Below, one piece after another: positions 1 through 64,000 of a stretch of DNA of 64,000 nucleotides. Position 1 is the first letter of the stretch. Every line of letters starts with the position of its first letter. Below the pieces are notes generated by a model. That model was not told where the DNA came from, did no database searches, and was given only the letters and a program-made list of their open reading frames with translations. This DNA is from an uncultured Planctomycetales bacterium. GTDB lineage: Bacteria; Planctomycetota; Planctomycetia; Pirellulales; S012-138. The stretch covers positions 71,903-135,902 of the forward strand of contig CALBRZ010000133.1 in assembly GCA_937927735.1 (NCBI GenBank). The letters run 5' to 3'. Made by a program: the position numbers and the translations under genes.

Positions 1-1026
1 CAGCTTCTGCTTGGAGGCGAACGTGGCGACCGTCTCCAGCGGCGCAAACGGCTGCTTCCGGTTCGCCAGATGGTTGGCGATGAAGCCGTAGTACATGGCT
101 TCCTCGACCACGTCGGGTCCGCCCAGTTCAAAGGCATACGCCGAGTAACTGGCTTCGAGGAACCAGTCGCGGGCTTCGGTGAAATTAGCCTCCCACAGGG
201 CGATATGGCCCAGTTCGAGCAGTGCCAGCGGAGTCAGCGGGTGATCATACCGGCCGCTGGCGACGAGGCCGCGTTTGAGCAGGGCTTGCGCGTCACCATC
301 CTTGCCGACGGCACGATGCGCCAACCCCAGCAGCACGTCGATCAGCGATTCCGCCCAGGTATTGGGCGGCACCGACCGCCGCGACAACTCGGTGACGATC
401 GAGTTCATCAGCGGGTCGTGCCGGGTGTTGGGCCCCGACAGTTCGCGATACCGCCGGATCGAAACGCCGATGCAGCGCACGATCTCGGTCACGTCAACCG
501 GAACGCGCCGCAGGTTGCTGAAGCCCGTGTTGCTGCCGGGAATGACTTGCACATCGCCCAGCGTCACGCCCATGCGGTTGCTGTAATGCCCCACCTGGAA
601 GACACGCTGCGGCTTGCCCCAGGGGATGACGTACGTCTGGCTCGAAGGCCGAATCGGCGCCCAATCCACCCGGACCATCCAGTTGGGATATTGCAGGTAT
701 TGCTGCAAGGCCAGGCGGTGATGATCCAGCGACTTGGCGTTATTACCCATCTGGTAATAAGCCTCGCCCAGCATGGTGTGGTAGCAGATCGAATCGATCC
801 ACCGCCCGTTCACACCTTTGATGGCCGAGCGGCCCGCGCGTTCAAAGCCCTTGATGGCATCGGCGAAGTTCCCCGCTTGATAGACAGGAAACACGCTGTA
901 ATAGAGTACCGACGGGATTGAATCCTGCTGCGCCGCGACCGGCGTCACCGTCGCAGGCAGGGCGAGCGCAACGGCCGCGACGGCGATCACTGCGGACCGA
1001 ATCCATGGGGTGCGCGTCATGTTCAT
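1..1026 (-). CDS. Exported hypothetical protein with TPR-like helical repeats. Partial: the C-terminus runs off the window, so no stop lies inside it and the ORF track omits it.
   Basis: The reverse frame is open from the ATG (reverse complement of 1024..1026) down to position 1. It starts MNMTRTPWIRSAVIAVAAVALALPATVTPVAAQQ, which looks like a signal peptide. Helical-repeat-like text follows (FADAIKGFERAGRSAI, LGEAYYQMGNNAKSLDHHRLALQQY). The listed + ORF 70..921 is its antisense shadow. Confidence 0.6.
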   Translation of the reverse strand, partial: MNMTRTPWIRSAVIAVAAVALALPATVTPVAAQQDSIPSVLYYSVFPVYQAGNFADAIKGFERAGRSAIKGVNGRWIDSICYHTMLGEAYYQMGNNAKSLDHHRLALQQYLQYPNWMVRVDWAPIRPSSQTYVIPWGKPQRVFQVGHYSNRMGVTLGDVQVIPGSNTGFSNLRRVPVDVTEIVRCIGVSIRRYRELSGPNTRHDPLMNSIVTELSRRSVPPNTWAESLIDVLLGLAHRAVGKDGDAQALLKRGLVASGRYDHPLTPLALLELGHIALWEANFTEARDWFLEASYSAYAFELGGPDVVEEAMYYGFIANHLANRKQPFAPLETVATFASKQKL

Positions 1027-1480
1027 CCCCGATCTCCTCGTCTCTGGCCGTCCGCCAGGAGCCTCGGCGGAAGGGAAGCACGGCCGTTGTACTGGCCCAA
1101 GGTGCCCGTTCGTGGGCGCACTTGCTCGTTAGAAGGGAACTCCGCTACCGCTGCGGCAACTTGAGCGGGGCCGCCCGACCTGGCAGGCAGGCCGGCTGCA
1201 AGTGGTTGCGATCAGTGCATGGAAACGGCCCGGCCAACCCCAACGATATGCGCGGATTGACGTACTGGTTCCAGCCTACCGTGTTTTAACCAAGTAGCAA
1301 AGCAACTTCCGGCGCAAAGGCGTCCGCTTGCAGCGACAGTATCGGCTATATCGGTTACGCCAAGCGCTGGCTCATGGTTCGTGGCTTTTGGCCCCCATTC
1401 GCGGCAATCGATCGCCCACACCAACTGGTGGATGTCAGGCACAAAAGCACCGCACACCGGCCGCTACAACTCGCTGCGTC

Positions 1481-2884
1481 TTAGCGCTCCTGCGAAGGAA
1501 TATGGATGGCCGCGAACGCCGTCAGCCCAAAGCCAATGGGCCGCATCTTGGCCGGTCGCAGCTCATCGACCGGATGCCCGTTCAAATTGACATAGAGGGT
1601 GCTGCCATCGGCCGAGAGCTTGATGCCATACGTACCGCCGGGCACGTAACGGCAGAACTTCTGAAAGGCGGGCCCCAAGAAGCAGATCACCTTCTGCTTG
1701 CCGGTGGCAATCTCGTACTGCACCACCGGCGCGCCCTGGGAGTGCGCCTGGCCGTGAGCGCCCGGCAGGTAGTACAGGTATTTTCCGTCGGGTGAGGCCT
1801 CGACCACCGTCGTATAAAGCCCCTTGAGCCAGCAGGGGCCCAACAGAGTCAGTTCATCCTTGGCCGGGTCGTACCGGAATAGCTGATTGGTCTTGTGTGT
1901 GACACCGTAGATGGAACCATCGCTCGCCGGAGGTGAAGCGGCGCGCATCCCGGGCGTGTCGTCGGGAAACGCCGACTTCGTGGGCGCGATGGACTTGGTC
2001 TTGGGCTCGCACTTCCAGATGCGGCCTTCGGGACCGTTGAAGTACACCGTACCATCGGCCGCCAGGGCAAATGCCCGATTGAACGCCACCACGCCGTCTT
2101 TGGACTGAAACGCCGTCTTGCCGGTCTTCAGGTCAAACGCAAACAACGCGTCGCCACCGCCGGCTTCCAGGTTGCACCACCAGATGCCGCGTTTCAGGTC
2201 CATGGCCGAAGTCGCCGTGCATCGCTTGGGCGGCAGGCTGGTCACCACCTCGACCTTGCCGGTGGCCGGATCGTAGGCGTACAACTGCCCGCCCGGCAGT
2301 TGCTCGGTCCAGCCGTACTTGGGATCGCCGGCCGCGCCGCCGTTATTGAGCGTGCAACTAAAGTAGATGCGGCCGTCGGGCCCCTGGTCGATTTTGGCAT
2401 GGACCTTCGACCACGCTGGCTGACCGGGCCGAGCCGGCACCACCTTGGCCATGTCGACCACTTGTTCCAGCGTCTTACTAGCAGGGTCCCAGCGGTAGAT
2501 AAAGCACCGGGCATCACCGCCGGCATCGTTGCCGTGGTCGCCGATGCCACAATAGACACTGCCATCGGCGGCCAGGCCGATGTCGCCCCAGCTTGACCAC
2601 AACCGGCGGTTCACGGCGTCCGGCCCCAGGTCGCGGTGGAAGGCGAAATCCACCGTGGGCGGAACCTGGGCCACGGCAAAAGGCGCCGCGGCGGGATCTT
2701 TACGTGCTTCCTGCACCGTGTCGGGCACTTGCAGGAATAGCTCGCTGGTGATCGTCAGCGCGCCGTGCTTGGCTCCAGGAAGCTCCGGTGGCCAGGCAAC
2801 CGCAGCGTCTTGCGCCAACGCGGCCGAAGGCATCACCACCACTGCGCCAACCAGCAACACCAGGCCAAGCACGCGACGATTCAT
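1481..2884 (-). CDS. Secreted beta-propeller-like hypothetical protein
   Basis: Track ORF 1481..2944. I place the start at the internal MNRRVLGLVLLVGAVVVMPSAALAQD (ATG at 2884, GGAG about 10 nt upstream), which reads as a signal peptide. Repeated DG(S/T)(V/I)Y(F) strand motifs suggest a propeller fold. Confidence 0.7.
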   Translation of the reverse strand: MNRRVLGLVLLVGAVVVMPSAALAQDAAVAWPPELPGAKHGALTITSELFLQVPDTVQEARKDPAAAPFAVAQVPPTVDFAFHRDLGPDAVNRRLWSSWGDIGLAADGSVYCGIGDHGNDAGGDARCFIYRWDPASKTLEQVVDMAKVVPARPGQPAWSKVHAKIDQGPDGRIYFSCTLNNGGAAGDPKYGWTEQLPGGQLYAYDPATGKVEVVTSLPPKRCTATSAMDLKRGIWWCNLEAGGGDALFAFDLKTGKTAFQSKDGVVAFNRAFALAADGTVYFNGPEGRIWKCEPKTKSIAPTKSAFPDDTPGMRAASPPASDGSIYGVTHKTNQLFRYDPAKDELTLLGPCWLKGLYTTVVEASPDGKYLYYLPGAHGQAHSQGAPVVQYEIATGKQKVICFLGPAFQKFCRYVPGGTYGIKLSADGSTLYVNLNGHPVDELRPAKMRPIGFGLTAFAAIHIPSQER

Positions 2885-3028
2885 CGTAGTGGTTCTCCAA
2901 GAGATGATGCGGCAAAGCAGGGCAGGGCCGCCCACCAAGCACACCCCACCTTAGCGGGACGCGCAATACGTCGCAACTGTTTCCCTAGGAGCTGCGTTCT
3001 TGGCCAGCGCTATGGCCAGTCGGCGGAC

Positions 3029-4189
3029 TTACCGCTGGCGCTGATAGAGCGATACGCACGGTTCGTGGCGGGTTCCGTTGGCGTCGGTAATGGAGAACTT
3101 ATCGGGCCCCCACATGCTCAGCCCGGCGTGCCGCCCATCCTTGGCCAGCACATAGAACTTGAGGTTGAACTTGGGGCGGCCTTGATCGTCGCGCAGACGG
3201 GCCGGCGTGGTCTTGGCCACGCGACGCAGCACTTCCAGACCGGCCTCTTCGGGCGAGTAGCCCTGACGCATCAGTTCCACGGCGGCAAAGCTGCACAGGT
3301 TCTGCAGGTTCGCCTCGCCGCGACCGGTGCTGCCGCACGATCCAACTTCGTTGTCGACATACAGCCCGGCCCCGATGATCGGCGAGTCGCCCACGCGGCC
3401 AGGCAGCTTGAACGCCAGGCCGCTGGTGCTGGTCACGCCTGAGATATCGCCATCGGCATTCATCGTGGCCAGATGGATGGTGCCTGTCGGCCGGTTGAAG
3501 AACTGCTTGACGTCCGGATCGAGCTGATCGTCGGGCGGCGGCAGCCAGTCGTCGATATCGCTGCGAGTCTGCTTCCAATAGAGCCAGATCTTGCGGGCTT
3601 TTTCCGTGAGCAGGTTTTCTTCTTTGAACCCCTGTGCCCGGGCAAAATCCATCGCTCCCTGGCCGACCAGCAGCACATGATCGGTCTGCTGCATGACCAA
3701 CATGGCCAGCCGCGAAACATGTCGATAGTTCTGTACGGCCGCCACCGCACCGGCCTGGTGCGTGGGCCCATGCATCACCGAGGCATCCAGTTCGACGATG
3801 CCGTTCTCGTTGGGCAAACCGCCGTAGCCCACCGTGAGATCGTTGGGGTCGTCCTCCACGATTTGCACGCCGGCGACGGCCGCTTCGAGCGTGTCCTTGC
3901 CTTCCAGCAGCAGTTCGTACGCGCGGCGGGTGGCTTCCAGACCGTTGTGCGACGAGATCGCCTTTACGGGGAACTTGCCCTTGGCCGGCAGGGGAGGCCG
4001 CTGCGGTTGCGGGCGTGCACCGCCAGATGCCTGCGCGGCCCCGGCAGCCGGCAAGGCTGGTCCCTGGGAGGTGCCGGAACCTGGCTGCCCGGCATGCAGG
4101 CTGGCAGCAACCGTTAACGAAGTGGCCGACAAGGCGGTTGCCGCCGCCCCGCGCAAGAACTCGCGGCGTCCGGAAACTTGGTGCGTCAT
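3029..4189 (-). CDS. Tat-exported Ntn-hydrolase of the asparaginase-2 family (glycosylasparaginase or isoaspartyl peptidase type)
   Basis: The internal start MTHQVSGRREFLRGAAATALSATSL (ATG at 4189) carries a twin-arginine motif. The family signature is present: GTIHLATMNADGDISGVTSTSGLAFKLPGRVGDSPIIGAGLYVDNEVGSCGSTGRGE. The start lies 14 nt downstream of the stop of the preceding gene. Confidence 0.8.
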   Translation of the reverse strand: MTHQVSGRREFLRGAAATALSATSLTVAASLHAGQPGSGTSQGPALPAAGAAQASGGARPQPQRPPLPAKGKFPVKAISSHNGLEATRRAYELLLEGKDTLEAAVAGVQIVEDDPNDLTVGYGGLPNENGIVELDASVMHGPTHQAGAVAAVQNYRHVSRLAMLVMQQTDHVLLVGQGAMDFARAQGFKEENLLTEKARKIWLYWKQTRSDIDDWLPPPDDQLDPDVKQFFNRPTGTIHLATMNADGDISGVTSTSGLAFKLPGRVGDSPIIGAGLYVDNEVGSCGSTGRGEANLQNLCSFAAVELMRQGYSPEEAGLEVLRRVAKTTPARLRDDQGRPKFNLKFYVLAKDGRHAGLSMWGPDKFSITDANGTRHEPCVSLYQRQR

Positions 4190-4203
4190 CTGAGGATGCC
4201 TAC

Positions 4204-6120
4204 TCACACGAAGAACAGCTCGTACAGGTTCCACAACCCGGTCAGGAGCAGTCCCAAGAACGAAATCACCAGCAGCACGTCCCACACGCGGCCAGGCCGC
4301 AACCGCGGATCGGTCCGGGTAAAGCGGAAGTAAACCGCCGCGAAGCCCAGCACCGGCAACATCAGCGCCTGCATGAACGCGCCGGCCAGTACCAGCGTAA
4401 CTGGGTTCAAGCCCGATGCATACGTGATCACGCATACAATCGGGATACCGACGCAGAAGGCCGAGATCGACCGCTGATGCGACACTTCGTTGTTGGCGTC
4501 GATCAAGTCAAAGAGTTTGAGGCTGTCGGTATACGTCCGCGAGTGGCCGGCCGTAGCGACCAAGAAGGTCGAGTACAGTACGGCAATCGCCCCCACCAGG
4601 AACAACCACGGGGCATACTCGCCAAACACCGGACGGTATTGCTCCATCAGCGTGCTGACCATCCGCATACCGTCGGGCACCAGCCCTTGCTTGTACAGCA
4701 CGGCAACGCCCATCAAGAAAAAGGCCAGGGTGGCAACGGTGTAAATGATCATCGACACAAAGGCGTCGTAGTGCATTACCCGCAACCAACCCTTGGCACG
4801 ACGTTCCCAGGCGGGGTCGTCGCTCTTCGGCCCAGTGAATCGGGCGTAGCCTTTCTCCAAGCACCAGTACGGGTACGCGATGAGCTCAGTGGCTCCCACG
4901 CCGATGATGCCGAACGTGGCCAGCGCGGTGGCCAAACCGCCGCCCTCAGGCAGGCCGAAGCCGCGGAGAAAATCGCTGAGTTCCAGCCGGAACTTCGGCT
5001 GCATCTCCAGCGCGATCACGTTACCGACGGTCACAAAGGTGAACGTGACCACCAGCACCGTCGAAAGATTCTCCACCACGCGATAGCGGCCGCGGTACAA
5101 CAGGGCAATCGTCACCACCGCCGCGATGGCGGCCCAGATCTTGTCGTCCCGCGTTTGTGGTTCCAGCAGCGCGTTGACCTTGGCCTTGGCCGCTTTCACG
5201 GCAGCTTCGTTGGCCTTGGTCACTTCTTCCAGATGCTGCCGAGCCTGGGCGACAGACGCGGCATCGGCCGATGGTGACACCTCAACCTGGGCAAGCTCTT
5301 GTTTGGCCTGCTCAATTGGATTCTCCGCCGCAATCAACTCGAGCACGGCAGCCCTGGCTGCGACGATCCGCTCGCGATGCTCTTCAAGCTGCCGCTCCAG
5401 CGATTCGATGTGCCGCGTGTTCTTGGCCGAGCCGGCGTCGGGCGATTCGCGCAATTCCGTGAGCGTATCCAGCCATGCCTGGCGGTTCAGCTTGCGATCG
5501 AGAAACTCCTGCCCCAGCCGGATGCGTTTCAGCTTGGCCTCGAGTTCTTGCCGCTCCGTGCCGGTCAGTTCCGCCAGCCGCTGCTCTTCGACCGGCAGTT
5601 GCTCCTCCCAGTGCAAGTAGCGTTTCCACTCGCGTTCCGAGGGCAGGGCAATGGCCCGCACGTAATCGCCGTAGATCGGGCAAGCAATGGCCAGCGATTG
5701 CCCGACGCCACCTACGATGCCGCCAAGCTGCCCGACGCTGGCCAGCATCATCAGAAACCACCACCAGACAATCCAATTGACCTTGGCCCTGGGGCCGGGC
5801 ACGGTGTCCAAGGCGGCCAGCGTGGTTTGACCGTTACAGATGGTGTACCGCCCCAGCTCGATCTGGCAGAACACCTTGATCAGGCAGCCCACGATGATGA
5901 GCCACAACAGGCTGATGCCGGCTTCGGCCGCCGTCTTGGTAGTGGCGATCAATTCGCCGGAGCCGACGATGCTGCCGGCGATGATGAGGCCCGGCCCGAG
6001 CCGCCGCATCGTCTTCCAGAACGTGGTGGGCGGCTCTTGGACGGTACTAACCGTGTCCTGGCGAGGCTCGGACGATTGCGGCGCGTCGTCGCCAGGGTTG
6101 CGTTGCGATAGCTGGCTCAT
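4204..6120 (-). CDS. Nramp-fold (APC/LeuT-type) membrane transporter homologue with atypical motifs and a large coiled-coil insertion
   Basis: Track ORF 4204..6243; probable start is MSQLSQRNP (ATG at 6120). The TM1 region RRLGPGLIIAGSIVGSGELIATTKTAAEAGISLLWLII aligns by eye to the MntH TM1 block, but DPGN is replaced by GSGEL. A later block FGIIGVGATELIAYPYW replaces the MPHN block. About 180 charged, helical residues are inserted between them (about 5140..5673). Confidence 0.75.
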   Translation of the reverse strand: MSQLSQRNPGDDAPQSSEPRQDTVSTVQEPPTTFWKTMRRLGPGLIIAGSIVGSGELIATTKTAAEAGISLLWLIIVGCLIKVFCQIELGRYTICNGQTTLAALDTVPGPRAKVNWIVWWWFLMMLASVGQLGGIVGGVGQSLAIACPIYGDYVRAIALPSEREWKRYLHWEEQLPVEEQRLAELTGTERQELEAKLKRIRLGQEFLDRKLNRQAWLDTLTELRESPDAGSAKNTRHIESLERQLEEHRERIVAARAAVLELIAAENPIEQAKQELAQVEVSPSADAASVAQARQHLEEVTKANEAAVKAAKAKVNALLEPQTRDDKIWAAIAAVVTIALLYRGRYRVVENLSTVLVVTFTFVTVGNVIALEMQPKFRLELSDFLRGFGLPEGGGLATALATFGIIGVGATELIAYPYWCLEKGYARFTGPKSDDPAWERRAKGWLRVMHYDAFVSMIIYTVATLAFFLMGVAVLYKQGLVPDGMRMVSTLMEQYRPVFGEYAPWLFLVGAIAVLYSTFLVATAGHSRTYTDSLKLFDLIDANNEVSHQRSISAFCVGIPIVCVITYASGLNPVTLVLAGAFMQALMLPVLGFAAVYFRFTRTDPRLRPGRVWDVLLVISFLGLLLTGLWNLYELFFV

Positions 6121-6486
6121 ACAGCGGTTCTCTTGCGCCGGACGTGCCGATCGGCGAAGGCCAACTGCGTCTGGTGCCGCGAGCGGCGGCGCCAGGGCAC
6201 GCGGTAATCTCGTCACCGCCCCCCAATCCCCCTGCCGCGCCATTTCGCCGCCATGGCAGACACAGGCAGCTTATTCCCCAAAGTGGCGATTCTGCCCCAT
6301 GCCTTAGGCCGTTGCAAGCTTTGGCTGGGGGCATGCCAGGAAAGCACCCCGCGCAGCAGAACCCGGCACCGCAAGAAATGGGTACCGCAACATGCGCGAT
6401 GCAAACGCACCGAGTGCAGCGCGCAACGCGTGACCGCTCGATAGAAGAGAAGGAAGAGAAGACAGTGCAAGCCGCGTGTGACGTTC

Positions 6487-7452
6487 TTAGCCGCGGAAGA
6501 ACTCGTGGCAGGCGCTGCAGGCTTTGTTGATGCCGCCGACGGCCGACTGCACTTGTTCGAGACTGTTCGTCTTCAGCCCGCTGATGATGTTGGCGCACTC
6601 GTTCTCGATGGCTACGGCGTGTTCGATGTAGCTATCGTCGTCAGCGTACTCGTAACTGCTATCCTGGATCACCTTGGCCAGCATCCGCAGAATCTCAGCC
6701 TCATGCAGGATCTTGTCCTTGTTGGCTTCAAAGTCCGCCTTATTGGCCGTGAGGGGCTTGAGGCCGCGGTCCAATGCGTCTTCCATCCGCTGCATCAGCG
6801 GCGGACGGTTGGCCACCTTCTCGTTATACGGCACTTTCGTTTCCGCCTGGGGCACGTCGACCGACGAGCCGCGGACCAGCGACTGCAGGTCTTCATACCG
6901 CATCTTGGCTTCGTTGAAGGCGCCCTGCGAGGCCACTTTGCAGTTGAACGCGCTGCGGCCCACGATGTCGCGCATGCCGGCCGCCTTGTCTTTGAAGCGG
7001 ACATCGCCTTCGTACTCGGCGATCACGGCAAAGCACACGGCCAGCACACTATAAACCTTGCGCGTGGTGCGGTGGCCCGTGTTGAACTTGCCCAACGAGG
7101 ACACGGTGTCGGCTACTTCCAGCACGCCCTTCTTGATTTCGCCCTCGAGCGTGTCCGACGAAATGATGTCCTTCCAACCACCGCCGGAGCTGCCGGCGCC
7201 ACCGCTCGCTGCGCCAGCCGGAGCCGCGCCTCCCGGCGCCGCCATCGCCGGCGTGCTGCTAGCCACCACCTGACCGCCAGGTTGTCCGGGCCCCACCGCC
7301 TGGCGAAGGTCGGGGAAGAACTTGTTGATGAGCGACTGGTCGAACTTCTGCGGCGGCAGGGTCTTGCCCTGCGGCGGAGCCTGACCGGCAAGCGTCCCCA
7401 CCAGGACGACGATGGCAGTCACCACGGCGAGTCCGGCCAGTTTGCTTCGCAT
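6487..7452 (-). CDS. Membrane-anchored or exported class II (cytochrome c-prime-like) c-type cytochrome
   Basis: The start MRSKLAGLAVVTAIVVLVGTLAG (ATG at 7452) is a hydrophobic anchor or signal. A Gly/Ala/Pro-rich linker and a helical domain follow. A single CSACH heme-binding motif sits five residues from the C-terminus (..INKACSACHEFFRG), which is the typical position in class II four-helix-bundle cytochromes c. Confidence 0.65.
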   Translation of the reverse strand: MRSKLAGLAVVTAIVVLVGTLAGQAPPQGKTLPPQKFDQSLINKFFPDLRQAVGPGQPGGQVVASSTPAMAAPGGAAPAGAASGGAGSSGGGWKDIISSDTLEGEIKKGVLEVADTVSSLGKFNTGHRTTRKVYSVLAVCFAVIAEYEGDVRFKDKAAGMRDIVGRSAFNCKVASQGAFNEAKMRYEDLQSLVRGSSVDVPQAETKVPYNEKVANRPPLMQRMEDALDRGLKPLTANKADFEANKDKILHEAEILRMLAKVIQDSSYEYADDDSYIEHAVAIENECANIISGLKTNSLEQVQSAVGGINKACSACHEFFRG

Positions 7453-7922
7453 GAGTATTCCCCCTGCTCCGGTGGGATGAGATCTTGGCACAACGTGCAG
7501 CGGCCGACAACGTCCAGGCGGCCTGATCCACTGCGTCCATTATTGAACAAGGAGCCGACCCCAGCAACGGCCGGGGCGATGAATCGGCCGTAGTGACGCT
7601 TCCGCTCGGACCACGCCCCTTTTCCGGCAAGGCAGAAAGCCTGCGCAACCCGCATAATCCGCTGCCTTCCCCCCAGCCGTGAAATGTCCCGTAGACGGGC
7701 CGCTTACGCCTTCGCGCAGTCCGCACCTTTGGGGAAAATGCTGTCATCCGCCGGAAGGGGAGCCACACAGTAGCGCAGGCCGGCGGTAAAGCCTTCCCTG
7801 CCCGCATACTTCCCCTTGCTGGTTAGCCCGCAAAGCTTTAACATGCACGCTTTGGTTGCACTGCATGTTACGGCCCGGCAGCCGGCGCGGCGCCGGGCCG
7901 TTTACGTTCATACAGGTCAGAC

Positions 7923-8330
7923 GTGGACGCATTTGTGAACCATCTGCTGCTAGCACAAGCCCAAGAAGGGCAGCCAGGGCAAGCCGCTCCGGCGGCACCG
8001 CAACGGGGGCCGGGCCAGGCTCCAGCCTGCGGGCAAGATCTGGGCATGCTGCCGTTCTTCATCGGCATGATCGTGCTGTTCTACTTCTTGATGGTCCGCC
8101 CGCAGGCCCGCGAGCGGCAGCGGCGCACCGAGATGCTGTCGCAACTCAAGAAGAACGACAAGGTTGTGACGATCGGCGGCATCATCGGCGTGATCAGCAG
8201 CATCCACGCGGAAACCGACGAGGTGGTGATCCGCGTCGATGAAACGAACAACACCAAGCTGCGGGTTTTGCGCAGCTCCATCCATCAAGTCATCACGGAC
8301 GAACCCGAAGGCGAGAAATCGTCGAAGTAA
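7923..8330 (+). CDS. yajC: Preprotein translocase subunit YajC
   Basis: The block LPFFIGMIVLFYFLMVRPQARERQRRTEMLSQLKKNDKVVTIGGIIGVISSI matches the YajC TM segment followed by the RPQ..K..GD.V.T.GG.G signature. It lies immediately upstream of secDF. The GTG start at 7923 is uncertain by a few codons. Confidence 0.85.
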   Translation: MDAFVNHLLLAQAQEGQPGQAAPAAPQRGPGQAPACGQDLGMLPFFIGMIVLFYFLMVRPQARERQRRTEMLSQLKKNDKVVTIGGIIGVISSIHAETDEVVIRVDETNNTKLRVLRSSIHQVITDEPEGEKSSK

Positions 8331-8344
8331 CGTAGGGAATAGTT

Positions 8345-11300
8345 ATGTTCGCGAGCTTTTCGTACGCCTTGTTCGCGCAAGCCGCGGGGGCGAACAACGC
8401 CGCAGCTCAAGCCGGTGCCGACGGAGTCGGCCCCGGCCTGAAACTGCTGATCATTGTCGCCATCGTCGCCCTGTCTTACGTCCTGGGGCGATTCCTCAGT
8501 AGCCGGCTCCGCATGCCGGATACCTCGTGGCGCATCTCCTTGGTCCTCTTCGCCTTGCTGCTGAGCGGCCTGATCGTCGCCACGGGCACCGTCAAGCTGG
8601 GCATCGACCTGGCCGGTGGTGCGATCTTCGTCTACGAGTACGAACCGCGCGAGGGGCAGGACTTCCAGATCGATCGGCTGATCGCCGCCGTTCGCGAGCG
8701 TATCGACCCCGCCGGCGTGCAGCAGATCACGATCCGGCCCTTTGGCGTGAACCAGATCGAGATCATCGTGCCGGAGATTCCGGCGGCCGAGATCGAACAG
8801 CTCCAGAATAAGATCGAAAACCTGGGCGAACTGGAGTTCTTGATCACCGCCAACCACAACGATCACCAGCCCATCATCCAGATCGCGACCCGCGAAGGGG
8901 CGCCCAAGCAAATCATTCGCGACGGCCGGCTGTTGGCCTCGTGGATTCCCGTTCAGAACAAGCCCGACACCATCGAGTCCATGAGCCGGGGCGACTACAT
9001 CACCCGCACCGGCGAGAATGGCCGCCTCGAAGTGCTCGTGGTCCATCCCACCAGCGAATCGCAGCGGGTGACGGGCACCAACCTGTTGCGCGTGGCCCCC
9101 GAAATCGATCCCCAAGGCCGGCCCTCGCTCAGCTTCCACTTCGATGCGGAAGGCGGTCGGGCCTTTGCCAATCTGACCCGGGCCAACCAGCCCACGGGCC
9201 TGGAAAGCGGCCGGCCGTTCTACCGGCATCTGGCCGTGGTGCTTAACGGCGAGATTGCCTCGGCCCCGACGATCAACGCGGTGATCAGTACTGACGGCGT
9301 GATCGAAGGTAACTTCACCGTACAGGAGCGCGATGAACTGATCGCCGTGCTCAACGCCGGTGCGCTGCCTGCCGAGCTGACCCCCACCCGGGCTCGCTTC
9401 GTCGCTGCCACGCTGGGCGAAGACATGGTCCGCCGGGGTAAGTTTTCGATCGCGGCATCGCTCGTAGCAGTGCTGCTGTTCGTACTGGTGTACTACCGCT
9501 TTGCCGGCTTCGTGGCCTGCTTGGCCCTGCTGGCAAACCTGCTGCTGATCATGGCCTTGATGATCTCCGTCAAGGCAGCGTTCACTCTGGCCGGCCTGGC
9601 AGGTTTGGTGCTCACGGTCGGTATGGCGGTCGACGCCAACGTGCTGATCTTCGAGCGCATCCGTGAAGAACTCGATCGCGGAGCCGCCCTGCGGATGGCC
9701 ATCCGCAACGGCTTCTCCCGGGCCACGACCACCATCGTGGACTCCAACCTGACGACGCTCATCACGGCCGTGGTGCTGTACGTGATCGGCACCGACGAAC
9801 TCCGCGGCTTCGCCATCATCCTCATCCTGGGCATCCTGATGAGCATGTTCACGGCGATCTTCTGCTCGCGGCTGGTGTTCGACATCGCCGAGCGGCGCCG
9901 CTGGATCGGCAGCCTGAACATGATGAACCTGATTCGCAATGCGAATTACGACTTCATGGGCAAGCGTGCCGCGTGCCTCACGTTCTCGCTGATCCTGATT
10001 GCCATCGGCCTGGTCGCCGTGGTGGCCCGCGGTCGTTCGATCCTGGGCATCGACTTCACCGGCGGTACTTCGGCGGAAGTGCTGTTCCGCGAAGGCGCCG
10101 ACATCGACATCACCAAGTTCCGCGCCGACATCGACGGCCGCGACGGCTGGAATAATCGTGTGGCTGCCGCCACCCGCGACAACATCCTGGAACTGGTCGG
10201 CCTCCAAGTTGACCGTCAGGTCCGGGCCGCCCTCGAAAGGGCCAACATCCTGCCGCGGTCGATCATCTTGGCGACCGTGGAGGCCGAGCGCGATGGCACG
10301 GCGTTGAACGTCGACCTCAATCTGCCTGAGCCCAAGCCGATTGCCGAGTTCACCGATGAAGAGTTCGCCGCCTACAAGAACGCGGCCATGCTTCCCGACA
10401 CGGCGATCAGCGAAATCACCCAGATCGACGAATCCGATCCGCGGAAGCACTTTTACCTCAACACCTCCAATGCCGATGGCACGGTGGTGGAGGCCGTCTT
10501 GACCCAACTGTTCAAGGGTCAATTGGCCAGTAACAGCATCGTGAGCGTGCAACTAGCCGGCGGCCAGGAAGAGCCGGGGCCGAAGACCTCGCTGCGGCGG
10601 CGGACACGCAGCGGCGGCGACCTGCTGATCGCCGCGGCCGATGATCAGGTTCTGCCGGTGCTGCTGGCGCAGAACACGGCCGCCCCGGCCGCGGGCGCGG
10701 CGGCTCCGGCCGGCGATGCCCAAGCGGTTGCCGATGATGCCGGCGACGAAGTCGCTCCCGGTTATGATCCGCGGCAGCCAGCGCTGGAGTTCCAGTTGAA
10801 GTTCGCGGAACTGATCAGCCACGACGACGTGGTGAAGCTGCTCCAGAACTCGGCCTTGCCGCCCGGCACCGAAGTGACGGCCACCCACCCGGACTACACG
10901 CCCGGCAGCACCGTCTCCTTCGACACCTGGACGGTAAGCATCCCGGCCAGCGAAGCCGAAGCTCGCGCGGCTATTGCCCAGGCCAACGACATCCTGGCCA
11001 CGCAGCCGTACTTCCCCTCGATCGACAACATCCAGGGTAGTGTGGCGGCCCGGACCGCCGGCCAGGCCATCGCGGCGATCTTCGCCTGCCTGGTGGGCAT
11101 CGTGATCTACATCTGGATCCGGTTCCAGCGGGTATCGTATGGTCTGGCGGCGGCAATCGCCCTGGTGCACGACGTGCTCATCGTGCTGGGTGCGGTGGCC
11201 ATTTCGGCTTACCTGGTCGCCATCCCGTTCATCGATCCGTTCAAGATCTCGCTGGACATGGTGGCCGCGTTCCTCACGATCATGGGTTACTCGCTGAACG

Positions 11301-11626
11301 ACACGATCGTGATCTTCGACCGCATCCGCGAAGTGAAGGGCAAGAGCCCGAACATCACCATTGCGATGCTCAACCGCAGCATCAACCAGACGCTGTCGCG
11401 TACGTTGCTCACCTCGGGTACGACGTTGATCGTGACGGTGATTCTGTTCTTCTTCGCCGGCCAGGCGATCCACGGTTTTGCCTTCGCCCTGTGCGTCGGC
11501 GTGGTGTTCGGTACCTACAGCTCGATCTTCATCGCCGCTCCGCTGCTGGCGTGGCTCAGCAAGACGCCGGTGGATGAGCACGCGACCGAGGCTGTTCCGG
11601 CCAAGCCGCTGCCCAGCAGCGTGTAA
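8345..11626 (+). CDS. secDF: Protein translocase subunit SecDF fusion, with an expanded periplasmic domain in the SecF half
   Basis: 1093 aa. The SecD block reads LGEDMVRRGKFSIAASLVAVLLFVLVYYRFAGFVA..GLAGLVLTVGMAVDANVLIFERIREE. The SecF block reads YGLAAAIALVHDVLIVLGAVA..MGYSLNDTIVIFDRIRE. A terminator follows at 11669..11710. Confidence 0.9.
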   Translation: MFASFSYALFAQAAGANNAAAQAGADGVGPGLKLLIIVAIVALSYVLGRFLSSRLRMPDTSWRISLVLFALLLSGLIVATGTVKLGIDLAGGAIFVYEYEPREGQDFQIDRLIAAVRERIDPAGVQQITIRPFGVNQIEIIVPEIPAAEIEQLQNKIENLGELEFLITANHNDHQPIIQIATREGAPKQIIRDGRLLASWIPVQNKPDTIESMSRGDYITRTGENGRLEVLVVHPTSESQRVTGTNLLRVAPEIDPQGRPSLSFHFDAEGGRAFANLTRANQPTGLESGRPFYRHLAVVLNGEIASAPTINAVISTDGVIEGNFTVQERDELIAVLNAGALPAELTPTRARFVAATLGEDMVRRGKFSIAASLVAVLLFVLVYYRFAGFVACLALLANLLLIMALMISVKAAFTLAGLAGLVLTVGMAVDANVLIFERIREELDRGAALRMAIRNGFSRATTTIVDSNLTTLITAVVLYVIGTDELRGFAIILILGILMSMFTAIFCSRLVFDIAERRRWIGSLNMMNLIRNANYDFMGKRAACLTFSLILIAIGLVAVVARGRSILGIDFTGGTSAEVLFREGADIDITKFRADIDGRDGWNNRVAAATRDNILELVGLQVDRQVRAALERANILPRSIILATVEAERDGTALNVDLNLPEPKPIAEFTDEEFAAYKNAAMLPDTAISEITQIDESDPRKHFYLNTSNADGTVVEAVLTQLFKGQLASNSIVSVQLAGGQEEPGPKTSLRRRTRSGGDLLIAAADDQVLPVLLAQNTAAPAAGAAAPAGDAQAVADDAGDEVAPGYDPRQPALEFQLKFAELISHDDVVKLLQNSALPPGTEVTATHPDYTPGSTVSFDTWTVSIPASEAEARAAIAQANDILATQPYFPSIDNIQGSVAARTAGQAIAAIFACLVGIVIYIWIRFQRVSYGLAAAIALVHDVLIVLGAVAISAYLVAIPFIDPFKISLDMVAAFLTIMGYSLNDTIVIFDRIREVKGKSPNITIAMLNRSINQTLSRTLLTSGTTLIVTVILFFFAGQAIHGFAFALCVGVVFGTYSSIFIAAPLLAWLSKTPVDEHATEAVPAKPLPSSV

Positions 11627-11668
11627 GACCGCCGACGACGAGCTAAGACCGATCGGTTGACAACTCAG

Positions 11669-11710
11669 CAGCCGGGTTTGCCAACACAGGCAAGCCCGGC
11701 TGTTTTTGTT
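11669..11710 (+). terminator. Rho-independent terminator after secDF
   Basis: A 14-bp stem (cagccgggtttgcc / ggcaagcccggctg, one G-U pair) with loop aacaca is followed by tttttgtt. Confidence 0.7.
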
Positions 11711-11954
11711 GGGTCCGATCGAATTGGTTGGTGCGATCGAACGGATTATGACGCCGCTTTGTGGGGGGAACCGCGATCGGAGCGCCCCTCAAGCGCTCCG
11801 CGGGCAGGCCGGTCATCGCCGCGTGCAAACCTCCCCCCGGCTGGGTAGGCTGGCAGTTACGTTGGGCGCCGGCGGCGCTGTCGGCCATAACGTATGCTTG
11901 CCGTACCGACGATGTATCCGTTCTTGCTCCATATCTGCTCTGGCGAGGTAGGCC

Positions 11955-12398
11955 ATGAAACGTACTACGCTGATTCCTCTGGCGGTCGCCGCGTTGGTTC
12001 TGTTGGGCTCCGGCATCACCATCGCCCAGTTCATCGAGCCCGTCCCGCCGCTGCGTCCCGGTGGATTGCTGAACCAGGCCCGCCCGGAATACGAGCAGTC
12101 GATTGAGATTCAGCCCGGCCAGTCGTTCCTGATCCACGGGAGCGACGACATCGCCGTTGAGGTGTACGTCGACGTGCCGATCTCGGTCAACGAAACGCTC
12201 ACCTACGAAAACCCGGTGACTGGCCGCCGGTTTGTGATCCCCAACCAGGCCGCCGTGCGTTTGCAGGGGCCGGTGGTCATCTCCCGGGGCGCGGATAGCG
12301 CCACGGTTGCCAAGTGGTTCTTGCGCTGGCGGTACGTCGACACGATGTTCAACTTCAGCCGCAACCAGATCCTCAATGCCGGTCCGGCAGGGCGGTAG
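11955..12398 (+). CDS. Exported hypothetical protein
   Basis: The N-terminus MKRTTLIPLAVAALVLLGSGITIAQ is signal-peptide-like. The codon third-position GC bias matches neighbouring genes. I recognise no family. Confidence 0.6.
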   Translation: MKRTTLIPLAVAALVLLGSGITIAQFIEPVPPLRPGGLLNQARPEYEQSIEIQPGQSFLIHGSDDIAVEVYVDVPISVNETLTYENPVTGRRFVIPNQAAVRLQGPVVISRGADSATVAKWFLRWRYVDTMFNFSRNQILNAGPAGR

Positions 12399-12507
12399 CG
12401 AGTGCGCAAGCCAAGCGCGGCGGCACCTGGAACGGCTTACCAGAGCGAGGCGGTTAGCGCTTTACCGATGAGTTCCCCGGCGGGATAGTCGTTTACTTCG
12501 CGACCGT

Positions 12508-14466
12508 TCATTTCACGGCCGGCTGCCCAGCGAGCTTGGGATGCGTGAACAGCGCGAGCAGGGCTTCAAGGCTGGGCGGCTTTACCAGGTGCTCGTCGAA
12601 GCCGGCCGCCATCGAACGGCTGATGTCTTCGGCTTGCCCATACCCGGTGACAGCCACCAGCAGCGCATCCGTCAGCCCCAGTTCGCCGCGGAGCCGCCGG
12701 GCGACTTCGTATCCATCCATCCGGGGCAGGCCAATATCCAGCAGGATGATCTCAGGCCGATGGGCAGCAGCCGCCTGGAGGGCCTCGGGGCCATCGTGCG
12801 CCAGGTCGACTTCCTCGGCGCCGTAATGCAGCAGCAACAGCCGCAGCATCTTGGCGGCGCCCACATTATCGTCGACGACCAGGAACCGCCGCGACGGCAA
12901 CTGGCTGACACCAGGACGCTGGGCCGGCGTCTGACTGGTCGCGGCATGGATGGGCAAGTTCACGACGAACTCGCTCCCACATCCTGGGCCACGACTGTAG
13001 GCCGCCACGGTGCCATCGTGTAACTCAACCAGGTTGCGCACCAGGGTCAGGCCCAGCCCCAGCCCGCCCTGCGAGCGATCGATGGTGCGTTCGGACTGGA
13101 TAAACAGCTCAAACACGTGGGGCAGCAGTGCCGGCGCAATGCCGATGCCATTGTCTTTGACCGCGATGGTGACGCCGTCGCGGCTGCATCGCGCCGTCAA
13201 CTGAATCTCGCCGCCGGGATCGGTGTACTTGGCCGCGTTGTGCAGCAGGTTGGTGAGCACCTGGGTCATGCGCACCGGATCCGCGTACAGGTATACCGGC
13301 TCCGAAGGCAGCGCAACGTGCAAGTGGTGATCCCGCTCGGTCATCAGCGGTCTCACCGCTTCGACAGCTCGAGTGATGATCGTCCGAAGCGGCACCGTCT
13401 CGCGCCGCAGTTCGATCCGGCCGGTGACAATCCGCGAGACATCCAACAGGTCGTCGACTAGCCGCACCACGTGGGCGACCTGTTCCTGCATCAACTGGAT
13501 GGCTTCGCTCTCGCCATGTTCGACCGCCAGCAGGTCCAGCCCGCTGCGAATGGGCGCTAGCGGATTGCGCAGCTCGTGGGCGAGCATGGCGAGGAATTCG
13601 TTCTTGCGGCGGTCGGCCTCGGTCAGTTCTTCCGCCCGTTGCCGTAGCGTCTGCTGGCTCTGCCGCCGCTCGCTCACATCACGGAACACCAGTACCACGC
13701 CAATCAGATTGCCGTTGGCGTCACGGATCGGGGCCGCGGTATCGTCGATGGGCCGCTCGGTACCGTCGCGGGCAACGAGCAGCGTGTGGTTCGCCAGCTC
13801 CACAACCGTGCCGTGGCGGAGCACCTTGCTCACCGGGCTTTCGATCGCCTCGCGGCTCGTCTCGTCGATGATGCAAAACACCTCGTCCAGCGGTCTGCCA
13901 ACGGCCTCGCCACCCGGCCAGCCGGTGAGCGTTTCGGCGACCGGATTAAGGAAGGTCACACTGCCTGCGGCGTCGGTCGTGATGACCGCATCTCCGATAC
14001 TGGAGAGCGTGACCTGAAGCCAGTCGGTCTGCTCCCGCAGCCGCCGCTCCACCAGACGGCGGAGACGCACTTCGGCGTTCAACTCCGCGAGCTTCTGGTT
14101 CAGGGCAAGAAACCGGTTCTCCGGCCCTTCGCGCGAGGCAAACCGCAGCACGATTTGCGTGTGTTGGCCCTCGGGATCAAAATGCAGTACCGCTCCATAG
14201 CAGCGGCACTTGGATACCCGGCCGTCGTCGCCGTGCACTTCGGCAGCTCCAACCACCGGGTTGGCGGTGCGGGCACACATTCGCAAGTAATCGTTCAAGC
14301 CGGGCGCTGCGGCAATCTCAGACAGGTGCCGGCCGGGAAGCCGCTCGGGCGCGAGGCCCAGTTGCCGCATGTGCCGGTTCGCCGCGAGCACGCGGCCTTG
14401 GCGGGATAGCAGCAAGGCAGGCTCAGCGTTGAGATCGGCCAGGCGACGAAAGTCGTCGGGAGACAT
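12508..14466 (-). CDS. Hybrid sensor histidine kinase / response regulator (PAS-PAS-HisKA-HATPase-REC)
   Basis: Internal start MSPDDFRRLADLN (ATG at 14466). H-box FLAMLAHELRNPLAPI; ATPase G-boxes DNGIGI and GGLGLGLTLVRNLVELHDG; receiver domain FLVVDDNVGAAKM..LLDIGLPRMDGYEVARRLR. Confidence 0.9.
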   Translation of the reverse strand: MSPDDFRRLADLNAEPALLLSRQGRVLAANRHMRQLGLAPERLPGRHLSEIAAAPGLNDYLRMCARTANPVVGAAEVHGDDGRVSKCRCYGAVLHFDPEGQHTQIVLRFASREGPENRFLALNQKLAELNAEVRLRRLVERRLREQTDWLQVTLSSIGDAVITTDAAGSVTFLNPVAETLTGWPGGEAVGRPLDEVFCIIDETSREAIESPVSKVLRHGTVVELANHTLLVARDGTERPIDDTAAPIRDANGNLIGVVLVFRDVSERRQSQQTLRQRAEELTEADRRKNEFLAMLAHELRNPLAPIRSGLDLLAVEHGESEAIQLMQEQVAHVVRLVDDLLDVSRIVTGRIELRRETVPLRTIITRAVEAVRPLMTERDHHLHVALPSEPVYLYADPVRMTQVLTNLLHNAAKYTDPGGEIQLTARCSRDGVTIAVKDNGIGIAPALLPHVFELFIQSERTIDRSQGGLGLGLTLVRNLVELHDGTVAAYSRGPGCGSEFVVNLPIHAATSQTPAQRPGVSQLPSRRFLVVDDNVGAAKMLRLLLLHYGAEEVDLAHDGPEALQAAAAHRPEIILLDIGLPRMDGYEVARRLRGELGLTDALLVAVTGYGQAEDISRSMAAGFDEHLVKPPSLEALLALFTHPKLAGQPAVK

Positions 14467-14483
14467 CACAAGCGTCCTACCCT

Positions 14484-15026
14484 TCAGCCTCGAAAGTATT
14501 CGCGTCCCCAGCCGGCCTGGGCCTCGGCCGTCGGCTTCAGATACACGACCACACGGCAACAGGCCTGACCTTGGGCGATGGACTCTTGAATGTCGACCTT
14601 GGCGTAGCCGAGGTTTTCGGCCGCGATGACGCCCAGCACGTTGGAGGTCATCATGCACAGGGCAGGGCGGTTGAGCACCTTGTCGCCAAAGGGGCACGTC
14701 CGGTTGCCCAGCACGATCTTTTCGTCGTCCTGCTCGATCACGTAGAAGTCGCCCTCAATCCGCCGCTTGAAATCGACCAGCACCTGGGCGACTTGCTGGG
14801 CATTGAGCCGCTGCACGGCCAGCCCCTGCCGGTACGAGGCGTTGATCTGGTCGCCAATCCGCTGCCCCACCACGCTGATGTAGCCGGCGGCTTCCTCCTG
14901 GCCCACCACTTCCTCCAGGGTGCCGGCCAGTTCCCGCAGCAGCGAACGTAGAAACACGTCGCGGTCCAGCCGCAGGTCCAGGTCGGCGATCACGGGCAGT
15001 TCGCTGGCAGGGGCGTGCTGGGTCAT
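14484..15026 (-). CDS. Small Cys-containing ligand-binding-type protein (V4R / methanogen-output-domain-like); function unknown
   Basis: ORF 14484..15059, with [11 protein letters not shown] at 15026 preferred over the TTG at 15059. Conserved-looking text: [36 protein letters not shown] and QACCRVVVY. The stop is 17 nt upstream of the kinase start on the same strand. The family assignment is from memory only. Confidence 0.55.
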
Positions 15027-15902
15027 GATGGTGAACAGGGGAGTGCGGGTACGTACCAAAAGCAGGCGGGATCGGCGCCTCCGCCGTGGGCGGACGAAGA
15101 GTCAGCAGGGCTGCCGTATTGGCCAAGTCGGCGAGCGCCGGAAACGGCACCACTCCCAATAGCCAAGCGCATGCCAAACCGGCACGGGCAACGTCACAAA
15201 CGGCAAGACGACAGCAAAGGGAAGCAATCCCTCGGGAGCAGCGCGCATCAAGCCCCGCGCGCCCTCAACGCATTCCGTAAGAAAACTGGCCCTTCTTCCT
15301 GGTTCCGCCACACACTTTTGTCAACACCAGCCGACGAAAGCGCACTCGTAAGTTCGATGCGTCCGTGTGGGGAGTCGTGGCTGTCGTCGCCCGAGCGCCT
15401 ACGGCTGGGTCCACCTGATACAGTACCGCGTCAAACGAGCACCGAAACGGGGAACACTTAGCCATCTACCATGCTGCTTTTCCCCACTAGTTGTGGGATT
15501 GTCCACTGGGGAACGGCTTTTCCGTGACGCGCGGAATCGGCGCCAAAAGGTTTTCGTATTCTGAGGTTGGAGCCGTCACCACCCCGCATGCCGACAAATT
15601 GTCGTACCCATTGGGCCGCAGAAGCCGGTTCAAAACGGGGGCGGTGATCCTTGCATGCCCCTCCCCAAAACCCACTCACCTGGGGCAAAGCGAACGCGCG
15701 GCTGCGCCGCCTTGCGGGCAAGACATCGCCGCAGCGTAGGATGCTGGCCGCGGCCGATACAGAGTTCATAATGACATGACAGGTGCCAGGGGAATGCTGG
15801 CGGCACTGGCCTGGCCGCGGTCGTAACCTTGCCGGTCCAACCACGGCCGAGCAGCCTGCCCTGGTGTCATCTCAACCAACAATCCATCAGCGGAGGTCAG
15901 TC

Positions 15903-16439
15903 GTGGAACGAATTGACGCGTTGCGGGAACAAATGCCAGAGTCGTGCCGGGACATGCGTTTGAACCTGTCCTCGGTGCTGCAAAGCACGGTGCTGACGCC
16001 CAAGCAGGCGTTCGCGGCAGCCCTGGCATCGGCATATTTCCTGGGCGCGCAATCGCTGGCCGAAGCTCTCATCGCCGATGGCCGCGACCTGTTGAGCGAC
16101 GACGATATTGCCGACGCCCAGGCAGCGGCGTCGTTGATGGGCATGAACACCGTGTATTACCGCACCCGGCACATGCTCAAGAATGAGGCCTACCAGCAGC
16201 GGCGGCCGAGCCTGCGGATGAACCGGATGGCCAACCCGCCCGGCGGCAAGGCGCAGTTCGAACTGTGTGCCATGGCGTGCGCGGCACTCGCCGGTTGCGA
16301 GGCCTGCCTCAACGCCCACGAGGCCAGCCTGCTCAAGGAAGGCCTGAACGAAGACCAGGTTCACGAGGCGATCCGGATCGCCGCCGTGATCAACGGCTCG
16401 GCCATCGCGCTGCGTCTGGCCAAGCCGTCGGGCGGCTGA
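15903..16439 (+). CDS. ahpD: Alkylhydroperoxidase AhpD-family protein (carboxymuconolactone decarboxylase superfamily)
   Basis: The active-site motif CEACLNAH (CxxCxxxH) is present, and the N-terminus VERIDALREQMPE..RLNLSSVL is AhpD-like. GTG at 15903 is preceded by GGAGG (15893..15897). The track ORF begins further upstream at 15783. Confidence 0.8.
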   Translation: MERIDALREQMPESCRDMRLNLSSVLQSTVLTPKQAFAAALASAYFLGAQSLAEALIADGRDLLSDDDIADAQAAASLMGMNTVYYRTRHMLKNEAYQQRRPSLRMNRMANPPGGKAQFELCAMACAALAGCEACLNAHEASLLKEGLNEDQVHEAIRIAAVINGSAIALRLAKPSGG

Positions 16440-16469
16440 GCTTTCACCGTCTAACTTCGTTACATTAAC

Positions 16470-16512
16470 GCCTGCCCCCAACGTCCTCGCCGGACGTCAC
16501 CAGGGGGCAGGC
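16470..16512 (+). terminator. Hairpin terminator candidate after ahpD
   Basis: An outer 10-bp stem (gcctgccccc / gggggcaggc) encloses an inner stem (acgtcc / ggacgt). A U-containing stretch (catgttttgt) lies a few nt downstream. Confidence 0.45.
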
Positions 16513-16650
16513 AATTCCATCATGTTTTGTAGCGCGGCCCTGTCTGAAATCTGCCCCGGCTCCCGCCGCAAACCGTGCTGTGCTACAACGCGTTGAAGCA
16601 AGCTCTGTTTCGTTTGGCCGCAGGGGCCAAACTTCGTTGAGGCCAAGCTA

Positions 16651-17571
16651 GTGAAGCTGTTCCGCAGTCTGGAAGAACTGCCCGACCAATTTCGATCCGG
16701 CGCGGTCACGGTGGGCAATTTCGACGGCGTCCATCGCGGCCACGCCGGGCTCGTGGAACGTTTGTTGGCGGCCGCACGCCGCGTAGGCGGGCCGGCCCTG
16801 GTGTTTACGTTCGATCCGCACCCGGTCCGGCTGCTGCGACCCGAACAGTGTCCCCCGCCGCTGACCTGGACCGATCGCAAAGCCCAACTGCTGGCCGAGC
16901 TGGGCGTGGATGCCACGTTGGCCTACCCCACCGATCGCCGCCTGCTGGAGCTCACGCCGCGGGAGTTTTTCGACCATCTGATCCGCGAGCAGCTCGACGC
17001 CAAGGCCCTGGTCGAGGGCCCCAACTTCTATTTTGGCCGCGACCGGGCGGGGGATGTCGAACTGTTGGGGCAATACTGCCGCGAAGCCGGCATCTCGCTC
17101 GAAATCGTCCCGGCCCTGGAGATCGACTGCCAGACGGTGTCCAGCAGCCGCGTCCGCCGATTGATTGCCGCCGGCCACATCGACGAGGCCACGGCACTGC
17201 TCACCAGGCCGTACCGCATCCGAGGCATGGTCGTCCACGGAGCCGGCCGCGGGGCCCAGATCGGTTTCCCCACGGCCAACATCGGAGCGATCGATACGCT
17301 GCTGCCCGGCCCGGGCGTGTACGCCGGCCGGCTGCTGGTTGGGCAGGAAATCTGGCCGGCGGCGATCAACGTGGGCCCCAACCCGACGTTCGGCGAGCAG
17401 GCCCTGAAGGTGGAGGTCCACGCCATCGGCTACCATGGTTCGCTGTACGGCGAGGCGGTCGAGGTTGACTTTCTCAGCCGCTTGCGTGACATTCGCAGCT
17501 TCGAAGGAGTCGACGCCTTGCGGGCCCAATTGGTCCAGGACGTCGAACAGGCCAAACGCATTGCCGCATGA
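16651..17571 (+). CDS. ribF: Bifunctional riboflavin kinase / FMN adenylyltransferase
   Basis: The FAD-synthetase N-terminal signature is VTVGNFDGVHRGHAGL. The riboflavin kinase block is GMVVHGAGRGAQIGFPTANI..PGVYAG. The start codon is GTG. Confidence 0.9.
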   Translation: MKLFRSLEELPDQFRSGAVTVGNFDGVHRGHAGLVERLLAAARRVGGPALVFTFDPHPVRLLRPEQCPPPLTWTDRKAQLLAELGVDATLAYPTDRRLLELTPREFFDHLIREQLDAKALVEGPNFYFGRDRAGDVELLGQYCREAGISLEIVPALEIDCQTVSSSRVRRLIAAGHIDEATALLTRPYRIRGMVVHGAGRGAQIGFPTANIGAIDTLLPGPGVYAGRLLVGQEIWPAAINVGPNPTFGEQALKVEVHAIGYHGSLYGEAVEVDFLSRLRDIRSFEGVDALRAQLVQDVEQAKRIAA

Positions 17572-17718
17572 ACGGGGCCGAGGATCGCCTGGGCGCCGCT
17601 ACTGACCGCGGGCGTGGTCGGGCCGCTCACCCGGCCGGCACCGGTGCCAGTTTCTTCTCCTTCCCCGCACGGCTTATTCGAACAGCTTCCTTATTCAGCG
17701 CCGGACTGCACACACGCC

Positions 17719-18705
17719 ATGACCATCAACTGGCCCCGTTTTGTGGAAATTGTCAAGCAGCATCAGCGGTTCCTGCTGATCAGCCATATTCGCCCCGACT
17801 GCGATGCCCTGGGCAGCCAGCTTGGCATGGCCGGCGTGCTCGACGCGCTGGGCAAGGACGTGCGGATCGTCAACGGTCACGCGGTGCCGCCCAACCTGGC
17901 GTTCATCGATCCCGACAAGCGGATCAAGCAATTGGGCACCGACGTGCAGCCGGAGTCGCTGGCCGACGTCGAGGTGATCATGATCCTCGACACCAGCGCC
18001 TGGCAGCAGCTCGGCGAGATGGGTCCGGTCATCCGCAACAGTAACGCCCTGAAGCTGGTGCTCGACCATCACGTGGGTGAGGACGACCTGGGAGCCGAAC
18101 TGTTCAAGAACACCCAGGCCGAGGCCACCGGCCGGCTGGTCTATGAGGCCGCCGAACAGCTTGGCGTACCCCTCAACGAGGCCATCGCCAACGCCCTGTT
18201 CGCGGCCGTGGCGACCGACACCGGCTGGTTCCGCTTCAACTCGACCACCGCGTATACGTATGCCCTGGCCGGAAAGCTGGTGGCTGCCGGCGCGAATCCC
18301 ACCCGGATCTATCACGACCTGTACGAGCAGGACACGTTGGCCCGGCTGCAACTGCGGGGGCGGATCCTGGCCCGCACGCAGACGGAGCTGGACGGCCGCT
18401 TGGCCCACACGGCCGTGTTGCGTGAGGATTTCGAGGCCACCGGCGCGTTGGCTTCGGACACCGAAGACGTGGTCAACCTGACACTGGCCGTCAAGGGCGT
18501 GGAGGTCGCCGTGATCCTGGTGGAGCAGGCGACCGGCGGATTCAAGATCAGCTTCCGCAGCCGCACCGCCGCGGTCGATTGCAGCAAGCTGGCCAGCAGT
18601 TTTGGCGGTGGCGGACACAAGGCGGCGGCGGGGGCATTTGTGCCGGGTACCTTTGAGGAGGCCCAGGCCAAAGTGCTTGACGCTGTGCGCGCGGCAATGC
18701 GATAA
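17719..18705 (+). CDS. nrnA: DHH-family phosphoesterase (NrnA-type oligoribonuclease / pAp phosphatase)
   Basis: The DHH motifs are FLLISHIRPDCDALGS, ILDTS and LDHH. The DHHA1 end reads FGGGGHKAAAGA. Internal ATG at 17719 (MTINWPRF). Confidence 0.85.
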   Translation: MTINWPRFVEIVKQHQRFLLISHIRPDCDALGSQLGMAGVLDALGKDVRIVNGHAVPPNLAFIDPDKRIKQLGTDVQPESLADVEVIMILDTSAWQQLGEMGPVIRNSNALKLVLDHHVGEDDLGAELFKNTQAEATGRLVYEAAEQLGVPLNEAIANALFAAVATDTGWFRFNSTTAYTYALAGKLVAAGANPTRIYHDLYEQDTLARLQLRGRILARTQTELDGRLAHTAVLREDFEATGALASDTEDVVNLTLAVKGVEVAVILVEQATGGFKISFRSRTAAVDCSKLASSFGGGGHKAAAGAFVPGTFEEAQAKVLDAVRAAMR

Positions 18706-19033
18706 TTCGGCAAGTGGTTATGCGTCGTTTTCCCCAAATAACAGCGGTGGTTACGCGTTTTGGCGTGCGGCCGCGCCGGTGGTTTCCATCTGCGAAATCG
18801 CCTGGGGGGAACAGCGAACGGCAGACCACTCACCACGCGGCGTGGCCGGCAGCTTCGGCCCTGACTGCCGTTAATGTGCCCGCCGCCAGACCCTCCCACC
18901 GCAAGCATTCCCTCCCAGTATGTTACGGCATCTCCTGTAGCTCAGCCGCACCGGTAAAACCGTGGCCCGCGGCGGCAGCGGCAGCCGTGTTTGCCGTTTC
19001 TCGTGCTTGCTAACCACCTTGCGATCGAGAGCC

Positions 19034-19639
19034 ATGACGACTTCGAAAAGCTCCGGTTCTTCAGCTTCGCCCAGCGAAGCAGCAGAACGTGACGACCGCC
19101 GCGGATTCTTAACCAAACTGTTAGCTGCCGTGTTCGGCGCGGTGCTTATCACGGTGCCGCTGGTGACGGGCTTGATGACGTTCTTCAGCCCGTTGCGCCG
19201 CCGGGGTAGCGGTGGCTCCAAGGACTTCATCCGCGTGGCGTTCCTGGACGAGATCCCCCTGGACGGCACGCCGCGGCGGTTCCAAGTGATCGCCGACATG
19301 TGGGACAAGTGGACCTTCAGCCCGCAGCAACCGATCGGTTCGGTATTCTTGGCGCGGGCGGAGCCCTCGACGGACAACTTGCGCTGCTTCAACACGATCT
19401 GCCCGCACGCCGGCTGCTCGGTGCGTCTGGCCGACAACGGCGACCAGAAGGAGTTCAAGTGCCCGTGCCACAATAGTGCCTTCCACCTGGACGGCAGCGT
19501 GATCCAGCCCACGCCCAGCCCGCGCGGCCTGGATACGCTCGAAGTTGAACTGCGTCCGGGCGCTAACGGCCGGCAAGAGGTTTGGGTCCGCTACGAAAAC
19601 TTCTACACCGGCAAAGCCGAGAAGGTCGCCAAGGCATGA
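19034..19639 (+). CDS. Rieske [2Fe-2S] subunit of a cytochrome bc-type complex
   Basis: The Rieske boxes are CPHAGC and CPCHNSAF. There is an N-terminal TM or Tat-like segment (RRGFLTKLLAAVFGAVLITV). The stop overlaps the next start in an ATGA at 19636..19639. Confidence 0.9.
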   Translation: MTTSKSSGSSASPSEAAERDDRRGFLTKLLAAVFGAVLITVPLVTGLMTFFSPLRRRGSGGSKDFIRVAFLDEIPLDGTPRRFQVIADMWDKWTFSPQQPIGSVFLARAEPSTDNLRCFNTICPHAGCSVRLADNGDQKEFKCPCHNSAFHLDGSVIQPTPSPRGLDTLEVELRPGANGRQEVWVRYENFYTGKAEKVAKA

Positions 19640-21546
19640 GCAAGTTCACCGATTGGCTCGACCATCGCACCGGGTATCGAGCACTGCTGCACGAGGCTTT
19701 GTACGAGAACATCCCCGGCGGCGCCCGCTGGCGCTACGTGTGGGGAAGCACGCTGGTCTTCGCGTTTACGGTGCAATTGATCACCGGCGTGTTCTTGTGG
19801 ATGGCGTACAGCCCCAGCGATAACACCGCCTGGGAAAGCGTGTACTACATCCAGACGCAGATGGAAGGCGGCTGGCTGCTCCGCGGTATCCATCACTTCA
19901 TGGCCCAGGCCATGGTGGTGCTGCTGGGGCTGCACCTGATGCAGGTCGTGTGGGACGGGGCCTACAAGGCGCCGCGCGAAGTCAACTTCTGGGTCGGCCT
20001 GATCCTGATGCTGATCGTGCTGGGCTTGTCCCTCACCGGCTACCTGTTGCCCTGGGATCAGAAGGGTTACTGGGCCACGGCCGTGGCCACCAACCTCTCG
20101 GGCCTGACCCCGGCGGTCGGCCCCGAGGTGCAAACCCTGGTGGTGGGCGGCGAGAAGTACGGCCACCACACCCTCACGCGGTTCTTCGCGCTGCACGCCG
20201 GCATCCTGCCCGGCTTGCTGATTGCCTTGCTGATCGTCCACCTGGCAGTGTTCCGCCGGCATGGGCTGCATGCCAAGCAGCCGATCACGCGGCCCGACCA
20301 GTCGTTCTGGCCCGACCAGGTACTCAAGGACGCCATCGCCTGCTTGGCCGTGCTGGCCGTGGTGCTGGCGCTGTCGTTCTACTTCAAGGGCGCCGAGCTG
20401 TACGCTCCGGCCGACGGCGCGAAGGAATACTCGGCCGCTCGTCCCGAGTGGTACTTCCTGTTCCTGTTCCAGTTCCTCAAGCTGTTTGAGGGCTACGGTG
20501 AAACCGGCGAGTTCGTCGGCGCGATCGTGGTCCCCGGCCTGGTGATGCTGGTGCTGTTCTTGATGCCGCTCACCGGCCGCGTCAAGGCAGGGCACTACTT
20601 CAACGTGGCCTTCATCCTGGTGCTGCTGGGCGGTGCCGGCTTCCTGACCTACGAGGCCATCAAAGAGGACATGGGCAACCAGGACTACGCCAACGCGGTG
20701 TGGGTTGCCCACCAGAACCGCGACCTGGCGTTGCACCTGGCCGAGGAAGGTATCCCCGCCCAGGGGCATCGCTACCAGATGCGCAACCATCCCAAGGCCG
20801 TGGCGCTGACCACCATCACCGAAACCTGCTTTGCCTGCCACGGCTACTCCGATAGCCAGGGCCACGGTTTTGTGCTGGGCGATCGCTCGGCGGCGCCCAA
20901 CCTGTACGGCTTTGGCACCCGCGAATGGGTCAAGGGCCTGCTCGATCCCAATCGGGTCGATGGCCCCGACTACTTCGGCAACACCGCCCTCAAGGAAGGC
21001 ACTATGGTCTCCTACGTGAAGGAGGACATGCAGGCCGCCGACAGCGGTTACACGCCCGAAGTTATTGAGCAGATCGCCGTGGCGCTGGCGGCCGAAGCGG
21101 GCCACGAACCGGAAACCCAGGCCGACAAGGAACTGCTGGAGAAGGGCCGGGCCATCCTCAGCGACGAGGAAAAATGTGCCCAGTGCCACAAGTTCCACGA
21201 TGCCGGCTCCGAAGGCAGTGCTCCGGACCTCACCGGCTGGGGCTCGCGGGAATGGCTCATCGGCATGATCTCCAACCCCAATGCCGAACGGTTCTATGGC
21301 CACGTGTTCTCCAGCGATCCCAGCAGCAACCAGCAGATGATGCCGGCGTTCGGCCATGTGGAAGGCGCCGACTTCCCGACCGAGAACCTCAGCCCCGAAG
21401 TGATCGGCTATATGGCCGATTGGCTCCGCGGCGAGTTGCTCAAGCGGCCGGAAAAGGAGAGTGCCGGCGCGGCTCAGCCCGAGGCTGCTCCGGCGGCCGA
21501 TGGCGAGAACGCGGCCCCGGCCGAGGATCCCACCAAGGCCAACTAG
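19636..21546 (+). CDS. Cytochrome b fused to a C-terminal c-type cytochrome region with two CxxCH motifs
   Basis: The cytochrome b N-terminus reads FTDWLDHRTGYRALLHEALYENIPGGARWRYVWGSTLVFAFTVQLITGVFLWMAY, and RGIHHF and LPWDQ are present. The C-terminal part carries CFACH and CAQCH. Confidence 0.9.
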   Translation: MSKFTDWLDHRTGYRALLHEALYENIPGGARWRYVWGSTLVFAFTVQLITGVFLWMAYSPSDNTAWESVYYIQTQMEGGWLLRGIHHFMAQAMVVLLGLHLMQVVWDGAYKAPREVNFWVGLILMLIVLGLSLTGYLLPWDQKGYWATAVATNLSGLTPAVGPEVQTLVVGGEKYGHHTLTRFFALHAGILPGLLIALLIVHLAVFRRHGLHAKQPITRPDQSFWPDQVLKDAIACLAVLAVVLALSFYFKGAELYAPADGAKEYSAARPEWYFLFLFQFLKLFEGYGETGEFVGAIVVPGLVMLVLFLMPLTGRVKAGHYFNVAFILVLLGGAGFLTYEAIKEDMGNQDYANAVWVAHQNRDLALHLAEEGIPAQGHRYQMRNHPKAVALTTITETCFACHGYSDSQGHGFVLGDRSAAPNLYGFGTREWVKGLLDPNRVDGPDYFGNTALKEGTMVSYVKEDMQAADSGYTPEVIEQIAVALAAEAGHEPETQADKELLEKGRAILSDEEKCAQCHKFHDAGSEGSAPDLTGWGSREWLIGMISNPNAERFYGHVFSSDPSSNQQMMPAFGHVEGADFPTENLSPEVIGYMADWLRGELLKRPEKESAGAAQPEAAPAADGENAAPAEDPTKAN

Positions 21547-21596
21547 CACGCTTCGGGCAGCACACTGCCCCGAACTGCAAGTGAAGTGGTGCAACC

Positions 21597-21640
21597 AAAA
21601 AACGGCTCCGCGACGTGTTTCGCCGCGGAGCCGTTTTGCT
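21597..21640. terminator. Bidirectional rho-independent terminator between the cytochrome b fusion (+) and rtcB (-)
   Basis: A perfect stem (aacggctccgcg / cgcggagccgtt) is extended by an A-run on the 5' side and a T-run on the 3' side, so either strand gives a hairpin followed by a U-tract. Confidence 0.7.
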
Positions 21641-21657
21641 TTGCGGGCGGCTGTTCG

Positions 21658-23043
21658 TTAGTCCTCGGCACGGCTACCGTCGCCGCACATCTTGACGATC
21701 TTCGGCTGGAACTGGGCCACGACGTCGACCAGGTCCTGTTGTTCGCGCATCACATCGCGAATGTCCTTGTAGACGCCCGGCACTTCGTCCGCCCCGGCCG
21801 AGAGGACAACGATCCCCTTGGCCTCCAGCTCCTTTTTCACCGTGCTGAAGCGGTACTGATTCTTGGCCGCGGTGCGCGACATGCGTCGCCCCGCTCCATG
21901 TGCGGCCGAGTTGAAGCTTTCCGGGCAACCGCGACCGCGGACCACGAATGCCGGGTCGGCCATCGAGCCGGGGATTACGCCCAGCACACCTTTACCGGCA
22001 GGCGTCGCCCCCTTGCGGTGGACGATCACCTCCTGCCCGTTGTGGACTTCCTTCCAGGCAAAGTTGTGGTGGTTTTCGACACCGGCCACGATCTCCGCCC
22101 CCAGCAACTCCGTCACGCGACGGTGAATCACCGCGTGATTGGCCGCCGCGTAATCGCCCATCAGGTTCATTGCCGCCCAGTATTCCTGGCCGGCCTCGGT
22201 ATCGAGGTCCAGCCATGCCAGTTGACCGGCTTCCTTGTACTGGCTCGGCAAACGACTACGGGCGATGTTGCTGTACGTGGAGCACACGGCGGCACCCGCA
22301 CCCCGGCTGCCGCTGTGGCTCATCAGGGCGACGTATCGGCCGGCTTCCAATCCCAGCTCAGGGTCAGCTTCAGGCAACGTCAAAATGCCGAACTCGACAA
22401 AGTGGTTGCCCGACCCCGACGTACCCAACTGCCGCCACGCCGTGTCCTTCTTTTCGCGCGTGATGCGGGTAATTTCCCAGTCCTGATCCATGACCGGGTG
22501 GTAATGGGGCTGTTTGTACTCAGCCCCCACGCCAAAGCGCGTACCTTTCTCCAGAGCCTGCTGGAAGCGTTCCGAACGCTCGTGCAGGTCTTCCACCGGC
22601 ACGTCGAGGACCGACAGCTTCATGCGGCACGCGATATCCACGCCCACCGCGTAGGGCACGACGGCGTTGAGGGTCGCCAGCACGCCGCCAATCGGCAGCC
22701 CATAGCCGACGTGGGCGTCGGGCATCAGGGCTGCGCCGACCGCAATCGGCAGCGCGCACGCCTGCCGCATTTGCTGGTGTGCGTTGGCATCGATTTCGGT
22801 TCCCCAGGTGCGGTAGGTGACCGGCTCGGATTGCACGGGCTGATCCGTGCGGGTGAGCTCGGCCGCCAGCGCCCCGAAGTGAGGATCGTCGAGGTACGCC
22901 TGAGGCTGCTTTGCCAACTGCTTCAAAATACGCTTGGCTTCCTTCCCGCGCATACCGGTCGCCATGGCCTCTTGAATGCCTTTGACGGCCAGCGGCGCAC
23001 ACTCGCGCGGAATCCCCAAGGCTTGTAGTTGTTTCGCGTTCAT
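21658..23043 (-). CDS. rtcB: RNA ligase RtcB
   Basis: 461 aa with RtcB blocks: MPDAHVGYGLPIGGV, GSGNHFVEFG, HSGSRG, HHNFAW and AHGAGR. Confidence 0.9.
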   Translation of the reverse strand: MNAKQLQALGIPRECAPLAVKGIQEAMATGMRGKEAKRILKQLAKQPQAYLDDPHFGALAAELTRTDQPVQSEPVTYRTWGTEIDANAHQQMRQACALPIAVGAALMPDAHVGYGLPIGGVLATLNAVVPYAVGVDIACRMKLSVLDVPVEDLHERSERFQQALEKGTRFGVGAEYKQPHYHPVMDQDWEITRITREKKDTAWRQLGTSGSGNHFVEFGILTLPEADPELGLEAGRYVALMSHSGSRGAGAAVCSTYSNIARSRLPSQYKEAGQLAWLDLDTEAGQEYWAAMNLMGDYAAANHAVIHRRVTELLGAEIVAGVENHHNFAWKEVHNGQEVIVHRKGATPAGKGVLGVIPGSMADPAFVVRGRGCPESFNSAAHGAGRRMSRTAAKNQYRFSTVKKELEAKGIVVLSAGADEVPGVYKDIRDVMREQQDLVDVVAQFQPKIVKMCGDGSRAED

Positions 23044-23440
23044 ACGGTTTGGACTTCCTGCCCTGGTTGCAGGCAGCCATTACAAGGCGGCAGCCCCGAA
23101 GGAGACACCTGGTCACCGGCTGCCGCTTGGACTGCCTGGCAGATTTCAAAGAATCCAAAAGATCGCCGGCCCAACACCGGCCCCCCGCCGGACGAACGAC
23201 CGGCCTGGATCATAGTGCCGCAAAGGCCAAGCGGAATTGCCTTTACGGCGGCGGCAGGGCCCAACCTTGCCGCCCAATCAGGAACATGAGGCGGATCCGC
23301 TACGACCATACCAAAGTGGCATGCTGCCTCCGCTGTGATCCTATCGACATCGCCGGCCAGGGCAAGGTTCACCCCCCGTTTGGTTCTGGTAGCGTGCGTG
23401 CCTGAAGAGGCACGCCATCGGCGCTGTCCGCGCATGAACA

Positions 23441-23476
23441 CGGGGAGCCGCGGCTAGTAGCAACCGCGGCTCCCCG
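23441..23476 (-). terminator. Strong hairpin downstream of the RND operon
   Basis: A perfect 13-bp stem (cggggagccgcgg / ccgcggctccccg) with a 10-nt loop lies 25 nt beyond the pump stop codon. On the transcribed strand the U-run precedes the hairpin rather than following it, so it is not a canonical terminator. Confidence 0.45.
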
Positions 23477-23500
23477 ATGGTGAAAAAAACGTTGACAAGG

Positions 23501-26500
23501 TTAGTGGGCGGCCGTCGTCGTAGCGTGGACGCCGTGAACCGCGCCGTTGGTCGCGGGCTCGTCGTGCGCCTCCCCGGCGGGCTGGGGCCGTTCGCGTTTG
23601 CTGAAGAACTCGCCCATCCGCTGGAAGATCACAAAGAACACCGGCACGAAGAACACGGCCAGCACGGTCGAGGCAATCATGCCGCCGAACACGGCCGTAC
23701 CCAGCGCCCGCTGACCAGCGGCACCGGCACCTTCGGCCACCACCAGCGGCACCACGCCCAGGATGAACGCAAACGACGTCATCAAAATGGGCCGGAACCG
23801 CAACCGCGAGGCTTCCACTGCCGCTTCAAGGATGCCTTCGCCGCGGCGGCGGATATCGCGGGCAAACTCCACGATCAGAATCGCGTTCTTGCTCGCCAGA
23901 GCGATGATCAGCACGATGCCGATCTGCGTGTAGATGTTGATATCCATCCCGCGGAACGACACGGCGGCCACCGCCCCCAACAGGCCCAGCGGCACCACCA
24001 GAATCACGGCGGCCGGCGTGAACCAGCTTTCGTACTGGGCGGCCAGCACGAGGTACACCAGCAACACGGCCATGCCGAACACCAGAATCCCTTCGCCGCC
24101 AACCCGCTTTTCCTGGTAGGCCATACCGGTCCAGTCGTAGCCCATCTGCGAAGACAACGTCCGGTCGGCAATCTGCTCCATCAGCAGCAAGGCATCGCCG
24201 GTACTATACCCCTGAGCGGGTTCCCCGGTGATCGATGCCGACGGATACAGGTTGTACCGGTTGATGGTTTGCGGACCGAACGACTTGTGTACGGTGGCCA
24301 CGGCTCCCAGGGGAACCATTTGCCCCTTGCGGTTGCGGACCTCCAACTGCTCGATGTCCTCGGGCTGAGCCCGGAACTCGGGGGCGGCCTGGACGCGCAC
24401 CTGGTAGATGCGGCCGAACTTGTTGAAGTCGTTCACATAGGCCGAACCGAGGTTCGCCTGCAACGTGGAGAACACCGCTTGCAGCGGGATATCCAGGGCT
24501 TTGACCTTCTCGCGGTCGATGTCCACGTACAACTGCGGCACACCGGCCCGGAACGTCGAGTTCACCTGGTACAGCGCCGACTGCGTGCGGGCATCCTGCA
24601 CGATCTGCTGCACCGCCTGGAACAGGGCGTTGCGGCCCACGTCGGCCCGGTCTTCGACCTGCATTTCGAAACCACCGCGAACGCCCAGCCCGCGAATCGA
24701 CGGCGGCGGGAAGGCAAAGGCGATCGCTTCTTTGATGGTGCTGAGCTTGCCTTGGATTTCGCCCAACAGGCGTTCGAGCGTCAATCCTCGCTTGAACCGT
24801 TCTTCCCACGGCGAGAACGAGATAAACAGCGTACCGGAGTTGGACGCGCTACTGTTGTCCAGCAGCGAGAGACCGCCGATGGTGATCCAGCTATCGATGC
24901 CGTCCATGCCCGTCAGCATGTCGTCGATCTTGCGCATCACCTCGGTGGTGCGCTGCTGCGAGGCGCCGTCGGGCAGTTGCACGGCGACCATCACGTAGCC
25001 CTGGTCCTCGGTCGGCAGGAACCCGGTGGGCACCCGCACGTACCACCAGCCGGTAAGCACGATCAGGCCGATGAAGATCAGCATCACGAACACCACGTGC
25101 CGCACCAACACCCGCACAATGGCCGTGTACAGGCTCTCGAACCAGCCGTACACGCGGTTGAAGCCGCGGGCGAGGATGTTCTTCTGCGGCTTGGGCGGCC
25201 GCAGCCACATGGCGCACTGCGCCGGCTTGAGTGTCAAAGCGTTGATGGCGCTGATGATCGCCGTGGCGGCAATCGTTAACGCAAACTGGCGGTACAACTG
25301 GCCGGTGATGCCGCCCAGAAACGCGCTGGGCATGAACACGGCCATCAGCACCAGCGTGATGCCGATGATCGGCCCCAACACTTCGGACATGGCCTTGATG
25401 GTCGCCGGCTTGGGCGCCATGCCCGCCTCGATATGGTGGGCCGCGTTTTCCACGATCACAATGGCGTCGTCGACCACGATACCGATCGCCAGCACCAGGC
25501 CGAACAGCGTCAGCATATTGACCGAGAAGCCCAGCGCGGCCATGGCCGCGAACGCGCCGATGATCGTCACCGGCACCGTGGTGGCAGGAATCAGCACCGC
25601 CCGCCAGTCCTGCAAGAACACCAGGATCACGATCAGCACCAGCACGCCGGCTTCGATCAGCGTCTTGTAGACTTCATGAATCGAGGCTTCGACGAACTGG
25701 GTCGTGTCCAGCGGGAAGGTGTATTCCATCCCCTCGGGGAAGGAGCGGCTCAGCCGCTTCATCGCCTCGCGGACCTGATGGGCCACATCCAAGGCGTTAC
25801 TGCCCGGCAACTGGTAGATGCCGATGTTGGCGGTCGGCTTGCCGTTGTACAGGTTGAATTGATCATAGGACTGGGCCCCCAGCTCGACCCGGGCGATATC
25901 CTTGAGCCGGGTCATCTGCACGCCGTCGCCCGACTTGACGATGATGTTCTCGAACTGTTCGACGTCGCTCAACCGCCCCAGCGTGGTGACGGTGTACTGG
26001 AACGCGAGGTCGCCGTCATCCTGCGGCGGCTGGCCGATCTGACCGGCGGCCACCTGCACGTTCTGCTCGCGGATGACGTCCATCACGTCTTCGGTGGTGA
26101 GGCCGCGGACCTTGAGCTTCTCGGGGTCCAGCCAGATGCGCATGCTGTAGTTGCCCGTGCCGAACACGGTCACTTCGCCCACGCCCGGCACACGGCTCAA
26201 CTCGTCACGCAAGCGGAGCGTGGCATAGTTGGCCAGAAACAGGCTGTCGTACCGGTTGTCGGGCGAGATCAGCGAGATCACCAGAATGATGTTCGTCGAC
26301 TGCTTCTTGGTGGTCACGCCTTGCCGGCGGACTTCCTCGGGCAGCATCGGCTCAGCGATCGCCACGCGGTTCTGGACGAGCACCTGGGCGTCGTCCAGGT
26401 CGGTGCCGATGTCGAACGTCACCGTGAGCGAGTACGAACCGTCGCTGGACGACGTGGACGACATGTAGAGCATGTTTTCCACGCCGTTGACCTGCTGCTC

Positions 26501-26698
26501 GATGGGCGCGGCCACGGTATTGGCCACCACCTCGGCGTTGGCCCCCGGGTAGTTGGTCGTCACGCGCACGGTGGGCGGCGTGATCTCGGGGTATTGCTCA
26601 ACCGGCAGCGACCACAACGACACGGCGCCGATCAGCACCGTGATGATCGCGATCACGTTCGCGAAGATCGGCCGATCGATGAAAAAGTTGGATATCAT
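23501..26698 (-). CDS. RND-family multidrug efflux pump, inner-membrane permease (AcrB/HAE1 type)
   Basis: 1065 aa starting MISNFFIDRPIFANVIAIITVLIGAVSL, with typical RND blocks throughout. Its start overlaps the adaptor gene stop by 4 nt. Confidence 0.9.
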   Translation of the reverse strand: MISNFFIDRPIFANVIAIITVLIGAVSLWSLPVEQYPEITPPTVRVTTNYPGANAEVVANTVAAPIEQQVNGVENMLYMSSTSSSDGSYSLTVTFDIGTDLDDAQVLVQNRVAIAEPMLPEEVRRQGVTTKKQSTNIILVISLISPDNRYDSLFLANYATLRLRDELSRVPGVGEVTVFGTGNYSMRIWLDPEKLKVRGLTTEDVMDVIREQNVQVAAGQIGQPPQDDGDLAFQYTVTTLGRLSDVEQFENIIVKSGDGVQMTRLKDIARVELGAQSYDQFNLYNGKPTANIGIYQLPGSNALDVAHQVREAMKRLSRSFPEGMEYTFPLDTTQFVEASIHEVYKTLIEAGVLVLIVILVFLQDWRAVLIPATTVPVTIIGAFAAMAALGFSVNMLTLFGLVLAIGIVVDDAIVIVENAAHHIEAGMAPKPATIKAMSEVLGPIIGITLVLMAVFMPSAFLGGITGQLYRQFALTIAATAIISAINALTLKPAQCAMWLRPPKPQKNILARGFNRVYGWFESLYTAIVRVLVRHVVFVMLIFIGLIVLTGWWYVRVPTGFLPTEDQGYVMVAVQLPDGASQQRTTEVMRKIDDMLTGMDGIDSWITIGGLSLLDNSSASNSGTLFISFSPWEERFKRGLTLERLLGEIQGKLSTIKEAIAFAFPPPSIRGLGVRGGFEMQVEDRADVGRNALFQAVQQIVQDARTQSALYQVNSTFRAGVPQLYVDIDREKVKALDIPLQAVFSTLQANLGSAYVNDFNKFGRIYQVRVQAAPEFRAQPEDIEQLEVRNRKGQMVPLGAVATVHKSFGPQTINRYNLYPSASITGEPAQGYSTGDALLLMEQIADRTLSSQMGYDWTGMAYQEKRVGGEGILVFGMAVLLVYLVLAAQYESWFTPAAVILVVPLGLLGAVAAVSFRGMDINIYTQIGIVLIIALASKNAILIVEFARDIRRRGEGILEAAVEASRLRFRPILMTSFAFILGVVPLVVAEGAGAAGQRALGTAVFGGMIASTVLAVFFVPVFFVIFQRMGEFFSKRERPQPAGEAHDEPATNGAVHGVHATTTAAH

Positions 26699-27948
26699 CG
26701 CGCGCGTGGCCCTTGCTGTTGAGAGAGTGTCTGGCTCGGGGAGGGCGCGCGTCCGGCCGCTACCGTTCCGGCCATCTCATCCGACTGAGCAACCATCGTC
26801 GTCTGTTGCGGATTGACCTCCGCCCCCGGCAACGCCCGCTGCAGGCCGTTCACCACGACCCATTCGCCAGGCTGAACGCCTTCCTCGATCACCCGCAGCG
26901 AACCCACGCGGGCCCCCAGCCGCACCGGGCGGTACTCCACCTTGTTCTCAGCGTTCACCACCAGCACAAAGTCGCCGCGCTGGTCGGCCCCCAGGGCCAC
27001 TTCACTGACCAGCAACTTGGGCGTCGGCTCGCCAATGGGAGCCCGCACTCGCACGAACAAACCGGGCACCAGTTGGCCATCGGGGTTGGGAATCCGCGCC
27101 CGCCGCATGGTAGTACCGGTGCTGGGGTCCACGCCGAATTCGCGGAAGTCGAGTGTGGCCTGGTAGGGATAGTTGTTCTGATAGCCCAGCCCCACATACA
27201 GCACCGGCGGCTTGCGATTGGGGTCGGGAAGTTGGTTATTGCGCATCATCTCCATGAACTGGAGGAGCTGGCTTTCGCTCACGCTGAAGTAGACGTGAAT
27301 GGGATCGACGCTTTCGATCACAGCCAGCACGGTCTGCTCGCGCTGCACCAGGTTGCCCACGTCGACCAGGTGCTGGCCGATCCGGCCTGACATCGGGGCA
27401 TAGATCTTGGTGTAGCTGAGATCCAGTTCGGCCCGATCCAGGGCAGCCTGGGCGGCAGCCACGTTGGCCCGGGCAGACGCCAGTTCGGCCGCCTTCACGT
27501 CGCGCTCGCTGGGCGTGATGGCGCCGCGCCGATAAGCGTCTTCGATTCGGTTCCATTCCGACTCGGCAAGTTGTAGTGCCGTCTGCATTTTCTGCAGTTC
27601 GGCTGCGGCCGAGTTGCGAGCGACTTCGTATTCGGCCGGCTCGATCTCAAACAGCAACTGCCCCTGCTTGACGTCGTCGCCGTCCTTGAAATGGATGGCC
27701 TTGAGATAACCGTTCACCCGAGCGCGGAGTTCGACCTTGGCCGCGGCCCGAGTGGTGCCGGTAAAGTCCATCCAGTTGACTACCTCTTGTTGCACCGGCT
27801 GAGCCACGGTGACTTCGGGCGGAGGCGGCGGTTGAAACTTGTTCTCGCGTTCGCAACCCGAGAGCCCCAGAAGCGCAAACGCTCCCGCCATACCGAGCAA
27901 TCCCACCCGGTAGCGTACGTTGGATGCTGCTGCACGAAACCAACTCAT
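26695..27948 (-). CDS. RND efflux periplasmic adaptor (membrane fusion protein), lipoprotein
   Basis: A lipobox LLGLSGC is present. An HlyD/AcrA-type coiled-coil hairpin (AQAALDRAELDLSYTKIYAPMSGRIG) and a beta-barrel region follow. Confidence 0.85.
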   Translation of the reverse strand: MSWFRAAASNVRYRVGLLGMAGAFALLGLSGCERENKFQPPPPPEVTVAQPVQQEVVNWMDFTGTTRAAAKVELRARVNGYLKAIHFKDGDDVKQGQLLFEIEPAEYEVARNSAAAELQKMQTALQLAESEWNRIEDAYRRGAITPSERDVKAAELASARANVAAAQAALDRAELDLSYTKIYAPMSGRIGQHLVDVGNLVQREQTVLAVIESVDPIHVYFSVSESQLLQFMEMMRNNQLPDPNRKPPVLYVGLGYQNNYPYQATLDFREFGVDPSTGTTMRRARIPNPDGQLVPGLFVRVRAPIGEPTPKLLVSEVALGADQRGDFVLVVNAENKVEYRPVRLGARVGSLRVIEEGVQPGEWVVVNGLQRALPGAEVNPQQTTMVAQSDEMAGTVAAGRAPSPSQTLSQQQGPRAR

Positions 27949-28114
27949 CGAGTTCGCTTCCTAGAGTGCCAAAATGAGAATAATGCGGTAATTAGCGTCC
28001 CAACCTCGTACCGCCTGGTGCCGATTCGATTGCCGCGTTGCCGCAATAAGGTGTGCTGCGTTGGCCGCCCAGCCCCCGGCGGCGATGCGTGGCGTTGCTG
28101 GTATTGCGGAAGGT

Positions 28115-28600
28115 TTATGTTGGTGTGTCTGGTGTGGCCGGATCGGCAGTCGACGTCCCCTCCTGAAGATTCGCTTGCACCGCGCGGAGCAACGAAATCA
28201 GCGTCTGAACCTGCTCTGGCGTTAATCCCCGGGTGGCCTTGGCCCGCACACGCTCAGTACTGGCCACGATCGTTCTCCAAACGGGCTCAGCCTGCGGGAG
28301 TGGCCGCACCATCCGTTTCCGGCGATCATCGGGGCAGCTCTCGCGGATCAGCAGGCCGTCGCGCTCCATGCGGTCCAGCACGCCGACCAGCGTGGGCGGC
28401 TCAATCTTCATACGCTGGGCCAGGTCGGTTTGTGACAGAGGACCTTCCAAAGCGAGCCAAGCCAGCACTTGCCACTGCCGGTAGGTGATACCGTGCGGCA
28501 AGAGTTCGTCATTCAAGGCGCGCTCAATCAGGTGAGCCGTCGTACAGGTCCAGTATCCAACGCTTGATTGAAAATCGTGTTTCAGCACGCGGTCCGGCAA
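28115..28600 (-). CDS. MarR-family transcriptional regulator, first gene of the marR-adaptor-pump unit
   Basis: The winged-helix block reads ITYRQWQVLAWLALEGPLSQTDLAQRMKIEPPTLVGVLDRMERDGLLIRE. The start is uncertain: TTG at 28600 or GTG at 28588. Confidence 0.8.
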   Translation of the reverse strand: MPDRVLKHDFQSSVGYWTCTTAHLIERALNDELLPHGITYRQWQVLAWLALEGPLSQTDLAQRMKIEPPTLVGVLDRMERDGLLIRESCPDDRRKRMVRPLPQAEPVWRTIVASTERVRAKATRGLTPEQVQTLISLLRAVQANLQEGTSTADPATPDTPT

Positions 28601-29125
28601 TTCGTTAGGGCGCTAATAATTGATGTCCCTATCATATCGGGCGCTGTCAATGCCGGCAATCGGTCGCAGGGGATTTCCTCGCCCGTTTTTTCTGCCTAAA
28701 CGTCTGCCACTACTAGGGGTTACGCAAAACGCCCGGCAGCCACGCGCAGCCCCACGATTCCCTCAGGCGAGAAGAGGCGTAAGCACGTAAACGATTACGA
28801 TTTCAGATCTTGCACTTCCTTGCTCCTTATGCTGGCAGATCGGGCTGGTCACTCGAATTTCGGGCCGGGTACGGAGCGTACTCGCCAGCCTGGGGCGCAC
28901 CATCGGCAAGCCTCAGGCAGGTCGCGGTGGTGTCCGCCATCAGGTGGCTCGTCTTGATTCGATCTTGCGATCCGGCTACAAGAGGCCCCCCTTTCCCTGA
29001 TCCCTTGGATGATCCCTGCGTAGCCACCGCGGTGCCATGCGCATCCGCCGCTGGTTGCCGCTGACGGTGCGCACTGACGGATCGCGCTCACCTCAAGTGC
29101 ACGATATTCCTGTACGGAGGCGGCC

Positions 29126-31075
29126 ATGCCGCGCTGCAACCCATCCTGCGTTGGAATCGGCGTCTGCCTGGGGGTGGCCTGGGCCTGGATCGCCGCGACG
29201 GCCGTGGGGCAGGGCTATGCCCCCCACGCCGCATATCCCGGCAGCCCCGGCATTCAGCACGCTCCGCCCCAGCAGTACGCGGCAGCACCGCCAAGCCACT
29301 ATGCCGCACCGTCGCAGGCGGCCCCGCACTACGCGCAGCAGCAGCAATACGCGCACTACCGATCCCCTCAGGGACAGCCGATAGCCCACAGCGGTTCACA
29401 GACTTCGCCCGGGTATCAGCAGCCAACGGCTGCACAGCCGGCGGCCTACCCACCGCAATACCACGCGGCTCCGCCGCAGCAGCATCTGCCGGCCGGCTAC
29501 CAGGCGGCACCACCCCAGCAAGCACCACAGGGCTATCAACAGCCGGCAGCCGCCTATCCGCCGCAGCAGCCGGTGCACCGGGCGGTTTACGCGCAGCCCG
29601 TGGCTTATTCAGCCGGCGAAGCCAGCGTGCCTGAGGGGCCGCGCGTGCATCAGGCTTCGTACGCCGCTCCCCAGCCCTTGCCACAGATGCAGTACGCCCA
29701 GCCCATGCAGGCGTATCCGCCGCAGCCTGGCTACGGCGCTGCCAACGCCTACTACGTCCAGCAGCCGGTGGTTGCCGGCCCGCCGCCGCAACCCTATGGC
29801 GCGCAGCAGGTTGTTTACGTACAGCCTGCCACCCCGCAGTTGCTGCCAGGCGGTGGCTATCCCCAGGCCATGCCGGTGGCGATGGTCGATCCCAACGTGA
29901 TGCCGGTGCAGTACAGTTTTCCTGGGGTTCCCGGAACTTCGGCCGCCGGTGCTGCGGCCGTGCCTGGAGCCTCGTCGGCAGCGGCGCCAACCGGCGGCAT
30001 TGCCGGCTGCTTCAGCGGCCTGTGCCAGATCGGCAGCCAGCTGAAATCGTGCTGGTGTAAATCAGCGTTGGGTCAGATGTTCGGCACGATTATCGCCCCC
30101 GTCAGCGGTCTGACCGGCGGCATCATTCCGCAGTGTTGTGCTAATCCCACGGCCTCCGACTTGGCCCAGCCTGGTGCCCAAGGCGCCGCCAGCGCCATCC
30201 AGAAGAATGCCGCCGAAGCCAAGGCTCGGCGCGAAGCCGTCAAATACCTGGGCACGGTCGATTGCCATTGGTTCCCCGAAGCCGAGACCGGCCTGATCGG
30301 GGCCCTGCGTGCCGATCCCATCGAGTGCGTCCGCTGGGAAGCGGCCCACCAGTTGCGCAACGGCTGCTGCTGCACCAAGAAGGTGATCGAAGCGCTGCGA
30401 ATCTGCGTACAAGGCACCAGCGAGGACGGCAACCCCAGCGAGAACTCGCCCCGCGTGCGGGCGGAAGCCTTGATCGCGTTGCAGGAATGCTTGAGCTGCG
30501 GCGAGAACGGCAACACGCCGGTTCAGCCCGAGCTGCCCACGCGGCCCGAGAACCCCGACGTCCTGGCCGCGCTCAGCTCGTACTATCACGCCACGGGCTA
30601 CTACCGCGAGGCTTTGAACAACCGCTCGCGCGATCAGGTGGTTGCCGACGCTCGGGCCCTGGTTGCGCGGGTGCGGCACGTGCGGCTCTCCAGCCAGCCG
30701 CCGCGTGGCCAGCGCAGCCTGATGGAAATCTGGAATTACGCGGGCAGGCCTCAGCCGGCCGAACCGGGCGACGATCCGAACGAACCGCTGCGTCCGGTGC
30801 CGCAACCAAATTCGCAGCCCCAGACACAGCCGAACTCGCCGCCGCAACCCCAGCCGGCTCCCGAGCCGGCGCCGCGGCCGGAGCCTCGGGCCCTTTACAC
30901 CACCATGACTCCGAGCGAACCGGCCGAGGCTGCCCCCGCAGCCACGGTGCAACGGTTGCCCTCGCCTGGTCCGAGCAGCCAGCAGGCCCAATTGCCGGGC
31001 GAATCGGCTTTTGGTCCGGCACCGCGCACGGCGGCAGAACCGAAACAGCCTGAGCAATCTCCAGTCCTGCGATAG
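29126..31075 (+). CDS. Exported low-complexity (Pro/Gln/Tyr/Ala-rich) protein with a Cys-rich, HEAT-like core; function unknown
   Basis: The ATG is preceded by GGAGG, and the N-terminus is hydrophobic (CVGIGVCLGVAWAWIAATAVG). About 260 aa of degenerate PPQQY / AAYPPQ repeats follow. Next comes a Cys-rich block (GCFSGLCQIGSQLKSCWCKS, PQCCANP, NGCCCTKKVIEALRIC), then a Pro-rich tail. Confidence 0.7.
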   Translation: MPRCNPSCVGIGVCLGVAWAWIAATAVGQGYAPHAAYPGSPGIQHAPPQQYAAAPPSHYAAPSQAAPHYAQQQQYAHYRSPQGQPIAHSGSQTSPGYQQPTAAQPAAYPPQYHAAPPQQHLPAGYQAAPPQQAPQGYQQPAAAYPPQQPVHRAVYAQPVAYSAGEASVPEGPRVHQASYAAPQPLPQMQYAQPMQAYPPQPGYGAANAYYVQQPVVAGPPPQPYGAQQVVYVQPATPQLLPGGGYPQAMPVAMVDPNVMPVQYSFPGVPGTSAAGAAAVPGASSAAAPTGGIAGCFSGLCQIGSQLKSCWCKSALGQMFGTIIAPVSGLTGGIIPQCCANPTASDLAQPGAQGAASAIQKNAAEAKARREAVKYLGTVDCHWFPEAETGLIGALRADPIECVRWEAAHQLRNGCCCTKKVIEALRICVQGTSEDGNPSENSPRVRAEALIALQECLSCGENGNTPVQPELPTRPENPDVLAALSSYYHATGYYREALNNRSRDQVVADARALVARVRHVRLSSQPPRGQRSLMEIWNYAGRPQPAEPGDDPNEPLRPVPQPNSQPQTQPNSPPQPQPAPEPAPRPEPRALYTTMTPSEPAEAAPAATVQRLPSPGPSSQQAQLPGESAFGPAPRTAAEPKQPEQSPVLR

Positions 31076-31344
31076 GGCGTTCAACGCGTCCAGGCGGAGT
31101 CACCGCCACAATCACACCGCCGCGCAAAACTGGGACGTGCGGCAGCGGCGTTACAAGTCTGCGAAGTGTCCCGCGCCCAGCGGCGAATCGCACCTTTTGC
31201 AGCCACCACCAGTGCAGGCACCGCCTGCCGTGCGTCGATGCTAGCTATGGAGCGCCGAGATTCGCGGTATGCCGCGGCCGGTGCGGTTCGCAGGCGGGCA
31301 GGGCAGGGGCCACGCCCGCCGCAACAGAGTCCACGAGGTGTGAT

Positions 31345-31590
31345 ATGTGGCGCGCGTTCTTTTGGGCACTCGGTTTGTTTTCGATCATCCTGGGCGCGGA
31401 GTGCATGTTGATCGACAAGGCCGTACTGGCGAAGACCGAGACCGTCAAATCGGCTGTACCAGGCGTGCTCCCGCAGAAGGTGCGCAAGAAGGAGTTCGTG
31501 CCGCCTGACTGGGCGCCCTGGAGCCTGCTCTCGCTGGGCGCGGTCACCATCATCTATTCGTTCACCATCCCCAAGCGGCTGGAAGGTTAG
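31345..31590 (+). CDS. Small membrane protein with two predicted TM helices
   Basis: MWRAFFWALGLFSIILGAECML... and ...WAPWSLLSLGAVTIIYSF. A GAGGTG Shine-Dalgarno-like site lies 5 nt upstream of the ATG. Confidence 0.6.
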   Translation: MWRAFFWALGLFSIILGAECMLIDKAVLAKTETVKSAVPGVLPQKVRKKEFVPPDWAPWSLLSLGAVTIIYSFTIPKRLEG

Positions 31591-31867
31591 GGGGGGCGAT
31601 CGTCCCTCTCCACGCCTACGGCACAGCCACGCCACTGGGGAGTCTGCCCGAGGTCCAATTCCCTGCTGCGGCTGGGTGGGTGCCTCCTTCTCAAGCGGGC
31701 ATGCCCCCGGTACGATGCCAACAGATTGGGCGGACGCCACCGCAGGGTGCGTCCGCCTGTCATGTTTGCGGGCTTTGTCCGGCCCGCGCCTGCCGTTCGC
31801 GGCCGGGGCCCCGTTCTTGGCCCCGCGTCCGCCAGCTTTCCTGTTGGTCCTCTGCCCCCAGTACGCG

Positions 31868-32863
31868 ATGTCCGACGTTGCCCCGCTGTCTCGCCTGACG
31901 CCGGAACCACTGCCCGACAACATCGGCAGCGTGCAGCCGGGGGGCGGCTGGATCTATCACCTGGAGCTGCTTTGGGGCAAGTGGCGCCGCTGGTACCTTA
32001 AGACCTTCCGTCGAGGGTACGTGCGGCGGATGGCCGAAAAGCGTATAGGCAGCGCCGACGGGGCTCCCCACGAGATTCTTGACCCCCGCGATCTGAAGTA
32101 CTGCCGGAACCTCTGCACGGCCAGTTGGGCCCCGGAGGACGATCCCTTCCGCTGGCGCGAGAAGATCCCGTTCGCCCGGTGGGGCCTGTGCGAACTGATC
32201 GTGATGAGCACGGTGCTCATCGCCGTGGCCGCGGCCATCGTGTACTGGCTGCCCAGCTTCTGGTACTTGGCAGTTATCCCGGGCCTGCTGTTGGCCGAAG
32301 TGGTGTACTTTTTCCGCGATCCACCGCGGGAGGTGCCTACCGAGCCGGGACTGGTGGTTTCGCCGGCCGACGGCACCGTGGTGGATATTACCCGACTGGC
32401 TCACGACCCGTTTGTGGAAGGGCCGGCCATCCGGATCGGCATCTTCCTCTCGATCTTCAACGTGCATATCAACCGGTTCCCGGTGACGGCGCGGTGCATC
32501 CGCCAGGAGTACCGGCCCGGCAAGTATCTCAATGCCCTGCGCGAGGCGAGCGTCCGTGAGAACGAGGCCCTGACGCTATACCTGGAAGAAGACACTCCGC
32601 CGCATCGGCGGTACACCGTCCGGCAGATCGCCGGGGCAATCGCGCGGCGGATCGTGTGCGAAGTGCGGCCCGGCGAGCGGCTTGAACGCGGCCAGAAGTA
32701 TGGGATGATTAAGCTGGGTTCGCGGACCGAGCTCATCATTCCTGACGATGGTCAGGTGGAAGTCACCGTGAGCATGGGTCAAGCGGTCAAGGCGGGCAGT
32801 ACCGTCATGGCACGTTACCTGGCCGACATCCCCCCCAGCGAGAAAGACGACCAGCGACCATGA
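31868..32863 (+). CDS. psd: Phosphatidylserine decarboxylase proenzyme (short Asd/Psd type) with an N-terminal membrane extension
   Basis: Blocks: VVSPADGTVVDI, IFLSIFNVHINRFPV, and the self-cleavage site GMIKLGSRTELIIP. ATG at 31868 (MSDVAPL). The stop overlaps the pssA start in an ATGA. Confidence 0.85.
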   Translation: MSDVAPLSRLTPEPLPDNIGSVQPGGGWIYHLELLWGKWRRWYLKTFRRGYVRRMAEKRIGSADGAPHEILDPRDLKYCRNLCTASWAPEDDPFRWREKIPFARWGLCELIVMSTVLIAVAAAIVYWLPSFWYLAVIPGLLLAEVVYFFRDPPREVPTEPGLVVSPADGTVVDITRLAHDPFVEGPAIRIGIFLSIFNVHINRFPVTARCIRQEYRPGKYLNALREASVRENEALTLYLEEDTPPHRRYTVRQIAGAIARRIVCEVRPGERLERGQKYGMIKLGSRTELIIPDDGQVEVTVSMGQAVKAGSTVMARYLADIPPSEKDDQRP

Positions 32864-33732
32864 GTCCGAAGAAACGAATTCGCGTGGTCAACGGTCTGCC
32901 GACCCTGTTCACGCTCGGCAATCTGGTGTGTGGCTTCTTCGCCATCGTGGTGGCTGCTCGCGTGGCCAAGCCCGAGCGGCCCATCCCCGCCGATCCAGAC
33001 GCCGTGGTGGTCGAGCGAGCCAATGCCGAGTACTACAAGCACAGTGAAGCCACGCACTGCATGTACAGTGCGGCGCTCATCTTCCTGGCGATGGTCTTCG
33101 ACGCCCTCGATGGTCAGGTCGCTCGGCTCAGCCGGACCAGCAGCGAATTCGGGGCACAGCTCGACAGCCTGTGCGATCTGGTATCGTTTGGCGTCGCGCC
33201 GGCATTCCTGCTGGTGAAAATGTGTCCCGACTTTACGGCGATGCACAATGAGCCGGTCTGGGTATTGGCGGCCACCTTTGCCGTGTGTGTGGCGCTCCGA
33301 CTAGCCAGGTACAACGTCGAAACCGACGAAGAGGACGATCACCGCACGTTCAGCGGTTTGCCGTCACCGGCAGGCGGGGCCGCGGTGGCCAGCTTCGCCT
33401 TCTTGTTCTATTCGCTGCGGCGCGAAGGCGACACCATTCCCTACGCCGCCGATGTCGATCTGTGGCTTCAGTGGCTGCTGCCCTGGTATGCGTTGATCGT
33501 GGCGGTGCTGATGGTGTCGCGGATTCCCTACCCGCACATTGCCAACCACCTGTTCCGCGGCGAAAAGACCATGGGTCAGGTGGTGGGCCTGTTGATCGCC
33601 CTGGTGTTTCTGGCGCTGGCCCGTGGTTACGCCATCCCGGTGGTTTGCGGGGTGTTCGCCATCTCAGGCCCGGTCAACTACGTCTGGCAGCGGCTGTGGC
33701 ACCGCCGCATGCAGGAAGATCCGCTGTTCTGA
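32860..33732 (+). CDS. pssA: CDP-diacylglycerol--serine O-phosphatidyltransferase
   Basis: The CDP-alcohol phosphotransferase motif is present: DALDGQVARLSRTSSEFGAQLDSLCDLVSFGVAP. The protein is polytopic. Confidence 0.85.
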   Translation: MSPKKRIRVVNGLPTLFTLGNLVCGFFAIVVAARVAKPERPIPADPDAVVVERANAEYYKHSEATHCMYSAALIFLAMVFDALDGQVARLSRTSSEFGAQLDSLCDLVSFGVAPAFLLVKMCPDFTAMHNEPVWVLAATFAVCVALRLARYNVETDEEDDHRTFSGLPSPAGGAAVASFAFLFYSLRREGDTIPYAADVDLWLQWLLPWYALIVAVLMVSRIPYPHIANHLFRGEKTMGQVVGLLIALVFLALARGYAIPVVCGVFAISGPVNYVWQRLWHRRMQEDPLF

Positions 33733-33933
33733 TCCGCCCCCAGGCGTGTGCGACCGCCGCCTGGCCGCTACGCAGCCCCGGTGGATGCTGTCCTGCGGGG
33801 TGCGTACCGCGGCAAGCAGGGACCATCCGCCGACGGTAGGGCCGAGCGTCAAAGCGCAGGACCAAGGCGCGGGCGAAACGAGCGGCCTCTTGCCACCTGC
33901 ACGAACCGCTTCTAAATCGATGTGAAAGGTGCG

Positions 33934-34530
33934 ATGTTTTCAGGGTTAGTTCAACTGCTGGCCGAGGTCACCCAGGTACGCGACGAACCGCCCGGCAAGC
34001 GGCTGCTGGTTGCGGCGTCGGAGTTCGTCGCCGATGCCGAGATCGGCGAGAGCATCGCCATCAACGGCTGTTGCCTCACCTTGGTGGCGGTCGAGGACCA
34101 GCAGCTTGCCTTCCAGGCAGGCCCCGAAACGCTCGCCCGTACCAACCTGGGCCGCCTCGCTCCCGGCAGCCGCGTGAACCTGGAGCGCTCGCTGCGGATC
34201 GGCGACAAGTTGGGGGGACATTTCGTCACCGGGCACGTGGATGGGTTGGGCAAGCTGGTCGACCGACAACAAGACGGCGACTGGGTGACCTGCTGGTTTG
34301 AGGCCCCGCAGCCGCTGATGCGGCAAATGGCCAGCAAGGGCAGCATCGCCGTCGACGGCGTAAGCCTCACGCTGGTGGACGTGCTGGACGACCGCTTCAG
34401 CGTCCAACTGATTCCACATACGCTGGCGGTCACCACACTGGGCCTGCTGCAAGTGGGCGATACCGTTAACCTGGAAACCGACCTGTTGGCAAAATATGTC
34501 GAGCGGCAGTTGAGCGGCCAGCCGTCCTAG
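33934..34530 (+). CDS. ribE: Riboflavin synthase alpha chain
   Basis: MFSGLV.., SIAINGCCLTLV and SIAVDGVSLTLV form the duplicated lumazine-binding repeat. The track ORF starts 4 codons earlier at 33922. Confidence 0.9.
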   Translation: MFSGLVQLLAEVTQVRDEPPGKRLLVAASEFVADAEIGESIAINGCCLTLVAVEDQQLAFQAGPETLARTNLGRLAPGSRVNLERSLRIGDKLGGHFVTGHVDGLGKLVDRQQDGDWVTCWFEAPQPLMRQMASKGSIAVDGVSLTLVDVLDDRFSVQLIPHTLAVTTLGLLQVGDTVNLETDLLAKYVERQLSGQPS

Positions 34531-34584
34531 CGGCCGATCCTGCCCGCTTCCCACACACCTCGTAGGCTTCTGAACGAGTAACCT

Positions 34585-35505
34585 GTGACCCACGCGCGCC
34601 AGACTCGCAGTTTCCTTCTCAAGCGGTTTGCCGAGGCCGGCATCCGTCCGCGGACGCAGTACGGCCAGAACTTTCTGATCGACCTGAACCTGATTCGCGT
34701 GCTGCACGACGCCGCGGAGTTGGGCCCCGATGATGTCGCCCTCGAGATCGGCACCGGTACCGGCTCGCTGACCGGCATGCTCGTGCAGTCGGCGGGCACG
34801 GTGGTCACGGTCGAGATCGACGATCAGCTTTACCAGCTTGCTCGAGAGGAACTGGCCGGAGCCCAGAACCTGATCATGCTCCGGATGGATGCGCTGCGCA
34901 ACAAGAGCACGTTCCAGCCGGAACTGATCGAGATCTTGCAGCAGCAGTTGGCCGTGTCGCCGCAGCGGCGGCTGAAGCTCACGGCGAACCTGCCGTACAA
35001 CGTGGCCACGCCGATCATCTCCAACCTGCTGGCCTGCCGCGAGCTGACGCCGCACTCGATGGTGGTCACGATCCAGAAGGAACTGGCCGACCGGATCATG
35101 GCCGCGCCATCGACCAAAGACTACGGCGCGCTGAGCGTGTGGGTGCAGAGCCAGTGCCGCGTAGAAATGGTCCGTGAACTGCCACCGCAGGTGTTCTGGC
35201 CGCGGCCCAAGGTCACCAGCGCCATCATCAAGATCGTGATCGACGAGCAACTGCGCTCGCGGATCCCCGACCGCTGGTTCTTCCACCGCTTCATACGCGC
35301 GGTCTTCCTGCATCGCCGCAAGTTCCTGCGGAGCGTGGTCTGTAGCGCCTTCAAGCACGAACTGGAAAAGCACCAGGTCGACGCCGTGCTCGAGCAGCTT
35401 GGCTACGACGCTAACGCCCGGGCCGAAGCGCTCAGCATCGAAGAACTGATCGCCCTGTCGGAAGGATTCCGCGCCGTCGTCCCGGAGAACCCTAAGAAGA
35501 AATAA
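34585..35505 (+). CDS. rsmA: 16S rRNA (adenine1518/1519-N6)-dimethyltransferase
   Basis: The block YGQNFLIDLNLIRVL..LEIGTGTGSLT..ANLPYNVATPI is the KsgA signature. The start codon is GTG. Confidence 0.9.
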   Translation: MTHARQTRSFLLKRFAEAGIRPRTQYGQNFLIDLNLIRVLHDAAELGPDDVALEIGTGTGSLTGMLVQSAGTVVTVEIDDQLYQLAREELAGAQNLIMLRMDALRNKSTFQPELIEILQQQLAVSPQRRLKLTANLPYNVATPIISNLLACRELTPHSMVVTIQKELADRIMAAPSTKDYGALSVWVQSQCRVEMVRELPPQVFWPRPKVTSAIIKIVIDEQLRSRIPDRWFFHRFIRAVFLHRRKFLRSVVCSAFKHELEKHQVDAVLEQLGYDANARAEALSIEELIALSEGFRAVVPENPKKK

Positions 35506-35512
35506 CCGGCCA

Positions 35513-36334
35513 TCACGGCTGGTTGCCTCGGGCGGTGCTGCTCGGTTTGATCTCCGAAAGCGGCGAATCGTCGCGGGCAAAGAACATCACGTGCTGCCAG
35601 GGCAGCTCGTCGTACTCCCGCACCAACTTGTACCCGTTGGGCGGGATCTCTTTCATGATCTGCTTCTTACTCATCTTGTGAAGCAGCTTGATCGGCACCC
35701 GCGGGTCTTCCAGGCGGAACTCTACCAGCACGATCTGCCCGGTGGGCTTGAGCGCCTTGCGCATCGCCTTGAGCATGTGCTCGGGATGCGAAAACTCGTG
35801 GTACACATCCACCAGCAAAATCAGGTCGCAGCTTTCGTCGGGCAACTGCGGATCGATCACGCTACCCAGGATCGGCTCGATGTTCTCCACCTGGGCCGCC
35901 TTGGCGCGCTTTTCGAGCAGGCCGAGCATCTCCGGTTGAATGTCGACGGCCAGCACTTTGCCGTCCTGGCCCACCGCCTCGGCCAACTTGAGCGAATAAA
36001 AGCCGTTGCCGCAGCCCATGTCGCAGACCGTCAGGCCGGGCTTCAAATCAAGAACCTTGAGCAGCTTGGAGCAGGCTTCCTCACGCTCGCGGGTTTCGCG
36101 AATCAGCCAATCGGCGCCCAGGTAACTCATCGCCGGTGCGATCTTGCGGCCCTTGTACGCCGTGAGCGGCGGTGGAATCCGCTGGGGCCGCTGAGTTGGC
36201 TTTGCTTCCGTCGCGGCATCAGCCTGGGCTGCACCGACGTCTTGCGCTGCCGCCCAAGTTTCCGTCAACACCAGGCACATCCAAGCGCCGACGAAGGCCA
36301 TCCAGGTGCAACCGCGGCAAGGCCAGCGTTTCAT
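35513..36334 (-). CDS. Class I SAM-dependent methyltransferase with an N-terminal signal or anchor sequence
   Basis: SAM motif I is VCDMGCGNGFYSLKLAE, with LAVDIQ as a post-I acidic residue. The N-terminus WMAFVGAWMCLVLTETWAAAQ is hydrophobic. Confidence 0.8.
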   Translation of the reverse strand: MKRWPCRGCTWMAFVGAWMCLVLTETWAAAQDVGAAQADAATEAKPTQRPQRIPPPLTAYKGRKIAPAMSYLGADWLIRETREREEACSKLLKVLDLKPGLTVCDMGCGNGFYSLKLAEAVGQDGKVLAVDIQPEMLGLLEKRAKAAQVENIEPILGSVIDPQLPDESCDLILLVDVYHEFSHPEHMLKAMRKALKPTGQIVLVEFRLEDPRVPIKLLHKMSKKQIMKEIPPNGYKLVREYDELPWQHVMFFARDDSPLSEIKPSSTARGNQP

Positions 36335-36509
36335 CGGTTCTCTCCCACACCGACAGGTGCCATGGTACCGCAGACATCAAAGGCGTACCGCCCGACATCG
36401 TAACCCGTCGGCAGCGCGCGGTGCCAGCCGTGAATCGCCACAGGTTGAGCGATCGCGTCGAAGCTTGCGGACAAGAGGGCCTTGCGCGGCGCGTGCCAAC
36501 CGCTATGGG

Positions 36510-36650
36510 TTACATGCTGATAAACAGCTTGATCAGGAACAACATCGCCAGGTTGGTGACGATCAAGATGCCGATTTCCTGGTCTTCCATTTCCTGGAGT
36601 TGCGAGAGCTTGTACGTGAAGTACGCCAGCAGCCCGAGGATGATTCCCAT
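36510..36650 (-). CDS. 46-aa two-helix membrane peptide, below the ORF-track length cutoff
   Basis: I translated this by hand as MGIILGLLAYFTYKLSQLQEMEDQEIGILIVTNLAMLFLIKLFISM followed by a stop. By my count 38 of 43 informative codons end in G or C, in line with the bias I saw in neighbouring genes. Confidence 0.45.
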   Translation of the reverse strand: MGIILGLLAYFTYKLSQLQEMEDQEIGILIVTNLAMLFLIKLFISM

Positions 36651-36923
36651 CGATCAACCGGCCCACCTGGTCGATTCGCCCAACAATGCATAGCCCCCCC
36701 ATCATCCCGCAGCCTGAAGGGCAGTCAGGATGACCACATTGATGGCTTCCCGCCAGATGCCGTTCAATCCGAAGTCGGTGTTCGGCAGGTTATAGACAAG
36801 CCACAGTCCGCCGACTGCCCCCCCAGTGCCAACAGACACACGCCCCAGAGCACGAGGAATTCGAGCGTAATTCTGCCCCACGCGTTTAAACGCGATCCAA
36901 GACCGGCGTCTGAGGCGCAGGTA

Positions 36924-36950
36924 CGCGGGGCGGCGCGAGGCCGCCCCGCG
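36924..36950 (-). terminator. Hairpin directly after the amidohydrolase stop
   Basis: A perfect 11-bp GC stem (cgcggggcggc / gccgccccgcg) with loop gcgag lies 17 nt beyond the stop at 36967. There is no clear U-tract. Confidence 0.45.
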
Positions 36951-36966
36951 TGCGCGGTTTACTAAG

Positions 36967-38643
36967 CTACTGCTTTGGTTTACGCAGCGCCTTGCCGGCC
37001 AACACGTCGGTCGGCTTGCCGGCGTCGATTGCAAGTTGTCCATTCACCAACACGTACTCCACGCCCTCGGAATGCAGGAACGGTTCCTGGTAGGTGGCGT
37101 GGTCAATCAGCGTGTCGGGATTGATCACCGCAATATCGGCGGCCAGACCTTCCTTGATGTAACCGCGATCCTTCATGCCCAGGATGTCGGCCGGCAGACC
37201 GCTGCAACTGCGAATGGCCTGTTCCAGCGGCATCACCTTTTCGCGGATCACGTAGCGGCCGAGCTTGCGGGGGAACGTGCCGTAGCTGCGCGGGTGGGGC
37301 TTGCTGCCGTCCTTCACCTTGAGCGAACCATCGCTGGCGGTGACCACCCAGGGAAGCTGCATCACAAAACGGACATCCTCCTCGTTCATGGCGAAGCTCA
37401 CGGCCGAAGCCCCGCCATTGCTTAGGATTTCTTCGCCAATGTCGGCCGGCGAGCGTCCCTCTTTTTCGGCGATCGCGGTGATCATCTGGCCCGACCACTC
37501 CGGCTTAGGGCGATACGACGCGATTTGAATGGCCACCCGTTCGGTCAATCGCTTTTCAATTTCGCGGCGCAGCTTGGGCTGCAAGTTCGGGTCCTTGAAC
37601 CGCTTGGCCAGATCCGCGTTGGTGCCTTCGCGCAGTTCGCTGGGCAGCAGCATCGCGGCCAGCGACGTGCTCGAAGCGGTGTACGGGTACTGGTCGGCGG
37701 TGACCACCTGGCCCGCTTCGCGAGCTTGCTCGATCAATCGCGCCGCCACGCGCACGTTGCCCCAGGCGGCCCGGCCCGAGGCCTTGAAGTGCGAAACGTG
37801 CACCGGCAGGTTGGCTTCCTTGCCGATCTGAATGGCCTCGGTCACAGCATCAATCAACGTGGTACCTTCGCCGCGAATGTGGCTGGCATAGATACCACCG
37901 TGTTTGCTGACCACCTTGGCCAGGGAGACGATCTCCTTGGTGTCGGCGTAGGCGCCCGGCACGTAGATCAGACCGGTGCTCATGCCCCAGGCGCCGGCCT
38001 GCATGCCTTGCTCGACCAGGTCGAGCATCTTCTTGAGTTCGTCGTCGCTGGGCGGGCGATTCACGTTGCCCATCGCCCGGCTGCGGACCGCGCCGGCCGG
38101 GATCAGGTGGACGACGTTCACGCCCACGCCTTGTTCGTCCAGTTGCTTGAGATAGCGGGCTACGTCGACCTGCCCGCCGCCGCAATTGCCGGTGACCAGC
38201 GTGGTGCAGCCTTGCGTGAGGTAATTGCGGCCATTGCGTGTGGCCTTGCCCAACACCGACGAATCGCTGTGGTTGTGCAGGTCGATAAAGCCCGGCACGA
38301 TCAGCAGGCCCGTGCAGTCAATCGTGCGATCGGCCTTCACGTCGCCAAGCTGGCCGACCTGAGCGATACGTTCGCCCTCGACGAGCACGTCGAGCTTTTC
38401 GCCCGGCTTACCGGAACCATCGATCACGGTGCCGCCGCGCAGCAGAATGCGAGCCGGCTTGGCAGCGTCCGCCTGAGCGGCCTTCGCCTCACTCGAAGAT
38501 TGTGCCTTGGTAGATTTTACCGAGGAGTCGGGATCGGCCAGGGCCGAGGCTGCCGTGCCTAGCAGCATCGCCGCCACGGCGACAGCCTTCCAACAGGGAG
38601 AAACCAGAGAACCAAGCGTCGCTTGCCAAGTACGGTTGCGCAT
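36967..38643 (-). CDS. Exported amidohydrolase of the N-acyl-D-amino-acid deacylase (D-aminoacylase) family
   Basis: Internal ATG at 38643 (MRNRTWQATLGSLVSPCWKAVAVAAMLLGTAASALA, a signal peptide). The family N-terminal block reads LLRGGTVIDGSGKPGEKLDVLVEGERIAQVG..GLLIVPGFIDLHNHSD. Confidence 0.8.
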   Translation of the reverse strand: MRNRTWQATLGSLVSPCWKAVAVAAMLLGTAASALADPDSSVKSTKAQSSSEAKAAQADAAKPARILLRGGTVIDGSGKPGEKLDVLVEGERIAQVGQLGDVKADRTIDCTGLLIVPGFIDLHNHSDSSVLGKATRNGRNYLTQGCTTLVTGNCGGGQVDVARYLKQLDEQGVGVNVVHLIPAGAVRSRAMGNVNRPPSDDELKKMLDLVEQGMQAGAWGMSTGLIYVPGAYADTKEIVSLAKVVSKHGGIYASHIRGEGTTLIDAVTEAIQIGKEANLPVHVSHFKASGRAAWGNVRVAARLIEQAREAGQVVTADQYPYTASSTSLAAMLLPSELREGTNADLAKRFKDPNLQPKLRREIEKRLTERVAIQIASYRPKPEWSGQMITAIAEKEGRSPADIGEEILSNGGASAVSFAMNEEDVRFVMQLPWVVTASDGSLKVKDGSKPHPRSYGTFPRKLGRYVIREKVMPLEQAIRSCSGLPADILGMKDRGYIKEGLAADIAVINPDTLIDHATYQEPFLHSEGVEYVLVNGQLAIDAGKPTDVLAGKALRKPKQ

Positions 38644-38891
38644 TGCAGCCTCGAAGCAGATTGGTACAGAGATTGCGCATGGGGGGTGCCCAACGGGCGC
38701 CCCTATCATAGGGTCGCCCAAAGCGCTCCGCAAACATCGCGATTCGCGCAAAGTACCAACCGCCCTGAACCGCTGAACACGGCAGTCCGACAGAACGAAC
38801 GCGGCCGCGCATTACCGAGAGCCGCGCAGAAGGAGGCGAGGCAGATGAAGTTTGCCCAGACTCGGGCTACCCGACGGGACAGGCAAACGCC

Positions 38892-40574
38892 TTACTTGGG
38901 CGTGCGGGTCAATTGCTCAAGCACGCGAGGGTCGAGCGTCATCGAGTCGGCGTCGGCAATCAGCCCCTCGCTGTGATGCAATACCCGGAGATAGTCATAC
39001 AAACTGGGCAGAGTTTCGCAGAGCAGACGCTGCCGCTGCTTGATCTCGGCGAATACGCCTTCGGCCGCGGCAACCGATGATGGCTTGTGCAGCAGGGCCG
39101 GCAGGGGTTGTTCGGGCACGTGCCCCACCCCCGCGTAGATGCAGTAGTAACTGCCGTTGGTCCAGAAGTTCCGGAACTCGGCGTCGAAGCTGCCGTAGTA
39201 TGTGTTTTCGTCGGTGAACGGCTGGTTGATCGGCAAGCCTGAGCGGTACGTTTCCAGCTTCTCGCGCAGGTTGTCGGTCATGTACAGGTCTTTGTTGGCC
39301 TTCCAGAACGGCGTATCCACGCGCGGCGACACTCGGAAATGCGACTGGATGAAATCGCGTGTGTCGTCGAACATCGCTTCCACTTCGCGGTTGAAGCGGT
39401 CGCGCAACACCGGGTTAAAGGTCTTGTCCGGGAAGTGCTTGGCCAACTGATAGACCGCGGCATAGATGAAGTAGATTCCGGTCGATTCCAGCGGCTCGAG
39501 GAACAGCGACGAGAGCCCGATGCCCACACAGTTGTTCACCCAGCTTCGGCGGTTTCGCCCCACGCGGAACCGAATGCGGTTGAGCTGCGTCTTGTCCGGG
39601 TCGAGCCCCCACAGCCGGCAGAAATCCTGCACGGCTTTGTCTTCGCTACAGAACTGGCTGGAATACACGTAGCCGGAACCGAAGCGGCCCAGCATGGGGA
39701 TCTTCCAGGTCCAGCCCGACTCCATGGCGATCGCCGACGTGTACGGCTCGATGCCGTAGCGCTGGTCGTCGTGGGGTACCGACGCCGCGACGGCGCTGTC
39801 GCACAGCAGGTGGTCGTTCATGTCGAGGAACGGCTCGTTGAGCGCCTTGTTCATCAACAGCGAGCGGAAGCCCGAGCAGTCGATGAACAAATCGCCCGCC
39901 AGCCGGCGGCCGCTCTTGGTCGCCAGGGCCGCGATGTAGCCGCGATTGTCGAACTCGACGTGGCTCAGTTCGTCCTGCACGTGGATGACGCCGAGCTTCC
40001 GGGTGCCGTGGCGGCGAAGGAAATCGGCCACGAGGTGCGCATCGAAGTGCCAGGCATACCGGGTAGCTGCCCGGCCGTCGAACCACCGCGGCGAGCGCTT
40101 GGCATCCATGAACGGCGGCTCGGTAAAGCAGGCGTAATCGAACGCCTCGTTGGTTTGCTGGCGATACCGCCGCAAGAACCAGTAGTGCGACAGTGGCACC
40201 TGGTCGACGCTCGGCAGAATGCCAAAGGGGTGATAAAAGTGGTCGGGGCTGCAACCAATCGAGCGGGGCGACCGGACACCTGGTCCAGGCGTCCGCCAGT
40301 TCACAAACCGTACCGCCGTCTTGAAACTGGCGTTGCACTCCCGCATCCACTCATGTTCGGGGATGCCCAGGTAGTCGAAAAAGACCTTCTGCAGGTTGGG
40401 AACCGTGGCCTCGCCCACGCCGATCTTGCTGATCGTGGGGGTCTCCATCAGCACCACGCGGGCTGTTCCTTGCAGGAACTTGGCCAGGTAACAGGCCGAC
40501 ATCCAGCCAGCCGTGCCGCCACCCAGAATGACAACCGTCTCGATTTGATTGGCACGCGAGGAAGGAGGGGCCAT
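38892..40574 (-). CDS. Flavin-dependent tryptophan halogenase (PrnA/RebH-like)
   Basis: Internal ATG at 40574. The FAD site is [58 protein letters not shown] is near-collinear with the PrnA sequence as I recall it. GWTWKIPM lies at 39693..39716, and [12 protein letters not shown] is also present. Confidence 0.85.
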
Positions 40575-40847
40575 CAACCGTTGCTCCGCTTGGATGATAA
40601 GAGGGATGCCCGGCAGACCGGACGCCGCCGCGCGTTGCCCCCCGGGGGCGGCCTGGGAGAACAATCGGGCCCAATTGTAGCACGCCACCCACTAGATGGG
40701 CTGCAACCGACCAAGAAAACTGGGAACGACGGGCGAAATCGAAGTTCTGGTCAGTTTGCGACAATTAGGAGAGATTTATCGGTGGTGCGTTCGACGCGCC
40801 CACCGCTGGGCGGTGCGCTTTTGGGAGGCCCTGCTATTATAGGACAT

Positions 40848-40888
40848 CCCCGCTGGCGTGCCCCGGTTGCGCGGATTTCGCCAGCGGG
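40848..40888 (-). terminator. Hairpin after the second halogenase gene
   Basis: A 10-bp stem (cccgctggcg / cgccagcggg) with a 21-nt loop begins 35 nt beyond the stop at 40923. On the minus strand a perfect TATAAT follows (plus-strand 40836..40841). There is no U-tract. Confidence 0.35.
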
Positions 40889-40922
40889 AAATCCCTCTCT
40901 CGCGATCCAAGCGTAAGACGGC

Positions 40923-42179
40923 TCAGGTTGTTTCAGCTTTTGCCTCGGCGTCCATTTCAGCCCGCATCTCGTCCATGTAGGGCCAGAGGACGTCCAGTTC
41001 CTCGCGGAACAAGTCGCCAATCAGCAGGTCGGTGAGGAAGCCCTTGAAGTGCGGATGGCGGTGCACAAACCGGCCGAAGCTGAAGCCGGTGTAATACTCG
41101 CACACCAGACGCCGCATGCGGTTGACGCCGCGCACGTAGTCTTCTTCCCAACTGCGCAGACGCTGCTCGCTGACGTCGCCGGCGGCGAGGGCCTCGGCGA
41201 TGGCATCGGCCGCTAGGGCACCCGACTTCAGCGCCAACAGCACGCCGGACGAGTACAACGGGTCGAGGAAGCCAAACGCGTCGCCCACGAGCACCCAGCC
41301 GTTACCGGCCACCTGGCTGGAACGGTACGAGTATTCCTTCTGCACGCGGAAGATGTCGCACCGTTCGGCGTTGGCGATCAGTGGCTGCAAGCCAGGGCAG
41401 CGGTCCACTTGCCGCTGATAGGCCTTGTCCAGCGGTTCGCCGGGACCGTTGGGGAAGATCTCGCTGTAGTCGGACACAACGCCCACGCTGGTGATGTTGT
41501 CGTGCAGCGGGATATACCAGAACCAGCCCTTCTTGCCCTGGGTCCGCAGCACCAGCGTGGCGCCTTCGTCGCGGCCTTCGCCGCGATAGGCACCGCGCCA
41601 GTACGTCCACAGCGCCATTTTCTTCAGGTCGGGGTCCCAGGTCCGCAGGCCGAGGCGGTCGGTCAAGAGCGTGCTTTGGCCTGAGGCATCGACCACGACC
41701 GAAGCCCGCACTTCGCGTTTGCCTTCTTCGGGGTGCTGGATCCGCACGCCCACCGCGCGGTTATCCTCGAAGATCACTTCGATCACGCGGGTGCCTTCGT
41801 GCACGTCGACGCCATGCTCGCGGGCGTTATCGAGCATGATCTGGTCGAACTCGCTGCGGCGGACTTGCCAGGTTTGCGACTCCTCGCCGGGACGGTGTTC
41901 CACAAAGTAAAACGGCTCGGACAGCTTGCCGCGTTCGTTCACGAACTGCACGCTGTACTTCTTGACGAAGTGGCTCCCCTTGAGCTTGGGAAGCATGTTC
42001 AGCCGCTTCAGCACGTCGTAGGTCTTGGGAATCAGCGACTCGCCGATGTGGAACCGCGGGAAGCGGTCGCGTTCAAACAACGTCACCTTGTAGCCGTGTT
42101 GGGCCAGCAGGGTGGAAACCGTACTTCCCGAAGGTCCGCCACCAATGACCACCACGTCGGTCTGAGAAGGAACAGCCAT
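40923..42179 (-). CDS. Second flavin-dependent halogenase-family protein (short, phenol/pyrrole variant-B-like)
   Basis: The FAD site is VVVIGGGPSGS. GWFWYIPL (a WxWxIP motif) lies at 41505..41528. GDAFGFLDPLYSSGV matches the FxxPxxSxG motif. 418 aa. Confidence 0.7.
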   Translation of the reverse strand: MAVPSQTDVVVIGGGPSGSTVSTLLAQHGYKVTLFERDRFPRFHIGESLIPKTYDVLKRLNMLPKLKGSHFVKKYSVQFVNERGKLSEPFYFVEHRPGEESQTWQVRRSEFDQIMLDNAREHGVDVHEGTRVIEVIFEDNRAVGVRIQHPEEGKREVRASVVVDASGQSTLLTDRLGLRTWDPDLKKMALWTYWRGAYRGEGRDEGATLVLRTQGKKGWFWYIPLHDNITSVGVVSDYSEIFPNGPGEPLDKAYQRQVDRCPGLQPLIANAERCDIFRVQKEYSYRSSQVAGNGWVLVGDAFGFLDPLYSSGVLLALKSGALAADAIAEALAAGDVSEQRLRSWEEDYVRGVNRMRRLVCEYYTGFSFGRFVHRHPHFKGFLTDLLIGDLFREELDVLWPYMDEMRAEMDAEAKAETT

Positions 42180-42376
42180 CGCAACCTGCCACGGATGAGG
42201 AGTCGAGTCAGCGTGTTATCAGTTCGCTAAAGGGTTGCGCCGGAGAGTGTCTGCCGCAATGCCATCCGCCGGGTCGTTACCCATCACGCTTCCGCCATTT
42301 GCCTCAGGCGGTAGGCCAGGGAGAGGGGGCGTCTTTCAAGGTCCCTGTAGCGCAGACACTTAGGCGCGTACGGCGC

Positions 42377-42410
42377 ATGATAGCCGTCGAAACATTAGTT
42401 GTCTAGACAA
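42377..42410 (-). promoter_or_regulatory. Sigma-70-type promoter candidate overlapped by a perfect 12-bp palindrome
   Basis: The minus strand reads TAGACA, 17 nt, TATCAT (plus-strand 42400..42405 and 42377..42382). The palindrome TTGTCTAGACAA (42399..42410) covers the -35 element. This is a locally AT-rich island about 200 nt upstream of the halogenase ATG at 42179. Confidence 0.35.
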
Positions 42411-42456
42411 TCATTTATCGGCCGATCCAACCGTTGAACCGGCCTCGCCGGGGGCA

Positions 42457-44508
42457 CTACGCCGATGGTTCGCTGGCGGCCAAGCGCTCTACGTAGTCCC
42501 ACATCTGGCGGATTTCGCGGCGATACCCACCCGAGAGGATCGGGAACCGGCACCAGGTCTTTGGGTCAAGGTTTTCGTCGTCCAGATGGAACGAGGGCGC
42601 GTACCGCTCGCGTTTCCACTGGTTGCGGCACCACAGCCGGAAAAACCGCTCGACCCATTCGGCCAACTGCCGCAGGCTGTGCTTGGGGTAGATCGGCCGC
42701 AGCATCCGGAGCACGTCCAGCGGAACCAACTTGTCGCGGATCGCCAGCCGCTCGATGGCGTCCAGCACATCGTAGGGCATCAGATCCTGCTCGTCGGTCT
42801 GGCCGGCTTCTTGGGGACGCAGCTCAGCCGTGGGAGCCTGGCGGTTGACGGCGGCCAGTTTGGGATACGGCCGCCCGCCGTACGGACCGGTCGTTTCCAG
42901 CCACCGCAGCCACTTGCGCAGAAAGTTCTTGTCGATGCCGGCGATCGGGCAAAGCCCGCCCGAGGTGTCACCGTCCATCGTGGCGTAGCCCACCGCCGCC
43001 TCCGAGCGGTTGCTGGTGGAAAGCAGCAAAGCCCCGCGGAGATTGGCCAACATCCAAACGCTGGGCGAACGGGTACGCGCCTGGATATTCTGCAAGGCGA
43101 TGTCGTCGGTTTCCCAGTTCAACTGCCGGCCGATGGCCTCGGCGATGATCCGCTGGTAGTCCTGCACGACCGAATCGACATCGAAGATCAAGAACTCTGC
43201 CCCCACTTCCTCGGCCGCCAGACGCGCGGCGTCGAGCGTGGTTTGTGAGCTGTTGCGCGTCGGCTGGTAAGCGCAGCTCAGCAGTTGCCGTGTGATGCTT
43301 CGGGCATCGGTCGCGTTCTGGAGTTGTGGGATGTGGGCCAGCTTGGCGCGCAAGCCATCGAGTCCCAGTTCCGCCAACGCGCCTTCGACCATCAAGCCCA
43401 CCAGTGCGGCGCACGCGGCCGAGTCGGCTCCGCCTGAGAGCGAAACCACAAAACCTTTGGAATAGCTCTTGCGCAGGTAGTCGAACAGCGCCAGCCGCAC
43501 CGCCCGGGCAAACTCTTCCTCCTTGACGTGCAGCCCTTCTTCCCAGGGCTGCAAACGAGCCACCGAAGGCTCTGGATCCACATCCGGGTAGGTGAACGGC
43601 ACCTCGACGCACGCCGCTTCGGCCCCGGCCAGGTCGGGCATGTAGCTGGCCAGCCGTTCCTGCTGCATTCGCGTGAGGTCGACATCGATCACCGCCGAGG
43701 TCAGCAGCGTATCGGCGAACGAGAACCGCGGGCCATTGGCGACCAGGCGGCCACCGGTGGCGATCATGGCATCGCCATCGTAGATGGCTCGGCCGGCTTC
43801 GTTGCCCAGCAAGTTGCTGTAGATGTACGTGAGCGCGAACGCCCGAGAACCTTCGAGCACGAAGCGGTGGCGAACCTCGGTCTTGCCGAAGGCAAAATGG
43901 CTGGCCGAGGGATTGAGGATGATATCCACGCCCCGGGCCGACAGTTCGCTGCCGGGCCGCCGGGCCACCCAGGCATCCTCACAGATTTCAAAACCGATCC
44001 GCACCCCGCCGCAATTGAAGTGCACATCGCCGATCGGGTAACTCTGCCCATCGCGAGTCAGCAAGGCCCGATGGTCGCGCGGCCAGGGCTTGAACCAGCG
44101 GGGCTCGTAATGGATGCCGTCGCCGGCCAGGAATCGTTTGGCGACAAAACCAGCGATTTTGCCATCGACCAATAGCGCCGCGGCGTTGAACAGCGCGTTG
44201 TGATACACCAGCGGCAGGCCGACTGAGACGATCATGCCCTGGGTTTCAGGCACGATCTCGCACAGCACCTCCCAGGCCATCTGCTGGACGCCCGGCGAAA
44301 AGAAGGCGTCCTCGCAGCCGTAACCGGTGATGCACAGCTCGGGCAGGCAGAGAATGGACACCCGCTGGCTGCGAGCCTGCTGGATCGCCTGGCGGATATG
44401 CGCAAGGTTGCCGTCCCAGTCCAGCGGCGTCTGGTTCAACACAGCGGCCGCCACTTTGATCAATTGCACGCGTTGCTCCTCACTTCCGGCTGCCGGGCCC
44501 TGGCGCAT
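42457..44508 (-). CDS. nadE: Glutamine-dependent NAD+ synthetase (long form: nitrilase-type domain plus synthetase domain)
   Basis: The N-terminal CN-hydrolase block is SILCLPELCITGYGCEDAFF, and the ATP-PPase motif is VVSLSGGADSA. The start is uncertain; I chose the ATG at 44508, while the track ORF begins at 44583. Confidence 0.85.
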   Translation of the reverse strand: MRQGPAAGSEEQRVQLIKVAAAVLNQTPLDWDGNLAHIRQAIQQARSQRVSILCLPELCITGYGCEDAFFSPGVQQMAWEVLCEIVPETQGMIVSVGLPLVYHNALFNAAALLVDGKIAGFVAKRFLAGDGIHYEPRWFKPWPRDHRALLTRDGQSYPIGDVHFNCGGVRIGFEICEDAWVARRPGSELSARGVDIILNPSASHFAFGKTEVRHRFVLEGSRAFALTYIYSNLLGNEAGRAIYDGDAMIATGGRLVANGPRFSFADTLLTSAVIDVDLTRMQQERLASYMPDLAGAEAACVEVPFTYPDVDPEPSVARLQPWEEGLHVKEEEFARAVRLALFDYLRKSYSKGFVVSLSGGADSAACAALVGLMVEGALAELGLDGLRAKLAHIPQLQNATDARSITRQLLSCAYQPTRNSSQTTLDAARLAAEEVGAEFLIFDVDSVVQDYQRIIAEAIGRQLNWETDDIALQNIQARTRSPSVWMLANLRGALLLSTSNRSEAAVGYATMDGDTSGGLCPIAGIDKNFLRKWLRWLETTGPYGGRPYPKLAAVNRQAPTAELRPQEAGQTDEQDLMPYDVLDAIERLAIRDKLVPLDVLRMLRPIYPKHSLRQLAEWVERFFRLWCRNQWKRERYAPSFHLDDENLDPKTWCRFPILSGGYRREIRQMWDYVERLAASEPSA

Positions 44509-44857
44509 CGAACCGTCTGCCACGACAAGTATATATTGTCGGTCATTCGCCCGTGGAAGGCGATACGCTGCCGCTGCTGCCATCGCCAGCAGCCCGGCAA
44601 CCGGGGGGCCGCCGCTCCCGCTCGCGCGATGCTATCAGGGGCCTATTTGAGGCGTCTGCCGTCAAGAAGAACCGATGTTGCATAAAAAGTCTGATCGGTC
44701 CATGATAGGCCCCCCGCGACACCATCTTGGTGAGTTCGTCAGGCCGACCGCACCGCGCTGCCCAGGCGCTGGGGGCGGGCGCCTCACACCACGCAACGGA
44801 AACAGGCGCTGACTCCCGCGCGCCTGAAGCAAGACCCAAATGCACGGAGGCCTGGGA

Positions 44858-45541
44858 ATGCTGAAGATCTGGTTTGGCAGGCTGTGGACCCTGGGGTTGA
44901 TTTTGTGCCTGGCCGGATGCGGCGGCCAATCCGAGCCCACGGCCGATAACAGCGAAGATACCGGGTCTGTACAATTGCCGGTTACGCCAACGTCGGCCCC
45001 CAACCCGGCTCCGCCCAAGAAAAATCTGTATCCCGAGGTCGTGGTCGAAACCTCGCACGGCTCGTTTGTGCTGCGGCTCGACTCCGAGAAGGCCCCGCTG
45101 ACCGTCGACAACTTCCTCACCTACGTCGATAGCGGCCACTACAACGGCACCATCCTCCACCAGGTTCGGGCCGGCGATATCATCCTGGGCGGCGGTTACA
45201 CCGAGGACTTCACCGAAAAGCCCACCCGGTCGCCCGTGCGGAACGAAGCCGACAACGGTTTGCAGAACGTGCGGGGTACGATCGCCCTGGCCCGGCAACC
45301 GGACGCGATCGACAGTTCCACCTGCCAGTTCTTCATCAACCTGGCCGACAATTCGCACCTGGATCACCACGGCCGTACGCCCGAGGAATACGGCTACTGC
45401 GTGTTCGGTAAGGTGATCGACGGCATGGAGGTGCTCGACCTCATCTCGCAAGTACCGGTCGAAGACAAGATCATCGATGGCGAAACCTTTGTGATGGCGC
45501 CCAAGGAACCGATCGTGATCAAGTCGATGCACCGCCGGTAG
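44858..45541 (+). CDS. Cyclophilin-type peptidyl-prolyl isomerase, lipoprotein
   Basis: GGAGG lies 7 nt upstream of the ATG at 44858. A lipobox LCLAGC is present. The cyclophilin blocks are VVVETSHGSFVLRLDSEKAPLTVDNFLTYV and GTIALAR...DSSTCQFFINL. Confidence 0.85.
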   Translation: MLKIWFGRLWTLGLILCLAGCGGQSEPTADNSEDTGSVQLPVTPTSAPNPAPPKKNLYPEVVVETSHGSFVLRLDSEKAPLTVDNFLTYVDSGHYNGTILHQVRAGDIILGGGYTEDFTEKPTRSPVRNEADNGLQNVRGTIALARQPDAIDSSTCQFFINLADNSHLDHHGRTPEEYGYCVFGKVIDGMEVLDLISQVPVEDKIIDGETFVMAPKEPIVIKSMHRR

Positions 45542-45575
45542 AGCGCCGGAGCTGCGCACTGTTTCCGACTAGCTG

Positions 45576-45618
45576 ACAGCGGCCGTGGGGAAAACAGCCT
45601 CGCGGCCGCTGTTTTTGT
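45576..45618 (+). terminator. Rho-independent terminator after the PPIase gene
   Basis: A perfect 10-bp stem (acagcggccg / cggccgctgt) is followed by ttttgtt. Confidence 0.65.
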
Positions 45619-45791
45619 TCACGCGTTGGCATGCCTGGCGGGGCTGCGTTGTCTGCCACGCTGGCAGCCCTCCTTTCCTTAACAGGTGCTTGATTTGGCC
45701 CCGTCACACCGGGCATCATCGAGGCTTCACGGGGGCCGCGACGTTTGGCCGCGGCCATGCTTTCCTTGCCTCGACAGCTTCAGGTTGTCCC

Positions 45792-47645
45792 ATGTTGCAG
45801 CGGTGCTCGTGCTTGCTCGTGGTTCTTGCGTTGGTTGCTGCCGCGGTTTCGCCAGGGCTGGGGGCTGAGCCGGCCTCGCTCGATCGCCCCGCGGAATTGC
45901 AGCAGCGACAGCCTGAATTCATCGCCGGCTCGCTCGGCGTTACCCGGCAGGGTACCCCGATCGATTACATCACCGCGACCGCCAGCGGCAGCAAGAGGGC
46001 GAACACCGCCGCCAACCTTGTCACCCCCGATACCGATGAACTGCGGCTGGTAATCGTCAACGGCTTGGACGGCTCGCGGTTTTCGTACCGCAATGCCTGG
46101 ACGGCCCTCGATGGGTGGCGGAACCTTCCGCCGACGCTCAAACGCCGTGTGCGGCTGACCGTGGTGCTGTGTGCCAATCCCGACGGCGCGGCGGCCGGCA
46201 CCGGACCGGGCAATGCCTCCGGCGGCAATCCCACCGTGGGCTATCCGCCCCAGGGCGACGCCTACAGCAGCCCGACCGATCCCGAGGCAGCCTACCTCTG
46301 GCGTTGGCTGGGGCTGCAAGGCCCCCACGCCGTCATTGTGGTGGCCGACGGCGAACAACCTGGCTGGTTTAAAGGCCGGCAGTTTGACTCCGGAACCTTC
46401 GCTGGGCGGCTCGCGGCGCGTTTGAGCGCCAAGGCCTGGGACGGCCCGAGCGATGCCCTGGCGCCTCAGTTGTGCCAGGCCAAACCGGCTAACCTGGGCA
46501 GCATCCCGGCATTTGAATATCGCACCAACAACAAGCTGCCGGAGGATTTTATGTCTAACCTGGTGTCGGCCTGTGTCGCTTCGCAGCCGGCACCTTCCGA
46601 GGCAGGCCAGGAGCTTGCCCGGCGTTTGTCCCGCACGCCGCTGGAGGTAGCCAACGAACTGGCTAAGGTCTACGGCCACGATCTGAGCACCGCGGTATAT
46701 GTTCCGGCCGTGGCGCTGATCGGCCGGCTGCGGCTGGCGGAACTCACCGGCGAGCAGAAACACCGCACCGATGTCGAAGCCATCGTGGCCCCGTACTACG
46801 ACGGCAAGAAGGAGTCGTTGCCGGAACGGGCATCGGCCAGCCATCTGTCGGGCCACCTGATCTTTACGGAACTGGCTCGGCTGTATCCCGCAGGCAGCCA
46901 GCAGCGCCAGCGTTACCTGGAACTGGCCGCGAAGCCGGCCAACCTGGCCTTTGCTGCCAACGGGCAGCCGCGGCAAGTGCTCCCGTATCACAACGAGATG
47001 AGCGACGCCGTGTTCATGGGCTGCCCCATCCTGGCGCACGTGGGGCAGCTATCGGGCGATTCGCGGTATTACGATGCCTGCCTGCGGCAGCTTCGCTTTA
47101 TGAAGCGGCTCTGCCTGCGCGACGATGGCCTGTATCGGCACTCGCCGCTGGATGAGGCCGCGTGGGGCCGGGGTAACGGCTTCCCGGCTCTCGGTCTGGC
47201 GCTTACGCTCGACGTCTGGCCGGCGGACCAGCCTGGCCGCGACGAAGTGCTCAAGTCGCTGCGTGCCCACCTCAAGACGCTGTTCAAGTACCAGGACGAG
47301 AACGGCATGTGGCACCAGGTGATCGACCACCCGGAAAGCTACGCCGAGCTCACGAGCACTTGCATGATCACCTACGCCATGCTGCGGGCATTGCGTAACG
47401 GCTGGATGCCGGAGGACAACGCCGAACTGGAAGCCCGAATTCGCCGGGCCTGGAACGGCTTGCTCCAACGCATCGGCAGCAACGGCGACCTGATCGACGT
47501 GTGCACCAGCACCGGCAAGCAGCCGGATCTCCGCTCGTATTACGACCGCACCGCAATCCTGGGCCGCGATGGTCGTGGCGGTGCCATGGCCCTTCTGGTG
47601 GCCACGGAACTGGCTGCGTTGGAAAAGTCGCGCAGCGCGAAATAA
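45792..47645 (+). CDS. Exported two-domain protein with a C-terminal GH105/GH88-type unsaturated glycuronyl hydrolase domain and an N-terminal domain of unclear family
   Basis: ATG at 45792 (MLQRCSCLLVVLALVAAAVSPGLGA, a signal peptide). The C-terminal block reads DDGLYRHSPLDEAAWGRGNGFPALGLALTL...MWHQVIDHPESYAELTSTCMITYAMLRAL, which is YteR/UGL-like text. Confidence 0.7.
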   Translation: MLQRCSCLLVVLALVAAAVSPGLGAEPASLDRPAELQQRQPEFIAGSLGVTRQGTPIDYITATASGSKRANTAANLVTPDTDELRLVIVNGLDGSRFSYRNAWTALDGWRNLPPTLKRRVRLTVVLCANPDGAAAGTGPGNASGGNPTVGYPPQGDAYSSPTDPEAAYLWRWLGLQGPHAVIVVADGEQPGWFKGRQFDSGTFAGRLAARLSAKAWDGPSDALAPQLCQAKPANLGSIPAFEYRTNNKLPEDFMSNLVSACVASQPAPSEAGQELARRLSRTPLEVANELAKVYGHDLSTAVYVPAVALIGRLRLAELTGEQKHRTDVEAIVAPYYDGKKESLPERASASHLSGHLIFTELARLYPAGSQQRQRYLELAAKPANLAFAANGQPRQVLPYHNEMSDAVFMGCPILAHVGQLSGDSRYYDACLRQLRFMKRLCLRDDGLYRHSPLDEAAWGRGNGFPALGLALTLDVWPADQPGRDEVLKSLRAHLKTLFKYQDENGMWHQVIDHPESYAELTSTCMITYAMLRALRNGWMPEDNAELEARIRRAWNGLLQRIGSNGDLIDVCTSTGKQPDLRSYYDRTAILGRDGRGGAMALLVATELAALEKSRSAK

Positions 47646-47697
47646 CCCCAGGGCCGCGCGGCGAGCGCGCGATACCTGGGCACGGCTCCATCAGTTC

Positions 47698-50600
47698 TCA
47701 GCTCTTGGAACGCGGCGGCAGTTTCGGAAGCGAAAGCCGGGGGCGGCCATCGAATGATGGCCGCTGCGGCGGGTTTTGTTCCAAGAGCGCCAGCGCCTCG
47801 GCGATGGCTCGTTCGAGCTGCGGGTCGCGGCTGGCCGCATCGTCCTGGGGGCGGATCTCAACGTCGATGTCCGGCTCGGTGCCGTAGTACTCGATGCCCC
47901 AGCCAACGTCCTCAAACCAGAACGAGAACTCCGGCTGCGTCGTGATGCTGCCATCGACCAGACGATGCCGCGGGTTGATGCCGATCACGCCGCCCCAGGT
48001 GCGACGACCAATCAGCGGCCCCAGCTTCAACAGCTTGAAGCAGTGGCTGAAGATGTCGCCGTCGGACCCCGCCCGCTCGTTCGTCAGGGCCACGATCGGC
48101 CCCAGCATCGAGCCATCAGGATACGGCTCCGGCTGGCTCCAGCGGGGCAGGTCGTAGCCCACGCGCCGCCGGGCGAGCTTTTCGAGGATGAGCTGCGAGA
48201 CATGCCCGCCGCCGTTGAACCGCACGTCGACAATCAGCCCATCGCGCTGCGACTCAACCAGGAAGTAGCGATGGAACTCGGCATAGCCCCAGGGCCCCAT
48301 GTTGGGCACGTGCACATAGCCGATGCGGCCGCCGCTGGCCTCGTGGACATACTGGCGGTTCTTTTCCACCCATTCGCGATACCGGGCGGGCGATTCGTCC
48401 TTGAGCGTCTTGACCACCACCGTCCGCAGCGGACCACGGCCGCGTTGTACGGTGAGCTGCACTTCGCGGCCGGCCTGGTTGACCAACAATTCGGCGGGCG
48501 AAACCGTTTCCGATAGCCGTCGCCCGCCCACGGCGATCAGGTAATCGCCCGGCTTGACGTTCACGCCGGGAGCATCCAACGGGCTGGTGCGGTTCTCATC
48601 CCAGGGGTCGCCGTGGACGATATGCACGAACTTGTAGGCCCCCTTGCGGCGATCGAACTCCAGGTCGGCCCCCAGGAAACCACTGTAGTACCGCGGCGGC
48701 TGGCGATAATCGCCGCCCAGTTCATAGGCGTGCGAGGTCCCCAGTTCGCCCTGCATTTCCCACATCAGGTCGGAGAACTCCGAGCGTGATGCGATCCGGG
48801 CCAACAATGGCTCGTAGCGGTCGCGCACCTGATCCCAGGCCACGCCCGACATGTCTTCGGTCCAGAAGTGGTCGCGTTGTAGCCGCCAGGCTTCGCGGAA
48901 CATCTGCCGCCACTCGCTGGGTGGATCGACGGAGATGCGAACCCGCTCCAGATCGAGCCATCCGCTGCGCGGCCCCGGCGGTTCCTTGGCCGTTTCGGCC
49001 GACGGCTTGGCGGCCGGATCAATCACCCGAATCCGTGAACCAATGCGATAGATCAACGACTTGCCCGACGCCGACAGGCTAAAGTCCGTAACCTCATCGA
49101 GCCAGCGTTCCTGCCGCCTCTGCTTGAGGTCGTACATCTCCAGCGTGCCCTTGGCCGAATCGTTGATCCGCCAACTGTTGCCCAGGCTGCCGGAAATCGG
49201 GTACTTGGTGAACAACACGCGGCCGCCGGGCAGCCCCATGATGCGGCCGTATTTGCCCTCCTCAACCGGCAGGGCCACGATGCGCCGTTCGATGCCTTCC
49301 AGGTCGATCTTGATCGGCGGCGGCTCGTCCTTGGCGTTTTGCTCGGCCTCGTCGCTGGACGTTTCGCCTGCGTTCTCTTCCTTGGACGCTTCGTTCGCCG
49401 CATTGACCGGCTTGGTTTCGCCTGAGCCGACCTTGCTCTTGTCGTCGCCGGCCGCCAGCGTCGCCGGATCAAAGGCAAACGGCGAAGGCGTATCTGCCTG
49501 GAGCGTGACCAGGTACGGCCGCATGCCCTGCGGGAAGTTCAAATCGAAATGCAGGTTGTCGTAAACCGGATCGAACTCGCGATACGACAGAAAGTACAGG
49601 TATTTGCCTTCGGGATCGAACGACGGCCGAATGTCGCGCAGCACCGCCTGCGTGACATTGAACGTGGCCCCATCGCTCAACCGGCACAAGCGGATGTGCG
49701 ACGTGCTGGGCGACTCCGGCATGCCATAAGCCACCCAGCGGCCATCGGGCGACCAGCTCACGCCGCGGATGCGTCCGTGCGAACTGTGATCGAGCAGCTT
49801 GTGCCGCTTCTTTTCCAGGTCGGCAAAGATCAAATCGCCGCGGTGGTTGTACAGCACCACCTGGTCCTTGACCGGCGAGGGGAACAAACCGATCGCGCGG
49901 CCCAGGTCCCAGTCCGGCATCAGCTTGGGCGGTTTGCTGCCGTCGGCCTGGAAGATCACCAGCCGTTCTTCACCATCCTCATCGGTCAGCGCGGCGATGC
50001 GCGTGCCATCGTGCAACCAGGAGGCCAAACGGTACCGTGCGCCATCGGCCAGGCCATGCTGGACCACCGGCCCTTCCCAACACGCCATGGTGAACGGCCG
50101 CCCACGGCACGTCAGGGCCACGGCCTTGCCTTGCGGGTGCAGATCGGCCGACTCGAAGAACCGGCTCGCTGCCACGAACTTGCGATGGCACTGGGGGCGC
50201 GAGCTGTGCCACTGGATTTCGATCTTGCGTGGCTGGCTCTCGTCGCCTTCCGCCGGATCGAGTAGGTACAGATCGCCGCCGCTCATGTACACAATGCGCC
50301 GCCCATCCGACGACGCCATGCGGGCGTAGAACTCCTCGTGATCCGTATGCCGGCGAAGATCGCCGCCATCGGGCCGGCACGAGTAGATGTTGCCGATCCC
50401 TTCGTGGTCGGAGATGAAGTACACCCGCTCGCCAATGAACATGGGCGACGCCAGGTTGCCGGCCAGCTCCAACCGATCAAACTCGCCATTGCCCGCGCGG
50501 TCGATCCAAAGCTGGCCACAGGTGCCGCCGCGGTAGCGTTTCCACCGCGCCGGGTCGCGGGTGTGCCGGCCGATGACCACCTGGCCCGCCGGGCCATAGG

Positions 50601-51018
50601 CCACGTTCTGGGCAGGCCCATACGGAAGCAGCTCCGGTTGCCCACCGTCGCGGTGAATCTTCCACAGCTTGAGGTGGTTGGAGAACGGCTGGCCGGCCCC
50701 GGTGGCGAATACAATCGATTGGCCATCCGGAGTCCAGCCGGCAACCTGCGTGGTATTGACTCCCAGGAAGGTGATCCGCCGCGATGGCCCGCCCGCGGCG
50801 TCCATCACATACACCTCGGTAGGTCCTTCTTCCTGACTGGTGAAGGCCAGGTACTTGCCATCGGGCGATAGGGCAGGGTAGGTGATCTCGCCCAGGTTCG
50901 CCGTCAGCCGCCGGGGCACTCCGCCTGAATCGTCCACCGTCCAGAGATCGTCCTCGCACACAAAGACAATCTGCGAGCCCTGGATCGTTGGAAAACGGTA
51001 GTATCCGGCAAGTGTCAT
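47698..51018 (-). CDS. Tricorn protease homologue (S41B peptidase with beta-propeller domains)
   Basis: 1106 aa. The N-terminus YYRFPTIQGSQIVFVCEDDLWTV..LTANLGEITYPALSPDGKYLAFTS is typical. The C-terminal S41 block is NERAGSDGDIFSHCFK. Confidence 0.85.
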   Translation of the reverse strand: MTLAGYYRFPTIQGSQIVFVCEDDLWTVDDSGGVPRRLTANLGEITYPALSPDGKYLAFTSQEEGPTEVYVMDAAGGPSRRITFLGVNTTQVAGWTPDGQSIVFATGAGQPFSNHLKLWKIHRDGGQPELLPYGPAQNVAYGPAGQVVIGRHTRDPARWKRYRGGTCGQLWIDRAGNGEFDRLELAGNLASPMFIGERVYFISDHEGIGNIYSCRPDGGDLRRHTDHEEFYARMASSDGRRIVYMSGGDLYLLDPAEGDESQPRKIEIQWHSSRPQCHRKFVAASRFFESADLHPQGKAVALTCRGRPFTMACWEGPVVQHGLADGARYRLASWLHDGTRIAALTDEDGEERLVIFQADGSKPPKLMPDWDLGRAIGLFPSPVKDQVVLYNHRGDLIFADLEKKRHKLLDHSSHGRIRGVSWSPDGRWVAYGMPESPSTSHIRLCRLSDGATFNVTQAVLRDIRPSFDPEGKYLYFLSYREFDPVYDNLHFDLNFPQGMRPYLVTLQADTPSPFAFDPATLAAGDDKSKVGSGETKPVNAANEASKEENAGETSSDEAEQNAKDEPPPIKIDLEGIERRIVALPVEEGKYGRIMGLPGGRVLFTKYPISGSLGNSWRINDSAKGTLEMYDLKQRRQERWLDEVTDFSLSASGKSLIYRIGSRIRVIDPAAKPSAETAKEPPGPRSGWLDLERVRISVDPPSEWRQMFREAWRLQRDHFWTEDMSGVAWDQVRDRYEPLLARIASRSEFSDLMWEMQGELGTSHAYELGGDYRQPPRYYSGFLGADLEFDRRKGAYKFVHIVHGDPWDENRTSPLDAPGVNVKPGDYLIAVGGRRLSETVSPAELLVNQAGREVQLTVQRGRGPLRTVVVKTLKDESPARYREWVEKNRQYVHEASGGRIGYVHVPNMGPWGYAEFHRYFLVESQRDGLIVDVRFNGGGHVSQLILEKLARRRVGYDLPRWSQPEPYPDGSMLGPIVALTNERAGSDGDIFSHCFKLLKLGPLIGRRTWGGVIGINPRHRLVDGSITTQPEFSFWFEDVGWGIEYYGTEPDIDVEIRPQDDAASRDPQLERAIAEALALLEQNPPQRPSFDGRPRLSLPKLPPRSKS

Positions 51019-51243
51019 CTGGCGCTAGCCCATCCAAGAAGCGGCATCAAGCATTGGCCGATCCGGCCACAGCAGCGGAAGGCCTCGGCTGCCGGCCTGC
51101 TTGCGGCGCATGGTCACTACGTGATGCACGTCGACGTCACCGCACCGGCCAATTCCCCCACGCGCTCATCGTAGAAGCTGCCTCGCCGCGTGGGTAGGCC
51201 CTAAGCGAGGGCGGCAGCGCGAAACAGCGCCGACAGCGCGGAG

Positions 51244-51278
51244 AAAAGGCCGGTGAGCGAAGCCCACCGGCCTTTTTT
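51244..51278. terminator. Bidirectional rho-independent terminator downstream of acs
   Basis: The stem is aaaaggccggtg / caccggcctttt, with T-runs available on both strands. Confidence 0.65.
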
Positions 51279-51363
51279 CTATCCAGCGTAATCCCACCGA
51301 AGCATCGCAGCTCAGACCGCCAGCACGGCGACGCGCCGCGGACTGTTGCGATGGCCGGGACGT

Positions 51364-53313
<1,950 letters not shown>

Positions 53314-53379
53314 CGTACAAATACCTCAATGGACGTGCGTATGATTCGCTCTCTAGCTGCCCCCGGAGTGCAAACGGGG

Positions 53380-53408
53380 ATTCTAAAGCGTGCTAGCTTA
53401 AGGGTCAA
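53380..53408 (-). promoter_or_regulatory. Near-consensus sigma-70-type promoter upstream of acs
   Basis: The minus strand reads TTGACC, 17 nt, TAGAAT (plus-strand 53403..53408 and 53380..53385). The -10 element is 67 nt upstream of the acs ATG. Confidence 0.4.
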
Positions 53409-53551
53409 ACCGGTGCCTGCCCCCCAAGTTAGGGCAATTGCGGTTCCTCGCCGCCAGGTCCGCGGTGTTTCCCCCACAATCGCTACCACGTGGCGACAAG
53501 CCGGCGTGTGACGGCCCCACCGCGAGGCGTCAGCCGCAACCACCCCGGGAT

Positions 53552-54397
53552 TCAAATGTCGGGGTTCAAGATTCTTCGAGCCCAAAGGTAGGCCAGCAAA
53601 TTCAACACAATCGCGGTGCAGAGAATGATCTGACCAGGCACGGTTGTGAACAGTCTGGCCGTGTTCACCGGGTCGACAAACGTGTACACCACCAGGATGA
53701 ACAGCGGGGCCAGCGCCATGTACAGCGCCGACCGCCGGGCCTGAGCCGTCTCGGAGCGGATCTTGCGTTCCAGCCGCTGCATCTCCAGCACGCTGGTGGC
53801 AATGCGATCGACCGTTTCGTTGAGCTTGCCGCCGCTTTCGCGGCTGGCCAAGAGCGCTGCGGTAAACAGGGCAAAGTTTTCGCTCTCCAGCCGCTCTTTC
53901 GCTTCTTCCAACGTGCGATCCAGCGGTTTCCCCAAATTGTACTCGCCCACAATTTGCCGGAACTCGTCGCGCATCGGCCGCGGCCCTTGCTCGGCCAACA
54001 ACTCCAGTGCTTGCGGAATCGACAAACCGGCCCGAATCGCAGCCGAAAATGACGCCATGCCGTCGGCCAATTGATCCTCGATCTTGTCGCGGTACCGCTG
54101 GGCCATTCGCCGCAGCACATACCAGGGGCCACAGAACAGCACAGCGGCGGCCAAGAGCGCCAAAGGGAAGCTATCGAACGCTACCCACAGCGAACCGGCG
54201 GCGCCGACGATCACCACGCTCCAGGCCAGCAGGTAAGTTCGCAGATTGACCGTCGAGATTCGCATCCGCCGCAGCTTCTCAGACAAATCGGCGTGGACGA
54301 AATCCAGAAAGCTGCCGTAATAGCCGCGGCAGAAATACACAAACGTGGCGACTGCCGCGCCGGCGAGACTGCTGGATATCAAAGGCTGAACGTCCAT
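53552..54397 (-). CDS. T2SS-F / TadB-type inner-membrane platform protein
   Basis: Internal ATG at 54397 (MDVQPLISSSLAGAAVATFVYF). It has one N-terminal TM, a cytoplasmic helical domain (QLADGMASFSAAIRAGLSIPQALELLA..FALFTAALLASRESGGKL), and two C-terminal TMs. Confidence 0.8.
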   Translation of the reverse strand: MDVQPLISSSLAGAAVATFVYFCRGYYGSFLDFVHADLSEKLRRMRISTVNLRTYLLAWSVVIVGAAGSLWVAFDSFPLALLAAAVLFCGPWYVLRRMAQRYRDKIEDQLADGMASFSAAIRAGLSIPQALELLAEQGPRPMRDEFRQIVGEYNLGKPLDRTLEEAKERLESENFALFTAALLASRESGGKLNETVDRIATSVLEMQRLERKIRSETAQARRSALYMALAPLFILVVYTFVDPVNTARLFTTVPGQIILCTAIVLNLLAYLWARRILNPDI

Positions 54398-54476
54398 CGC
54401 ACCAACATTCCGGAAGCAGGATGCCGGAAGAGGATTCGAGGAAAAGCGACGCGGGGCATCGCCCGCCGCGGCAAGG

Positions 54477-56879
54477 CTACCGTAATCCTTGCAACAGCGT
54501 GGTGGAACCGGCGGGGAACCATTGTCCATCGGCCCCGTGCCGCACCAGGTCATGGGGTGCCAATTGGCCCGAGCGGTAAATGTTGATCAAGTCCTCGGCG
54601 GTCAGCGGTCCGAACTCGGTACCCATGATGCGGCAATACCATTCGCCGTCATCTTCGGCACCACCGGACTCCGTTTGCGCGGTTTCCGCCTGGGTCACAG
54701 CTCCGATCGGATCAACCACCACCGCCTTGCTATAGCCACCGCGTGTTTCCGGCCCCACGGGGCTCGCCCGGCGTGCGTGCGGCGCACCTTGGCCGATGTG
54801 CGGCGGCAGCGGGGGCGGCAACGGCGGCGGCATCTCCGGAACCGCGGGCGGCTCTTCCGTGTGCGGTTCGGCACTGCTCTTGGCAGCCGGCTCGCCGGGC
54901 CTTGCCGTCAGCGTTACCGGCGCCGGCCTATGTGACCTGGCCGGCTCCTCGGTGAACCGCTCACTGGAAATCCGCTGCACGTCGCCGCGGCTCTGCCAAC
55001 CGGCGTACAGGAACTCCAGGTCGAGCAGGGCCTTCTCAACCAGCGAATCGATGAACGAAGGCAGATAACCCGTCGGCTTGAGGTTCTTGCCGTCGCGGAA
55101 GTTGAAAATGTCGGCCAGGATCACATCGTGCGTTTCGGGATCGACGCCCACCACCTCGGCAATCTGCGTGACGGCGCGGCGTCCGCCCGGCAAACGATTG
55201 ATCTGCACGATCAAGTCAATCGCCGACGCGATCTGACGGTGGATCGAAAGCACCGGCAAGTCGGCGGCCATCAGCACCAAGACCTCCATGCGCTCGATCA
55301 CTTCCTCAGCGCTGTTGGCGTGGATCGTGGTCAGGCTGCCATCGTGGCCGGTGTTCATGGCCTGGAGCATGTCCAGCGCTTCGCCGCCGCGGCACTCGCC
55401 AACGATGATGCGGTCGGGCCGCATACGCAGGGCATTGCGCACCAGGTCGCGGATCGTGTACTGCCCGGTGCCTTCCACATTCGGCGGCTTGGCTTCCAGG
55501 CTGACCACGTGCTCCTGGTGCAGCCGCAATTCCTGCGTGTCTTCGATCGTGACAATGCGTTCCTTGTACGGAATGAAGCTGCTCAGCACGTTCAGCAGCG
55601 TGGTCTTACCGGTGCCGGTTCCACCGCTGATCAGGATGTTGCGGCGATCGATGACCGCGGCCCGGAGGAATCGGGCGGCCGGCTCACTGATGCTGCCCAG
55701 TTCGAGCAGATCATCCATCGTCATCCGCTGAACGGGGAACTTGCGGATGGTGAGGCACGGTCCGCGCGTGGCCAGCGGCGGAATGATGGCGTTCACGCGT
55801 GAGCCGTCAGGCAACCGGGCGTCGACCAGCGGCGTGCTCTTGTCGATCCGCCGCCCCACCTGGGCAACGATGCGTTCGATGATGCTTTCGGTAACTTTCT
55901 CGGAAATGAACCGCCGCCCGGAGCGTTCGATCACACCGCCGCGTTCGACATAGATCTGGTCGCTCTTAACGACCATGATTTCGGAGATCGTCGGCGCGCG
56001 TAGCAGGTCTTGGAGCGGGCCAAAGCCAAAGACGGTGTCCTTGAGGTCTTTCTTCAGCGTGCGGAGCAGGATGTACTTGCGCAGTTCGGCATGCAGGTGA
56101 ATCCGCACCGCCGCGGCCACTTCGACAAACCGCTCCTCAAGGAAGTAGATCTTGTCGCTGACGTCGGAAATCTCGTCCAGCCGCAGCTTCTCGCGAATGT
56201 ACTGCAGCAGGTTGTGCAGTTCGGTTTCGCGCTCTGGCACCAGCGTTGCCGGCACATCGAACTCGTTGGCGGTGATGCTGGCCAGGTCGAAGTAATCGTC
56301 GTGCCCCGTCTCCATAATGATCTGGTTTACCAGCAGATCGCGGAGCGTGAGCACCGCCAGCTCATCCAGCAGCGATTCGTTGTGCTGGCCGAAAACTTCC
56401 AGTTCGCGACAAACGTCCTCGATGTTGTTCTCAAGCAGCAGGATGTTGTCGCGATTGTGGACGCGGTTGTTCTCCAGCTCGTACAGGTCGAGCCGTTCCA
56501 GCAGCTTCTGGTGGATGCGCAGCTCCAGCGACGCCATGACGGCGCGCAGGTGGGCTTCCACCTCCTGCGGCGTGACCGTGGCCGCGACCTCGGATTCAAA
56601 GGTCAGCGTGTAGGGCCAGATGCGGAGCTTTACGCCGGGCGAAAACGACGCTTCCTCGCCGCCCAACAGTTCGCGGTCGCCCACCAGGCAGCTGTTCAGG
56701 CCGACATTCTGAACGGACAACTGGCCGTCGCGCAAGCGAATGATCGCATGCCGCCGCGAGACGAGCGGACTGCGAAGGACGATATCGTTCTCGTTGTCGC
56801 GACCGATGGTGACTTCGGTCGCTTCGGTCTCGAACAGCGTCCGCCGACTCTCGTTGACCTTGTTGTACCAGATCTTCAC
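54477..56879 (-). CDS. FHA-domain / CpaF(TadA)-type secretion ATPase / C-terminal GYF_2-like fusion protein
   Basis: GTG start. FHA text: VTIGRDNENDIVLRSPLVSRRHAIIRLRDGQLSVQNVG. Walker A: ISGGTGTGKTTLLN. His-box: MNTGHDGSLTTIHANS. Linker: PPPLPPPLPP. C-terminus: EWYCRIMGTEFGPLTAEDLINIYRSGQLAPHDLVRHGADGQWFPAGS. Confidence 0.85.
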   Translation of the reverse strand: MKIWYNKVNESRRTLFETEATEVTIGRDNENDIVLRSPLVSRRHAIIRLRDGQLSVQNVGLNSCLVGDRELLGGEEASFSPGVKLRIWPYTLTFESEVAATVTPQEVEAHLRAVMASLELRIHQKLLERLDLYELENNRVHNRDNILLLENNIEDVCRELEVFGQHNESLLDELAVLTLRDLLVNQIIMETGHDDYFDLASITANEFDVPATLVPERETELHNLLQYIREKLRLDEISDVSDKIYFLEERFVEVAAAVRIHLHAELRKYILLRTLKKDLKDTVFGFGPLQDLLRAPTISEIMVVKSDQIYVERGGVIERSGRRFISEKVTESIIERIVAQVGRRIDKSTPLVDARLPDGSRVNAIIPPLATRGPCLTIRKFPVQRMTMDDLLELGSISEPAARFLRAAVIDRRNILISGGTGTGKTTLLNVLSSFIPYKERIVTIEDTQELRLHQEHVVSLEAKPPNVEGTGQYTIRDLVRNALRMRPDRIIVGECRGGEALDMLQAMNTGHDGSLTTIHANSAEEVIERMEVLVLMAADLPVLSIHRQIASAIDLIVQINRLPGGRRAVTQIAEVVGVDPETHDVILADIFNFRDGKNLKPTGYLPSFIDSLVEKALLDLEFLYAGWQSRGDVQRISSERFTEEPARSHRPAPVTLTARPGEPAAKSSAEPHTEEPPAVPEMPPPLPPPLPPHIGQGAPHARRASPVGPETRGGYSKAVVVDPIGAVTQAETAQTESGGAEDDGEWYCRIMGTEFGPLTAEDLINIYRSGQLAPHDLVRHGADGQWFPAGSTTLLQGLR

Positions 56880-57115
56880 GTTGGAGCTTCTCGCTGCGCA
56901 TTCACGGCCGGCGAAAGGGATCAGCCGATCCCAGCGATCGGAGTCGTCGCTGGACCTTGGGGGAACTCCCAGGGTTCTATTCTAGACGACGCAAGCTGCG
57001 AAAAGCCATGATCTGCGGGCCAGCAATAAGCGGCTTTCAACCGCAAGACGGATGCGGCCGGCACCGACTACTCCCAGCCCGGCCACGCAGGAAACGGCGG
57101 CCCATGCCGCACCCC

Positions 57116-57158
57116 AGAAAAGGCAAAGCCCGCGTCCCCATGCGGCAAGGACGCGGGC
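57116..57158 (-). terminator. Rho-independent terminator after the MORN-repeat gene
   Basis: A perfect 10-bp stem (gcccgcgtcc / ggacgcgggc) is followed on the minus strand by tttgccttttctg. Confidence 0.65.
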
Positions 57159-57190
57159 CAAGCGGCGGGTTGAGCGTTTGGTGTAGTCGC

Positions 57191-58684
57191 TTAGTAGACC
57201 TTCAGCGACCGACGCTGGGCGGAGCGGTCAGTTGCCTTGGCGCTGGACCAGTCGTCGCCACCTTCTTCGCCCAAGGCCGGCGGCATCGGCAGCACGTCCT
57301 GCGATTCGTCCAGCGGGATGGCGTTGCCTTGTTCGGTCCAGCCGACCCAACCGCGATCATACTCGCCGTTGAGGTAGCGGCCTTCGATACGGCGCTGGCC
57401 GTTGGCATACCACCAGGTCCAGGTGCCATGCGGCTTGCCCGCGTGATAGTTGCCGCGAGTGCTGCGTTGGCCGTTGGGATACCACCAGGTGTGCACGCCG
57501 ATGGCGTCGCCCTCGTGGAACTCGCCTTCGTATTGCTTCTGACCGGCGGGATAGTAGTAGTAGGTCCAGATCCCGGTCCGCAGGCTTTCGCCCTCGGTGA
57601 CGGCGACATCGATCAACAGTTCGCCGGCCCACCAGTCGTAACCAAGACGGTGTTCCTCCACCGGGTTCACGTGCCAGCCTTCGACCAGCAGGTTGCCGGT
57701 GCGATCGTACTTCGTCACCCGCGTGAAGCTACGTCCTTCTTCATACCGCTTTTGGCTGACGATGGTGCCGTTGGGCCGCCACTCGGTGAAGTCGCCGTGC
57801 GGCACGCCGCGCACGTAATTGGCGATGCGCATCTTCTGCCCGTTGGCGAACCACCACGTGGCCGGACCGTGCAGTTGGCCGTTTTCGAAGTTCCAGGTTG
57901 CGACGGGTCGGCCGCGGGCATCGACGATCGTCCACGGACCGTGCAGTTGGCCATCGACAAAGTTGATGACCGACGTCACCGGCCGTTCAAAGCCCTGGAG
58001 CCACGGCTGCTGCAGCAGGCTATCGCGCGGTACGAAGTAACGGCGCACCCACTGACCGTCTTGCCGACCAAAGTGGTACTTACCCTGGGCGACGATGTTG
58101 CCCTGGCGATCCCACATCGTCCACGGGCCATGGTTCAGGTAGTTGCGGTTTTCGTCCTGGGTGACATGGCGCTCGATGCGGATCTTGCCGTCGGGATAAC
58201 GCTCGCGAATGATCTCGGTCTGCCGGCCCAGTGGCTCCAAAGGCTCGGCACTGTTGCCATCGACCAGGGTGTCGATGCCTTCGGGCACCGAGGTGGCTTC
58301 ATAAGCGGGAATCTGCCGAGGCAGTTCCCGGCTGACGCTGTTGGGCAGCGCGTCGTCCACGCGCGAAGCTTGCGGCAGCCGGTCGATCTTCGGCGCGCGC
58401 TTGGGGAGCGACGTCGGGAGCCGACCGGGTACATCGGCCGGCCCTTGGGTCGAAGGCGCCGGCACCGGATTGTCGTCCGCCACCGGCACCGGACGGGCAT
58501 GGTCCTCAACAGTCGTGGGGGTTGGCGCGCTATGGCCCCGGCGCGACGATTTGATCGGCTGCAGCGGTGAATGCTCCGGCGCAGGCTCGATCAGCTCGAT
58601 CGGAGGCACTGGCGGTTCGTCAGCCCAAGCTGCCAGCGGCAACAGCCCAAGACAGGCCAGCGTCGGCAGAAACGTGCGGGTCAT
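57191..58684 (-). CDS. Exported MORN-repeat-variant (YwqK-like) protein
   Basis: ATG at 58684 with GGAG upstream. The signal peptide is MTRTFLPTLACLGLLPLAAWADEP. There are many repeats of the form G.W..W..NGQ....G.Y..G..HG. Confidence 0.8.
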   Translation of the reverse strand: MTRTFLPTLACLGLLPLAAWADEPPVPPIELIEPAPEHSPLQPIKSSRRGHSAPTPTTVEDHARPVPVADDNPVPAPSTQGPADVPGRLPTSLPKRAPKIDRLPQASRVDDALPNSVSRELPRQIPAYEATSVPEGIDTLVDGNSAEPLEPLGRQTEIIRERYPDGKIRIERHVTQDENRNYLNHGPWTMWDRQGNIVAQGKYHFGRQDGQWVRRYFVPRDSLLQQPWLQGFERPVTSVINFVDGQLHGPWTIVDARGRPVATWNFENGQLHGPATWWFANGQKMRIANYVRGVPHGDFTEWRPNGTIVSQKRYEEGRSFTRVTKYDRTGNLLVEGWHVNPVEEHRLGYDWWAGELLIDVAVTEGESLRTGIWTYYYYPAGQKQYEGEFHEGDAIGVHTWWYPNGQRSTRGNYHAGKPHGTWTWWYANGQRRIEGRYLNGEYDRGWVGWTEQGNAIPLDESQDVLPMPPALGEEGGDDWSSAKATDRSAQRRSLKVY

Positions 58685-59180
58685 GGAATACTCCTGCGTT
58701 CGTGCACTTGGGCCAGAAAGGGAGAAATGCGTTCTAGGGCCCTGACGGTCCAGACGCTGTTGCCCCCCAGCCGGACGGTACTGATTGGTACGTTGTGCAC
58801 AATCGGCCACTTAGGACCGGCATTTCGAGAGAATCCCGACGGAACCGGACGACCGCTTCAGACCGCAAGGTTCGCCTAAAGTGTGCAGCCTTTCAGACTT
58901 GGAAAGCAGGGCAAGAAATTGCTTGCTTGGAGGGAGAGGGTGGCTAGAATACGCCCCTTAAGAGGTTTGCACCAAGGTGCTGTGCCAGCACCTGCACGTG
59001 GCCTCAGTCAGACATCTCACATCGCGCTGCCACGACGTGCGGCGTTTCTTCTGTCTGATCGCTCTGACGCTTTCCCCCCTTGCGCCTCTATCGCGCAAAC
59101 GGTGCGCGCCCACGCGTTAGGATTCCCCACCTTGTGGGCGGGCTTCTTGTTTCGGGCCTAGTGTTATTTGGAGAATTCGC

Positions 59181-59660
59181 ATGGCAGCTTATTTGTTGTC
59201 CGCGCTGATGCAGTCGACGCTGCTGGCCAACGGCGGCAGTGTCTCATACGCCGACGCCTACGCTGCGACGGCGGAAACCGGCAAACCCATGCTGGTGCTG
59301 ATCGGCGCAGACTGGTGCCCCCACTGCGTGGTGATGAAGAACCGCGTCATGCCGCAGTTGCTGCAACAGGGGGCACTGGCACAAGTCAGCTACGTGACGA
59401 TCAACAGCGACCAGCAGCCGACGCTCGCCCGGCAGTTGATGCAGGGCAGCTCCATCCCCCAAGTGGTGCTCTACTATCGCACCGCCCAGGGCTGGAAGCG
59501 GCATCACAACGTCGGCGCGATGTCGGCCGGCAGCGTCACGCAGCTCATTCAGCAAGCTGTCAGCGCAGTGGCCGCGAACCCGCCCAAGGCCATCAAGGCC
59601 CGCACGGTGAGCGATTCCAATACGGCCAAGGCCGTTGAAGAAACAACCGAACGCAAGTAA
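59181..59660 (+). CDS. Thioredoxin-fold protein
   Basis: The WCPHC active site sits in KPMLVLIGADWCPHCVVMK. GGAG lies 9 nt upstream of the ATG. Confidence 0.8.
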   Translation: MAAYLLSALMQSTLLANGGSVSYADAYAATAETGKPMLVLIGADWCPHCVVMKNRVMPQLLQQGALAQVSYVTINSDQQPTLARQLMQGSSIPQVVLYYRTAQGWKRHHNVGAMSAGSVTQLIQQAVSAVAANPPKAIKARTVSDSNTAKAVEETTERK

Positions 59661-59729
59661 CCGCTGTGTTCGCCTGAATCGAACTCCGCCGTCCCCCGTG
59701 GCCGCGGAGCCAGGCACACCAACAAAACG

Positions 59730-59768
59730 AAAGAGCCGGGCCGTAGATTTACGACCCGGCTCTTTTTT
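59730..59768. terminator. Bidirectional rho-independent terminator between the thioredoxin gene (+) and the ALDH-like gene (-)
   Basis: The stem aaagagccggg / cccggctcttt is followed by a T-run on the plus strand (tcttttttgt) and by a U-rich tail on the minus strand (ctctttcgttttg). Confidence 0.7.
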
Positions 59769-59843
59769 GTTGCTCTGATGGCGCTACTTCGACTTAAGCC
59801 GCGGCAGGGCAGGGGACCGCCCAGCGGCGTGCCAGGCCAACGA

Positions 59844-61298
59844 TTACTGCTTGAGCGCGGCCAGCTTGTCGTCGCTCAACTGGTAAGCCCGAGCCCGGAA
59901 CAAGAACTCGACGATGTTGCCTTCGTGCGGCTGGAGCCAGTCGAGCTTGATCGTGGGGATGGGGCCGATGTTGAGCCGGTCGATGTGAACGGCATCGGTC
60001 AGTTCCTGCTGGAACTTCGGATCGTTGGTGATCGCCGTGCAGACCAGCGTGGGACCGATCGACTCGATCATCTTGTCCTGCGGACATTCCACCACGGTCG
60101 AGAAGGGGAACATGTACTCCTTCTTGGCGATGGAGTTTTCGGGCGACTTGCAGTGCACGATCGTCGGCCGCAGGTACGCGCAGCGTTCCTTCTCCACCAG
60201 CCGCGGGCCGTACTTCTCGGTGACGTGGGTCACGCCTTCCTCTTGCAGGTCGGCCTCGATCATGTCCCACACCAGGGCGCCCATGTTGCGGCCATTGATC
60301 ACCGCCGTGAACGCGGCCAGTCCGGCGTTGGGATCCTCGGGCGGCAGCACGTCGATCGGACCGATCCGCTCGGCGATGGCTTCGGCAATCTCCTTGGTGT
60401 GCCGAGATGCCCAGATGCCCGAGCAGTTGATGCAGCCGCGGCCGCTGTTGCGGTAGATGCTCTCGACCATCACGTCGAGGTACTTTTCCCACTCGTCGAC
60501 ACAGTCGTCGCCCAGCAGGATCTTGCTGAAGCCGGGACCGTGGGCCTGCACGCGGGGATTGCCACGGTAGCGTTCCACGGTGGGCGTGCCGCCGAAGATC
60601 ATGCTGCGATCGACGTGCTCCAGCACCGCCGCGCCCACGTCGGCGCCGCCGGGGTAGATGGAGATCACTTCAGGCGGAATGCCGGCCTCGACAAAGGCCG
60701 CCGCCATACGGTACGGCGTCCACGGCTCTTGCGGGCCGGGCTTGAGCACCAAGCCAATCTGCATCGGGATCACCGGCAGCCAGAGCGTGTGCACGCCAGG
60801 ACTGTTCGACGGCAACACCAGGCCCAGCACCGGCGACTGCGCCTGATAGCTCACGACCACGCCGCGGCTCTCGATGCCGTAACCGCGGCTCAGGATCTTG
60901 AGATCGAGGCCGCGCGTCAGCGCGTCGAGCATCCGGTCCATATTGGTCAACACGAAGTGGTTCTTCTCCATGTTGAACCGGCACATGTGCTCAGGCAGAC
61001 CGGTCGAAGCACTCTGCGACCGCACAAAATCGTCCGGGCTTTGGGTGCCATTGCCCAGCGGCAGGGTGCCGTTGAGATACAAATCGGCCGCCTTCTTGAC
61101 CCGCTCGATGAGATTTTCGGGCGGAATCTGGCGGAGCAGATCGCGAGCCCGTTTGGCGTGCCGCATGTCGCGAGCGAGCATGCCGGGGTTGGCCTGGCCC
61201 ACTTCGGCGATCACTTCACCGGTATTGAAGTGGACGACCTGGTCTTTCTCGAGCGAGTCGTACGGCTTACCCCAGCGGAGCACGGGAAGCGAAAACAT
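59844..61298 (-). CDS. Aldehyde dehydrogenase-superfamily protein, probably a thioester or acyl reductase type
   Basis: ATG at 61298 (MFSLPVLRWGKPY) with GGAG 9 nt upstream. ALDH blocks: LVLKPGPQEPWTPYRMAAAFVEAGIPPEVISIYPGG, IFGGTPTVE, and the catalytic Cys in NSGRGCINCSG (about 60418..60453). HGPGFSK occupies the position where ELGGK is expected. Confidence 0.75.
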   Translation of the reverse strand: MFSLPVLRWGKPYDSLEKDQVVHFNTGEVIAEVGQANPGMLARDMRHAKRARDLLRQIPPENLIERVKKAADLYLNGTLPLGNGTQSPDDFVRSQSASTGLPEHMCRFNMEKNHFVLTNMDRMLDALTRGLDLKILSRGYGIESRGVVVSYQAQSPVLGLVLPSNSPGVHTLWLPVIPMQIGLVLKPGPQEPWTPYRMAAAFVEAGIPPEVISIYPGGADVGAAVLEHVDRSMIFGGTPTVERYRGNPRVQAHGPGFSKILLGDDCVDEWEKYLDVMVESIYRNSGRGCINCSGIWASRHTKEIAEAIAERIGPIDVLPPEDPNAGLAAFTAVINGRNMGALVWDMIEADLQEEGVTHVTEKYGPRLVEKERCAYLRPTIVHCKSPENSIAKKEYMFPFSTVVECPQDKMIESIGPTLVCTAITNDPKFQQELTDAVHIDRLNIGPIPTIKLDWLQPHEGNIVEFLFRARAYQLSDDKLAALKQ

Positions 61299-61548
61299 GA
61301 TCGGGAACTCCTGCGGCCCCAGCGGCCGGCACGTGGTGTTGCAAACTCGCGTCTCGCGGCGGCCGACTCCGAGTTGCAAATGAACGGAGACAAAAACGCA
61401 ATCGATCGATGAATCCAAGCAGCAGCCGGCGTGCCCAGCCGCCGACCGAAATACCGCACCTGGCCGACAGAGCCGCTCCGGCCTGGCGCGGCAACAGCAG
61501 ACCATGCACGCGGGTGTGGTTCACCCGCGCAGCCACCATGGACAGCAA

Positions 61549-61578
61549 GCCGGGAGGGGCGATGCGCACCCTCCCGGC
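61549..61578 (-). terminator. Hairpin (terminator or attenuator candidate) between the ligase-like and ALDH-like genes
   Basis: A perfect 10-bp stem (gccgggaggg / ccctcccggc) with a 10-nt loop starts about 24 nt beyond the ligase-like stop. The downstream U-content is weak. Confidence 0.35.
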
Positions 61579-61601
61579 CCTTGGTTGTGTCCAGACAGCG
61601 A

Positions 61602-62702
<1,101 letters not shown>

Positions 62703-63142
62703 GTTCTATTCAGCTCGCTTGTGGCAGGGGCCAAGGGGAACAGATCGATGCACAGCTTTGGCAGGACTGCCGGCCGTAAGCCGCGTCTGACGATAGACCC
62801 AAGTGGGGCAACAGGGCCCCCAGGATGATGGAGGGAAACTGAACATACCGCACCGCGCGGAGCAAAACAAGTGTTTGAATTCTTTTCGGCGCGGGGGGGG
62901 AACCGATGGATTCGGCTCGCATTTCAGCGGGTTATCGGCAAGCTATCGCCGGTGCTTGGAGCATCGCCGCTTGGCCATGTCACGCTTACGCAACCAGAAC
63001 GCGTCGGCTGACAATTTTGCTAGGCAAACCAGCCAAAGGTGGTAAACTCGCGGGCGACCGAACAAAATCGCTGGATTCACGCCACGGCCGCCCACCTTGC
63101 TGGCGGCAACGTTCTTGTGCGAAGCGTCTGGGAGTCGCCGGT

Positions 63143-64000
63143 ATGCCTCACGTTGTTCCTTCCACGGTCTCCCGCCGCGAGTTCTTGAAAGCTTCGGCGA
63201 CAGCCGCGACCGTTGCCGCAACCGGCAGCCTGCTACCCTCGGGCCTGACACACGTGGCGGCCTCCGAGAAGCCCACCGTGCCGCTGGGCAAAGCTGAATA
63301 CTGCATCTTTCTATGGCTGGGCGGCGGTGCTTGCCATATCGATACCTTCGATCCCAAGCGCAAGAGCACCGGCCGCAAGGATCCTGGCTCGTATTACGAC
63401 GCGATTGATACGGCCATCCCCGGCGAACAGGTGTGCGAGCATCTCAGCCGCACCGCGCCGATCCTCGATCGTGCGATCCTCGTCCGCAGCCTGCACCACA
63501 ACGTGATCGACGAACACGCCGCGGCCACCAACCGGCTGCACACCGGGCGGCCAACCTCCGGCACCATCGTCTACCCGTCGATCGGTTCGGTAGTCGCGTA
63601 CGAAAAGGGAGCCGCCGAGGATGGCGTGCCGGCGTACGTGGTGATGGGCTACCCGAACCTTACCCGCGGCCCCGGCTTTTTGGGCTCCAAGTACAGCTAT
63701 ATGTACTTGACCGATACCAACGCCGGCCCAGCCGGCTTGAAGCGTCCCGACTCCGTAACCGCCGACCGGCAACAGCGCCGCGAGCAGTTACTGGCCGGGC
63801 TACGCGATGGCTACCGGCAACGCAACGAAAACGACACCAAGATCGAAGCGTATGCCGACGTCAGCGAGCAGGCCTTGCGGCTCTCCGGCCCGCAATTCAT
63901 GAGCACCTTTAATCTGGACCAGGAACCGGCCGCGCTGCGCGAAGCCTACGGCAGCGAGTTTGGCCAGCGATGCCTGCTCGCCCGGCGGCTGATCGAACGC
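63143..64000 (+). CDS. DUF1501-family (sulfatase-fold) protein with a Tat signal. Partial: it continues past the window end and is not in the ORF track.
   Basis: The ATG at 63143 has GGAG 8 nt upstream. The N-terminus reads MPHVVPSTVSRREFLKASATAATVAATGSLL, followed by CIFLWLGGGACHIDTFDPK. The frame stays open to position 64000. Confidence 0.8.
   Translation, partial: MPHVVPSTVSRREFLKASATAATVAATGSLLPSGLTHVAASEKPTVPLGKAEYCIFLWLGGGACHIDTFDPKRKSTGRKDPGSYYDAIDTAIPGEQVCEHLSRTAPILDRAILVRSLHHNVIDEHAAATNRLHTGRPTSGTIVYPSIGSVVAYEKGAAEDGVPAYVVMGYPNLTRGPGFLGSKYSYMYLTDTNAGPAGLKRPDSVTADRQQRREQLLAGLRDGYRQRNENDTKIEAYADVSEQALRLSGPQFMSTFNLDQEPAALREAYGSEFGQRCLLARRLIER

Follow-up and report, generated by a model that had tools for sequence, protein, structure and literature searches.

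A planctomycete Nramp-related transporter with replaced TM1 and TM6 motifs and a predicted periplasmic helical tower

Introduction

All characterised members of the Pfam family PF01566 carry metal cations: the Mn/Fe Nramps, the Mg2+ transporter EleNRMT (PMC8806188), and B. subtilis YcsG/MntG ('G-motif 3'), an Nramp-related protein that has diverged in another way and is reported to import Mn2+ (PMC10448178). The TM1 aspartate is universally conserved in SLC11 proteins and essential for transport, a TM10 glutamine coordinates the metal in DraNramp and EleNRMT, and the NRMT group is recognised by DxxG in TM1, TxxA/T in TM6 and a retained TM3 glutamate (PMC8806188). A 2026 preprint from the Gaudet laboratory lists 'G-motif' Nramp-related groups in its phylogeny, and describes all Nramp-related groups except NRMT-like and G-motif 3 as 'entirely uncharacterized' (PMC12873925). 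Here we describe an Nramp-related transporter in which the TM1 aspartate is missing, encoded in a window of 64,000 nt (the whole stretch of DNA analysed; GenBank assembly GCA_937927735.1, contig CALBRZ010000133.1) from an uncultured Planctomycetales bacterium.

Results

The open frame on the minus strand spans 4204..6243, and the start chosen within it, at 6120 (MSQLSQ...), agrees with how the genes of the 87% and 82% orthologues were called (638 and 639 aa). The resulting CDS is complete (638 aa; stop codon at 4204-4206; Table 1), and the peptide strings quoted in the initial annotation were all found in its translation. Its membership of the Nramp family is far beyond chance: it matched Pfam PF01566 with 48 bits over residues 327-597 (gathering score 29.8; E 1.2e-12) and NCBIfam NF037982 (Nramp_1, an 'equivalog' model) with 104.8 bits over residues 318-589 (cut-off 50; E 5.6e-30). 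The AlphaFold model (pLDDT 89.7, pTM 0.88) adopts the Nramp/LeuT fold, with the TM1 and TM6 helix breaks of a LeuT-type carrier at residues 53-54 and 407-409. DraNramp, YcsG and EleNRMT were the top Foldseek matches of this model (all with probability 1.0), DraNramp ranking first with a TM-score of up to 0.78 on the target. The Nramp fold that had been recognised by eye in the initial annotation was thus borne out by profiles and structure alike.

Assignment to another APC family was ruled out by the Pfam profiles, both for the query and for 32 short-loop relatives. The permease profiles PF00324 and PF13520 had no match in the transporter at E<=1, and a single weak APC-permease match (E 0.016) occurred among the relatives; in Foldseek, solved APC carriers scored below all Nramps. 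The clade lies at the edge of the Nramp family, with 23/32 short-loop relatives reaching Pfam Nramp at E<=1, and the true MntH models were missed by the transporter (NF001923, 32.2 bits vs 430; TIGR01197, 14.7 vs 272.5). Thousands of proteins belong to it, spread over Planctomycetota, Verrucomicrobiota, Acidobacteriota and further phyla. Databases name them 'Nramp family divalent metal transporter' or 'MntH', and the exact motifs described below were present in at least 597 of 185,579 GTDB species-representative genomes. Most members carry no insertion, and the basal ones are ~450 aa long with a TM3-TM4 loop of 8 residues.

Table 1. Positions of the transporter gene, its sequence features and the adjacent hydrolase gene in the window.
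Feature	Position	Strand	Basis
Nramp-related transporter CDS, GSGE / G-x-G-x-x-E clade	4204..6120	-	ORF list, Pfam/NCBIfam, AlphaFold, Foldseek
N-terminal membrane block, residues 41-148 (TM1a/1b, TM2, TM3)	5677..6000	-	aligns to EleNRMT 30-153 and E. coli MntH 21-92; model helices
TM1 break motif G53-S54-G55-E56-L57, replacing D-P-G-N-(F/I)	5950..5964	-	model break at 53-54, three alignments
K82 in TM2, clade-specific lysine	5875..5877	-	invariant in alignments A1 and A2
Q131 in TM3, at the ancestral TM3 Glu position (Dra E134 / Ele E133)	5728..5730	-	invariant in A1
TM3-TM4 loop insertion, residues 149-328	5137..5676	-	checked coordinates; AlphaFold helices
Predicted antiparallel helical hairpin ('tower'), residues 232-319	5164..5427	-	DSSP of both models
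C-terminal membrane block, residues 329-638 (TM4-TM11)	4207..5136	-	Pfam/NCBIfam stretches, model helices
TM6 break motif G407-V408-G409-A410-T411-E412-L413, replacing G-A-x-x-M-P-H	4882..4902	-	model break at 407-409, E412 conservation
Y416-P-Y-W-C-L-E-K-G-Y425, clade signature, TM6b and following cytoplasmic turn	4846..4875	-	(nearly) invariant in A1
Q584 in TM10	4369..4371	-	invariant in A1; alignment register
Asparaginase_2-family Ntn hydrolase gene, twin-arginine export signal	3029..4189	-	Pfam PF01112, 204 bits

At the TM1 break, three independent alignments (with EleNRMT, with E. coli MntH and with DraNramp/BfraNramp) placed G53-S54-G55-E56 on the D-P-G-N motif, where EleNRMT has DAGG, and neither Asp nor Asn occurs anywhere in residues 45-62. 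The GSGEL motif was invariant in 121/121 close homologues, and IVGSGEL was present in 116/117 short-loop relatives. At the TM6 break, E412 was likewise invariant, both in the 121 close homologues and in all 115 short-loop relatives with a readable TM6 motif, and is no more than one residue away from the canonical TM6b His. The TM6 register is uncertain by ~2 residues, HMMER aligning T411 with M230 and L413 with H232 of DraNramp, and G409 and T411 with the Met and His of BfraNramp. Fixing this register from sequence was dropped, since hhalign, truncation and HMMER gave no single register: the hhalign alignment with E. coli MntH covers TM1-TM3 only, and TM6 contributed no score to NF037982 when truncated fragments were scanned. 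Since the segment 404-418 (GIIGVGATELIAYPY) is free of Met, His, Asp, Asn and Cys, it offers no candidate ligand residue, and the canonical TM6 ligands are absent in every register.

These changes had initially been read as a removal of the metal ligands. The absence of Asp and Asn from TM1 and of Met and His from TM6 stands, and rigorous alignment restored none of them within either segment, but the change is better described as a replacement, the central site having apparently been rebuilt rather than lost: E56, E412, K82 and YPYWCxEKGY were invariant over ~270 sampled homologues, down to 28% identity. The GSGEL/GATEL motif pair, as judged from these alignments, defines the whole clade and is not peculiar to the present gene.

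Further positions of the membrane core distinguish the clade. Canonical Nramps and EleNRMT have Ala or Leu at the position of K82, which is Ala in DraNramp and Leu in EleNRMT. Q131, which falls on the Glu of the EleNRMT segment FSEFAG, is common but not invariant in the short-loop branch, in which the TM6b signature is kept as YxYWCxEKGY, and Q584 sits one turn (+3) from the metal-coordinating Gln position (Q378 in DraNramp, Q379 in EleNRMT). The alignments show Q131 in TM3 and Q584 in TM10 as completing a putative polar centre with E56, E412 and K82, which are probably close to one another in space, given the helix breaks and homology. The transporter's TM3 bears no acidic residue in place of the proton-path acids of DraNramp (E124, D131, E134), and the TM9 Arg-Arg positions, anchored on the conserved TM9 proline, are occupied by Ser553 and Ala554. 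Identity in the membrane core was 65-92%, as compared with 30-76% in the insertion, and the carrier core and its central polar residues are under very strong constraint.

The initial annotation had noted a charged insertion of ~180 aa between the two membrane halves at 5140..5673, in close agreement with the boundaries in Table 1. Conserved anchors flank it, P-x-x-G-D-Y..A..P-S following TM3 and L-x-P-x-T-x-D-D-K-x-W preceding TM4, and 34% of its residues are charged. AlphaFold predicted helices at residues 162-184, 187-212, 214-225, 232-281 and 287-319 with pLDDT >90, and the insertion modelled alone reached pLDDT 91.6 and pTM 0.83. Its distal hairpin pairs a 50-residue helix, which would measure ~75 A if straight, with a return helix of 33 residues; comparison with minimal-module homologues identified this hairpin as the part added relative to the minimal module of 88 aa. 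Across 121 homologues of the planctomycete subclade the insertion measured 88-288 aa, extending a series of loop lengths that begins with 7-8 aa in basal members, and in 85% of the homologues it was net negative. A frameshift or assembly artefact was rejected, as insertions of near-equal length are also present in an identical protein and in the 87%, 82% and 66% orthologues, and the fold is confident.

Because the positive-inside count is 21 vs 6 and the TM3-TM4 loop is extracellular in the LeuT fold, the insertion is predicted to face the periplasm. The models show the periplasmic TM3-TM4 loop enlarged into a putative self-folding helical domain. Heptad a/d periodicity was weak (z = 2.2 vs 300 shuffles by an ad hoc score, best in residues 232-300; 17% of 28-residue windows scored >=0.7, vs 4% in shuffles), and the predicted helices run antiparallel rather than as a canonical parallel coiled coil. 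Of the heptad-like coiled coil proposed in the initial annotation, the periodicity is weakly supported, and the domain is better called a bundle of helices that terminates in a long antiparallel hairpin. The insertion matches no Pfam domain and no PDB fold (Foldseek best E 0.62, TM <=0.35), its weak neighbours being generic hairpins (LSD1 tower, SipB, AcrA, TolC). It is without counterpart in canonical Nramps or in solved structures; it is common within the subclade, yet we found neither a Pfam match nor a published description.

An interaction domain, the role first suggested for the insertion, is one possibility. Since the domain is free to vary in length, drifts fast in sequence and is acidic in most homologues, a structural role as a tower is more likely for it than a share in the transport site: it might serve as a spacer, collect cations electrostatically, or act as an arm for docking or oligomerisation. 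The function of the tower is conjecture.

The start codon of the Asparaginase_2-family hydrolase gene lies 14 nt past the transporter stop, we found no terminator-like site between the two genes, and they are probably co-transcribed. The same pair occurs at loci L001 and L002 (including that of the 82% orthologue) and is absent from the other related loci examined; the association is lineage-specific and lies outside any conserved unit. More broadly, a conserved operon was rejected after ORFs had been called at 74 non-redundant loci and three genes per side clustered: the commonest neighbour family occurred in 6/74 loci, and a Pfam scan of the 38 same-strand neighbours within 150 nt gave no family more than four times. 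A ZIP metal transporter is divergently adjacent in 6/74 loci, and the contexts at six further loci, two of them in the short-loop branch, disagree with one another. Among the neighbours at the 74 loci we found no recurrent MntR-type regulator, no metal-regulon context and no pxp genes. An Rfam scan of positions 5900-6700 at E<=1 returned noise only, with no riboswitch, and across ten related loci Rfam at the gathering threshold found tRNA only, with no metal or Mn riboswitch.

Amidohydrolase, M19 dipeptidase or sulfatase genes adjoin clade members at a few loci, and a Haliscomenobacter member is fused to a PF00144 serine hydrolase in at least six assemblies. Such domain fusions are suggestive as a clue to substrate, and the exported-hydrolase links (the asparaginase operon and the Haliscomenobacter fusion) hint at an organic product. 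Two other extended clade proteins are doubtful, one possibly being two genes read as one (P0135) and the other partial (P0240). Pfam found no signalling domain in the transporter, and the neighbour loci no conserved partner gene.

Discussion

On balance we lean towards a LeuT/Nramp-fold cation importer, possibly proton-coupled and bearing a periplasmic tower, as the best explanation of these data. Such a protein would be an inner-membrane secondary transporter with 11 TM helices and a cytoplasmic N-terminus. Its glycine-rich unwound segments, G-S-G and G-V-G, are each followed by an invariant Glu (E56 on TM1b, E412 on TM6b), and because these would place two buried carboxylates at the canonical substrate site, the substrate is expected to be positively charged. 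Most likely it would be a hard (oxygen-preferring) inorganic cation, held by E56, backbone carbonyls and Ser/Thr/Gln oxygens. E412, at the place of the protonatable TM6b His of canonical Nramps, may act as a proton-coupling or release switch, K82 could form a pair with either glutamate while the carrier is empty, and E56 and E412 might divide their labour as Asp36 and Glu233 do in KimA. Also in favour of a cation are the metal cargo of all characterised PF01566 members, the Mg2+ transporter EleNRMT as the closest solved relative in sequence, and the ZIP metal transporter divergently adjacent in 6/74 loci. A cationic substrate, metals included, is still plausible because E56 and E412 are invariant and Lys82 and YPYWCxEKGY conserved. 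The initial claim that the protein probably moves something other than Mn or Fe is not established, the invariant glutamates and the example of YcsG/MntG leaving a metal plausible. Against a cation importer stand the missing TM1 Asp, a G-S-G break of the APC type and the exported-hydrolase links; a lysine near a cation site would also be unusual, and a metal riboswitch or regulon was not found at the loci scanned.

A G-S-G break is typical of amino-acid and polyamine APC carriers, and in a serious rival to the metal reading the substrate would be an organic cation or an amino compound, for instance an amino acid, an amine, a polyamine or a small peptide product. The G-S-G and G-V-G backbone would then bind the substrate as in APC/NSS carriers, the glutamates and YPYW would recognise an ammonium group, and exported hydrolases would supply the substrate in the periplasm. 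Consistent with this are the replacement of the TM1 Asp by a GSG-type break, the richness of the TM6b signature in aromatics, the closely spaced Tat-exported Asparaginase_2 gene (a pair kept in the 82% orthologue), the Haliscomenobacter fusion, the amidohydrolase, M19 dipeptidase or sulfatase neighbours and the branching of Nramp-related proteins between NSS carriers and canonical Nramps (PMC12873925). We nonetheless regard an organic substrate as somewhat unlikely: similarity to amino-acid permease profiles is at noise level (one weak match in 32 members), each hydrolase link is confined to one lineage (top neighbour family 6/74), metal ions are the cargo of every characterised PF01566 protein, and the pair of glutamates would repel an ordinary amino acid through its carboxylate. 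That the public annotation is correct, the protein being an ordinary Mn2+/Fe2+ importer (MntH) with shifted ligands and its carboxylate moved from the Asp position to +3 (E56), seems decidedly unlikely. The Met that selects transition metals over Ca/Mg, the Asp and both TM6b His are all absent, the scores fall far short of NF001923 and TIGR01197 (32 bits vs 430 and 15 vs 272), just 23/32 short-loop members reach Pfam Nramp at E<=1, and neither a Mn riboswitch nor a recurrent MntR-type regulator was found at the loci scanned. Set against these are the passing of the 'equivalog' NF037982 and the database names, the report that YcsG/MntG, also without the canonical motif, raises cellular Mn (PMC10448178), and the EcoDMT binding-site mutants that still carry Mn2+, which implies loose Mn requirements (PMC8806188).

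The protein might also be mainly a sensor or scaffold ('transceptor') and not a bulk transporter. The tower would then receive or transmit a signal or anchor an envelope complex, with the carrier core as a ligand-sensing module. A large, self-folding, subclade-specific periplasmic domain would suit such a role, and this domain bears a weak, non-significant resemblance to the periplasmic hairpins of AcrA, TolC and KpsE; yet it is the tower that is poorly conserved in sequence and length and missing in most clade members, and the carrier core that is strongly constrained, and neither a signalling domain nor a conserved partner gene was found in the Pfam and neighbourhood scans, which makes this reading very improbable. 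We think it quite unlikely, too, that the GSGE/GxGxxE clade left metal transport or never had it, and would represent a surviving intermediate between NSS/amino-acid carriers and Nramps with a new substrate class, in which the planctomycete tower docks a periplasmic or outer-membrane partner and forms the inner-membrane part of a so far undescribed trans-envelope uptake assembly. The logic of such an assembly would resemble that of hairpin contacts in tripartite pumps.

Whatever is carried, 'manganese transporter' is an unproven label in the databases. Automatic naming has attached Nramp or MntH to thousands of genes whose products have no known Nramp metal-binding residue and, because the clade proteins lack all of these residues, conclusions on metal cycling that rest on such annotations in metagenomes may be wrong. 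The invariant Glu/Glu/Lys centre at the canonical site offers a natural experiment on selectivity and proton coupling in the LeuT fold, and the clade bears on the emergence of Nramps from non-metal carriers. The stepwise growth of the loop from 8 to 288 residues makes a clean case of domain accretion, and the insertion may relate to the unusual planctomycete envelope. We found no description of the clade's insertion in the literature on Nramp, PF01566 or MntH in Planctomycetes and planctomycete genera, and no previous account of an Nramp-type carrier into which a large folded periplasmic domain is grafted.

Relation to described transporters

Some resemblances are matters of shape or function. 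The EL2 loops of eukaryotic NSS/SLC6 carriers occupy the same outward TM3-TM4 position as the insertion, a structural analogy only; to our knowledge, EL2 is not a helical tower. The LSD1 tower and the AcrA and TolC hairpins share with the distal insertion a long two-helix antiparallel shape, again an analogy of structure with no significant similarity. The K+:H+ symporters of the KimA/KUP family (PMC6994465) provide a purely functional analogy: within a LeuT fold, an acid on the broken TM1 serves as cation ligand, with H+ coupled through a TM6b Glu (E233), which is the geometry that we propose for E56 and E412. Unlike KimA, the transporter has no K_trans match and no detectable sequence relation to it, and the regulatory domain of KimA is cytoplasmic, not periplasmic.

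With the canonical Nramp/SLC11 Mn2+/Fe2+:H+ symporters (DraNramp, E. coli MntH, BfraNramp, human NRAMP1/DMT1) the transporter shares the fold (Foldseek probability 1.0, TM-score 0.73-0.78 on the target), the G-P-G that leads into TM1, mid-helix breaks in TM1 and TM6, and a full-length profile alignment. Identity is 11-14%, however, and the transporter is without DPGN, A-x-x-M-P-H, the TM3 Glu/Asp/Glu and the TM9 Arg-Arg, and has the loop domain in addition. Canonical SLC11/Nramp/MntH membership was accordingly rejected on the TM1, TM6 and TM3/TM9 residues and on the NF001923 and TIGR01197 cut-offs. Nor is it one of the plant Al3+ transporters (NRAT), whose signature is DxxN-AxxT (PMC8806188), as it has neither the TM1 Asp nor the Asn.

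The uncharacterised Nramp-related groups of the preprint (PMC12873925), 'G-motif' groups included, and YcsG/MntG have other residues in place of DPGN/MPH and no proton-path residues, like the transporter, which very probably falls into one of these groups; by name and description, 'G-motif' groups 1/2 may be the ones that fit. The word 'insertion' is absent from that paper. Membership of the YcsG/MntG group itself was rejected: the clade profile misses the YcsG chain 9A52_A at E<=10, the likeness is at the level of the fold, and the 74 loci have no pxpABC neighbours, although genes of that group are often linked to pxpABC or nitrogen-metabolism operons.

The closest solved relative in sequence is EleNRMT, the Mg2+ transporter of Eggerthella lenta (PDB 7QIA; PMC8806188), at 65 bits with the clade profile. 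The two have in common the PF01566 fold, small residues at the TM1 break, and the lack of the Met, the TM6b His and the TM3/TM9 proton path. Membership of the NRMT group was rejected, as Gly53 stands for the TM1 Asp and Gln131 for the TM3 Glu. Thus, whereas EleNRMT has the TM1 Asp (DxxG), Glu133 in TM3, TxxA/T in TM6 and a short TM3-TM4 loop, the transporter described here has GxxE, Q131, a TM6b Glu, a TM2 Lys and a loop domain of 180 aa.

A divergent member of the Nramp family

The minus-strand open reading frame of the transporter spans 4204..6243, and the methionine at 6120 gives a 638-aa protein, a start that agrees with the gene calls of two homologues, P0002 (87% identical, 638 aa) and P0003 (82%, 639 aa). 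Coordinates of all parts were verified by translation, and the peptide strings quoted in the initial annotation were all found in the translated protein. The protein scored above the cut-off of the Pfam Nramp profile (PF01566; 48 vs 29.8 bits) and of NCBIfam NF037982 'Nramp_1' (104.8 vs 50 bits), and fell far under the cut-offs of the true MntH models (32 vs 430 and 15 vs 272 bits). The AlphaFold model, built with 114 homologues as input (pLDDT 89.7, pTM 0.88), has breaks in TM1 at 53-54 and in TM6 at 407-409, with disorder predicted for residues 1-25. In a Foldseek search of the PDB the top hit of this model was DraNramp (probability 1.0, TM-score up to 0.78 on the target), followed by B. subtilis YcsG, EleNRMT, BfraNramp and human NRAMP1, with amino-acid and NSS carriers ranking lower; the solved protein closest in sequence is the Mg2+ carrier EleNRMT. 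Profile scores, fold and sequence neighbours therefore place the transporter within PF01566 among the 'Nramp-related' proteins, outside the canonical Nramps.

Replacement of the metal ligands by invariant residues

The TM1 register is unambiguous: G53-S54-G55-E56 falls on D-P-G-N in E. coli MntH, DraNramp and BfraNramp, and on D-A-G-G in EleNRMT. In TM6 the register cannot be fixed from sequence alone, with HMMER placing A227/M230/P231/H232 of DraNramp opposite V408/T411/E412/L413, and Met/His/Asn of BfraNramp opposite G409/T411/E412; a truncated-fragment test found that TM6 contributes nothing to the NF037982 score. In the predicted protein, the absence of the canonical ligands holds whatever the TM6 register, since Met, His, Asp, Asn and Cys are all absent from residues 404-418 (GIIGVGATELIAYPY), as are Asp and Asn from residues 45-62. 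In addition, the TM3 Glu retained even in EleNRMT is Gln131 here, and the TM10 Gln lies one turn off its canonical position.

The initial proposal that the Nramp metal ligands are gone was thus borne out for TM1 and TM6, but the change is not a mere loss, as invariant residues stand in their place. GSGEL and GVGA(S/T)EL are invariant among the 120 closest homologues, and E56 and E412 are retained in relatives as far as ~28% identity. Among the short-loop relatives, which lack the insertion, IVGSGEL is present in 116/117 and Glu occupies the TM6 position in all 115 with a readable motif; exceptions to this Glu among representatives were Asp, rarely, and Gln, once. TM2 Lys82 (Ala in canonical Nramps, Leu in EleNRMT) is as invariant as E56 and E412, and a YxYWCxEKGY stretch after TM6b is nearly as constant as Lys82. 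Planctomycete homologues are 65-92% identical across the membrane core, compared with 30-76% in the insertions. Judged by the invariance of E56, E412 and K82 and by the conserved core, the central site is a strongly selected replacement, and not that of a decayed transporter.

A helical insertion between TM3 and TM4

The insertion lies between P148 at the end of TM3 and W329 at the start of TM4. Where the N-terminus of a LeuT fold is cytoplasmic, the loop between TM3 and TM4 points outward, and the predicted cytoplasmic loops hold 21 Lys+Arg vs 6 in the short periplasmic loops; topology and positive-inside count together support a periplasmic location. The insertion is all-helical in the full model (162-184, 187-212, 214-225, 232-281 and 287-319; pLDDT mostly >90), and modelled by itself it reached pLDDT 91.6 and pTM 0.83. 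The charged segment of about 180 residues described in the initial annotation is present (34% charged, net charge -6) and predicted to be helical, whereas the heptad periodicity also ascribed to it is modest (z 2.2). In 85% of 121 homologues the insertion carries a net negative charge. No Pfam domain matched within it, and the best PDB hit of the insertion alone had a Foldseek E of 0.62, its neighbours (LSD1 tower, SipB, AcrA and TolC, all at E >=0.62) being generic antiparallel hairpins.

Common to the homologues is a minimal module of ~88 aa, whose conserved anchors are P-x-x-G-D-Y..A..P-S and L-x-P-x-T-x-D-D-K-x-W; where they differ, added helical material takes the insertion up to 288 aa. 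A rough neighbour-joining tree with canonical Nramps as its root puts members with a loop of 7-8 residues at the base of the clade, and the loops lengthen progressively in one derived, mainly planctomycete subclade; two or three further expansions look independent. The insertion is an expanded extracellular loop 2, and the initial proviso that it might be a common, annotated feature was not borne out: it is common within the subclade, but neither a Pfam match nor a description in the literature was found. Because the insertion varies in length, drifts fast in sequence and is acidic, it is more likely to serve structure, collection or docking than catalysis.

Distribution and annotation of the clade

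Searching 1.84 billion representatives with a profile returned 2,893 clusters at E<=1e-3 and 516 at E<=1e-30. Word-indexed searches, each scoring 8,000 candidates and hence giving lower bounds, found at least 6,397 proteins of the insertion-bearing form (E<=1e-3) and at least 7,577 of the short-loop form (E<=1e-10), and the exact motifs occur in at least 597 species-representative genomes. The hosts are Planctomycetota (Planctomycetaceae, Pirellulaceae, Phycisphaeraceae, Kuenenia), Verrucomicrobiota, Acidobacteriota and KSB1, with one Haliscomenobacter (Bacteroidota), one Archaeoglobi MAG and one eukaryote (Paulinella). In the homologue from Paulinella micropora (P0210; EukProt, 633 aa), which may stem from horizontal transfer or contamination, Gln stands in place of the TM6 Glu (GMSAHQL), the N-terminus is extended and the loop between TM6 and TM7 includes a poly-acidic stretch.

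In the databases every named member goes by 'Nramp family divalent metal transporter', 'manganese transport protein' or 'MntH', the first of these names coming from NF037982, a model typed 'equivalog'. Pfam Nramp is reached at E<=1 by 23/32 short-loop members, and the metal ligands are found in none of the 32. This naming is likely a systematic over-annotation, and the clade cautions against trusting its present annotation.

Genomic neighbourhood

No neighbour gene was conserved among 74 loci. The commonest family, a divergent ZIP metal transporter on the opposite strand (PF02535, 102 bits), occurred in 6/74 (L018, L054, L055, L062, L068, L070), all planctomycete MAGs that may represent one lineage, and on the same strand no family exceeded 4/38 proteins. 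No Rfam element was found upstream of the transporter in the window or in ten related loci scanned. The Asparaginase_2 gene starts 14 nt past the transporter stop codon, and no terminator-like site was found between the two; the pair recurs only with the 82% orthologue (L001/L002, gap 15 nt) and is absent from more distant loci. The 334-aa upstream protein, a neighbour in L001/L002 too, matched cytochrome c' (PF01322) at 25.7 bits, under the threshold of 26.5, and the yajC-secDF arrangement is repeated in orthologous contigs.

Features of the transporter region (window coordinates)
Feature	Position	Strand	Description
487-aa protein	1481..2944	-	N-terminal hydrophobic signal-like segment; Kelch, PQQ and PD40 repeats matched weakly, all under threshold; probably an exported beta-propeller
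Asparaginase_2-family gene	3029..4189	-	Ntn hydrolase; predicted twin-arginine export signal (MTHQVSGRREFLRGAAA)
Transporter	4204..6120	-	638 aa
Insertion	5137..5676	-	Transporter residues 149-328
334-aa protein	6487..7491	-	Hydrophobic N-terminal segment, Gly/Ala/Pro-rich linker, C-terminal CSACH haem-binding motif
yajC	7923..8330	+	Divergent from transporter block
secDF	8345..11626	+	Single fused gene, 1093 aa, directly after yajC

A short-loop member from Haliscomenobacter sp. (P0180; WP_320031189.1, 790 aa) carries a C-terminal Beta-lactamase-type serine hydrolase domain (PF00144, E 2.6e-57, SxxK motif present), in a fusion seen in at least 6 independent assemblies; the fused C-terminus should be periplasmic. 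A further homologue, P0135 (990 aa, single Logan contig), has an in-frame segment downstream of the transporter with a lipoprotein-like signal (LLMSAVGC) at its start and a weak match to the solute-binding-protein family SBP_bac_8 (E 0.009); two neighbouring genes may have been joined here into a single reading.

A putative cation carrier and its alternatives

The protein is an Nramp-type carrier whose TM1 and TM6 are broken at Gly-rich segments; TM1b and TM6b each have an invariant Glu one turn in, TM2 has an invariant Lys, and the insertion forms a predicted periplasmic helical tower. We infer a cationic substrate, since the canonical site would hold a pair of buried carboxylates. A hard inorganic cation is favoured because the characterised PF01566 proteins all move a metal ion (PMC8806188, PMC10448178) and the other conserved side chains are oxygen donors. 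E412 is at most one residue away from the position of the protonatable TM6b His in canonical Nramps, and in KimA, a LeuT-fold K+/H+ symporter, the ion sits on a TM1 acid and a TM6b Glu couples the proton (PMC6994465). We lean slightly towards a hard-cation carrier with a similar division of labour, in which E56 would bind the cation, E412 would couple the proton and K82 would provide a counter-charge in the empty carrier, the tower being non-catalytic.

The genomic clues to the substrate conflict: ZIP suggests a metal, the exported hydrolases an organic product. Import of an organic cation or amino compound is a minority reading that draws on the hydrolases beside or fused to clade members (Asparaginase_2, PF00144), the latter a possible Rosetta-stone hint; however, each of these associations, like that with ZIP, is limited to one lineage. 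Set beside the ligand positions of TM1 and TM6, an ordinary Mn/Fe MntH, as the database names have it, appears improbable, and a sensor or scaffold in place of a carrier would be more surprising still.

Relation to known Nramp-related proteins

The initial observation was confirmed and its interpretation supported in part, and the transporter is a real oddity. PF01566 comprises, according to Cellier, Slc11, an outgroup and the NRMTs. A recent preprint (PMC12873925), whose tree covers 36,700 sequences, names 'NRMT-like' and 'G-motif 3' (YcsG/MntG) groups and calls all others 'entirely uncharacterized'; motif-less relatives are therefore already on record, and the clade is probably one of these groups. 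The motif side of the finding is foreshadowed in part by recent literature. The TM1 Asp, which Ramanadane et al. described as universally conserved in SLC11 and essential for transport (PMC8806188), is missing in this clade. The preprint nowhere uses the term 'insertion'. What appears new is a clade of Nramp-related proteins whose centre has been rebuilt as Glu/Glu/Lys and which, in Planctomycetota, bears a novel, predicted periplasmic helical tower.

Follow-up and report, generated by a model that had tools for sequence, protein, structure and literature searches.

A stretch of 64,000 nucleotides (64 kb, hereafter the window) from an uncultured Planctomycetales bacterium carries two different flavin-dependent halogenase (FDH) genes in tandem, and the locus raises the question of whether they make up a minimal pathway to a halogenated metabolite, as a sequence-only reading had suggested, or act separately. 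The reading favoured here, with a probability of about 0.6, is that the two genes are independent transcription units that have come to lie side by side in one Pirellulales lineage. The enzymes are probably ordinary, and the tandem arrangement an incidental, lineage-specific juxtaposition. The two genes are:

38892..40574, minus strand: ORF1, flavin-dependent L-tryptophan halogenase, predicted 6-halogenase of the BorH/Thal type (560 aa; Pfam, PDB, BorH alignment)
40923..42179, minus strand: ORF2, phenol/pyrrole-class flavin-dependent halogenase, member of a Planctomycetota-wide family (418 aa; Pfam, PDB, predicted fold, family motifs)

Position, strand, the 348-nt spacer and every motif quoted in the sequence-only reading were recovered. 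The maximal mechanical ORF of ORF1 extends to 40688, and its start was placed at the ATG at 40574, which is conserved and has GGAG 10 nt upstream. GC3 is of the coding type in both genes (0.83 in ORF1 and 0.82 in ORF2), and their GC and GC3 match those of the surrounding genome, so that nothing points to a recent transfer.

ORF1 matched the Pfam family Trp_halogenase (PF04820) with an E value of 2.6e-157 and, in the PDB, BorH (6ul2) with 3.5e-259; Thal, RebH and PrnA were also matched. In the alignment with BorH, on which the motifs were mapped, identity is 67% over 529 positions. The flavin-binding GxGxxG motif is present as GGGTAGW (residues 18-24, aligned with BorH 12-18), and the WxWxIP motif, which blocks monooxygenase chemistry, as GWTWKIP (287-293). 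The catalytic glutamate of this family lies in the EPLES segment, namely E357 in BorH and RebH, E358 in Thal and E346 in PrnA; in ORF1 a 12-residue stretch is identical to BorH 352-363 and places E363 opposite E357. The catalytic lysine had been sought in a different segment; it is K85 in CNASFK, where NASFK aligns with N75-K79 of BorH and K85 with Lys79, the residue called catalytic in that enzyme, whose product is 6-Cl-Trp (PMC11840605). With K85 and E363 both present in a formal alignment, the proposed collinearity with free-tryptophan halogenases is borne out. The tryptophan site is conserved as well, including H115, F117, Y459, Y460, E466 and F470, the HFYHPFG and YYG..E..F motifs and the substrate-lid segment. 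At the positions of the Thal-to-RebH switch (V52, V82, S360, G469 and S470 of Thal; PMC7644825), ORF1 has V58, V88, T365, G474 and S475, all five identical to BorH and four of the five of Thal type. Family, motifs and Trp-site residues support ORF1 as a free-L-tryptophan halogenase; activity, C6 regioselectivity and a halide preference are predicted from the sequence.

BorH, Thal (ThdH) and RebH are two-component Trp 6-/7-halogenases of actinomycete bisindole and thienodolin pathways. ORF1 resembles them in GxGxxG, the catalytic Lys and Glu, WxWxIP, the Trp-binding lid and the C6-type selectivity residues, and differs in its host, a Pirellulales planctomycete, and in about 26 extra C-terminal residues. 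Unlike BorH and RebH, it has no adjacent flavin reductase (RebF/BorF), RebU-like Na+/H+ exchanger or downstream pathway genes.

ORF2 also matched PF04820 (E 4.2e-30), together with FAD_binding_3, and its best NCBIfam match was the CmlS model at 234.6 bits. Sequence matches in the PDB were 8zop, CndH, CmlS, Mpy16, PltA and Bmp2. K74 aligns in a phmmer alignment with K76 of CndH, the catalytic lysine by position, and is invariant both in 48 and in 121 sequences of the ORF2 family. The protein carries GGGPSG (13-18), HIGES (44-48), GWFWYIP (218-224) and FGFLDPLYSSG (302-312, with FLDPLYSSG at 304-312), and the corresponding GxGxxG, WxWxIP and FxxPxxSxG motifs are at least 98% conserved among the 121 sequences. 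The AlphaFold model (pLDDT 89.3) returned only halogenases at Foldseek PDB ranks 1-14, with TM scores of 0.78-0.89 (FasV, Bmp2, PltA, Mpy16, ChlB4, CndH, RadH and CmlS). FasV (8zop), the late-stage chlorinase of fasamycin, stood first with TM 0.85 and 35% identity. The suggested resemblance to phenol- or pyrrole-type enzymes was therefore upheld by this grouping with FasV, Bmp2, PltA, CndH and CmlS. ORF2 has the short length of FasV and Bmp2 (about 410-450 aa) and shares with this class the fold, the Lys, WxWxIP and FxxPxxSxG; it differs from FasV, CndH, CmlS, PltA, Mpy16 and Bmp2 in having no PKS/NRPS cluster or carrier protein nearby. No PP-binding, NRPS or PKS partner was found in the window or among the conserved neighbours of the family, which makes the carrier-dependent subclass less likely and leaves membership of the phenol/pyrrole class untouched. 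The substrate would be an electron-rich aromatic, probably a phenol, and the fallback of the earlier reading, an orphan enzyme on an unknown substrate, fits ORF2 well.

Two alternatives concern the identity of the enzymes themselves. That ORF2 is a flavin monooxygenase or reductase (geranylgeranyl-reductase, UbiH or QhpG-like) which merely matches the Trp_halogenase Pfam is very unlikely. It would account for the many FAD-oxidoreductase models matched, among them QhpG (160.9 bits), the geranylgeranyl-reductase model TIGR02032 (138.3 bits) and FAD_binding_3. Family members are, moreover, named in their sources only as 'flavin-dependent dehydrogenase' or 'NAD(P)/FAD-dependent oxidoreductase', and searches of the literature on 8ZOP and on planctomycete halogenases yielded no description of the family and no characterised member. 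However, TIGR02032 falls below its cutoff of 158.8 bits, QhpG, UbiH and others fall far below theirs, and the CmlS model outscores them all. The scores for a geranylgeranyl reductase or a group-A flavin monooxygenase thus lie under the curated thresholds in a protein with halogenase motifs, and the lysine aligned with CndH K76, WxWxIP and FxxPxxSxG are invariant across 121 members. Geranylgeranyl reductase 3oz2 appears only at Foldseek rank 48 with TM 0.64, against a top 14 composed of halogenases, so that in the comparison with geranylgeranyl reductases which the sequence-only reading had proposed, ORF2 falls with the halogenases and keeps its catalytic Lys. It is more improbable still that ORF1 acts on peptide-bound tryptophan or another indole instead of free L-Trp. 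PF04820 does include indole and peptide halogenases, and the window holds no downstream Trp-utilising enzyme, but BrvH (6frl), VirX1 (6qgm) and the MibH-type 5uao are distant matches, with E values of 1e-58 to 1e-73 compared with 1e-247 to 1e-259 for BorH, Thal and RebH, and the lid and the Trp-contacting residues are those of a free-tryptophan enzyme.

The spacer between the genes contains two conserved elements:

40842..40895, minus strand: hairpin directly after ORF2, core arms CCCGCTGGCG / CGCCAGCGGG at 40888-40879 and 40858-40849
40835..40847, minus strand: invariant block ATGTCCTATAATA with TATAAT (40836-40841), candidate -10 of an ORF1 promoter

The hairpin has a fold energy of -37.8 kcal/mol (z -4.23), and its arms are kept in the relatives, one of which (L091) shows a compensatory T-A to C-G change. 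It is not followed by a U-tract, for which reason the terminator scan did not flag it; it is likely to be the terminator of ORF2 or a regulatory inverted repeat over the ORF1 -35 region. The window, L010, L011 and L091 all have block ATGTCCTATAATA without a difference, in a surrounding spacer that averages 51% column identity. A second conserved -10-like box, TACAAT, lies at 40674-40679. The Rfam scan of 35000-45000, with E up to 1, gave two chance-level matches, none in the spacer.

Upstream of ORF2 lies a third element:

42375..42419, minus strand: promoter/operator block, palindrome TTGTCTAGACAA at 42399-42410, putative MarR-type operator

This 45-nt block is near-invariant in four relatives, with two variable positions, and the perfect palindrome TTGTCTAGACAA overlaps the -35 of a promoter-like site, TAGACA-17-TATCAT (42405-42377). 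The sigma-70 and terminator consensus scan found this site and missed the -10 box of ORF1 and the hairpin; these two were recognised by phylogenetic footprinting. The earlier proposal that a hairpin and a TATAAT between the genes give each its own promoter is in keeping with the conserved hairpin, the invariant -10 block and the separate ORF2 site: each halogenase gene probably has its own promoter, and the two would be transcribed separately. Against independence stand the shared strand and the missing U-tract, which makes read-through possible.

The genes on either side of the pair are:

36967..38643, minus strand: D-aminoacylase / N-acyl-D-amino-acid deacylase-family amidohydrolase, downstream neighbour (558 aa from an internal Met)
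42457..44469, minus strand: glutamine-dependent NAD+ synthetase (nadE), housekeeping, upstream neighbour (CN_hydrolase and NAD_synthase)

Both had been named correctly from the sequence, as judged by Pfam, PDB and NCBIfam matches. The amidohydrolase matched PF07969 and PF01979, D-aminoacylase 1rjp (E 9e-78) and N-acyl-D-glutamate deacylase 3gip, and its N-terminus resembles a signal peptide by eye; nadE scored 92.6 bits against TIGR00552, above the cutoff, and is called as a gene in L001. As had also been noted, genes for an NRPS, a PKS, a carrier protein, a PF01613 flavin reductase or prnBCD-like enzymes are missing from the window: Pfam scans of 41 of its 43 likely genes, all but two short ones, found none. 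Nor do the 64 kb contain, next to ORF1 or elsewhere, a flavin reductase gene or genes for tryptophan processing such as prnBCD or rebODCP. The small ORFs called in the interval from the amidohydrolase to the methyltransferase were considered as a possible precursor peptide or other small gene and rejected: in relatives they form one intact membrane protein of 119 aa, of which the window has two pieces, and they are no RiPP precursor.

Whether the arrangement is conserved was judged from related loci. All four relatives with at least 88% identity (L010, L011, L091 and L092) keep the halogenase pair. The full halogenase-halogenase-deacylase order was seen only in L011 and L091, the relatives at this level whose DNA reaches far enough; L010 and L092, whose DNA ends at or just past ORF1, have the pair and the same genes upstream in the same order. 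A Trp halogenase, deacylase or nadE is absent near the ORF2-family gene in 79 of 80 loci. No ORF2 relative was found near Trp halogenases of 82% identity or less in any of the 84 loci with DNA (up to 6-10 kb covered); 78 of 80 metagenome Trp-halogenase loci lack one, as do L007, L009, L171, L172 and L173. Many of the more distant ORF1 relatives have other neighbours: Flavin_Reduct is present at 18 loci and an exchanger at 12, and A-PCP and P450 genes also occur. The amidohydrolase adjoins ORF1 in close relatives only. One contig, P0003, does have an ORF2 homologue followed by a Trp halogenase of 76% identity; its flanks differ, and the amidohydrolase is not beside the Trp halogenase. Its ORF2 homologue (P0168) ranks 72 of 120 by distance to the window ORF2 and is not a close relative. 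As to co-inheritance of the two pairs, those of P0003 and the window bracket a pair-less lineage in the Trp-halogenase tree, and the ORF2 tree is star-like. This non-sister pair could represent a repeated, selected juxtaposition, and given the adjacency some coupling of the two halogenases is conceivable.

A conserved three-gene order had been put forward as the sign of a minimal pathway, and in this respect the synteny largely fails. In such a pathway, possibly with the deacylase and the methyltransferase, ORF1 would make 6-halo-Trp, and this product or an indole derived from it would be halogenated once more by ORF2. The same-strand adjacency in four of four close relatives speaks for it, as does the recurrence on P0003 with different flanks and a non-sister ORF2, which chance would rarely predict for two specific genes. 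For one halogenated metabolite of a planctomycete, a route of stand-alone enzymes outside any cluster has also been put forward (10.1101/723874). Nevertheless the pair is missing from nearly all the loci counted above (79/80 and 84/84), and on P0003 neither deacylase nor methyltransferase adjoins it. ORF2 has a separate operator and promoter, a hairpin and a conserved -10 box precede ORF1, and the characterised enzymes nearest to ORF2 have phenolic polyketides, or pyrrole and tyrosyl groups loaded on a carrier, as their substrates and do not use tryptophan. On balance the pathway is unlikely. A broader scenario, which we consider rather less probable again, is that a phylum-wide MarR-operated FDH, often with a RebU-like exchanger, serves inducible non-cluster halogenation, for example of environmental or algal phenolics. 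In two or more lineages a stand-alone Trp 6-halogenase would have been placed immediately downstream of this enzyme, and the pair would cooperate, for example through a shared halide or flavin supply or sequential halogenation, giving free halo-Trp or a halogenated indole as antimetabolite or signal.

Two known loci are close in kind. PrnA and PrnC of pyrrolnitrin biosynthesis are a Trp halogenase and a pyrrole-type halogenase encoded in one operon; the window is alike in joining a Trp-type and a phenol/pyrrole-type FDH at one locus, and differs in having no prnB or prnD and in a pairing that is not conserved. The BaaA/BaaB locus of planctomycete strain 10988 is linked to 3,5-dibromo-p-anisic acid, its FDH having been proposed to stand alone outside a multimodular cluster, and BaaB adjoins a chorismate lyase (10.1101/723874). 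ORF2, compared by description only, is likewise a planctomycete FDH outside such a cluster, and unlike BaaB it has no chorismate lyase in the window or among the conserved neighbours of its family.

If the two genes are independent, ORF1 would be a two-component FADH2-dependent L-Trp halogenase drawing reduced flavin from an unlinked flavin reductase. Reduced flavin, O2 and chloride or bromide would yield hypohalous acid, which would be guided to K85/E363 and halogenate free L-Trp, predictably at C6, to 6-chloro- or 6-bromo-tryptophan. Transcription of the gene would be driven by a conserved -10 box of its own, past the hairpin that ends the ORF2 transcript. ORF2, which represents at this locus a Planctomycetota-wide family within the FasV/CndH/PltA/Bmp2 class, would apply the same flavin and lysine chemistry to an electron-rich aromatic substrate, under the control of the palindromic MarR-type operator over its promoter and of a cognate MarR encoded elsewhere. 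That the window holds neither a flavin reductase nor a module-type MarR weighs against this explanation. ORF1 and its stand-alone Pirellulales relatives are BorH/Thal-type Trp halogenases in planctomycetes without a surrounding cluster. This points to free halotryptophan as a possible product in its own right, and ORF1 also offers biocatalysis a ready candidate from a new phylum.

The MarR-FDH module to which ORF2 belongs is a more interesting by-product of the analysis than the tandem pair. The family extends across planctomycete orders at 63-72% identity and, in a further difference from the FasV class, is tied to a MarR gene and an operator, not to a biosynthetic gene cluster. In 45 of 70 loci the FDH gene comes directly after a MarR gene, and in 23 of 68 a cation/proton exchanger gene directly follows it. 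The 12-bp palindrome TTGTCTnGACAA precedes the FDH or the MarR-FDH pair, 22-61 nt before the MarR start or, where MarR is absent, 60-262 nt before the FDH start; a perfect copy precedes ORF2 and is the only one in the window. When up to two mismatches are allowed, the 71 kb of DNA upstream of ORF2-family genes contain 48 copies and 1.09 Mb of other DNA contain 4, an enrichment of about 170-fold. Neither ORF1 nor the stand-alone Trp halogenases have it upstream: across 771 kb of Trp-halogenase loci it occurs only in the two close relatives that carry ORF2. This uncharacterised, highly conserved family has a recognisable operator, and its regulator, operator and inducer offer a testable handle on the purpose of halogenation in Planctomycetota. 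In the window nadE occupies the place where most members have MarR, and ORF1 lies downstream, so that neither flank has the MarR or exchanger gene; tblastn found no match to either of the module's own proteins in the window. A MarR protein may bind the ORF2 operator, the cognate regulator being hypothetical in this lineage. The MarR gene that the window does hold (28115-28600) was rejected as the regulator of ORF2, having no tblastn match to the module MarR at 1e-3 and no operator copy nearby; it adjoins an HlyD/AcrB efflux pair.

The flavin-dependent halogenase (FDH) genes ORF1 and ORF2 are both present on the minus strand, as the sequence-only reading had it, and their GC3 at 0.83 (ORF1) and 0.82 (ORF2) is of coding type, like that of the adjoining genes. 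The Pfam family PF04820 (Trp_halogenase) matched ORF1 end to end (E 2.6e-157) and ORF2 with E 4.2e-30, and every motif quoted in that reading was found in the two translated proteins. Thirteen independent metagenome contigs carry an identical ORF2 protein in unchanged gene order, and among named genomes the nearest is that of an uncultured Pirellulales MAG (locus L011), with 85–90% amino acid identity throughout the region. The two genes and their flanks, the latter also as read earlier, are:

38892-40688, minus strand: mechanically called frame of ORF1; start ATG at 40574, conserved and preceded by GGAG
40923-42179, minus strand: ORF2, from the ORF call
downstream of ORF1: D-aminoacylase-family amidohydrolase (PDB 1rjp, E 9e-78)
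upstream of ORF2: glutamine-dependent NAD synthetase (profile matches)

A Pfam scan taking in 41 of the 43 likely-gene ORFs of the 64-kb window disclosed SecDF, YajC, a cytochrome bc complex, RtcB, RibF, RibE, KsgA, Psd/Pss, a tricorn protease, acetyl-CoA synthetase, secretion ATPases and an AcrB/HlyD/MarR efflux unit; the scanned genes are of housekeeping and envelope functions. No NRPS, PKS, carrier protein, PF01613 flavin reductase or prnBCD-like gene was detected in these 41 ORFs, in agreement with the earlier view that the halogenases lie outside any biosynthetic cluster.

In a sequence search of the PDB, ORF1 matched BorH (6ul2, E 3.5e-259), Thal (about 1e-258), RebH (about 1e-247) and PrnA (about 1e-211), while the indole/peptide halogenases of BrvH, VirX1 and MibH type followed at E 1e-58 to 1e-73. 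Global alignment with BorH (P0109) gave 67% identity over 529 positions, and the motifs GGGTAGW, HFYHPFG, GWTWKIP and FLEPLE363STG were alignable, as was the substrate lid. NASFK85 of ORF1 aligns onto N75-K79 of BorH, in which Lys79 is the catalytic lysine and sits ~3 Å away from the chlorine atom when 6-Cl-Trp is bound (PMC11840605); the catalytic lysine is thus present as K85, and had been misplaced in the sequence-only reading, which was otherwise right in finding the two genes and assigning their families. With its lysine and glutamate motifs kept, ORF1 is assigned by family as a bona fide tryptophan halogenase. It joins the BorH/Thal/RebH group as a new member from a phylum unusual for that group. 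Thal is converted from a 6- to a 7-halogenase by the replacements V52I, V82I, S360T, G469S and S470N (Moritzer 2019, tabulated in PMC7644825). The corresponding five residues of ORF1 are V, V, T, G and S, four of which are Thal-type and all five identical to BorH, a proven 6-halogenase (PMC11840605), which predicts halogenation of free L-Trp at C6.

For ORF2, the best sequence matches in the PDB were 8zop (2e-72; annotated as FasV with FAD), CndH, CmlS, Mpy16, PltA, ChlB4 and Bmp2, FasV being the late-stage chlorinase of fasamycin. An AlphaFold model built from 48 homologues (mean pLDDT 89.3) was compared with the PDB using Foldseek, and ranks 1–14 were all halogenases (TM 0.78–0.89), the geranylgeranyl-reductase structure 3oz2 appearing only at rank 48 (TM 0.64). 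ORF2 K74 pairs with CndH K76 in the alignment, and in sets of 48 and 121 sequences of the ORF2 family the conservation of K74, HIGES, GWFWYIP and GDAFGFLDPLYSSG is complete or at least 98%. The grouping with geranylgeranyl reductases or generic monooxygenases that would have spoken against a halogenase was thus not seen, and ORF2 is assigned on sequence and model as a phenol/pyrrole-class halogenase by family, which adds a new member to the FasV/CndH/PltA/Bmp2 class. A reductase is made very unlikely by the same observations together with the NCBIfam models for geranylgeranyl reductase, QhpG and Ubi-hydroxylase, for all of which ORF2 fell under the cutoff. None of the curated NCBIfam families captures ORF2, and no description of its family was found in the literature searched.

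Homologues of ORF2 number in the thousands, the top 120 having 67–73% identity save one at 91%. When a single genome was scanned for each species, 435 relatives emerged, and the best 80 are nearly all from Planctomycetota (Gemmataceae, Pirellulales, Isosphaera and Planctomycetaceae) at 63–72% identity, which between orders is unusually high conservation. Clustering of the genes around the ORF2-family loci other than L011 revealed a codirectional MarR-family gene (~160 aa) directly 5' of the FDH in 45 of the 70 loci with enough upstream DNA, and a Na_H_Exchanger-family gene directly 3' in 23 of 68. Upstream of ORF2, a 45-nt block (window 42375-42419) is near invariant, with two variable positions, among four relatives in which the intergenic DNA outside it has diverged. 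It includes the perfect palindrome TTGTCTAGACAA (42399-42410), which overlaps the -35 element of TAGACA-17-TATCAT, the one sigma-70-like site detected in this region. Across the family the palindrome has an extended consensus of roughly 22 bp, gATAaTTGTCTgGACAACTATcG. Counted with up to 2 mismatches in the Planctomycetota loci L012-L090, the palindrome occurs 48 times in 71 kb upstream of ORF2-family genes versus 4 in the other 1.09 Mb of these loci, an enrichment of about 170-fold. It usually lies 22–61 nt before the MarR start codon, or 60–262 nt before the halogenase start where no MarR gene intervenes. We infer that it is the MarR operator of an autoregulated MarR–halogenase unit, of which ORF2 would be the local orthologue. 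In the lineage of the window the operator has been kept and the MarR gene is no longer adjacent; the window contains neither the MarR nor the exchanger of the module, nor a flavin reductase. The MarR–halogenase(–Na+/H+ exchanger) module, spread across Planctomycetota, is undescribed as far as the literature searched shows.

RebF/RebU-type partners are not found beside ORF1 but are retained by many of its more distant relatives, whose loci include Flavin_Reduct in 18 cases and a Na+/H+ exchanger, directly 3' of the Trp halogenase, in 12. The latter exchangers are homologous to those beside ORF2-family genes (38% identity, E 1e-68; representatives L043:9291-10736 and L141:2533-3870). The gene rebU adjoins rebH, an arrangement which the FDH–exchanger order recalls. 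The exchangers may serve halide or ion supply, and their recurrent pairing with FDHs supports a genuine halogenation role for the ORF2 family.

It had been proposed that the two halogenases form a minimal pathway with a conserved gene order, and this is weakly supported. The window's neighbour genes recur in only 1 of 80 ORF2-family loci, that of the close relative L011. Among 80 metagenome loci of ORF1 relatives, an ORF2-like gene was found within 6 kb in only two, both at 90–92% identity, and not in the other 78. Stand-alone Trp halogenases occur at L007, L093 and L094 (81–82%), L171 (74%) and L009, L172 and L173 (69–70%) among unrelated, mostly housekeeping genes, and the operator is absent from all the loci without an ORF2-like gene, as it is upstream of ORF1. 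In favour of some coupling, the adjacency does recur on one JGI contig, where a Trp halogenase (P0003) 76% identical to ORF1 comes after a 425-aa ORF2 homologue (P0168), with a 51-aa ORF between them. The flanks here are unlike those of the window, with a 151-aa gene upstream and a TonB-like one downstream, and neither deacylase nor methyltransferase takes part. In a neighbour-joining tree P0003 was placed outside the pair-less P0002 lineage, and P0168 is no close relative of ORF2 in a star-like tree; therefore the adjacency was either ancestral and then lost, or arose twice.

The 348-nt spacer also speaks against a single unit. The hairpin and TATAAT noticed earlier are both there, and the hairpin (-37.8 kcal/mol, z = -4.2 versus shuffles) has conserved arms with a compensatory change in the close relative L091. 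The 13-nt block ATGTCCTATAATA is invariant and the GGAG-ATG start context of ORF1 is conserved, while the remaining spacer averages 51% column identity, as would be expected if transcription stopped after ORF2 and started anew at a promoter of ORF1's own. On balance we regard the two genes as separate units that have come to lie side by side in a single lineage.

By homology, ORF1 would receive free FADH2 from a reductase encoded elsewhere and react it with O2 and Cl- or Br-; the resulting hypohalous acid would be directed by K85/E363 into electrophilic substitution at C6 of L-Trp held by H115, F117, Y459, Y460, E466 and F470, with free 6-halo-Trp as product. No enzyme consuming 6-halo-Trp was found near ORF1, and the recurrent cluster-free context in Pirellulales suggests that the halo-amino acid, either as such or after conversion by enzymes encoded elsewhere, is the end product. 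ORF2 would apply the same flavin and lysine chemistry to an aromatic, probably phenolic, substrate, and would be induced upon MarR leaving its operator. What the sequences and the model show directly is conservation of residues, fold, synteny and the cis elements. A planctomycete precedent is the halogenase BaaB, which adjoins a chorismate lyase and has been proposed to act outside any multimodular cluster (10.1101/723874). Worth pursuing are the MarR–operator–halogenase module of Planctomycetota and the cluster-free, predicted Trp 6-halogenases of Pirellulales.

BorH/Thal-like Trp halogenases are repeatedly single genes in Pirellulales-type contigs (L007, L009, L172, L173, L093-L099), near genes for Der GTPase, alanine dehydrogenase, NadA, succinate dehydrogenase and others, and no flavin reductase or biosynthetic genes were found within 10 kb of them. 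Two of these loci have GATase/Peptidase_C26 genes nearby, one with an anthranilate-synthase-like Chorismate_bind gene as well (L009:11782-12528; L173:13641-14231 and 20193-21668), which could reflect a tenuous connection with tryptophan biosynthesis or be coincidence.

Downstream of the amidohydrolase, on the same strand, is a class I SAM methyltransferase (UbiE/COQ5-like; 35513-36334, minus strand) with an N-terminal extension of ~85 aa. Its position is kept in close relatives only, and synteny in relatives gave no evidence of its acting with the halogenases. Between these two genes, a predicted 119-aa small membrane protein, intact in the relatives L091 (reading from about 9400) and L011 (from about 12180), is broken in the window into 59-aa and 46-aa ORFs in different frames (36510-36650 and 36702-36881, minus strand). 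The identical contigs L001-L004 show the same break, and a frameshift or a decaying gene is suggested. The efflux unit (23501-28600, minus strand) comprises an AcrB-type RND pump (1065 aa), a HlyD-type adaptor and a MarR-family regulator that has no similarity to the MarR of the halogenase module and no operator copy near it. A type II/IV secretion ATPase (54477-56879, minus strand), followed by a T2SS-F gene, carries an N-terminal FHA and a C-terminal GYF_2 domain, an unusual combination.
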